This document shows positions 1-24,000 of a stretch of DNA of 24,000 nucleotides, one piece after another. Numbering within the stretch: the first letter of the stretch is position 1; each line of letters begins with the position of its first letter. The notes beneath the pieces were generated by a model. That model was given only the letters and a program-made list of their open reading frames with translations, did not search any database and was not told the origin of the DNA. Origin of the DNA: Candidatus Caldarchaeum subterraneum (GTDB lineage Archaea > Thermoproteota > Nitrososphaeria_A > Caldarchaeales > Caldarchaeaceae); the NCBI GenBank assembly GCA_015661775.1, contig DQVM01000076.1, positions 1 through 24,000 of the forward strand, read 5' to 3'. A program made the translations under genes and the position numbers.

Positions 1-264
1 ATAAACTCCAAGAGTCAACGGGTATGGTGATTTAGTTATGTATCTCTGCATGTTTCGGGTAGCTAGTGGGGATACTTGTATAAGATGGGGAGAGGTATTG
101 TTGATGGATAGCATCTTCTTTGCTATAGTATTCGTTATCCATCCGCTGTAGTTTGTCAGGGTTATTGGATTAGATACTCTAATTCGGTACTTGAAGCGTA
201 GCAGCAACGGCCTATTACCGGCTCTCTCTAAGATAGCTGGCCTGAAGTTATTTAACCCATCCAT
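1..264 (-). CDS. Hypothetical protein, N-terminal 88 codons only (continues past the left edge); weak resemblance to the N-terminus of Cas6/RAMP-type proteins
   Basis: My own minus-strand translation. This phase is open from 318 to position 1, while the other two minus phases each carry about ten stops over the same AT-rich stretch. The first start is ATG at 264-262. A TTTTATGA TATA-like box at 300-293 lies about 30 nt upstream, which fits a leaderless transcript. The product begins MDGLNNFRPAILERAGNRPLLLRFKYRIRVSNPITLTNYSGWITNTIAKKMLSINNTSPHLIQVSPLATRNMQRYITKSPYPLTLGVY. It is missing from the supplied ORF track because the edge truncates it. Confidence 0.45.
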   Translation of the reverse strand, partial: MDGLNNFRPAILERAGNRPLLLRFKYRIRVSNPITLTNYSGWITNTIAKKMLSINNTSPHLIQVSPLATRNMQRYITKSPYPLTLGVY

Positions 265-421
265 TATTATATCATAGAATAGTGAATCTCTATCATAAAA
301 GTGTGGAGATTGAGAGGGTTATACGATGATTAGAGAAGGGGATTTATATCCGGCTTGTTGACATGATAGGCTTATCAGAAAAATAAATAAACATTTACTG
401 TGTTTTATTGTTTTAGGTATA
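265..421. promoter_or_regulatory. Divergent promoter region between the left-edge ORF and the CARF gene
   Basis: A 157-nt AT-rich spacer. The TATA-like box TTTTATGA (minus strand, 300-293) is about 30 nt from ATG 264. The box AAATAAATAAA (plus strand, 381-391) is about 35 nt from ATG 422. No Shine-Dalgarno motif precedes either start, so both transcripts are probably leaderless. Confidence 0.4.
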
Positions 422-1384
422 ATGGGCGTATACCACTTAGCCGGTTTAGGCACTTCACCCGGTGCAGTATCCTCACCATTAACAATAATTTACTTACTTC
501 TGAAAGCTGCTGAGGATGGTGATGATAGAGCAAGGGAATTCTTCAAACACTCCGGGGAGCAGGGGCAAGAACTAAAAGGTGCTCCAGAGTATCTGATTTT
601 GTTTACCAGCGAGCAGATACTAAATGAGCAGGCAAAATCCCAGCAGGAGATAAGGAGTAAAATTTTTCCTAACAAAAAATTCGGTACTTCACCATTAAAA
701 GTTCTGGTAAACTATCTGAAGAACTTGACGGATAAACTGGAGCTGGATAACATATACAACAACCTCTGGATAAAAGGAATATACGCAATAAAGGTTGAAT
801 ACATGGATTTTCAGGACTGCTATCGGAAGATTAATACTGTGTTAAACGCGTGTAGGGATAAGGAGTGTTGGGTGAACGTTCAGGCGGGTTCTAACCAAAT
901 AACCTCCTCACTAGCAATCTCAGCCTCCATAAACCTAGTTGCGGGAAAATACTACTATGTAAAGCAGACTGATACAAGATATCTAGACCCACCCAACCTA
1001 ACTCCATCAGTATTAAACACTCCTAGGAAATACGTCAATGAAATACTAAACTCATGGGGAGAGTTAACCATATTCGGCCTAGGAATTAATAGGATAATAG
1101 AGGATGTTGAACAACTCTTTAAAAATAAAGAAAAGGTGAATCGCTCAGAAATAAGAAATATACTCGACGAGCATGGGTTAAGCGGGGTAGCCCTAAACAA
1201 GCTGAGGCCATACCTAATCATGGAAGGGGAGACGGTGAGTAAATCGGAGAGATTCAACGAACTAAAATACCTAGTAGAGACAAAGATATCCGGCATCAAC
1301 AACGTATCTGAGATGCAGAGGAAAATGAAAGAACATGGAATGCTCTATGAGATAGGCCCTGAGACTGGCGAAGTGGAGAGCTAG
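422..1384 (+). CDS. CARF-domain protein (cyclic-oligoadenylate-sensor-type Rossmann-like domain) with a roughly 130-aa C-terminal helical domain, either Csa3-like wHTH or a minimal HEPN
   Basis: A 320-aa ORF with an ATG start. The N-terminal strand-loop HLAGLGTSPGAVSSPL and the later VNVQAGSNQITSSLAISA correspond to the two ligand-binding loops of Csm6/Csx1-type CARF domains (the LGTSPE and T-G-T-K-x-M-S type motifs). In the C-terminus, VNRSEIRNILDEHGLSGVALNKLRPYLIMEGETVSKS reads as a helix-turn-helix plus wing. It also contains R245-N-I-L-D-E-H251-G, which satisfies the HEPN R-x(4-6)-H pattern. Confidence 0.6.
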   Translation: MGVYHLAGLGTSPGAVSSPLTIIYLLLKAAEDGDDRAREFFKHSGEQGQELKGAPEYLILFTSEQILNEQAKSQQEIRSKIFPNKKFGTSPLKVLVNYLKNLTDKLELDNIYNNLWIKGIYAIKVEYMDFQDCYRKINTVLNACRDKECWVNVQAGSNQITSSLAISASINLVAGKYYYVKQTDTRYLDPPNLTPSVLNTPRKYVNEILNSWGELTIFGLGINRIIEDVEQLFKNKEKVNRSEIRNILDEHGLSGVALNKLRPYLIMEGETVSKSERFNELKYLVETKISGINNVSEMQRKMKEHGMLYEIGPETGEVES

Positions 1385-1488
1385 TTTTAGAAGCTATTCA
1401 TATCCTAGGGGTATCTATAAATCCTATGCTCCTGCTTAGAATATTCAATACGCGTATTTTCCTCTGTTCTTATTCTGGGACTTGAGGT

Positions 1489-1914
1489 TTAGGTTAGTAG
1501 GTTTTCGTGTAGGGTTAGCCTGCCTTCGTCGTTTTCTGCTATCAGCTGGTGTTTCTTTAGGGTTGATATCGCTTGCTTGAACGGGCCGCTATCTTTTGAG
1601 TATCTGAGCTGGGCCGCTATCTCCGCTCTTGTAAACTGTAGAGGATGTTTTTCAGCAAGCAACTTAAGTATTCTGCCTTCGCATGTTCTTCCTATCTTCC
1701 TAATCCAATCCTCCACCAGCTCCATGTTAGGCTTGGAGCCTGCTTTAGTTCTTTGAAAAGCCTGTATGGCCTGGTTTCTGCGTGTATCTTGGAGGGCTGC
1801 TGTAAGCTCCGCCAGTCTCCTGTCAAGCACATTAGCCAGTTTTTCTATTGCTTGGGCCAGTTTAGCAACTTCACTGGCTTCTGCTTCTTGCTGGTTTTCG
1901 TTTAGCTGTTCCAT
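1489..1914 (-). CDS. Small coiled-coil plus winged-helix DNA-binding protein (putative transcription regulator), 141 aa
   Basis: I prefer the internal ATG at 1914-1912 (MEQLNENQQEAE...). It is preceded by GGAGGAGGG 6-14 nt upstream. The 57-aa extension back to 2085 is low-complexity and runs through the AT-rich promoter and into the pstS start. The N-terminal half (AKLAQAIEKLANVLDRRLAELTAALQD) has heptad-like helical character. The C-terminal GRILKLLAEKHPLQFTRAEIAAQLRYSKDSGPFKQAISTLKKHQLIAENDEGRLTLHENL has a typical wHTH pattern. Confidence 0.6.
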   Translation of the reverse strand: MEQLNENQQEAEASEVAKLAQAIEKLANVLDRRLAELTAALQDTRRNQAIQAFQRTKAGSKPNMELVEDWIRKIGRTCEGRILKLLAEKHPLQFTRAEIAAQLRYSKDSGPFKQAISTLKKHQLIAENDEGRLTLHENLLT

Positions 1915-2057
1915 ACTTCTCCCTCCTCCTTTATAACCGTGTGAGTGAATTCTTTTTAGTTTTCCCTGACCGGGGTTTTCTATATAGTGTATTTTGGTCA
2001 ATATATAAAAAATTGTTAATGTATATATTATCAGGTTAATCCAGTCCGTTGAATGGG
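1915..2057. promoter_or_regulatory. Divergent promoter region between the wHTH gene and pstS
   Basis: A 143-nt spacer with several TATA-like boxes: ATATATAAAAAA at 2002-2013, GTATATATTA at 2021-2030 about 30 nt before ATG 2058, and on the minus strand ACTAAAAAGAA about 40 nt before ATG 1914. Confidence 0.4.
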
Positions 2058-3101
2058 ATGAGAAGGAATAAAGCCCTTTCGTCAACCACCGTAGCTGCGT
2101 CGCTGTTGGTTTTGACGGTGGGGTTTATCTCTGGTTATATGTTAGCTACCTCCCTCTCGCAGGGTCAGGTAGTTACTATTACTGTAACTGCCCAGACACC
2201 TGACGGCTTTACCGTAACACCCCAAGAGCTTAGGGGGGATATCATAATAGACGGCTCCAGCACGGTGTATCCCATAACCGAGGCGGTGGCTGAGGCGTTT
2301 ATGGAGCTGTTCCCTGATGTTAGCGTAACTGTTGGTATTTCAGGTACGGGGGGAGGGTTTAAACGCTTCGTAACAGGCGAGAGTGACGTAAACGACGCTT
2401 CAAGGAGGATAGAGGAGCTGGAGATGGAGATAGCGAGGGAAAACGGCGTTGAGTGGATTGAGATCCCCATAGCTATAGATGGGTTGACCGTTGCTGTTAA
2501 CATGGCTAACGACTGGGTGGATTGCCTCACTATTGAGGAGCTTAAAGCTATATGGGAGCCGGGTAGCGGGGTGAGGAGGTGGAGTGATGTTAGGCCTGAG
2601 TGGCCTGATGCTGAGATAAGGCTCTACGGCCCCGGACCAGACTCCGGGACATTTGACTTCTTCACAGCTAAGGTTGTAGGCAGGGAGAAGGCTAGTAGAA
2701 CAGATTACGTAGCCAGCGAAGATGATAATGTGCTGGTCGCTGGATTGGAGGCTGAGAAATACGCATTAGGCTATTTCGGATACGCATACTACGTTGAGAA
2801 TAGAGATAGGATAAGAGCAGTCCCAATAAACGCAGACGGCGAATGCGTAGAGCCGAGCGACGAGACGATAAAGAGCTTCCAGTATCCTCTCTCCAGGCCC
2901 ATCTTCATATACGTTAACAAGGAGTATTTTGAGCAGAAACCCCACCTGCAGAGGTTCGTCTATTTTTATTTAGAAAAAGCTGAAGGGTTTGTTGAGCAGG
3001 TAGGCTACACGCCGTTCTCAGAGCTATACTACAGGAGGGCCGTGGCATTAATCAAGGAGGGTGTGTACGACAGGTTACTGGATATAGCTTTAATACCGTA
3101 G
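2058..3101 (+). CDS. pstS: Phosphate ABC transporter substrate-binding protein PstS, membrane-anchored
   Basis: PstS/PBP-like motifs are present: IIIDGSSTVYPITEAVAEAF, GISGTGGGFKRF, and NDASRRI followed by IPIAIDGLTVAVN. The N-terminus has a hydrophobic anchor (ALSSTTVAASLLVLTVGFISGYML) and a Thr/Val-rich stalk (VVTITVTAQTPDGFTVTPQ). I prefer ATG at 2058 over the ORF-track start at 2049, which is a TTG. Confidence 0.9.
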   Translation: MRRNKALSSTTVAASLLVLTVGFISGYMLATSLSQGQVVTITVTAQTPDGFTVTPQELRGDIIIDGSSTVYPITEAVAEAFMELFPDVSVTVGISGTGGGFKRFVTGESDVNDASRRIEELEMEIARENGVEWIEIPIAIDGLTVAVNMANDWVDCLTIEELKAIWEPGSGVRRWSDVRPEWPDAEIRLYGPGPDSGTFDFFTAKVVGREKASRTDYVASEDDNVLVAGLEAEKYALGYFGYAYYVENRDRIRAVPINADGECVEPSDETIKSFQYPLSRPIFIYVNKEYFEQKPHLQRFVYFYLEKAEGFVEQVGYTPFSELYYRRAVALIKEGVYDRLLDIALIP

Positions 3102-3141
3102 CCTATGACAGCCTCCGGGAGTTTCGTGGAGGCGGGAGTAT

Positions 3142-4026
3142 ATGCAGGTTCCTAGGGCTGAGAAGATTGTGGGCTCAGTCCTTCTGGCGGCCTCCCTCCT
3201 AACGATAATAGCATTAATACTGATAATAGAGACCCTAGTCTACGAGTCCCTTTTCTTCTTCTCCAGAGTCTCTATCTTCGAGTTTCTCTTCGGCGTGGAG
3301 TGGACGGTTTTGTTTCTTGATAAGAAGTTCGGCGTTGTTCCTCTTTTAGCGGGTACGTTTCTTACCTCCTCCATAGCTATTCTGCTGGCTTCAACGATAG
3401 GGCTTGGCTCCGCTGTTTACTTAAGCGAATACGCCTCTCCTAGGGTGCGTTCAGTAGTTAAGCCGCTTCTTGAGATATTGGCTGGTATACCTACCGTGGT
3501 CTACGGCTACTTCGCCATATACACTATAACGCCGCTTCTGAAGTCTAGTGTTTTCCCTGACATTAGTTTCTACAACGCGTTATCGGCTGGAATAGCTATG
3601 GGGGTTATGATAATTCCTACGGTAGCGTCGTTGAGCGAGGACTCTTTATACGCCGTCCCTGAGACGTTAAAACACGCAGCCTACTCCCTAGGTGCTAAGA
3701 AGATACAGGTAGTCTTTAGGGTCGTCATACCAGCGGCCCTCTCCGGTATCGTGGCTTCGTTCATTCTTGGGCTAGCGCGGGCGGTTGGGGAGACGATGAT
3801 AGTAGCAATAGCTGCTGGTTTCAGGCCCGTCCTCACCCTAAACCCACTAGAAGCTATACAAACCATGACCGCTTTCATAGCTCAGGTATCTACAGGCGAG
3901 GCGCCTCACGGGACGGTGGAGTACCAGTCTATATTTGCTGTTGGCCTCTATCTTTTCACGTTGGTTATGCTGCTTAACCTGATTGGGAACTACGTCGTCA
4001 GACGCTGGGGGGTTAGGGTATCATGA
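3142..4026 (+). CDS. pstC: Phosphate ABC transporter permease PstC
   Basis: A polytopic membrane protein with an EAA-type loop (LKHAAYSLGAKKIQVVFRVVIPAALSG) and a GGAGG-like motif upstream of the ATG. It sits between pstS and pstA. Its stop overlaps the pstA start as ATGA. Confidence 0.9.
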   Translation: MQVPRAEKIVGSVLLAASLLTIIALILIIETLVYESLFFFSRVSIFEFLFGVEWTVLFLDKKFGVVPLLAGTFLTSSIAILLASTIGLGSAVYLSEYASPRVRSVVKPLLEILAGIPTVVYGYFAIYTITPLLKSSVFPDISFYNALSAGIAMGVMIIPTVASLSEDSLYAVPETLKHAAYSLGAKKIQVVFRVVIPAALSGIVASFILGLARAVGETMIVAIAAGFRPVLTLNPLEAIQTMTAFIAQVSTGEAPHGTVEYQSIFAVGLYLFTLVMLLNLIGNYVVRRWGVRVS

Positions 4027-4874
4027 GCCGCGTATTCTTAATGCTGGATAAAATTATTCACTATATTCTTCTTTTTGGAATCTCAATAGGCGTTCTTATG
4101 CTTTCCCTGCTGCTGGTTACTGTGGTTACCGACGGATGGGGGAGGCTGTCTCTCGGGTTTCTCACCAATCCGCCGTCGGCTAACCCCGATAAGGCTGGGA
4201 TAGCCCCTGCTTTCTGGGGCTCTGTCTGGGTTGTGGGGCTGGCCGCTTTAATATCCCTCCCCCTAGGCATAGCTACTGCGCTTTACTTGACTGAATTCTC
4301 CCGCCACGAGAGGCTGAATAAGATAATCTACTTTAACATAACCAACCTGGCGGGCGTCCCCTCGGTGGTCTACGGCCTGGTGGGGTTGAGTTTCCTAACC
4401 TACACCTTAGGCTTGGGCCGTTCAGTTATAGCGGGGGCTATTACCCTAGCCTTCCTAATCCTCCCAGTGATAATCGTAGCGTCTATAGAGGCGATAAAGG
4501 CCGTGCCTGAGCTGCATAAGCTTGGAGCATACGCGTTAGGCGCCAACAAGCTGCAGGTGATAGCGCGTGTCATTCTCCCCCAATCTCTTCCGGGGGCGTT
4601 GACTGGGGGGATACTGGCTGTCTCAAGGGCGTTGGGCGAGGCTGCTCCCCTCCTAGTCATAAGCGGCCTTCTATTCACTAGAAAAACCCCAGCAGGCCTG
4701 TTAGACCAGTTTACAGTCCTCCCCCTGCAGATCTTCAACTGGGTAAGCAGGCCTCAAACGGCGTTCAGGGAATTATCGGCGGCAGCTATAATAGTTCTCC
4801 TAATACTATTACTTTTGATGAACATGTCGGCTGTTATCCTGAGGAACAGGCTGCAGAGACGGGTGGTTGAGTAG
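4023..4874 (+). CDS. pstA: Phosphate ABC transporter permease PstA
   Basis: A polytopic membrane protein with the EAA loop HKLGAYALGANKLQVIARVILPQSLPG. It overlaps pstC by 4 nt, and pstB starts immediately after its stop. Confidence 0.9.
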   Translation: MSRVFLMLDKIIHYILLFGISIGVLMLSLLLVTVVTDGWGRLSLGFLTNPPSANPDKAGIAPAFWGSVWVVGLAALISLPLGIATALYLTEFSRHERLNKIIYFNITNLAGVPSVVYGLVGLSFLTYTLGLGRSVIAGAITLAFLILPVIIVASIEAIKAVPELHKLGAYALGANKLQVIARVILPQSLPGALTGGILAVSRALGEAAPLLVISGLLFTRKTPAGLLDQFTVLPLQIFNWVSRPQTAFRELSAAAIIVLLILLLLMNMSAVILRNRLQRRVVE

Positions 4875-5684
4875 ATGACCAGCAAAATAGAGGAGATTGA
4901 CACATACTATAATATAGGATACGTTATTACTACACTAGACCTATCTGTGAAATATGGAGGAAGATACGCTATTAAGGATATTAACATCAACATACCCCGC
5001 AACAGCATAACAGCCATAATAGGCCCCAGCGGCAGCGGCAAGACCACCTTCCTACGCTGCCTAAATAGGATGAACGACCTGATAAGTAAAGCTAAGGTGG
5101 AGGGGAGGGTTCTCTTCAACGGCAAGAACATCTACGACCCTGACGTAGACCCTTATCAGATAAGGGCTAGGATAGGGATGGTTTTCCAGAAGCCCAACCC
5201 CTTCCCCAAGAGCATATTCGAGAACGTAGCATTCGGCCTGAGGATAAACGGTGTTAAGAACAGGGAGGAGATTGAGAGACGGGTGAAGCACGCCCTCACC
5301 CAAGCCGCTTTATGGGACGAGGTTAAAGACAGGCTAAACCACAACGCCTACGAGCTTTCAGGAGGGCAGCAGCAGAGGCTATGCATAGCAAGGGCATTAG
5401 CCGTAGAGCCTGAGGTCCTGCTGATGGACGAGCCGGCTGCATCTCTAGACCCTATAGCAACAGCACGTATAGAGGAGCTGATGATACGCCTAAAAGAAAG
5501 ATACACGATAATAATCGTAACCCACAACATGCAGCAGGCCGCTAGGGTAGCTGACTACACCGCCGTTATGATGCCCGACGAGGATGGAGTGGGCAAATTA
5601 GTCGAATTCGGAACAACGAGGGAGATATTCACGAATCCCAAGAGTAAGAAGACTGAGGATTACGTAAGAGGTAGGATAGGGTGA
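4875..5684 (+). CDS. pstB: Phosphate ABC transporter ATP-binding protein PstB
   Basis: Walker [10 protein letters not shown], the PstB-typical [25 protein letters not shown], the signature [15 protein letters not shown], Walker B LLMDEPASLD, and the H-loop VTHNMQQA. Confidence 0.95.
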
Positions 5685-6322
5685 TTGGTGTGAGGCTCCT
5701 CGACATAGGTATAGAGAGGCTTTCTAACATGATACTCGACATGGCGCAGATAAGCGAGAAAGCGGTTGAGATAGCTGTGGAGAGTTATGTTGAGGGTGTG
5801 GATAAGAGGGAGGAGGTCTTCAACCTCTCCCAGCAGCTCAGATGGTATCAAGACGAGGTGGCGGAGCTGGCTGTCGAGATAATAGCACGATACCAACCCG
5901 TAGCAAGCGACCTACGGTTCATACGCTCATGCATGGAGATATCCTACGGATTCTCCCGCTTCGGTAGGTACGCATACGACATAACCCAAGTCCAGACAAC
6001 CTTCGGCAGCCTAAAAGAATGCGATACAGCGAAAATCCAACAAGTAGGAGAAACAGTAAAAGAGATGATACGCCTAAGCGTAAAAGCCTTCAAAGAAAGA
6101 AACGTAGAGCTAGCCAATCAACTTGAGAAAATGGACGACGAAGTAGACAACGCATACGTAGAGCATGTAAGTAGAGCGTTAAACGACCAGAGAACCAGCA
6201 AAAGATGCGACATGGCTACAACGCTAATCCTGAGATACTTAGAGAGAATAGCTGACCACGCAACCTACATAGGGGAGTCGGTCCACTACATAGTAACAGG
6301 CGAGAGAACACCAAGAAAATAA
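5681..6322 (+). CDS. phoU: Phosphate uptake regulator PhoU
   Basis: A 213-aa all-helical protein with two PhoU-type repeats (the second contains [15 protein letters not shown]). Its GTG start overlaps the pstB stop as GTGA. It occupies the terminal position of the pst operon. Confidence 0.85.
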
Positions 6323-6526
6323 GATGAAACGAAACTATGCTTTGAAACTAGGAAAAGACCGCCTAAGCATCTTTATCCTAGTTATTACATGTAACTCGGC
6401 AAGGGGCATAGTATTAGAAAAAGCCCCCGCGCCGCTTAGTAGGCTTATAGCTGCAGTATTATTCCCATAAGCCTCCTCTATGCTTAAATAATTTGGTTAA
6501 TGCTGTGATGAACGTCGGTGTAATGT

Positions 6527-7891
6527 ATGAGTAGCGATTCCTACTATGAGGAGTTTTCTGCTAAGACCAGGGGATCGGCTGAGCTTTACGGCAAGGCGGT
6601 AAACTTAACTCCTTATGGGGTGCATAGTAATTGGCGTATCTTCGAGCCTTATCCGTTGTTTATGAAGCGCGGAAGGGGGTCTAGGATTTGGGATGTGGAT
6701 GGCAACGAGTATATCGACTATAACATGGCCTTCGGCGCTCTTGGGATTGGGCATTCGCATCCTGTTTTGGTTGAGGAGATGAAGAGGGTTATAGAGGATG
6801 GGACTATCTTCGGCTTTGAGGCTGAGAACTCCGTTAAGGTTGCTGAGGTACTTACAAGTAGGTATGGTTATGATATGGTGCGGTTCTCCACCACCGGGTT
6901 GGAGGCCACCCTCCTAGCTGTAAGGCTTGCTAGGGCCTTCACAGGCAGGAAGAAGATTCTAAAGTTCGAAGGCTGTTTCCACGGGACGCATGAGCCTCTA
7001 ATGGTAAGCGTGAAGCCCAGCGTATATAGAGCAGGCCATGTAAAGACCCCCAACCCTGTTCCAGCAAGCCTAGGAATGCCTGAGGAGTTCACCAATCTAG
7101 TTATAGCAGCGCCTTACGGCGACCTAGAGGCTACTGAGAAGATTATGCAGAGACAAGGTAACGAGGTGGCTGGGATTATATTGGAGCCTATAGCTATGAA
7201 CATGGGAGTGGTCATACCCAGCCTAGGTTTCCTACGGGGGTTAAGAGACCTAGCCGACGAGTATAACTGCGTCCTGATATTCGACGAGGTTAAGACGAGT
7301 GGAAAGTTCTACAGGGGTGTTCAGGAGTGGTGTGGGGTGAGGGGTGATATAATGGTTGTAGCCAAGTCGATAGCAGGAGGCTACCCCTTCTCAGCCGTCT
7401 TATCCAGAAGGGAGATATTCGAGGTCGTAGGCCCCAACAAAACAGCCCACGGAGGAACTTTCAACTCCAACCCCCTCTCAGTAACAGCATCATACATAAC
7501 CCTAACCAAGATACTCACGGAGGAGAACCTTAAACACTCCCAGCAGCTAAGCAGAGAACTAGCGAAGGGATACGATGATATACTAAGCGACGCTGGGCTG
7601 GAGTATAACATATCCCACATAGCAACAAGCGGCACGATATACTTCACCAGTAGAAAAATAAACAACTGGAGGGAATTTGTCAAGTACAACAACTTCGGCA
7701 GGTGGTATGCATGGGTTATGGCTATGCTGAGAAGAGGAATAATACCACAGGCTCTTGGCTACGATGAGCAGTGGACGGTCTCAATCCAACATAGCAGGGA
7801 GGATATCGACAAGACGCTTGAAGCCATGAAAGAGGCGGTTAAGGAAATTAAAGACATTTCCAAACAACTTGCAGTAGAGGAGGTTCTCTAG
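6527..7891 (+). CDS. Class-III PLP-dependent aminotransferase, glutamate-1-semialdehyde aminomutase (HemL)-like subgroup, substrate unknown
   Basis: The layout parallels HemL: RGRGSRIWDVDGNEYIDY, STTGLEATLLAVRLARAFTGR, LIFDEVKTSGKF (HemL has DEVMTGFR), AKSIAGGYP (HemL has GKIIGGG, holding the catalytic Lys), and GGTFNSNP. ATG start, with the TATA-like box TTAAATAATTT at 6484-6494. Confidence 0.8.
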   Translation: MSSDSYYEEFSAKTRGSAELYGKAVNLTPYGVHSNWRIFEPYPLFMKRGRGSRIWDVDGNEYIDYNMAFGALGIGHSHPVLVEEMKRVIEDGTIFGFEAENSVKVAEVLTSRYGYDMVRFSTTGLEATLLAVRLARAFTGRKKILKFEGCFHGTHEPLMVSVKPSVYRAGHVKTPNPVPASLGMPEEFTNLVIAAPYGDLEATEKIMQRQGNEVAGIILEPIAMNMGVVIPSLGFLRGLRDLADEYNCVLIFDEVKTSGKFYRGVQEWCGVRGDIMVVAKSIAGGYPFSAVLSRREIFEVVGPNKTAHGGTFNSNPLSVTASYITLTKILTEENLKHSQQLSRELAKGYDDILSDAGLEYNISHIATSGTIYFTSRKINNWREFVKYNNFGRWYAWVMAMLRRGIIPQALGYDEQWTVSIQHSREDIDKTLEAMKEAVKEIKDISKQLAVEEVL

Positions 7892-7945
7892 CTTATCATC
7901 TCTTAAAATATTTATGAAAACCCCATCCTTACTGGGTTGGAGAGA
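7892..7945 (+). promoter_or_regulatory. Possible internal promoter and ribosome-binding region upstream of the potA-like gene
   Basis: The TATA-like box TTAAAATATTTAT at 7903-7915 lies about 35 nt before ATG 7946. GGAG sits 4-7 nt upstream of that ATG. Read-through from the aminotransferase gene cannot be excluded. Confidence 0.35.
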
Positions 7946-9022
7946 ATGGAAGCCGAGGTTGAGATTGAGAAGGTGAAAAAGAGCTTCGGCCCTATTAAGG
8001 CTCTGAAAGAAGTGTCTCTAACTATTAGGAAGAACGAGTTCTTCTCACTCCTCGGCCCAAGCGGCTGCGGTAAGACGACGCTCCTGAGAATCATAGCTGG
8101 CCTTGAGTTCCCCGACGAGGGGGTAGTAAGGCTCGGCGGCAGGGTTGTTAACGACGTACCACCCCACAAAAGGGGAGTTGGCCTAGTCTTCCAAGGAACA
8201 GCAGTATTCCCCCACATGACAGTTTACGATAACATAGCATTCGGCCTCAAAATGCGGGGATACAAGAAAGACGAGATAGATGAGAAAATACATAAGATGC
8301 TTGAGATAATGAACATGCCCTTCGAGATTTACGCCAAGAAAAGAGTTGACCAGCTAAGCGGCGGGGAGAGGCAGAGGGTTGAGATAGCCCGCTCGCTGAT
8401 TATAGAGCCTAACGTCCTCCTCCTAGACGAGCCTCTGGGGCCGCTTGACCTGAAGATAAGGCAGAAGATGCAGATTGAGCTGAAGCGCCTCCAGAAGCGG
8501 GTTGGAACCACCTTCATCTACGTTACCCACGACCAGGGAGAGGCCCTCACCATGTCTGATAGGATAGCAGTTATGCAGAGGGGCGAGGTTCAGCAGGTGG
8601 GGACACCTGAGGAGATTTACCTAAGGCCAGCAAACAGGTTTGTAGCTGAATTTATAGGTGAGACGAACCTAATCGAGGGACGGGTAAGCGGCGATAACAC
8701 CTTCGCAGCAGACGGCCTGCGGTCAGTTATTCTATCCAGCTCCTCGAACCCTGAAAACATTATGGGAGATGCGGTTCTATCTATAAGGCCTGAGAAAATA
8801 CTAGTAGGAGACGAGAGCGCTGGGTTGGTTAATAGGTTTGAGGGTGTTGTGGAGGAGAAGATTTACATGGGGGCATACGCTGTTCTGAAGGTAAGTATAG
8901 ATGATAAGATGGCGTTAACTGTTCAGGTTCAGCCTGCCGAGAAGGTTAATGGCATAAGGGTTGGTCAGCGGATTCAAGTAGGCTGGTCGCCTGAAGACGC
9001 TACAGTTGTTAAACCAACGTGA
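7946..9022 (+). CDS. potA: PotA-type (spermidine/putrescine family) ABC transporter ATP-binding protein with a C-terminal TOBE/OB regulatory domain
   Basis: Walker A GPSGCGKTT, Q-loop VFQGTAVFPHMTVYDNIAFGL, signature LSGGERQRVEIARSL, Walker B LLLDEPLGPLD, and VTHDQGEA. The C-terminal 120 aa (FVAEFIGETNLIEG...SIRPEKI) is typical of PotA/MalK-type regulatory domains. I prefer ATG at 7946; the track start at 7937 is a TTG. Confidence 0.85.
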   Translation: MEAEVEIEKVKKSFGPIKALKEVSLTIRKNEFFSLLGPSGCGKTTLLRIIAGLEFPDEGVVRLGGRVVNDVPPHKRGVGLVFQGTAVFPHMTVYDNIAFGLKMRGYKKDEIDEKIHKMLEIMNMPFEIYAKKRVDQLSGGERQRVEIARSLIIEPNVLLLDEPLGPLDLKIRQKMQIELKRLQKRVGTTFIYVTHDQGEALTMSDRIAVMQRGEVQQVGTPEEIYLRPANRFVAEFIGETNLIEGRVSGDNTFAADGLRSVILSSSSNPENIMGDAVLSIRPEKILVGDESAGLVNRFEGVVEEKIYMGAYAVLKVSIDDKMALTVQVQPAEKVNGIRVGQRIQVGWSPEDATVVKPT

Positions 9023-9026
9023 TATC

Positions 9027-9908
9027 ATGAGCGAGAAGATCTTAGAAAAGATAAGGCACCGACGGAAAGCCCAGCTTCTCCTCATACTATCTCTCCCCCT
9101 CGCATTTTACATAATCTACTTCTTAATCCCGTTCATCGCAGCTGTAGGGGTTAGCGTGGGTTTAATCCTGCCTAGGGAGGTGCAGCTCCAGAGAGGGGAG
9201 GTAATAACGCTACGCTACTACATGGACGCTATAAACCCGATTTTCCTGAAAGTTCTTGGGAAATCCCTCTACATAGCGGTAGCTACCACGGTTCTCTGCC
9301 TAGTTTTAGGATACCCCCTCGCCTACTACGTAGCATTCAAAGGCGGAAGATACAGAAACGTCCTAATACTCTTGGTTATAGTTCCTTTCTGGGTTACCTT
9401 CCTCCTGAGAGCATACGCCATGCTCTCGCTCCTCAGCCCTGAGGGTGTTTTAAACAGCTTCTTGATAAACACGGGGATAATCTCAAAGCCCCTTTTCCTG
9501 ATTTACAACGAGAACGCGGTTCTACTAGGCATGGTATACGGTTATCTGCCTTTCACAGTTCTCCCCCTATATGCTTCGCTGGAGAAGATAAGCAGAGTAT
9601 ACGTAGAGGCTGCTAAAGTTCTCGGAGCAAGCCCAGTAAGAGCATTCCTACACGTAACGCTACCGCTGAGTAAACCCGGCCTAGTCGCTGGAACCCTGCT
9701 TACGTTCATACCATCCGCGGGGGAGTTCATAATACCTGAGTTCCTAGGAGGGCCCAACGAGTTCTTCGTAGGTAACATGATATACTCCGCTTTCATAGAG
9801 GCCCAGAACTGGAACTGGGGAGCCTCGATAGCTACGATATACATAGCAATAGTCATAGCTGGTATAATGCTCTATCTCAAGTATGTTGGGGAGGAGTTGA
9901 GAATATGA
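9027..9908 (+). CDS. potB: PotB-type ABC transporter permease
   Basis: A six-helix-type membrane protein with the EAA loop VEAAKVLGASPVRAFLHVTLPLSKPG. ATG at 9027 lies 4 nt after the potA stop; the track start at 9006 is a TTG inside potA. Confidence 0.85.
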   Translation: MSEKILEKIRHRRKAQLLLILSLPLAFYIIYFLIPFIAAVGVSVGLILPREVQLQRGEVITLRYYMDAINPIFLKVLGKSLYIAVATTVLCLVLGYPLAYYVAFKGGRYRNVLILLVIVPFWVTFLLRAYAMLSLLSPEGVLNSFLINTGIISKPLFLIYNENAVLLGMVYGYLPFTVLPLYASLEKISRVYVEAAKVLGASPVRAFLHVTLPLSKPGLVAGTLLTFIPSAGEFIIPEFLGGPNEFFVGNMIYSAFIEAQNWNWGASIATIYIAIVIAGIMLYLKYVGEELRI

Positions 9909-10681
9909 GGAGGCTAGGCGACCGGATTCTACTTGCTTACACTATAATGTTGTTCGTCTTCCTATACACGCCTATAGTATCTATGGCGTTGGTGTCCTTC
10001 AACTCAGGCCGGGGGATTCTAAAATGGGAGAGCTTTACGCTGGAGTGGTATACCAAAGCCTTGAGCAACGAGAAGATTCTTAACGCTCTGTTCAACAGCG
10101 CTTGGGTGGCTGTAACCGTTACATTACTAGCTATCGCCATGGCGTTGCTGGCAGCTATAGCTGTTGGACGGTATCAGTTTAGGTTTAAACTGGCCCTTAA
10201 CACAGGCCTGTTTCTAGCTATAGTGGTACCTGAAATAGTGGAGGCCCTAACGCTTATGCTCTTCTTCCTCTGGATAGGCTCACCGTTCGGAGCATCAACC
10301 GTAATAATAGGGCATCTAGTTTGGTTCCCCATAGTATACGTGGTTATAAGAGCCCGTATGGCCGGGATGCCTAGGGTATACGAGGAGGCTGCTAGGGTTC
10401 TAGGAGCCAACGAGTTGCAAACCTTTTTCAAGATAACACTCCCCCTCCTACTCCCGGGTATCATAACAGGAGGCCTGCTTATCTTCACATGGTCATGGGA
10501 CAGCTTCATAAAAACCCAGTTCACACGAGGCCCGGGATTTGAGACTCTCCCAATCTACATATGGAACTCAGTGGGTGCGAGAGGAAGGGGATTATCCCCT
10601 GAAGTCAACGCCATAGCTACATTATCGTTGATAATCTCGATAGCTTTGGCTTATCTCTACACTAGGTTCAGAGGAAGATAG
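9905..10681 (+). CDS. potC: PotC-type ABC transporter permease
   Basis: EAA loop EEAARVLGANELQTFFKITLPLLLPG. Its start overlaps the preceding permease gene as ATGA. Confidence 0.85.
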   Translation: MRRLGDRILLAYTIMLFVFLYTPIVSMALVSFNSGRGILKWESFTLEWYTKALSNEKILNALFNSAWVAVTVTLLAIAMALLAAIAVGRYQFRFKLALNTGLFLAIVVPEIVEALTLMLFFLWIGSPFGASTVIIGHLVWFPIVYVVIRARMAGMPRVYEEAARVLGANELQTFFKITLPLLLPGIITGGLLIFTWSWDSFIKTQFTRGPGFETLPIYIWNSVGARGRGLSPEVNAIATLSLIISIALAYLYTRFRGR

Positions 10682-10691
10682 GAGGATATTC

Positions 10692-10703
10692 TCGTATTTT
10701 TTA
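10692..10703 (+). terminator. Oligo-T run, candidate archaeal terminator of the aminotransferase-potABC unit
   Basis: A T6 run at 10697-10702 lies within the 25-nt convergent spacer between the potC stop (10681) and the potD stop (10707). Confidence 0.35.
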
Positions 10704-10706
10704 GGG

Positions 10707-11939
10707 TTAGGCCACCAGTATCTCCTGCCACGCGCGGGTTAGCATCTCACGTTCTTCAGGCGTTCTACCACGCCACGCCTCCAGCTTAGCCATAATCTCA
10801 GGCGGCGGGTATATACTCTCGTCGTTCTGCATCTCCTCAGGTAGGAGTTCGAAAGTTATCTTATTAGGCGTCATCAAGCCGTTGTATATCGTGAGCGCAA
10901 GCTGTGATGTTGGTTCGAACATGTAGTTTATCCAAGCGTAGGCCGCCTCTATGTTCTTAGCAGACTTGGGGATGATCATGCAGTCAGTCCATATCTCGCA
11001 TCCCTCCTTCGGCACTATATACTCTACGTTATTCTCAGAGCTCTGGTAAACCCATGTCTCGCTGATCCAGAAACGCCCCTCGTCAAGCCCCGGCTGGTAC
11101 TCTGAAGCAGCTGCATAAGCTGCTAGGAAGGGCTTCTGCTGTATCATAACCTCCTTAGCTGCTTCTATGTTTTCTGGCGAAAGGTCGTTTATCGACTTCC
11201 CCAACACTCCTTTTATCACGTTGGGTATCGTCTCTACACCCCCGGGTATCATGGTGGCTGTCTTCACGCCATCCTTGGGGCTGTATTTTGGTAGGAAGTA
11301 ATCAAAGTCGAAGAGAGAGTCCAACCAGCCTGTAGGCCAGTCTTCCTCCGCTATCTTATCCATTCTAAATGATATGCCGGAAGTGCCGCTCTGGTATGGT
11401 ACTGTGAATGTTCTACCGGGGTCGTATGCGGGGTTCTTAAGCTCATCGAAGACGAAGGCTTCGTAGTTGGGGATCTTGCTGTAGTCTAGCTTCGTAACGT
11501 ACCTATCATAGTCTTCTAACGTTATAGTCCCTCCGGTTATTACGGTTACGTCGTAGGGCATGTTGCCTGTAAGCAGCTTGGCCAGAACCTCGTCGCTGGT
11601 TTCGAAGGTGTCGTAGATTATCTTGACGCCTGTCCTCTCCTCGAAGAGGGTTAGCAGCTGCTCCGGGATGTATTCCGACCAGTTGAATATCCTCAGTTCT
11701 TTATCCGGTATCTCATACTGGGCCAGCTTCTCCTTTAACTCCTGTATCTCGGCCTCTAGTTTTGATATCGTTTCTCCTGCGAGCTTCTCCGCCTCCTTCT
11801 GCTGTTGTTCTGCAAGTTTTTCAAGCTCAGCTCTAGCGGAGTTTAGGCCTGCCATGTAACCGCCCGCCACTCCAGCTATGCCCGCAGCTACCGCAGCTCC
11901 AACAACCTTAAAGAAGGAACGCCGGTTTCCGTTCGTCAT
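10707..11939 (-). CDS. potD: PotD/PotF-type polyamine-binding protein with a twin-arginine-like signal/anchor and a coiled-coil stalk
   Basis: The core matches the PotD pattern: LRIFNWSEYIPEQLLTLFEERTGVKIIYDTFETSDEVLAKL, YDVTVITG, and TVPYQSGTSGISF. The N-terminus is MTNGNRRSFFKVVGAAVAAGIAGVAGG, an RRxFFK motif plus a hydrophobic segment. It is followed by the helical ELEKLAEQQQKEAEKLAGETISKLEAEIQELKEKLAQYE. Confidence 0.85.
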   Translation of the reverse strand: MTNGNRRSFFKVVGAAVAAGIAGVAGGYMAGLNSARAELEKLAEQQQKEAEKLAGETISKLEAEIQELKEKLAQYEIPDKELRIFNWSEYIPEQLLTLFEERTGVKIIYDTFETSDEVLAKLLTGNMPYDVTVITGGTITLEDYDRYVTKLDYSKIPNYEAFVFDELKNPAYDPGRTFTVPYQSGTSGISFRMDKIAEEDWPTGWLDSLFDFDYFLPKYSPKDGVKTATMIPGGVETIPNVIKGVLGKSINDLSPENIEAAKEVMIQQKPFLAAYAAASEYQPGLDEGRFWISETWVYQSSENNVEYIVPKEGCEIWTDCMIIPKSAKNIEAAYAWINYMFEPTSQLALTIYNGLMTPNKITFELLPEEMQNDESIYPPPEIMAKLEAWRGRTPEEREMLTRAWQEILVA

Positions 11940-11991
11940 ATTTTATACTTCAGCCCATAGATGGTATATAAGCATTTTAAGAAAAAAGGAT
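11940..11991 (-). promoter_or_regulatory. Terminator of the upstream dehydrogenase gene plus the promoter of the potD-like gene
   Basis: On the minus strand, a T6 run (plus-strand 11982-11987) lies just after the stop at 11992. GCTTATATACC (plus-strand 11961-11973) lies about 28 nt before ATG 11939, which fits a leaderless transcript. Confidence 0.4.
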
Positions 11992-13167
11992 CTAGTTTAA
12001 AACCTCTTTACGGTCTTCTGTTATTTTTATTCCATGTTTGCCTATTTCGTTGAATAGGTTCTCTGGGTTTATGCATACCTCCGGTGGGACAACCCCTTTT
12101 TCCTTAATCTCGCCGTCTGCTATCATTATTGATGCTGTTGAAGAAGGGAGTCCCACGCCTATCTGGGCGCTGCTCATTCTCCACTCAGGCTTGGGGGGTA
12201 TCGTTATGTCGTAGATTTTTCTTACAGGCTTTCCGAGCCTTTCACCTTCTATTATTACTCGTGTTATCTCCCAATCGTTGGGGGTTACGTCTTCAGGGTA
12301 TCCTACCCACCCTTTCTTATCTAACATTGTTAGGAGGAATTTCCTAGGGTTTATTTTGGTTGAGTTGATTTCTATATCCTCAGATTCGGCAAACCCTATG
12401 TCTGCCAGCATTTTGATGAAGAGCAGGTCTGGGCTTCCTTCCATCCAGTCGCATCTCCTAAGCCCTTTATCTCTGAAGCTCCGTGGGAGCGTGGCTATCT
12501 CCGAGTGTATGGTAACGTAGGTATCCATACGCCCTATCGGTTCTGGGAAATCCACGGTCTCGCATCTTGATAAAGCAGGTATGGTCTTCAGCTCTCCATT
12601 CTCGTAAATAACCGCGTCCATAACCATCTCATCGAATAAAGTCTGTAGAGACCAAGTAACAACAAACGGCGGAGCACCTTCTGTAAAGTCCCTAGAACCA
12701 TCCCGTATAAGAACTGAGAACATCTTATCAAGGTAATCAGCAGCGTGCCGTGCTACAACATTCGTTACACCCGGCTGAGCTCCCATACCTATGACCGCCA
12801 CCAACCCAGCTGACTTGAAGAGTTTATCCAGCTCAAGCTGCTTTAGCGTAACGTGATATAAACCCCCATGATCCACGTAGTTAACCCTGGCCTTTAACGC
12901 AGCCTGCATAACTGGTATATTGAAGTAATACTGCACCGCGTTTATGACTACGTCAAAACCTCTTAGAAGCTCTGCGGTCTTCTCAACATCTGTAACGTCA
13001 ACTTGAGCAAACGTTAGTTTTCCGCTCTTTATTTTCTTAGCTACCCTATCTAGGGCTTTCCTGTTTATATCTCCTACGAGTATTTCGGAGACCTTCTTGT
13101 TTTCAACTAGGTTTCTTACAGCGGCTTGGCCTGTTAACCCTGCTCCTCCTAGAACAGCTATACGCAA
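11992..13167 (-). CDS. Saccharopine dehydrogenase-like NAD(P)-dependent oxidoreductase, carboxy(nor)spermidine dehydrogenase-like architecture, paralog 1
   Basis: Starts with the Rossmann motif MRIAVLGGAGLTGQAAV. The family-typical blocks follow in order: VINAV, NYVD, GMGAQPGVTNVVARHAA, SLQTLFDEM, VDFPEPIG, YVTIHSEIATLP, MLADIGF, and GVVPPEV. Length is 391 aa. The TTG start is forced, because the two codons upstream read TAG-GGT. GGTG lies 9 nt upstream. Confidence 0.75.
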   Translation of the reverse strand: MRIAVLGGAGLTGQAAVRNLVENKKVSEILVGDINRKALDRVAKKIKSGKLTFAQVDVTDVEKTAELLRGFDVVINAVQYYFNIPVMQAALKARVNYVDHGGLYHVTLKQLELDKLFKSAGLVAVIGMGAQPGVTNVVARHAADYLDKMFSVLIRDGSRDFTEGAPPFVVTWSLQTLFDEMVMDAVIYENGELKTIPALSRCETVDFPEPIGRMDTYVTIHSEIATLPRSFRDKGLRRCDWMEGSPDLLFIKMLADIGFAESEDIEINSTKINPRKFLLTMLDKKGWVGYPEDVTPNDWEITRVIIEGERLGKPVRKIYDITIPPKPEWRMSSAQIGVGLPSSTASIMIADGEIKEKGVVPPEVCINPENLFNEIGKHGIKITEDRKEVLN

Positions 13168-13307
13168 ACCCTACACCAAGCCGGTTAATTTTAAGGTGTA
13201 TTCTATAAAACTTTCCTCATACTTGGTGGATTAAGGTTTATAGCAACTCTGCAGCGATGGATAGGTGGGTGTTAACAAGAGGTATGCAACGTAGCGATTC
13301 TGCTGAG
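13168..13307. promoter_or_regulatory. Divergent promoter region between dehydrogenase paralog 1 and the SpeH-like gene
   Basis: TATA-like boxes are present on both strands: AAGGTTTATAGC at 13233-13244 on the plus strand, and TTTTATAG / CTTAAAATTAA on the minus strand. The plus-strand box implies a transcription start downstream of the ATG at 13257, which supports the 13308 start. Confidence 0.35.
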
Positions 13308-13661
13308 ATGAAAATTGTGGGTAAGCATGTTTATGCCAACCTCTACGACTGCGACCCTTGGGTTATAGATGACGAGGAGAGGCTGGTGGGAATTGTCAAA
13401 AGAACAGCCGAGATAACCAACTCAAAGCTTATTCAAGTTCTCTCATGGAGGTTTGGCGGAGAAAAAGGCGGAGTATCTGCAATAGCCTTGATAAACGAAA
13501 GCCACATAGCAATACATACATGGAAAGCCTACAACTACGCGACAGTGGATATCTACACCTGCGGAACCCACACAGACCCAGAAAAAGGTTTAGAATACAT
13601 AATCTCACAGCTTAAACCCGTAAAAACAGTAAAACACGCGATAAACAGGTCTCTAACATAA
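13308..13661 (+). CDS. speH: Pyruvoyl-dependent S-adenosylmethionine decarboxylase-family proenzyme (small SpeH/SpeD type); the substrate could be AdoMet, arginine, or something else
   Basis: MKIVGKHVYANLYDCD...GVSAIALINESHIAIHTWKAYNYATVDIYTCG matches the small prokaryotic AdoMetDC fold. The self-cleavage Glu-Ser (Ser codon AGC at 13500-13502) falls at residue 65 when counted from the ATG at 13308. This matches the position known from bacterial and archaeal homologs. The 17-aa extension from 13257 has no counterpart in the family. Confidence 0.8.
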   Translation: MKIVGKHVYANLYDCDPWVIDDEERLVGIVKRTAEITNSKLIQVLSWRFGGEKGGVSAIALINESHIAIHTWKAYNYATVDIYTCGTHTDPEKGLEYIISQLKPVKTVKHAINRSLT

Positions 13662-13960
13662 AACACCTAAAAGACAGAGAATAAAGATGTGTGGAACATA
13701 GATAACGTGTTATAGGCTTAAAAGGGTTTGAAGAGAGAGTATTATCCACGCATATTGCTTCTAGAAGAGATAAATACAAGCTTTAGAATCTAGAGTATAG
13801 CGGCTGAATGGCCTGATGTAAGGGCCATGGCCGTTTATTGACGTGGGGCTGGGAGGCTGTTAGAGGAGGATTCCAATTCGGATAAAATCAACAACCTCTA
13901 CTCTCGGTCTTTCTGGCTTCCGTTAGTAGATGCAGTATCGTCTAGAGGTGAGTATAGTCT

Positions 13961-15133
13961 TTGAAGATACTAGTTCTTGGTGTTGGAGCTGTAGGTGAGG
14001 TAATAGTTAAGCACCTCACCGATAATGGTAGGATATCACTTACCGTGGCCGATGTAGACGAGGCTAGACTCCGTAGGATAAAACGTAAGGTAAAAGAGAG
14101 GAAGCTAAGAACTGAGAAGATAAACATGGGCGATGCTGAGAGGCTTGAAGAGATTATCAAGGACCATGAACTGCTGGTTAACGCAGCTACACCCGACATA
14201 AACCTGATGCTGATGAACTCCTGCTTAAAACACGGCGTTAACTACATAGACCTAGCCAGCGATGAGATAGATGAACAACTCTCTTTAGATAGGAAATACA
14301 AGAGCAAAGAGATAATGGCTATAATCTGCCTAGGCGAAGACCCCGGTCTTTCAAACATCTACGCCAGATACGCAGCTGACAGGCTGGATAAAGTTCATGA
14401 GATAAAGATAAGGGATGGCGAGGTTTCAAAAAGCAGGAAATACCCCCTGGTGGCTTTATTCTCCCCCGAGGTATTCTTCGACGAGATTCTATCACCCTCC
14501 TACATATACGTTGATGGACGTTATAAGAAACTATCTCCGTTCAGCGGGTATGAGCTGTATGAGTTTCCAGAGCCTTTAGGTAGGCAGCCAGTTTACTCAG
14601 TGGCCCATGAGGAGGTCTTCACACTACCTAAGTTCATCAAGAAGGGGGTTAGGTATGTTGACTTCAAGCTGTCGTTATCGGATGAGCTTATACAAGCTAT
14701 AAAGCTCCTTAGGCGTATAGGCTTGTTGAGGGCCCGTAAGGTTCCTGTGAAGGGTACGAAAGTGGCTCCGAAGGATGTCTTCTTCGCTCTCATGCCCAAG
14801 CCATCTGAGGTTTCTAGGTATATAGAGGGGCATGCGGCGTTGGTTGTGGAGGTTACTGGAGAGTCGGAGAAGAGGGAGGTAACCTACACGATGTACACGT
14901 TGATGAGCCACGAGGAGGCGTATAGGATGTTCAGAGCCAACGCAACAGCATACCTAACAGGTACTGTCCCTGCCGTTATAGCAGGAATGATAGCTAAGGG
15001 CAAGATAGAGGGCGAGGGCGTTATGGTCCCTGAACAGCTTGAGCCTGAGCCTATAATAGAGGAGATAGCTGAGAAGAAGATAGTAAGCTACTTAGAAACC
15101 TCTGAAGAAGGCGTGATGCCCATGGCAGAATAG
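13961..15133 (+). CDS. Saccharopine dehydrogenase-like NAD(P)-dependent oxidoreductase, carboxy(nor)spermidine dehydrogenase-like architecture, paralog 2
   Basis: Starts with the Rossmann motif MKILVLGVGAVGEVIVKHL. The family blocks follow: LVNAATP, NYIDLA, LGEDPGLSNIYARYAA, FSPEVFFDEI, YEFPEPLG, YSVAHEEVFTLPKF, LLRRIGLL, TGTVPAVIAGMIAKG, and GVMVPEQLEPEP. Length is 390 aa. The TTG start is forced, because the upstream in-frame codons read TAG-TCT. GAGGTGA lies 10 nt upstream. Confidence 0.75.
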   Translation: MKILVLGVGAVGEVIVKHLTDNGRISLTVADVDEARLRRIKRKVKERKLRTEKINMGDAERLEEIIKDHELLVNAATPDINLMLMNSCLKHGVNYIDLASDEIDEQLSLDRKYKSKEIMAIICLGEDPGLSNIYARYAADRLDKVHEIKIRDGEVSKSRKYPLVALFSPEVFFDEILSPSYIYVDGRYKKLSPFSGYELYEFPEPLGRQPVYSVAHEEVFTLPKFIKKGVRYVDFKLSLSDELIQAIKLLRRIGLLRARKVPVKGTKVAPKDVFFALMPKPSEVSRYIEGHAALVVEVTGESEKREVTYTMYTLMSHEEAYRMFRANATAYLTGTVPAVIAGMIAKGKIEGEGVMVPEQLEPEPIIEEIAEKKIVSYLETSEEGVMPMAE

Positions 15134-15356
15134 CCAAAAAGCATCCCATTTCTTCAGATAAGCTCCAAAAAGACCCCATTCATCATCTATACCGATAAGA
15201 AAAGCCCAGACGCCTTCTATCGTCAAAAACATGATTTAACGGTTAAACAGACCCTTATCTATTGAGATTCGCGTATTCTGTGCAGAGATTAACGAAGACC
15301 CTGTTTGAGATAGATTTTAGAAATGCTAGTTAGTAGGTGTAGTAGTGGTTTAAGAC

Positions 15357-16703
15357 ATGAGCACCGAGCTGAGGAAGACAGATTACTACCGGGAGCTTGC
15401 CCGTAAGGTTCTTCCAAAGAACTTCTGGACTGAAAAAACCATCACTGCTGACTTCATAGTTGAAAGAGCTTCCGGCTCCTACTTGATAGACGTAGAGGGA
15501 CGTAAGTTCATAGACCTAACAAGCCAATGGTCTACTAATAATGTGGGGAACGTGCATCCCGCGGTGCTTGAAGCAGCTATAGAGGGGCTTAAGCAGTATG
15601 GTTTTCTAATCTATGGATTGAATCTACATAAGCCGGTCTTCGAGCTTGCTCAGGAGCTTCTTAGAATAGCTCCTTCAAAGAAGCTAACCCGCGTGGCCCT
15701 TGAGCTCTCCGGGACGGGTGCTGTTGACGCTGCTGTTAAGTTTGCCTTAGGTGTTAAGAAGAGGCCTCATATCATAAGTTTCTTAGGCCAGTACCATGGC
15801 TATTATACCGGTACGTTAAACTACAGCCCTGAGAGCGCCGAGGCTAGGCGTTACTACGAGAGCTTCTTAGGAAGCGTCTCTATACTGCTCCCGTATCCCT
15901 ATGAATACAGAGCCCCCGCCGGTATGTCTGGTGAGGAGTGGGGAGGGTTTATAGTGGATTACATAGAGGATAACATACTCCGTTACCAAGCCGCAGCAGA
16001 TAGGATAGCCGCGATTCTCTTCGAGCCTATAGCATGTGAGGCCGGTGTCTGGATACCTCCTGACAGCTTCATCCACGGCCTGAGGAAGCTGGCGGATAAA
16101 TACGGCTGGTTTCTGGTAGCGGATGAGGTTATGACAGGTTTCGGCAGGACAGGGAGGTGGTTTGCGATAGAGCACTGGGGGATAGACGCTGAGCTGGTTC
16201 CACTCGGTAAGGGGATATGCGGGGGGATATTCCCCATAGCAGCTGTATACGGAAGCGAGGAGGCTATGGCTAGTGAGGTTATAGACTATGGAACGACATT
16301 CGGAGGCCATCCTGCAGGATGCCTAGCGGCGCTGGCTAACATCAAGGTTATGGAGCAGGAGAGGATAGTTGAACGCTCAGCCAAGCTGGGTGAGAAGGCC
16401 CTGAAACGAATCAAAGACTGGCCTGAGAGGTATGAGATAGTAGGCGACGTGAGGGGGAGGGGGCTCTTGATAGGCATAGAGTTCGTCAAGGATAAACGCC
16501 TCAAGACAAGAAACCCCGAATCCGCCAGAACAGTGTATATAGAGTCTATAAAACGCGGGGTAGTTCCGTTGATGGACAGCGGAGACTGGACGCTTAGAGT
16601 ACAGCCCCCGTTAACTATAGAGGAGGAGACCCTGATGCATTCTTTCGACGTCATAGAGGAGGCTGTGAAGATTGCTGAGAGAGAATTCAAACAATCCAGT
16701 TAG
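15357..16703 (+). CDS. Class-III PLP-dependent aminotransferase (4-aminobutyrate/ornithine/putrescine aminotransferase-like)
   Basis: LSGTGAVDAAVKFA, FLGQYHGYY, FEPIACEAGVWIPP, LVADEVMTGFGRTGRWFA, the catalytic-Lys block PLGKGICGG, and TTFGGHP. ATG start. Confidence 0.85.
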   Translation: MSTELRKTDYYRELARKVLPKNFWTEKTITADFIVERASGSYLIDVEGRKFIDLTSQWSTNNVGNVHPAVLEAAIEGLKQYGFLIYGLNLHKPVFELAQELLRIAPSKKLTRVALELSGTGAVDAAVKFALGVKKRPHIISFLGQYHGYYTGTLNYSPESAEARRYYESFLGSVSILLPYPYEYRAPAGMSGEEWGGFIVDYIEDNILRYQAAADRIAAILFEPIACEAGVWIPPDSFIHGLRKLADKYGWFLVADEVMTGFGRTGRWFAIEHWGIDAELVPLGKGICGGIFPIAAVYGSEEAMASEVIDYGTTFGGHPAGCLAALANIKVMEQERIVERSAKLGEKALKRIKDWPERYEIVGDVRGRGLLIGIEFVKDKRLKTRNPESARTVYIESIKRGVVPLMDSGDWTLRVQPPLTIEEETLMHSFDVIEEAVKIAEREFKQSS

Positions 16704-17503
16704 ATAATCTCCTCCAACAACCCCTTCCTATGCAGCAGGTAGATAATCAAGCTACCTACTATTACTATTATAGCCGACACCGCGTTCACTATAGGAAGCT
16801 TCTTGGGGTATCTTATGCTGCTCCAAACCCATATAGGGAAGGTAAGGTCGGAGCCTATCGTGAAGTAGGTTATGATGAAGTTGTCGAAGGACCAGATGAA
16901 GGTGATTAACGCTGCAGCCGCTACTGCTGGGAATATCTGGGGGAGCATTATTTTTCTGAAGACCTGCAGCTGGTCTGCTCCCAAGTCCATGGCGGCTTCG
17001 TTTAGTCTTATGTTGTAGGTTAGCAGCCTGGATCCCACTATTATGACTACTACGGGGATGCTGTACGTTAGGTGGCTGAGGACTACGGTTAGGAAGGAGA
17101 GCTCCATACCTACGGTTATGTAGAATATCAGGGAGGCTACTCCTATTAAGAGCCATGGGATTACAAAGGGAACCGCCATGAACATTATGAAGACATCCTT
17201 TTTCCTGCCTCGCAGCGATGCGAAGGTGAAGGCTGCTGGGAGGCCGAGCACCATAGCTGCAGCGGTTACAATACTAGCTATGATAAGCGAGTTCCCTAGG
17301 CTTCTGAAGAGAAACTCCTCCTCAAACATTGCCATATACCATCTTAGGCTAAACCCTGCGAAGGGGAAGCTGAAGAAGGCCTTAGCATGGAAGGAGAACA
17401 GGATTAGAAGAAATATGGGGAGGTATATTAGTAGGGAGACTACAGAGGCTGTGTAACCGCCTAGCAGCAGCTTGGCTATACTCCAGTTTTTCCTCACGCT
17501 CAT
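16700..17503 (-). CDS. PotC-type ABC transporter permease (system 2)
   Basis: EAA loop NEAAMDLGADQLQVFRKIMLPQIFPA. Its start overlaps the upstream permease gene as ATGA. Its stop codon overlaps the stop of the convergent aminotransferase gene. Confidence 0.85.
   Translation of the reverse strand: MSVRKNWSIAKLLLGGYTASVVSLLIYLPIFLLILFSFHAKAFFSFPFAGFSLRWYMAMFEEEFLFRSLGNSLIIASIVTAAAMVLGLPAAFTFASLRGRKKDVFIMFMAVPFVIPWLLIGVASLIFYITVGMELSFLTVVLSHLTYSIPVVVIIVGSRLLTYNIRLNEAAMDLGADQLQVFRKIMLPQIFPAVAAAALITFIWSFDNFIITYFTIGSDLTFPIWVWSSIRYPKKLPIVNAVSAIIVIVGSLIIYLLHRKGLLEEII
16867..16915. repeat. 49-nt perfect repeat shared with 21094-21142, inside the paralogous PotC-type permease genes
   Basis: aggttatgatgaagttgtcgaaggaccagatgaaggtgattaacgctgc is identical at both sites. 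Extending to 16854-16915 versus 21081-21142 adds only 2 mismatches. The flanks are diverged. Confidence 0.9.
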
Positions 17504-18390
17504 CTGTAAAGCGCCTCCATTCCGAGTATCTTGACCATTATACCTACTATTATCAGGCTGGTGGCGAGTAGGATAACGCTTGCCGCAGTTGCTAGGGGCC
17601 AGTTACCTGCTGCAAGCAGCTGGTTCTCAATCATGTTTCCTATCATATAGCCTGACTTCCCACCCACCAAGGCGGGGATGGCGAATTCGCCCAGAGCGGG
17701 TATAAAGACTATGAAGATAGCTGTAAGTATGCCGGGTTTACAAAGCGGTAGGGTTATCTTCAGGAAGGTCTGTAGCCTAGAAGCCCCTAGGTCGTGGGCC
17801 GCTTCGTAGAGGCTGCGGGGGATGCTTCTCAGCGATATGTAAAGGGGAATAACTACGTAGGGAAGCCACTCATGCATCGTAACTATTACTATAGCGAACC
17901 AGTTGTAGAAGAATATAGGCAGGGGCTTCTCTATAACCCCTACCGCTACTAGGAAGCTGTTTAGAATACCGTTTTCTCCTAGTATTGTACGCCATGCGAA
18001 GATGCGTATGAGATAGTTTATCTCGACTGGGATGAGCATGAGTAGTATTATACGGTCTGCGCTTGACCTTACGTACCGGGCTATAAAATATGCTATTGGG
18101 AAGCCGACTATCAGGAGCAAGGCCATGGCCACGCCCACTATGAATATTGTGTTCAGGAGAACTCTTGTATAGATGGGTGATGTGAAGAACCTTAGGTAGT
18201 TCTCAAGCGTTAAGGCTGGTTCGAACCTGAATAGCTTTAGATACCTCCAGAAGCTGTAGTACATCAGCATAGCAATCGGTATGTAGAAGAGGAGAAGCAG
18301 GTAGGTGGTTGATGGAATCCAGTTTATCCATCTTCTTCTCCCAAGCCACGTGAGTAACCCCTTACGGCTGGGCAGCATCCCTTGATACAC
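17500..18390 (-). CDS. PotB-type ABC transporter permease (system 2)
   Basis: EAA loop YEAAHDLGASRLQTFLKITLPLCKPG. The start is either GTG at 18390 (9 nt after the ATPase stop) or ATG at 18378. Confidence 0.8.
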   Translation of the reverse strand: MYQGMLPSRKGLLTWLGRRRWINWIPSTTYLLLLFYIPIAMLMYYSFWRYLKLFRFEPALTLENYLRFFTSPIYTRVLLNTIFIVGVAMALLLIVGFPIAYFIARYVRSSADRIILLMLIPVEINYLIRIFAWRTILGENGILNSFLVAVGVIEKPLPIFFYNWFAIVIVTMHEWLPYVVIPLYISLRSIPRSLYEAAHDLGASRLQTFLKITLPLCKPGILTAIFIVFIPALGEFAIPALVGGKSGYMIGNMIENQLLAAGNWPLATAASVILLATSLIIVGIMVKILGMEALYR

Positions 18391-18399
18391 CTGACAAAG

Positions 18400-19473
18400 C
18401 TACTGCGTTACGTATACGTTGACGTCCTCCGGAGACCAGCTTATATACACTTTATCACCTTGTCTATACCCCATCTGCCTTGAGGTTGTCTGTATCTTTA
18501 TTCTAGAGCCGTCAGGAAGCTCCAGTTCGTAGGTTGTTAAAACTCCTGAGAAATTAATCTCAGATACTCTTGCTGAGAGCGTGTTTATACAGTCGTTGGG
18601 GGTTTTGGTTATCTGGATTTTCTCGGGCCTTATCCCCACCGTTACCCTAGCCCCTGTTTCCGGCCTTCCCTTAACTCTCTGCATAGTAGCCTCAACCTCC
18701 CCTACGGGGGTTTCTACTTTGAGAACATCCCCTTTAACTTCTGTTACTCTTCCTTCTAGGAAGTTCATCTCACCTATGAAGCTCGCCACGAATAGGCTGG
18801 CTGGGCTGTCGTACACCTCGTCCTTTGTCCCTAGCTGCTGTATCTCTCCCGTGTTTATCACAGCTATCTTGTCTGCTAACGCCATGGCTTCATGCTGGTC
18901 ATGGGTTACGAAGACCCATGTATTAGCTACTTGTCTCTGGAGTTTCTTCAGCTCAACCCACATGTCCATTCTAAGCTTCATGTCTAACGCCCCTAGTGGT
19001 TCGTCCAGTAGGAGAATATCGGGGTGGAGTACTAGGCTTCTCGCCAAGGCTACTCTCTGCCTCTGGCCCCCGCTTATCTTAGCTACGCTCCTATCCAGCA
19101 GGTCGTTTATCCTAAGCATCTCAGCAACCTCTTTAACCCGTATCTCCACCTCCCGCCTATCGTATTTCCGAATCTTGAGGCCAAACGCTATGTTCTCGAA
19201 GACGTTTAGGTGGGGGAAGAGGGCTAGGTCTTGGAAGACCATGCTGGTGGGCCTGTTATAAGGAGGCTCGTAGGTTACATCCCTCCCGTTTATCAAAACC
19301 CTGCCCTTATCAGGCTTTTCTAAACCACTTATTATCCTAAGCAAGGTACTCTTTCCACTACCGCTGGTGCCCAGGATTACAAGTAACTCCCCCTTGTTTA
19401 CCTCTAGGTTTACGTTCTTCAAAGCGGTTATATGGCCAAAAAATTTATGGATATTCTCCAGTTTAAGACTCAT
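18400..19473 (-). CDS. PotA-type ABC transporter ATP-binding protein with a TOBE-like C-terminal domain (system 2)
   Basis: Walker A GTSGSGKST, MVFQDLALFPHLNVFENIAFGL, signature ISGGQRQRVALARSL, Walker B LLLDEPLGALD, and VTHDQHEA. I prefer ATG at 19473 (MSLKLENIHKFFG), 11 nt after the binding-protein stop. The track start at 19521 lies inside the upstream gene. Confidence 0.85.
   Translation of the reverse strand: MSLKLENIHKFFGHITALKNVNLEVNKGELLVILGTSGSGKSTLLRIISGLEKPDKGRVLINGRDVTYEPPYNRPTSMVFQDLALFPHLNVFENIAFGLKIRKYDRREVEIRVKEVAEMLRINDLLDRSVAKISGGQRQRVALARSLVLHPDILLLDEPLGALDMKLRMDMWVELKKLQRQVANTWVFVTHDQHEAMALADKIAVINTGEIQQLGTKDEVYDSPASLFVASFIGEMNFLEGRVTEVKGDVLKVETPVGEVEATMQRVKGRPETGARVTVGIRPEKIQITKTPNDCINTLSARVSEINFSGVLTTYELELPDGSRIKIQTTSRQMGYRQGDKVYISWSPEDVNVYVTQ
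19187..19251. repeat. 65-nt perfect repeat shared with 23328-23392, inside the paralogous ATPase genes
   Basis: Base-by-base comparison shows gctatgttctcgaagacgtttaggtgggggaagagggctaggtcttggaagaccatgctggtggg identical at both sites. The flanking sequences are strongly diverged. Confidence 0.9.
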
Positions 19474-19484
19474 CAATACGCACG

Positions 19485-20732
19485 CTAGGCAGCTAACACC
19501 TCTTCCCATACGCTTATCCATAGGTCGTAGTTGGGTACGGCTTCTTCGAAGACTGCGTTCTGCAGCACCTCAAGAACCTTATCCAGCCCCGCCGCCTCGA
19601 CGACCTCAGGGTCTATCATCTCCTCAACCACCCGTTTGTTGGTTACCCAGTATCCGAACTCCTCTGGGTCTGCGAAGGCCGTCTGAACGTGGGGTGCTAG
19701 GAAGTTGTCCACCAGCTTGTGGGCAGCTACCGGCATTTGGGTTCCCTTAACTATGGAGTTGCCGCACATGAAGATGAACTCCCCCTCTTTAGGCGAGACG
19801 TATTTAACTGGAATGCCTTCGCTGGTCAGCTCGTTCACCTCAGGTATCCAGCCTACCGAGATCCATACATCACCTGCTGCCATAAGCTCAGCTGCCTCAA
19901 CGTCAGGCTCGTCGGAGTACTTCAGCACTAGGGGCTTCTGCTCAATCAGCTTCTCCTTAACCTGCTGCAGCTGCTCCTCATTCAGGTTCCAGGGGTCTTT
20001 AAACCCTAGAGCTAGGGCTGCTATGGCTATGCTTATCTTAGGGTCGTCGGGCATTAGTATGTGGCCTGCGAACTCAGGGTCCCAGAGGTCGTTCCAGCTG
20101 GTTATCTCACGCTGTATCTTGTCGGTTCTGTACATTATTCCTTCCTGCCCTATGTTGGTGGGTATGAAGTAGACCTCGCCGTCGACCACAACCCCAGGAG
20201 CTGCCCAGAGCTCTGGGAACATATCCAGCCAGTTGTCCAGCAGCCTTACGTCTATGGGTTGTATAAGGCCTAGGTCTAGCAGTATCCCGATGTAGTCGCT
20301 GCAGGGCGCTATTACGTCGGCCCTAAACCCTGCCTGGAGCTTGGCCACCATCTCGTCCTGGTCTCCGTAGATTGCTGTCTCCAGCTGCACCTGTGGGTAC
20401 TTCTCTCTGAACGGGTTTAGAAAAGCGTCTGTAGCCTCTTCCTCCCACGTGAAGAGGAGTAGCCTACCCGACTCAACCTCAACTGCGGGGGCTTGAGTAA
20501 CCGTAGATACTAAGGTGGTGGTTAATGTCTGGGTTACAGTCATGGTTATAACAGCTCCGTCAGCTGCCACGGTCTCTGTTATGGTCTTTATCCTCTCTAT
20601 TGTGGAGGTTACTGTAACCACGCCTGCACCTGCTCCACCTACGAAGAAGCCTCCGACAGCGCCTACGATAAGCGCAACAATAGTAGCAACAACAAGCACA
20701 GGTTTAGACTGACCAGATATACTTCTCTTCAT
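19485..20732 (-). CDS. PotD-family (family-1 solute-binding) ABC substrate-binding protein, membrane-anchored with a Thr/Val-rich stalk (system 2)
   Basis: The N-terminal anchor is PVLVVATIVALIVGAVGGFFVGGAG. The stalk is VVTVTSTIERIKTITETVAADGAVITMTVTQTLTTTLVSTVTQ. The core has the PotD-like order of blocks: LLLFTWEE...MVAKLQAG..ADVIAP, then YFIPTNIGQEGIMYRTDKI, then CGNSIVKG. Ligand unknown. Confidence 0.75.
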   Translation of the reverse strand: MKRSISGQSKPVLVVATIVALIVGAVGGFFVGGAGAGVVTVTSTIERIKTITETVAADGAVITMTVTQTLTTTLVSTVTQAPAVEVESGRLLLFTWEEEATDAFLNPFREKYPQVQLETAIYGDQDEMVAKLQAGFRADVIAPCSDYIGILLDLGLIQPIDVRLLDNWLDMFPELWAAPGVVVDGEVYFIPTNIGQEGIMYRTDKIQREITSWNDLWDPEFAGHILMPDDPKISIAIAALALGFKDPWNLNEEQLQQVKEKLIEQKPLVLKYSDEPDVEAAELMAAGDVWISVGWIPEVNELTSEGIPVKYVSPKEGEFIFMCGNSIVKGTQMPVAAHKLVDNFLAPHVQTAFADPEEFGYWVTNKRVVEEMIDPEVVEAAGLDKVLEVLQNAVFEEAVPNYDLWISVWEEVLAA

Positions 20733-20911
20733 ATCTTCAACCTACAAAACCGATGAAAACAACGGTATAATTAAACTTTATTACAAACATAAAGAATCCA
20801 ACATTCTTTTCTTACTTTATTCCGACTCTAAATTAAGAAATTAAGGTGTTATTCCGTTATTTTCATCCTATTTCGATGGATTTTCCTATTTTACACCCTC
20901 TTTACCCCGGT
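20733..20911 (-). promoter_or_regulatory. Inter-operon spacer holding the terminator of system 3 and the promoter of system 2
   Basis: A 179-nt AT-rich spacer. On the minus strand, T-rich runs follow the stop at 20912. TTTAATTATA (plus-strand about 20763-20779) lies about 30-40 nt before ATG 20732. Confidence 0.4.
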
Positions 20912-21706
20912 TTACTCTAGTAGTGTGATGCCTATTCCTTTTCTTATCCTGTAGCTTTCAAGCAGATAGACCACCACCGAGCCTATGATTATTATCAGGG
21001 AGGAGGCGGCGGTTATTACAGGTACTTGCGTCGGATGCCTAAGAGAGCCCCATAGCCATATTGGGAAGGTCTGCTCAGTTCCTATAGTGAAGAAGGTTAT
21101 GATGAAGTTGTCGAAGGACCAGATGAAGGTGATTAACGCTGCCACCGCTATTGCTGGGTATGTCAGCGGCAGAGTTACGTTGATGAATGTTCTCATCCGG
21201 TCAGCGCCTAAGTCCATGCTGGCTTTCTCGTAATTGGGGTTTAGACTCAATACGCGGGCTGCTACGATTAATATAACCAACGGGATGCTGTAAATAATAT
21301 GACTCAGGGATACCGTCAGCAGGGAAAGCTGCAGGCCTAACGTTCTGAAGAAAACCAGAGATATAACACCTATAACAAGCCAAGGTACTAGGAAGGGCAG
21401 TAGGACAAAACCCACGAAGGGGGTATTCCTCCGCAGCCTTACGAACGAAAAAGCAGCCGGCACCCCAACCAGCAGCGCCCCCGACGTGGTCATAGCAGCC
21501 ACTATCATGGAGTTGACTATACTCTCGAAGAACTCCATGTTGCTCAGCACCTCCTCATACCATTTTGTTGTAAAGCCTTTTAGGGGGAGTAGGAAGTAGA
21601 TTCCCTCGTTGAAGGAGAAGACCACCACTACAGCTATGGGGAAGTAGATTAACAAAGTTATGACCGTTGCCGTGAAGCCTGCTAGCATAAGCTTTATCTT
21701 ACTCAT
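20912..21706 (-). CDS. PotC-type ABC transporter permease (system 3)
   Basis: EAA loop EKASMDLGADRMRTFINVTLPLTYPA. It is collinear with, and clearly paralogous to, 16700-17503; both share ALITFIWSFDNFII. It overlaps the upstream permease gene by 8 nt. Confidence 0.85.
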   Translation of the reverse strand: MSKIKLMLAGFTATVITLLIYFPIAVVVVFSFNEGIYFLLPLKGFTTKWYEEVLSNMEFFESIVNSMIVAAMTTSGALLVGVPAAFSFVRLRRNTPFVGFVLLPFLVPWLVIGVISLVFFRTLGLQLSLLTVSLSHIIYSIPLVILIVAARVLSLNPNYEKASMDLGADRMRTFINVTLPLTYPAIAVAALITFIWSFDNFIITFFTIGTEQTFPIWLWGSLRHPTQVPVITAASSLIIIIGSVVVYLLESYRIRKGIGITLLE

Positions 21707-22553
21707 AGAGCCTCCTAACTCCCATGTATTTGAAGACTAGGAAAGAAGCTATCAACGTTATTATCAACAGGCTGATGGTAGCTGCTGAGGCGTAGGGCCA
21801 GTTACCTACATCCAAGTACTGCCGGGTTATCAAGTTACCCAATAGGAAGGTTTTACCCCCCACCAACGCAGGTATGGCGAACTCTCCCAACATAGGTACG
21901 TAGATGAAAAGGAAAGCGACAGCTATACCGGGCATGCTTAGCGGCAGGGTTACTCTAAAGAACGTACTAACCCTGTTGGAGCCCAGGTCCATAGCGGCTT
22001 GGTATAGGTTCTGGGGTATGCTTCTGAGCGTTATGTAAAGCGGGAAAACGGCGTATGGGAGGGCGTTATGTACAATAACTATTATTACCGCGTACATGCT
22101 GTGGAAGAATATTCTAACCGGCTCGTCTATTATCCCAAGCGTCAGGAGCAGATTGTTTATGAACCCCTGTTCTCCTAGAATGTTACGCCAAGCGAATATA
22201 CGGATAAGATAGTTCATCTCAAGAGGTATTAGCATTAGCAGTATTATCCTGAGCCCCGTATCACCTTTCAGAACCCTAGCTAGGAAGTAAGCTATAGGAT
22301 AAGCAACCAGTAACGTAGCTAAAAATGACAAGAACGCAACGACGTTAGTTACTATCATAACGTTCTGCGTAACCCTACTCGTCAAAAACCTAACGTAATT
22401 CTCGAGGGTGAAACCTGGTTTAAACTCGTAGAACGGGCCGCCTATCCAGAAGCTGTAAACTATTATAGTTATTATGGGTATGTAGAAGAAGAGGAGGAGA
22501 TACGCTGTTGTTGGGATTGCGTATATGTGGTATATTGATAGCCGTCGTTTCAT
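21699..22553 (-). CDS. PotB-type ABC transporter permease (system 3)
   Basis: EAA loop YQAAMDLGSNRVSTFFRVTLPLSMPG. I prefer ATG at 22553 (MKRRLSIYH...), 2 nt after the ATPase stop codon. The track start at 22565 is a GTG inside the ATPase gene. Confidence 0.8.
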   Translation of the reverse strand: MKRRLSIYHIYAIPTTAYLLLFFYIPIITIIVYSFWIGGPFYEFKPGFTLENYVRFLTSRVTQNVMIVTNVVAFLSFLATLLVAYPIAYFLARVLKGDTGLRIILLMLIPLEMNYLIRIFAWRNILGEQGFINNLLLTLGIIDEPVRIFFHSMYAVIIVIVHNALPYAVFPLYITLRSIPQNLYQAAMDLGSNRVSTFFRVTLPLSMPGIAVAFLFIYVPMLGEFAIPALVGGKTFLLGNLITRQYLDVGNWPYASAATISLLIITLIASFLVFKYMGVRRLYE

Positions 22554-22555
22554 GT

Positions 22556-23626
22556 TTATCTGCACCGTAGTATTATTACGTCTTCAGCACTCCACGCCAC
22601 CTCTATAGTATCCCCTATGTTTATCGACTCCGTGCTTGTGAAGCGGGCCAGCATCACATACCCGTGCTCAGTTTCGAATTTAACATCCACGAAAGCCCCT
22701 TTATACGTAAGGTCTAGAACCTTCCCCTTAGACCTGTTTATCGGCTCCTCCCTCTTAGCCAGTTTTATCTTTTCAGGCCTTATCATGACTTGAATAATCT
22801 CTCCCTCACGCAACCCTGGTTTTGAAGGTGCTAGGAGTAGCATACTACCTGTGTCCAGCAGTGTTTTGCCTTCAGCTACTTGGGTTACTCTCGCTTCGAA
22901 GAAGTTCGCTTCGCCTAAGAACTCGGCTACGAATCTGCTGCAGGGTTTCTCGTAGATGGTCTTTATATCTCCTACCGCCAGCAGTCTTCCCTCGTTCAGG
23001 ATGGCAACCCTGTCGGACATGGTCATGGCCTCTTCATGGTCGTGGGTTACGTAGACCCAAGTGGCTTTTAGACTCCTTTGAACCCTGCGGAGCTCTATTT
23101 GCATCTCCCGGCGGAGCTTCAGGTCAAGCGGCCCTAGAGGCTCGTCTAGGAGCAGGACCTCAGGCTCCAGTACTAGGCTCCTTGCAAGAGCTACGCGTTG
23201 CTGCTGGCCTCCGCTTAGTTGAGTTATCCGTCTGTCTATGAGCTTCTCTATGTGGAGTAGCTCCGCCGCCCATTTCACTCTTCTCCTTATCTCGTCTCGT
23301 GGGAACTTTCTCACCTTAAGCCCGTATGCTATGTTCTCGAAGACGTTTAGGTGGGGGAAGAGGGCTAGGTCTTGGAAGACCATGCTGGTGGGGCGTTTGA
23401 AGGGTGGGGTGTTGTTTATCACTTGTCCGTTTATTCTAACTTCCCCTTTATCAGGTTCTTCAAATCCTCCTATTATCTTCAGCAGGGTGCTCTTGCCGCT
23501 GCCGCTGGGGCCTAGGATTGTAATGAACTCGCCTTTTCTGACAGCTAGGGTGATGTCCCTAAGCGCGGCTACGTTTCCGTAGGTTTTGGTTACGTTAAGC
23601 AGTTCGAGGGCTGGGGGTGTTGTCAT
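22556..23626 (-). CDS. PotA-type ABC transporter ATP-binding protein with a TOBE-like C-terminal domain (system 3)
   Basis: Walker A GPSGSGKST, MVFQDLALFPHLNVFENIAYGL, signature [15 protein letters not shown], Walker B LLLDEPLGPLD, and VTHDHEEA. Confidence 0.9.
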   Translation of the reverse strand: MTTPPALELLNVTKTYGNVAALRDITLAVRKGEFITILGPSGSGKSTLLKIIGGFEEPDKGEVRINGQVINNTPPFKRPTSMVFQDLALFPHLNVFENIAYGLKVRKFPRDEIRRRVKWAAELLHIEKLIDRRITQLSGGQQQRVALARSLVLEPEVLLLDEPLGPLDLKLRREMQIELRRVQRSLKATWVYVTHDHEEAMTMSDRVAILNEGRLLAVGDIKTIYEKPCSRFVAEFLGEANFFEARVTQVAEGKTLLDTGSMLLLAPSKPGLREGEIIQVMIRPEKIKLAKREEPINRSKGKVLDLTYKGAFVDVKFETEHGYVMLARFTSTESINIGDTIEVAWSAEDVIILRCR

Positions 23627-23631
23627 TCTTC

Positions 23632-24000
23632 TTAAAGTAGCGACGCCAGTATCTCTTCGTAGATTGCTAGGTATTCGTCTACGTTCTCAGGTTCTAGGAA
23701 CGGGATGAGCTGGTTCAGAACCTCAGGGCCCACCATGCCGCTCTGCTCTATCTTCTCGGGGGATACTCTTACGAAGGCGTTTTCGTTACTTGGGCCGTAT
23801 AGCCATTCGTTGGCGTAGAAGAACTGTATCTCCTCTGATATGAAGTGGTCTATATACGCGTGGGCTGCATCCTTGTTCTTGCTGGTCTCCAGTATGCTTA
23901 ATCCACATAGCCAGCCGAATCCTTTTCCATCAGGTAGGATAAATTGAGCGGGTATACTGGCGTTTCGTAGCCAGTAGGCGTGGGCTGGGCCGCTTCCTAC
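23632..24000 (-). CDS. PotD-family substrate-binding protein, C-terminal 122 codons only (system 3; the 5' part lies beyond the right edge)
   Basis: My own minus-strand translation. The stop TAA is at 23634-23632, and the frame is open to position 24000. The product reads ...VGSGPAHAYWLRNASIPAQFILPDGKGFGWLCGLSILETSKNKDAAHAYIDHFISEEIQFFYANEWLYGPSNENAFVRVSPEKIEQSGMVGPEVLNQLIPFLEPENVDEYLAIYEEILASLL. It has the same position and order as the system-2 binding protein. It is missing from the ORF track because it is truncated. Confidence 0.7.
   Translation of the reverse strand, partial: VGSGPAHAYWLRNASIPAQFILPDGKGFGWLCGLSILETSKNKDAAHAYIDHFISEEIQFFYANEWLYGPSNENAFVRVSPEKIEQSGMVGPEVLNQLIPFLEPENVDEYLAIYEEILASLL

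Follow-up and report, generated by a model that had tools for sequence, protein, structure and literature searches.

A CARF–winged-helix protein at a broken contig edge in Candidatus Caldarchaeum belongs to a family linked to type III CRISPR loci

What does a solitary CARF-domain protein do beside housekeeping genes, and is it solitary at all? The gene that poses this question lies near the left end of a 24,000-nucleotide stretch from a Candidatus Caldarchaeum subterraneum metagenome-assembled genome (MAG); we refer to that whole stretch as the window. A preliminary description of the window had named the product an orphan CARF-domain protein, whose carboxy-terminal half could be read either as a winged helix-turn-helix (wHTH) or as a minimal HEPN ribonuclease domain. 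The ORF is genuine (Table 1), the three peptides quoted from it are confirmed (HLAGLGTSPGAV, residues 5–16; VNVQAGSNQITSSLAISA, residues 151–168; VNRSEIRNILDEHGLSGVALNKLRPYLIMEGETVSKS, residues 239–275), and R245, N246, H251 and G252 are positioned as originally given. Its start codon is supported by the amino-terminal MGVYH, which the alignment reveals to be kept throughout the family and in all close homologues. An A/T-rich, TATA-like box precedes the gene, with relatives carrying an A/T-rich block at roughly the same upstream position (alignment A3); this suggests a putative promoter element, whose short distance from the ATG would suit a leaderless or short-leader archaeal transcript. Aligning the upstream regions of relatives identified no conserved palindrome, and an Rfam scan of window bases 1–2100 gave no match.

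Profile matches and predicted fold both identify the product as a CARF protein, in agreement with the preliminary call. The PADLOC-DB profile PDLC01864 (labelled 'CARF3--CARF') aligns residues 1–304 to profile positions 1–293 of 298 (E 1.8e-65), the generic cas profile PDLC01427 (labelled 'Csx1') also matches the 320-aa protein (E 2.7e-37), and besides PDLC01864 there are 13 more CARF/Csx1 profiles with matches. Those from 'Csx1' profiles span the CARF part plus the linker, and those from CARF_HEPN profiles are confined to CARF residues 118–168. Pfam and NCBIfam contain nothing above threshold, with HFX_2341_N the only sub-threshold Pfam match. An AlphaFold2 (AF2) model of the full-length protein, built from 14 sequences (pLDDT 89, pTM 0.85), has a CARF part mostly at pLDDT 88–97, with three blocks at about 75–81. 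Searching the PDB with this model (Foldseek) returns CARF proteins only, with 25 matches at E <= 1e-3: Sis0811 and its orthologue Sso1393 head the list (E 5.7e-07), then Csm6, Csa3, Cami1, Cad1 and Sso2081, with Can2, Card1 and Cam1 likewise among the matches (probability 1.0 for Sis0811/Sso1393, Csm6 and Csa3).

Both CARF motifs are present, and their conservation (counted here and below on a 41-member family alignment) is pronounced. Motif I retains G8, G10 and G14 invariantly, with S12 as Ser in 29 of the 41; a GxS/T motif has been implicated in CARF ring-nuclease catalysis (PMC8844856, PMC8643638). In motif II, E148, G156 and N158 are invariant (41/41). Between the two motifs lies a family-specific insert with the signature FF-x2-SGE ... 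G-x2-E, modelled with lower confidence in part (pLDDT 75 at residues 41–50), which may act as a lid that closes the ligand site. The PDLC01864 family is small yet spread over several phyla: a word-index search found 13 homologues from Nitrososphaerota, Lokiarchaeota/Promethearchaeota and Thermococcus, and a profile search against 1.84 billion representatives gave only 191 members at E <= 1e-3, mostly of 310–350 aa. The layout had been thought a possibly undescribed variant; its full length already has a PADLOC-DB profile, in addition to the 'Csx1' profile, and the window protein is a further member of a family catalogued in a public defence database. Our literature search found no paper characterising this CARF-wHTH family.

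Table 1. Features of the CARF-wHTH gene, its product and its right-hand neighbour (window coordinates)
Feature	Position	Strand	Description and basis
CARF-wHTH protein gene	422..1384	+	320 aa, ATG start; CARF3-clade family, PADLOC PDLC01864
Putative TATA-like box, A/T-rich, AAAAATAAATAAA	379..391	+	~30 nt 5' of the ATG; read from sequence
CARF domain	422..976	+	Residues 1–185, predicted Rossmann-like beta/alpha fold; AF2, Foldseek, PADLOC profiles
CARF motif I	434..469	+	Loop after strand 1, H-L-A-G-L-G-T-S-P-G-A-V, includes G10-x-S12
Family-specific conserved insert	515..589	+	Residues 32–56: A37, F40, F41, S44, G45, E46, G53, E56; alignments A1/A2
CARF motif II	860..907	+	K147-E148-x-W150-x-N152-x-x-(A/G)-G156-S-N158-Q-I-(N/T), loop after strand 4
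Winged helix-turn-helix (predicted)	1085..1246	+	Residues 222–275; DSSP on two independent models
C-terminal extension	1247..1381	+	Residues 276–320; two helices and a short strand; models, family alignment
Coiled-coil and wHTH-like protein	1489-1917	-	142 aa

The carboxy-terminal half is predicted to hold a winged helix, so that of the two readings originally left open the wHTH is borne out. DSSP analysis of the AF2 model gives a helix (222–232), a strand (238–240), a second helix (241–250), a short helix (256–260) and a hairpin (265–268/271–274), an alpha-beta-alpha-alpha-beta-beta topology, and places the helices and strand of the C-terminal extension at 276–311. A second model, of residues 186–320 alone (9 sequences, pLDDT 74), has the same order of elements. 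Foldseek with residues 186–320 retrieves almost exclusively winged-helix proteins and domains, every match weak (best E 0.023): an O-methyltransferase N-terminal domain, MarR-family repressors (Hpr, OhrR, MepR, SarZ, HpaR and RovA), PadR, CggR, Sso10a, Cdc6 and a cullin WHB. No HEPN protein is among these matches. The well-conserved residues of this half are limited to W212, E243, L248, K260 and L261 (K260, from the short helix, in 38/41); the alignment gives no sign of an enzyme site, with no conserved residue of catalytic type.

These observations weigh on the proposal of a compact ribonuclease in which a mini-HEPN follows the CARF domain, as in Csx1/Csm6, with R245-x5-H251 as its dyad; we now regard it as exceedingly improbable. 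The stretch R-N-I-L-D-E-H-G of this one sequence does fit R-x(4-6)-H, and PADLOC 'Csx1' profiles do match the protein, though over the CARF part and linker. Position 245, however, is Arg in 5 of the 41 members (Glu in 13, Lys in 10) and position 251 is His in 6, a variability that argues against a catalytic dyad. In both models the two residues belong to the winged helix, R245 inside helix 2, H251 in the subsequent turn, and neither Pfam, NCBIfam, PADLOC nor either of the two Foldseek searches yields a HEPN match in the C-terminal half. The preliminary description had proposed to abandon the HEPN reading should R245 and H251 prove far apart or buried; this distance is not decisive, because genuine HEPN domains also carry both catalytic residues on one helix. 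The choice between HEPN and wHTH is instead settled by conservation and predicted fold, and we reject a HEPN identity on conservation, topology and fold search together.

Rightward of the gene, the window contains no cas gene or CRISPR repeat, as first described, and the nearest neighbours are those reported at the time: the minus-strand coiled-coil and wHTH-like protein, which is conserved beside the gene in no relative, and then the pst operon (pstS/C/A/B-phoU). Farther to the right are ABC transporters, aminotransferases, saccharopine dehydrogenases and an AdoMet decarboxylase. The left side is missing rather than merely unseen, since window base 1 is also base 1 of its contig (C33), which breaks 421 bp upstream of the gene. 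The left 2 kb of the window have 40–43% GC versus 46–52% elsewhere, and the CRISPR repeat of the MAG is absent from window bases 1–450. A minus-strand ORF at 1–264, cut by the contig start, has no Pfam or PADLOC match even at E 10; we considered it as a Cas6 or RAMP protein and rejected both, with no profile match and no tblastn match to the retrieved cas loci.

We collected the loci of relatives with a 14-sequence alignment, and in both of the closest named ones the gene is situated just downstream of a type III-B operon. In P0003 (52% identical, on an 814-kb contig) 2.9 kb separate the end of the upstream cas10-cmr2/RAMP operon from the gene, an interval that contains a CARF-PIN gene in split form and a degenerate CRISPR array of four repeats; for P0005 (49% identical), two assemblies show a complete cmr operon 350 bp upstream of the gene. 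Other MAGs of the same two species have contig breaks 925 and 196 bp upstream of the gene, as in the window. Linkage extends beyond these relatives: a Cas10 palm2 match is found in 29 of the 32 genomes that carry a relative, with cas10 on the same contig and within 15 kb of the gene in 23 of the 32 (upstream on the same strand in 22), a Cas10 N-terminal fragment adjoins the gene in L011, and csm3-csm4-csm5 adjoin it in L015. Among the kin of the MAG the gene is sporadic (3 of 41 genomes, with the window's MAG counted), a distribution typical of defence accessory genes. Detached copies do exist: in G034, a genome from the archaeal family of the window, PIN-domain and unrelated genes surround the copy, and cas10 is on a different contig.

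In the MAG itself (1.49 Mb in 165 contigs, 88.6% complete), profiles for RAMP, Cmr2, Csm1 and Cas10-palm2 detect no cas10 or RAMP gene, and tblastn with all cmr proteins of the L003 and L005 loci gives no match. A CRISPR-Cas system is present all the same. At least eight contigs end in CRISPR repeat: CTTTCAATTCCTTTTCGGATTCACG is in tandem at seven such ends (C16, C26, C58, C71, C78, C133 and C139) and occurs once at an eighth (C160). Contig C69 encodes csa3-cas1-cas4; at the right end of C83, an intact CARF_m3-PIN gene precedes a cas3'' HD nuclease gene that runs off the contig. This CARF-PIN gene is a homologue of the one neighbouring the CARF-wHTH gene in L003; by eye, its other flank looks housekeeping, with an S15-like ribosomal protein gene. 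There is no terminal overlap between C83 and C33, and neither an exact 28-mer scan nor a protein scan of the metagenome contigs found a continuation of the C33 left edge. Most likely a CRISPR-Cas island has its right-hand border at this gene, and the rest of the island would have been lost at the contig break, because the window starts at contig base 1, at least eight contigs end in arrays, the left 2 kb are AT-richer and the L003 CARF-PIN neighbour has a homologue beside cas3'' at the end of C83. The right end of C83 and the left end of C33 may then be the two borders of one island, its interior unassembled or unbinned, and we infer a type III locus to the left of the gene in this genome.

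The orphan status given in the preliminary description is probably an artefact of assembly, given the contig start and the linkage of relatives to cas10. The option offered alongside it, an outermost gene of a type III locus beyond the left edge, fits the arrangement of the relatives, where cas10 and cmr genes lie upstream. A true orphan would be stand-alone or decaying, its type III system lost, and would sense another nucleotide or have no current function; this we consider improbable. Such a reading draws on the lack of cas10 and RAMP genes in the MAG (by profiles and tblastn), on the G034 copy situated away from cas genes and on a Nitrosocaldus copy (L013/G007) with an in-frame TGA, whose genome is without a cas10 match. 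It has to contend with a window ORF that is intact and retains every invariant family residue, with the incompleteness of a MAG whose contigs break at CRISPR arrays, with the type III operons directly upstream in both closest named relatives, and with the two other CARF proteins that the MAG has kept (Csa3 and CARF-PIN), both of which also need a source of cyclic oligoadenylate (cOA). We regard the product as very probably a type III-linked CARF-wHTH protein.

Where the gene sits inside operons offers a clue to its role. It directly adjoins the ring nuclease gene csx3 in L009, L014 and L019 (Asgard, Thermococcus and Planctomycetota loci), and the order in a Thermococcus MAG is cmr2-cmr3-(CARF-wHTH gene)-csx3-cmr4, a cmr3/cmr4 slot that in the P. 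furiosus cmr locus is occupied by csx1. In L015 the gene directly follows csm5, a position commonly taken by csm6. Some relatives therefore have the gene in the operon slot of Csx1/Csm6, CARF-HEPN RNases that share the CARF sensor domain with the window protein; unlike them, the window family has neither a HEPN domain nor a conserved R-x4-6-H. No other CARF protein is found near the gene among the ORFs scanned in L010, which were part of that locus. This context (csx3 pairing, cmr and csm slots, L010) argues for a receiver of the signal rather than a mere remover of it.

Csa3, a cA4-binding CARF-wHTH transcription factor of type I-A loci (PDB codes 2WTE, 6W11 and 6WXQ), has the same architecture, and the PADLOC label 'CARF3' is common to canonical Csa3 proteins and the window protein. 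We derived the meaning of this label from the proteins that match its profiles: the canonical Csa3 of the MAG (on C69) and a Csa3/CasR-like protein of L012 each match at least 12 'CARF3' profiles plus Csa3 and CasR profiles, which makes the window protein a larger and divergent branch within the clade that includes Csa3. Its divergence is considerable. No Csa3 or CasR profile of PADLOC matches the window protein at E <= 1, whereas the Csa3 of the MAG matches PDLC01044 at 4.4e-18 plus CasR profiles, and hhalign pairs the family with that Csa3 collinearly but without significance (probability 3.9%). The MAG's Csa3 has 231 aa against 320 aa, canonical Csa3 is without the C-terminal extension, and the window protein has a shorter, less basic helix at the recognition position. 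Their loci differ too, with the window family linked to type III effector operons and Csa3 to the adaptation genes cas1/cas4. Csa3 binds cA4 and DNA, regulates cas and repair genes and is without ring-nuclease activity (PMC9704534, PMC8844856).

The best structural match comes from a different group, the long Crn1 ring nucleases Sis0811 and Sso1393 ('APE2256 family', PDB codes 7PQ2 and 3QYF), which have the same CARF-then-wHTH order at a sequence identity of about 14%. They are also the only significant set when the family profile is compared with PDB sequences (E 0.0058, marginal at 19 bits). Of the two catalytic residues of Crn1, the motif I Ser (S11/S12) is present as S12, the Ser of G-x-S being common to both, and the motif II Lys (K168/K169) is absent: profile alignment sets KEvWvN-x2-GGsNq of the family over KEVYIN-x2-AGLKp of Sis0811, with the invariant N158 opposite the catalytic K169. 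The window protein is ~45–50 aa longer, with its conserved insert and C-terminal extension, and its family is often found beside csx3. A Crn1-type stand-alone ring nuclease, degrading cA4 to end type III signalling with a wHTH that only modulates, is the main rival to a Csa3-like regulator, and an unlikely one. Its case comprises the fold and profile matches just given, the equivalence of G10-x-S12 to the catalytic Ser of Sis0811 (PMC8643638), and the location of N158 at the K169 site, TonCsm6 having been reported with an Asn (N135) in that role (PMC8643638). Counting against it, all members have Asn instead of the motif II Lys (41/41), 12 of the 41 have another residue at S12, the profile match is marginal, csx3 adjoins as a dedicated ring nuclease gene in three distant loci, and the lack of another CARF protein among the scanned L010 ORFs is odd for a pure off-switch.

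We favour a Csa3-like regulator, and think it probable that the product is a type III CRISPR-associated CARF-wHTH protein of the Csa3-holding CARF3 clade, acting as a cOA-responsive regulator or output that is possibly self-limiting; on the regulator mechanism as such we are more reserved, placing it slightly below an even balance. Two CARF domains would pair to form a pocket for cOA made by Cas10 upon detection of target RNA, the ligand probably being cA4, which is favoured by the csx3 pairing and by the closest structures. Ligand binding would shift the pair of C-terminal winged helices, which are the sole output module, and thereby alter DNA binding; the protein would then switch transcription of cas or defence genes much as Csa3 does. 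Slow cleavage of its own ligand may also occur, because the G-x-S of motif I is present, and such a dual role, of a sensor that slowly destroys what it senses, is compatible with all observations. Several features count against DNA binding, namely a near-neutral wHTH (net charge 0 in the window protein, family median +2), a short third wHTH helix in the AF2 model and the lack of a conserved upstream palindrome, and for Sis0811 the authors were unable to dock DNA on the wHTH dimer (PMC8643638). The favoured reading is also weakened by the lack of Csa3 and CasR profile matches, by the weakness of the C-terminal fold matches, from a model of modest pLDDT, by the G034 copy, which is not beside cas genes, and by the absence of cas10 and RAMP genes from all contigs of the 88.6%-complete MAG, where signalling input is assumed.

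Non-nuclease outputs of type III signalling are poorly known, and Csa3 is the one non-nuclease CARF effector that a 2022 review gives as characterised by experiment (PMC9704534). Another CARF-wHTH lineage, placed in or at the end of cmr and csm operons and often beside csx3, would offer a tractable case for the route from cOA to gene expression in archaea. For the window gene, the annotation changes to CARF-wHTH in place of HEPN, and probably to the edge of a CRISPR island in place of an orphan. More tentatively, the PDLC01864 CARF-wHTH subfamily (310–350 aa) might be a type III output module in its own right, controlled by cOA and different from both Csa3 and Crn1; in the Csx1/Csm6 slot, and often paired with csx3, it would replace collateral RNA cleavage with a transcriptional or other nucleic-acid-binding response, its ligand handling defined by the insert and the invariant motif II Asn. 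If true, type III signalling would have in this family a transcriptional output arm of its own. The hallmarks by which it is recognized are the insert at residues 32–56, the invariant Asn of motif II, the 45-aa C-terminal extension and a cmr or csm operon position, often beside csx3.

The CARF-wHTH gene is directly adjoined by csx3, of the Crn3 ring nuclease family, in Promethearchaeota, Thermococcus and Planctomycetota, three lineages far apart from one another. Proteins with the reversed domain order, wHTH-CARF, co-occur with it in two loci, and some type III loci therefore hold two different CARF/wHTH fusions. In both Nitrososphaerota loci (L003 and L005), a conserved protein of 350–400 aa follows the last cmr gene; neither copy has a precomputed Pfam match, and that of L003 has no PADLOC match. 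From sequence we would guess that its C terminus (GEFD...IFVDVT) could be a PD-(D/E)xK-like nuclease.

Coordinates of features in the window, its MAG and loci with relatives of the CARF-wHTH gene (L numbers)
Feature	Location	Remark
csx3	L009:9463-9828	beside CARF-wHTH gene
csx3	L014:3616-3912	beside CARF-wHTH gene
csx3	L019:3559-3828	beside CARF-wHTH gene
wHTH-CARF protein	L005:10995-11720	PADLOC CARF_m5, 1.9e-13
wHTH-CARF protein	L009:549-1190	PADLOC CARF_m5, 5.9e-44
Post-cmr protein	L003:5882-7075	
Post-cmr protein	L005:8600-9649	
Mini CRISPR array	L003:9240-9471 (= L007:164-395)	four repeats, CTGATCCCAAAAAGGGAATTGAGAG, spacing 65-67
cas4, cas1, csa3	C69 (L002), about 84-3581	3.7-kb contig
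CARF_m3-PIN gene, then cas3''	C83:19996-22273	E 2.4e-82; Cas3a2, E 2.7e-26
CARF-wHTH homologue, Nitrosocaldus	L013:3107-4057 (G007:C9)	in-frame TGA after codon 7
Truncated ORF	window 1-264 (-)	88 codons
142-aa protein	window 1489-1917 (-)	
ABC-transporter sets	window 6527-24000	three sets, in a region shared with aminotransferase, saccharopine dehydrogenase and AdoMet decarboxylase genes

Elsewhere in the window's own MAG, contig C83 carries an intact CARF-PIN gene (476 aa), followed by a cas3'' HD nuclease gene left incomplete by the right end of the contig. Because this CARF-PIN gene is homologous to the split gene pair that adjoins the CARF-wHTH gene in L003, C83 and the contig of the window (C33) may be two edges of one cas island. 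A main reason why the assembly of this MAG breaks off is the presence of CRISPR arrays; at least eight contigs (C16, C26, C58, C71, C78, C133, C139 and C160) carry the repeat CTTTCAATTCCTTTTCGGATTCACG (reverse complement terminating in ...GGAATTGAAAG) at an end. The csa3 product of C69 is a canonical CARF+wHTH protein of 231 aa (PADLOC Csa3 profile, 4.4e-18), and the organism thus has a standard Csa3 alongside the CARF-wHTH protein of the window.

Among the relatives, the Ca. Calditenuaceae genome of L003 has a degenerate mini CRISPR array placed 530–760 bp upstream of its CARF-wHTH homologue. The Nitrosocaldus homologue, with its early in-frame stop, may be a decaying orphan copy; a Cas10 palm2 match is absent from its genome.

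Within the window, it is doubtful whether the ORF divergent from the CARF-wHTH gene is a gene. Neither Pfam nor PADLOC gives a match to it even at E 10, and it has no counterpart in the cas loci compared, leaving a Cas6/RAMP identity unsupported. The 142-aa protein, with an acidic coiled-coil N terminus and a wHTH-like C terminus, is encoded convergently with the CARF-wHTH gene and divergently from pstS. No family matches it significantly, the MAG contains no paralogue, and its gene lies beside the CARF-wHTH gene in none of the relatives. Further right, the ABC-transporter sets have TOBE-domain ATPases and SBP_bac_8 binding proteins, and the same region encodes an AdoMet decarboxylase and a pair each of class-III aminotransferases and saccharopine dehydrogenases; its gene content resembles that of a neighbourhood for taking up and metabolizing polyamines.

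Follow-up and report, generated by a model that had tools for sequence, protein, structure and literature searches.

The characterised carboxyspermidine dehydrogenase (CASDH) and the related CAPADH are biosynthetic enzymes that use NADPH. No turnover with NADH was found for BfCASDH, which binds the 2'-phosphate via the same cofactor region that is compared below (PMC10413350). In the SpeD family of pyruvoyl decarboxylases, homologues are known that have taken on arginine and ornithine as substrates, and a particular Pro residue was reported to be invariant in bona fide AdoMetDC (PMC10407285). On the degradative side, the steps leading from putrescine or 3-aminopropanal to beta-alanine and on to acetyl-CoA have been described (PMC9397018).

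Relatives of these enzymes are encoded together in the window analysed here, which comprises 24,000 nt of the hot-spring archaeon Candidatus Caldarchaeum subterraneum (contig DQVM01000076.1 of GCA_015661775.1, positions 1-24,000). Genes were called from open reading frames (ORFs) and families were assigned with Pfam and NCBIfam profiles. The five enzyme genes and three Pot-type ABC importers listed in a preliminary description of the region were all recovered where they had been placed (Table 1). That description had also noted that speE, CASDC, agmatinase and bpsA are missing from the window, and none was found among all ORFs of at least 190 aa; the window likewise contains no aldehyde dehydrogenase or aldehyde oxidoreductase gene. 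The remaining ORFs of this size encode a CARF protein, one unknown protein and PstSCAB-PhoU, and one is an antisense ORF (18581-19261) inside a PotA-like gene. The same contig was recovered in three metagenomes and its core is syntenic in relatives, so the arrangement is not a product of chance. We found no description of it in the literature searched and it is fair to call it undescribed, as had been proposed.

Table 1 Features of the polyamine-related region in the window
Feature	Coordinates	Strand	Assignment based on
AT1, class-III aminotransferase, HemL/GntE-like subgroup	6527..7891	+	Pfam Aminotran_3 1.3e-65
Importer 1, PotA/PotB/PotC-like: ATPase and two permeases	7937..10681	+	NCBIfam best matches PotA, PotB, PotC (spermidine/putrescine models)
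SBP1, membrane-anchored PotD/PotF-like substrate-binding protein with coiled-coil stalk	10707..11939	-	Structure matches
SDH-A, 391 aa, CASDH-related NAD-type dehydrogenase	11992..13167	-	Sacchrp_dh_NADP (PF03435) and Sacchrp_dh_C (PF16653)
SpeD-like pyruvoyl decarboxylase proenzyme	13257..13661	+	AdoMet_dc PF02675 3.7e-33
SDH-B, 390 aa, CASDH/CAPADH sister group	13961..15133	+	Sacchrp_dh_NADP and Sacchrp_dh_C, as SDH-A
AT2, class-III aminotransferase, archaeal GABA-AT/ornithine-AT-like group	15357..16703	+	Aminotran_3 2.4e-91
Importer 2, Pot-type ABC: PotC-, PotB-, PotA-like and SBP2	16700..20732	-	NCBIfam best matches PotC, PotB, PotA
Importer 3, Pot-type ABC: PotC-, PotB-, PotA-like and SBP gene	20912..24000	-	NCBIfam best matches PotC, PotB, PotA

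SDH-A and SDH-B are only 31% identical to each other, and the best solved-structure matches of both are CASDH-type proteins (8deb, 4ina, 4rl6 and 8h4z). SDH-A matched the CASDH 8deb best (3.3e-28; LysDH 3abi, 3.1e-15), and SDH-B matched 4ina (3.9e-49) followed by 8deb (4.1e-41). The active site of SDH-A is H221-S222-E223, and this H-S-E motif is invariant in all 78 members of its clade. In SDH-B, the residues D127, S131, D152, E175 and H216-E217-E218 correspond to D140, S144, D166, E188 and H228-E229-E230 of BfCASDH and are kept in 53 of 54 clade members. SDH-B grouped with the reference enzymes in a neighbour-joining tree (bootstrap 78%) and, judged by its sequence, is the sister group of the characterised CASDH/CAPADH. 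The expected CASDH-like character of the two proteins is thus upheld by their nearest relatives and by the SDH-B triad, although neither falls within the characterised CASDH/CANSDH/CAPADH clade.

The cofactor sites differ from those of the biosynthetic enzymes. SDH-A carries Asp33 at the end of Rossmann strand beta-2, and the NADP-phosphate pocket of SDH-B is filled by Asp31, Asp33 and Glu34. In the cofactor column, all SDH-A (75/75) and SDH-B (53/53) clade sequences have Asp, and a third clade has Asp or Glu (25/26), whereas the corresponding residues of the four CASDH/CAPADH reference enzymes are Ser-Arg. In a Rossmann fold, an acidic residue at this position goes with the use of NAD+, which is typical of catabolic dehydrogenases. 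By these residues, the sites of SDH-A and SDH-B are NAD-type, unlike those of the NADPH-specific enzymes. The catalytic His and Glu relay is retained in all SDH clades, which makes imine chemistry plausible, and SDH-A is predicted to cleave a C-N bond of an imported polyamine-like amine oxidatively.

The best NCBIfam matches of AT1 remained under their cutoffs (HemL, 350 vs 527 bits; GntE, 346 vs 525 bits) and AT1 failed every HemL cutoff, its nearest solved structures being GSAM enzymes. Orthologues of AT1 with 69-76% identity occur in the same module of four relatives (L005, L010, L011 and L092), and we predict AT1 to be an amino-aldehyde/diamine transaminase. AT2 scored 347.7 bits with PRK05769 (cutoff 552) and has orthologues with 76% identity in L010 and 92% in L092. 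Its nearest solved structures are P. horikoshii 7vno and two racemases, 9wrf and 9wqz, so that the relatives of AT2 include amino-acid racemases. We take 7vno to be an ornithine delta-aminotransferase, although the PDB names it no more specifically than 'hypothetical 4-aminobutyrate aminotransferase'.

The conservation of the gene neighbourhood was surveyed in 80 species-representative genome loci seeded on SDH-A, with lineage counts taken from loci of at least 15 kb. What relatives conserve is a pair of SDH-like dehydrogenases together with class-III aminotransferases and an ABC importer, usually accompanied by aldehyde-oxidising enzymes. Both SDH-A and SDH-B occur with AT1 or AT3 and with a Pot-type ABC system, but without SpeD, in Caldarchaeum (L005/L006), HR01 (L007), L010, L011 and L013-L017. 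All five Caldarchaeales loci encode both SDHs, a Pot binding protein and at least two aminotransferases, and four of them also encode a MoCo aldehyde oxidoreductase. In Thermoplasmatota, where the SDH gene is flanked by the importer's binding-protein and ATPase genes, an aminotransferase (31/31), an aldehyde dehydrogenase (30/31) and an Opp-type binding protein (29/31) accompany it. The same kind of gene set is found in Nitrososphaerales loci seeded on SDH-B, where an Opp-type importer accompanies two SDHs, two to three aminotransferases and two aldehyde dehydrogenases. A PLP-dependent decarboxylase, speE or agmatinase gene was found in none of the Pfam-annotated relative loci. It is extremely unlikely that the five genes are unrelated housekeeping neighbours such as a true HemL, AdoMetDC and amino-acid aminotransferases. 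AT1 and AT3 are HemL-like, the HR01 AT3 exceeds one HemL subfamily cutoff (411.9 vs 398 bits) and the Caldarchaeum SpeD homologue is surrounded by housekeeping genes; against this stand the HemL scores of AT1 and the recurrent association of SDH genes with aminotransferase, importer and aldehyde-oxidising genes, which is seen in dozens of species representatives from four phyla and spans Caldarchaeales, Nitrososphaerales, Thermoplasmatota and Chloroflexota.

The aldehyde-oxidising neighbours point to the kind of substrate. One enzyme of the relatives belongs to the aminobutyraldehyde-dehydrogenase subfamily (590-614 bits vs a cutoff of 615), a CoA-acylating (methyl)malonate-semialdehyde dehydrogenase exceeds its cutoff (476-509 bits vs 448.5) and is encoded next to a SpuC/BauA-like omega-transaminase gene, and a glyceraldehyde-dehydrogenase-like MoCo oxidoreductase reaches 745 bits (cutoff 790). 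Such enzymes are of catabolic types and fit the established route that leads from putrescine or 3-aminopropanal via beta-alanine to acetyl-CoA (PMC9397018); the conserved gene set as a whole is a catabolic signature. The degradation of imported lysine or ornithine, with SDH-A and/or SDH-B as lysine 6-dehydrogenase (LysDH)- or saccharopine-type enzymes and with aminotransferases and aldehyde dehydrogenases processing aminoadipate or glutamate semialdehydes, seems quite improbable. SDH-A does resemble P. horikoshii LysDH in having a T-W-S motif and the NAD-type G-D motif, its HR01 orthologue is automatically annotated as 'lysine 6-dehydrogenase' (all homologues in the SDH-A, SDH-B and AT1/AT3 clades have generic or automatic names) and 7vno is the nearest structure of AT2. 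However, the CASDH matches of both SDHs (102-171 bits) far exceed those with LysDH (47-59 bits) and saccharopine reductase (28 bits), and LysDH lacks the catalytic His/Glu pair that both SDHs have (alignment; PMC10413350). Moreover, the linked aldehyde dehydrogenases are not of the aminoadipate-semialdehyde type (the piperideine-6-carboxylate dehydrogenase model gave only 218 bits vs a cutoff of 730), and the importers are Pot-type rather than amino-acid type.

The three ABC systems (7937-11939, 16700-20732 and 20912-24000) have PotA/PotB/PotC and PotD/F as their best matches, all under the equivalog cutoffs. In Caldarchaeum and HR01, the block of importer 1 keeps its synteny with AT1 and SBP1. 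All solved-structure matches of SBP1 are polyamine-binding proteins (PotD, PotF and SpuD/E; E-values of 1.7e-42 to 1.9e-23). It retains the aromatic box and two acidic ligands of E. coli PotD, with W34, E36, Y37, W229, W255 and D257 and Ser/Thr at positions 35 and 83, but not Y85, D168, E171, Y293 and Q327. SBP2 belongs to SBP_bac_8/6, matches PotD best (81 bits) and keeps only W34, E36, D168 and W229. The SBP gene of importer 3 starts at 23631 and runs past the end of the window; read from the longer contig L001, its product is an SBP_bac_8 protein (1.9e-19). Of the 13 PotD ligand residues, SBP1 thus retains about 7 and SBP2 has fewer, so that the ligand may differ from spermidine or putrescine.

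A carboxylated substrate is possible as well, because SDH-B keeps the whole CASDH constellation including the residues proposed to contact the aspartate-semialdehyde-derived moiety. The SDHs might thus release aspartate semialdehyde or another amino-acid aldehyde from a different N-alkylated amine; candidates would be opine-like compounds or those with an N-(3-amino-3-carboxypropyl) group, for example nicotianamine-type metallophores and carboxylated polyamines. Opp-type importers (SBP_bac_5), which usually carry peptides, opines or metallophores, occur in most non-Caldarchaeales clusters, including those of Thermoplasmatota and Nitrososphaerales, and the Caldarchaeum cluster includes an ArgE/DapE-type deacylase. 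This reading is unlikely, though it deserves some weight: the Opp-type binding proteins are distant from every solved ligand class, the importers of the window and of Caldarchaeales are Pot-type with the polyamine aromatic box, and the aldehyde dehydrogenases encoded nearby suggest malonate semialdehyde and either aminopropanal or aminobutanal.

The SpeD-like protein (TIGR03330, 119.5 bits vs a cutoff of 75.65) has the processing motif N-E-S82-H, with the Ser82 codon at 13500-13502, and its Ser82, His87 and Cys102 align with S63, H68 and C83 of T. maritima. Gene callers use an alternative start at 13269. Lys90 takes the place of the Pro reported to be invariant in AdoMetDC; the protein is therefore most likely a SpeD-derived arginine decarboxylase and not an AdoMetDC. 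The gene lies between the SDH genes only in the window, L092/L093 and L099. SpeD was found in none of the 80 genome loci seeded on SDH-A, and an SDH gene accompanied it in one of 80 metagenome loci seeded on SpeD, which confines the association to the closest relatives of the window. At least three diverged close relatives, with SpeD proteins of 67-75% identity, keep SpeD adjacent to SDH, so that a functional link may exist within this lineage. Nevertheless, modules without SpeD occur in relatives whose SDH-B is 63-72% identical, and SpeD diverges fastest in the block (75% identity vs 78-93% for its neighbours). The gene is most likely a recent, lineage-specific arrival between the two SDH genes, which are transcribed divergently, and not an obligatory part of the module.

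These data bear on the hybrid biosynthetic route favoured in the preliminary description, an SDH-like reductive condensation followed by a pyruvoyl decarboxylase. In the form considered here, SDH-B and/or SDH-A would join aspartate semialdehyde to putrescine, agmatine or 1,3-diaminopropane, the SpeD-like enzyme would replace the PLP-dependent CASDC/CAPADC to yield spermidine, norspermidine or aminopropylagmatine, and an aminotransferase would supply the diamine. Such a route would suit the CASDH-type residues of SDH-B, the conserved SDH-A/SpeD/SDH-B order in L092, L093 and L099, and a SpeD-like enzyme that, without the AdoMetDC-specific Pro, should act on some other amino-acid substrate; arginine and ornithine, to which SpeD homologues have switched, are similar to carboxyspermidine (PMC10407285). 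We nevertheless regard it as very unlikely. SpeD is missing from the module in other lineages (also from those of L005, L007, L010, L011 and L013), 79 of the 80 SpeD loci have no SDH nearby, and the SDH pockets are NAD-type. The route also needs no importers, omega-transaminases or aldehyde-oxidising enzymes, yet these are the conserved partners.

The conserved neighbours and the NAD-type sites favour instead the catabolic alternative of the preliminary description, with the SDHs working oxidatively and the aminotransferases processing the products. We consider it somewhat probable that the region forms an island for the uptake and catabolism, or salvage, of polyamine-like amines and not a biosynthetic pathway. 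Points against this reading are the lack of aldehyde-oxidising genes in the window itself, the incomplete PotD ligand sites of SBP1 and SBP2, the Opp-type binding proteins of Thermoplasmatota and Nitrososphaerales, the complete CASDH constellation of SDH-B, the racemases related to AT2 and the SpeD-SDH adjacency in close relatives. Substrates would be imported via the three Pot-type systems, and SDH-A and SDH-B, as NAD+-dependent relatives of CASDH, would each oxidise a secondary amine to an imine that hydrolyses to a shorter amine and an amino-aldehyde; spermidine or norspermidine, for example, would give putrescine or 1,3-diaminopropane and 3-aminopropanal or 4-aminobutanal. The two aminotransferases would form aldehydes from omega-amino acids and terminal amines, with an oxo-acid accepting the nitrogen, and the aldehydes would be converted to beta-alanine or GABA and further to acetyl-CoA or succinate by enzymes encoded beyond the window, which are in the cluster in relatives. 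In the best reading of these sequences, the module would represent an uncharacterised type of polyamine catabolism built on CASDH-like NAD-dependent C-N dehydrogenases.

Comparative analysis, the entire basis of this interpretation, suggests that the gene cluster encodes a catabolism of polyamines whose first enzyme is of a new type. The whole window contains 23 ORFs of at least 190 aa. ORF and family matches bore out the preliminary description of five enzyme genes within positions 6527-16703, and no speE, CASDC, agmatinase or bpsA gene was found among the ORFs of at least 190 aa in the window, as had been stated there. The three ABC systems which flank and interrupt the enzyme genes also proved to be of the Pot type, in that PotA, PotB, PotC and PotD/F were the best matches of all three, although every component scored below its equivalog cutoff; the binding-protein gene of the third system crosses the end of the window. 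The remaining ORFs of this size comprise a gene for a CARF protein, one unknown, an antisense ORF within a PotA-like gene and pstSCAB-phoU. An Rfam scan of the whole window gave no match, so the gaps 13662-13960 and 15134-15356 appear to contain no riboswitch.

Features of the window discussed in the text
Feature	Position	Strand	Assignment
CARF gene	422-1384	+	CARF/Csx1-like protein (PADLOC CARF3, 1.8e-65)
198-aa ORF	1489-2085	-	no family match; adjoins the CARF gene
pstS-pstC-pstA-pstB-phoU	2049-6322	+	complete phosphate uptake operon, directly upstream of AT1
AT1	6527-7891	+	class-III aminotransferase; best NCBIfam matches HemL and GntE, both below cutoff
SBP1	10707-11939	-	importer binding protein
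SDH-A	11992-13167	-	both saccharopine-dehydrogenase domains
SpeD-like	13257-13661	+	AdoMet_dc, 130-134 aa, between SDH-A and SDH-B; above TIGR03330 cutoff
SDH-B	13961-15133	+	both saccharopine-dehydrogenase domains
AT2	15357-16703	+	class-III aminotransferase, archaeal GABA-AT/ornithine-AT-like group
PotA-like gene, importer 2	18400-19521	-	longest ORF; 37-base overlap with the end of SBP2
SBP2	19485-20732	-	importer binding protein

The same contig is present, identical, in three metagenome assemblies. Gene callers place the start of the PotA-like gene of importer 2 on the identical contig 12 bases downstream (369 aa), and the overlap with SBP2 is then 25 bases. The G+C content of positions 1-2000, which contain the CARF gene, is lower (0.415 vs ~0.48-0.50 elsewhere), and this stretch may be the remnant or the edge of a CRISPR or defence locus. 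The closest named relatives of the source organism are Candidatus Pelearchaeum and Caldarchaeum (order Caldarchaeales, phylum Nitrososphaerota, formerly Aigarchaeota), which are known from geothermal sites (PMC10547907).

The saccharopine-dehydrogenase-family paralogs SDH-A and SDH-B are 31% identical to each other. Both combine the domains PF03435 (Sacchrp_dh_NADP) and PF16653 (Sacchrp_dh_C) in ~390 aa, and they share this architecture and length with the biosynthetic carboxyspermidine, carboxynorspermidine and carboxyaminopropylagmatine dehydrogenases (CASDH, CANSDH and CAPADH, respectively). The best solved-structure matches of both proteins are of the CASDH type (PDB 8deb, 4ina, 4rl6, 8h4z), with 131-171 bits for SDH-B and 74-102 bits for SDH-A, but the identity to CASDH-type proteins is only 24-29%, and neither SDH-B (147.3 bits) nor SDH-A (65.4 bits) reached the cutoff of 800 of the CANSDH equivalog NF043000. 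A neighbor-joining tree placed SDH-B as a sister to four CASDH/CAPADH reference enzymes (bootstrap 78%); the SDH-B clade and the reference clade were each supported by 100% bootstrap, and both window proteins fell outside the latter. SDH-A was located outside the group of SDH-B and the reference enzymes, together with a third clade; the monophyly of SDH-A including its Chloroflexota copies was not robust (bootstrap 20%).

The active site of CASDH consists of His228-Glu229-Glu230, Glu188 and Ser144, and the triad is absent in saccharopine reductase and lysine 6-dehydrogenase (LysDH) (PMC10413350). Mutagenesis of CAPADH supports the equivalent residues. SDH-B keeps H216-E217-E218, E175, S131, D127 and the equivalent of Asp166, and thus the CASDH triad, E188, S144, D140 and D166, as do 53 of the 54 members of its clade. 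SDH-A differs from CASDH in having H221-S222-E223 at the triad, Q131 at the D140 position and T135 at the S144 position. The His, the second Glu and Glu188 are retained in its clade, Ser replaces Glu229 in 78/78 sequences (H-S-E), and the Asp140 position is occupied by Gln, Val or Ala. In both SDH-A and SDH-B, the loop that carries the amine-recognition residues N104 and F113 in CAPADH is shortened. The CASDH-like character proposed for the pair therefore stands as regards the nearest solved structures and the SDH-B triad, but not as regards membership in the characterised clade or a full triad in SDH-A. The chemistry is likely to be that of CASDH, in which a secondary amine, an imine, and an aldehyde plus an amine are interconverted.

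These comparisons also bear on the catabolism of lysine or saccharopine, which we consider disfavoured. LysDH (3abi) gave only 47-59 bits and saccharopine reductase 28 bits against the window proteins, compared with 74-171 bits for the CASDH-type structures, and LysDH has Ser-Asp-Gly in place of His-x-Glu. The types of the linked aldehyde dehydrogenases and of the importer argue against it as well. The automatic names of all SDH homologs are generic or conflicting; in HR01, for instance, SDH-B is named 'carboxynorspermidine synthase' and SDH-A 'lysine 6-dehydrogenase'.

The cofactor pocket separates both proteins from the biosynthetic enzymes. In BfCASDH, the reference for residue numbering, Ser34, Thr36, Lys39 and Arg45 hold the NADP 2'-phosphate and there is no turnover with NADH (PMC10413350). 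At this site, SDH-A has Asp33, and SDH-B has Asp31, Asp33 and Glu34; an Asp was found at the position of Ser34 in all sequences of the SDH-A and SDH-B clades, and an Asp or Glu in nearly all of the third clade and in NAD-dependent LysDH. In Rossmann folds, an acidic residue at this position of the pocket predicts the use of NAD+, the usual choice for catabolic oxidation. Because of this residue, SDH-A and SDH-B are predicted to use NAD+, and not NADPH as the biosynthetic enzymes do.

The organisation of the relatives' loci showed which genes belong together. In a very close relative (L092/L093), the gene order is the same as in the window, including the SpeD-like gene, and the proteins encoded by twelve neighboring genes other than SpeD are 78-93% identical. 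Within the block, it is the SpeD-like gene that diverges fastest (75% amino acid identity; window 13257-13661 vs L092 7076-7453). Of the next relatives, L010 and L013 (Pelearchaeum maunauluense), with an SDH-B 70-72% identical to that of the window, lack a SpeD gene but retain AT1, SDH-A, a Pot system, SDH-B and AT2; the upstream pst-phoU with its junction to AT1 is likewise retained in L010. The Caldarchaeum (L005/L006) and HR01 (L007) loci retain AT1 or a further aminotransferase (AT3), PotABC, SBP1, SDH-A and SDH-B, with an additional MoCo aldehyde oxidoreductase and, in Caldarchaeum alone, an ArgE/DapE-type deacylase. The single SpeD homolog of Caldarchaeum lies away from the module, beside MoaE and ThiS. 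Its two sequence types were considered as paralogs and rejected as such, being orthologs at the same MoaE-ThiS locus. Neither the window nor the loci of relatives annotated with Pfam yielded a PLP-dependent carboxy(nor)spermidine or CAPA decarboxylase (CAPA being the CAPADH product).

In a broader survey, an SDH-A alignment was scanned over one genome per species and reference proteins were mapped on the resulting 80 loci; the lineage counts refer to loci of at least 15 kb. Both SDH types occur in all five Caldarchaeales loci, along with at least two aminotransferases and a binding protein of the Pot type, and four of these loci contain the MoCo oxidoreductase. In Thermoplasmatota, a single SDH gene is flanked by the importer genes for the binding protein and the ATPase, and an aminotransferase (31/31), an aldehyde dehydrogenase (30/31) and an Opp-type binding protein (29/31) are almost invariably present; this binding protein is so distant from all proteins of solved structure that they suggest no ligand for it. 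The Chloroflexota loci (L070-L091) have SDH paralogs in tandem, two or three per locus (e.g. L072 7575-11137), as counted in 14/15 loci of the stated length. In the Nitrososphaerales loci, which were seeded on SDH-B, a divergent pair of SDH genes is accompanied by two or three aminotransferases, two aldehyde dehydrogenases and an importer of the Opp type. A SpeD homolog was found in none of the 80 SDH-A-seeded loci, even at E <= 1e-3. Conversely, an SDH lay beside SpeD in one of 80 metagenome loci seeded on relatives of the SpeD-like protein, namely that of the 71%-identical one, and in the other loci SpeD lay among assorted housekeeping genes. According to these surveys, the conserved unit consists of an importer and one or more each of SDHs, omega-aminotransferases and aldehyde-oxidising enzymes, and the SpeD-like decarboxylase is a late, local addition to it. 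Conservation of the five-gene neighborhood is thus confirmed for the SDHs, the aminotransferases and the importer, but not for the decarboxylase. An obligate SDH-A/SDH-B heterodimer is not supported, as only SDH-A occurs in Thermoplasmatota, whereas both copies in Nitrososphaerales are of the B type and the A type is absent. Either protein is thus found without its counterpart in other phyla, and they are not obligate partners.

Two further observations concern these loci. The third SDH clade, found within the Chloroflexota tandem sets and with an archaeal member in L011 (8677-9834), has His-Pro-Glu at the triad and Phe at the Asp166 position. In Caldarchaeum (L005 6541-9808), SDH-B is immediately preceded by an M20/M20_dimer amidohydrolase gene and one of the DHO_dh type (dihydropyrimidine/dihydroorotate dehydrogenase-like), which hints at pyrimidine-derived beta-alanine catabolism clustered with the module.

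The SpeD-like protein belongs to the fold and family of class 1b AdoMetDC (SpeD/SpeH), with matches to PF02675 and TIGR03330 (119.5 bits, cutoff 75.65). In the alignment, its self-processing residue Ser82 corresponds to T. maritima S63, its catalytic His87 to H68 and its catalytic Cys102 to C83; the N-terminus and start codon vary between gene calls (134, 130 and 125 aa). According to Li et al., the Pro after H-T/S-W is fully conserved in bona fide AdoMetDCs and not in SpeD-derived arginine decarboxylases (SpeDA) (PMC10407285, Fig. 8). We mapped this Pro to the sole Pro of the T. maritima S63-C83 segment; the SpeD-like protein, with H-T-W-K90-A-Y, has Lys90 instead and in this respect resembles SpeDA of the crenarchaeal SSO0536 type. 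This Pro is missing from most TACK-archaeal homologs as well (Thermoproteota and Nitrososphaerota lineages), and most of them, similarly to the SpeD-like gene, are not next to speE: neither speE nor agmatinase was among the 25 most frequent neighbor families at 29 TACK-archaeal SpeD loci, where the neighbors are assorted housekeeping genes that point to no particular substrate. Since archaea need agmatine for tRNA-Ile modification and, in Crenarchaeota, a SpeD-derived arginine decarboxylase supplies it, arginine decarboxylation is the most likely function of the SpeD-like protein and a fairly probable one. The only sequence feature that would speak for it is the missing Pro, besides which SpeDA proteins have no other clear signature (PMC10407285); the SpeD-like protein carries no positive signature separating arginine decarboxylase from other substrates. 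It is a further candidate among AdoMetDC homologs with a changed function. Another SpeD-like gene (L095 1101-2707), 58% identical to that of the window and also without the Pro, is divergent beside a meso-diaminopimelate dehydrogenase-like gene (DapB_N/DAP_DH_C), a second pair of a SpeD homolog and an amine dehydrogenase.

The position between two CASDH-like genes, not seen for other homologs, and the divergence faster than that of its neighbors distinguish the SpeD-like gene from the rest of its family. The hybrid biosynthetic route proposed in the preliminary description is disfavoured, as SpeD is no conserved partner of the module, the cofactor site is of the NAD type and the partner genes are catabolic. 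In a version of it limited to the narrow Caldarchaeales lineage of the window, which we regard as very improbable, this pyruvoyl enzyme would have been recruited to work with SDH-B: the latter would join aspartate semialdehyde to putrescine, agmatine or a diamine by condensation, and the pyruvoyl enzyme, instead of a PLP-dependent one, would decarboxylate the carboxylated intermediate. If true, this would represent a third, hybrid way to polyamines of the spermidine type, and the AdoMetDC fold would gain a new class of substrates.

The genes accompanying the SDHs in the relatives favor catabolism. The first recurrent aldehyde dehydrogenase falls into the aminobutyraldehyde dehydrogenase subfamily (590-614 bits, cutoff 615), and the second is a CoA-acylating (methyl)malonate-semialdehyde dehydrogenase (476-509 bits, above the cutoff of 448.5), the gene of which adjoins that of a SpuC/BauA-like omega-transaminase. 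Both are catabolic types. The Caldarchaeales aldehyde enzyme is closest to glyceraldehyde dehydrogenase MoCo aldehyde oxidoreductase (745 bits, cutoff 790). These enzymes match the known conversions of putrescine via 4-aminobutanal to GABA, and of 3-aminopropanal via beta-alanine and malonate semialdehyde to acetyl-CoA, both of which follow spermidine cleavage in Pseudomonas (PMC9397018). The known routes lack a Rossmann-type enzyme that performs the first cleavage of a C-N bond; the SDHs are the obvious candidates for that step. AT1 scored 350 bits with the HemL model TIGR00713 (cutoff 527.3), 348 bits with NF000818 (cutoff 398) and 346 bits with the guanitoxin transaminase GntE (cutoff 525); an identity as glutamate-1-semialdehyde 2,1-aminomutase (HemL) was rejected, both curated cutoffs being missed.

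From the observed gene identities, synteny and residue patterns, we infer the following substrates and direction of the reactions. The Pot-type systems would import the substrate, and SDH-A and SDH-B would dehydrogenate a secondary amine to an imine with NAD+. Hydrolysis of the imine would yield a shorter amine and an amino-aldehyde, AT1 and AT2 would transaminate terminal amines and omega-amino acids, and the aldehydes would be oxidised by enzymes encoded outside the window. SDH-A and SDH-B probably attack different polyamines or different C-N bonds, because SDH-B has Glu and SDH-A Ser at position 229, where docking to CAPADH placed a contact with the distal cationic group of the amine.

Among solved structures, SBP1 matched polyamine-binding proteins only. 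It was aligned with E. coli PotD and PotF, and the PotD ligand site, which we take to comprise W34, T35, E36, Y37, S83, Y85, D168, E171, W229, W255, D257, Y293 and Q327, was checked letter by letter against the PotD sequence. SBP1 retains W34, E36, Y37, W229, W255 and D257, together with Ser/Thr at 35 and 83, and lacks Y85, D168, E171, Y293 and Q327; only W34, E36, D168 and W229 are retained in SBP2. These kept and lost residues suggest that the ligand of SBP1 is polyamine-like and not necessarily spermidine or putrescine. The systems share the four-component organisation of PotABCD/PotFGHI, with Pot proteins as their best family and structure matches, but show replacements at five or six of the PotD ligand residues; long stalks anchor the binding proteins in the membrane, and SBP2 and SBP3 are more divergent. 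The stalk of SBP1 is an unusual coiled coil of ~45 residues (EKLAEQQQKEAEKL...IQELKEKLAQYE), and that of SBP2 a Thr/Val-rich linker. Of the catabolic island that had been proposed as an alternative, the polyamine version is favored, as judged from the partner genes, and the one for basic amino acids disfavored. Catabolism of opine-like or carboxylated amines is possible, above all in the lineages with Opp-type importers, and would be in line with the intact CASDH site of SDH-B.

Polyamine catabolism as proposed here resembles the bacterial aminotransferase pathway (PatA/SpuC, PatD/KauB, GabT and GabD) and spermidine dehydrogenase pathway (SpdH, with beta-alanine processed via BauA/BauC) in its logic and in its omega-transaminases, aminobutyraldehyde and CoA-acylating malonate-semialdehyde dehydrogenases and polyamine importers. 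The known bacterial routes open with transamination, gamma-glutamylation, acetylation, an amine oxidase or the heme-binding SpdH, a dehydrogenase whose key first step splits spermidine into a diamine and an amino-aldehyde (PMC9397018). In contrast, the proposed cleaver is neither an amine oxidase nor a gamma-glutamylating enzyme, and differs from the polyamine-oxidase-type SpdH as an NAD-dependent Rossmann protein of the saccharopine dehydrogenase family; moreover, the hosts are archaea. In the literature searched, no paper ties proteins of this family to polyamine catabolism or describes this cluster, and no polyamine catabolic pathway was found described for archaea.

If the SDHs are NAD-dependent polyamine dehydrogenases, they would constitute a new enzyme class for polyamine C-N cleavage, in which the biosynthetic CASDH fold is run backwards. 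The annotations as saccharopine dehydrogenase, lysine 6-dehydrogenase and carboxynorspermidine synthase would then be corrected. This would also explain the cluster of Caldarchaeales, Nitrososphaerales, Thermoplasmatota and Chloroflexota and show how the carbon and nitrogen of polyamines might be used by non-ammonia-oxidising Nitrososphaerota and acid-mine Thermoplasmata, a route that can be tested.
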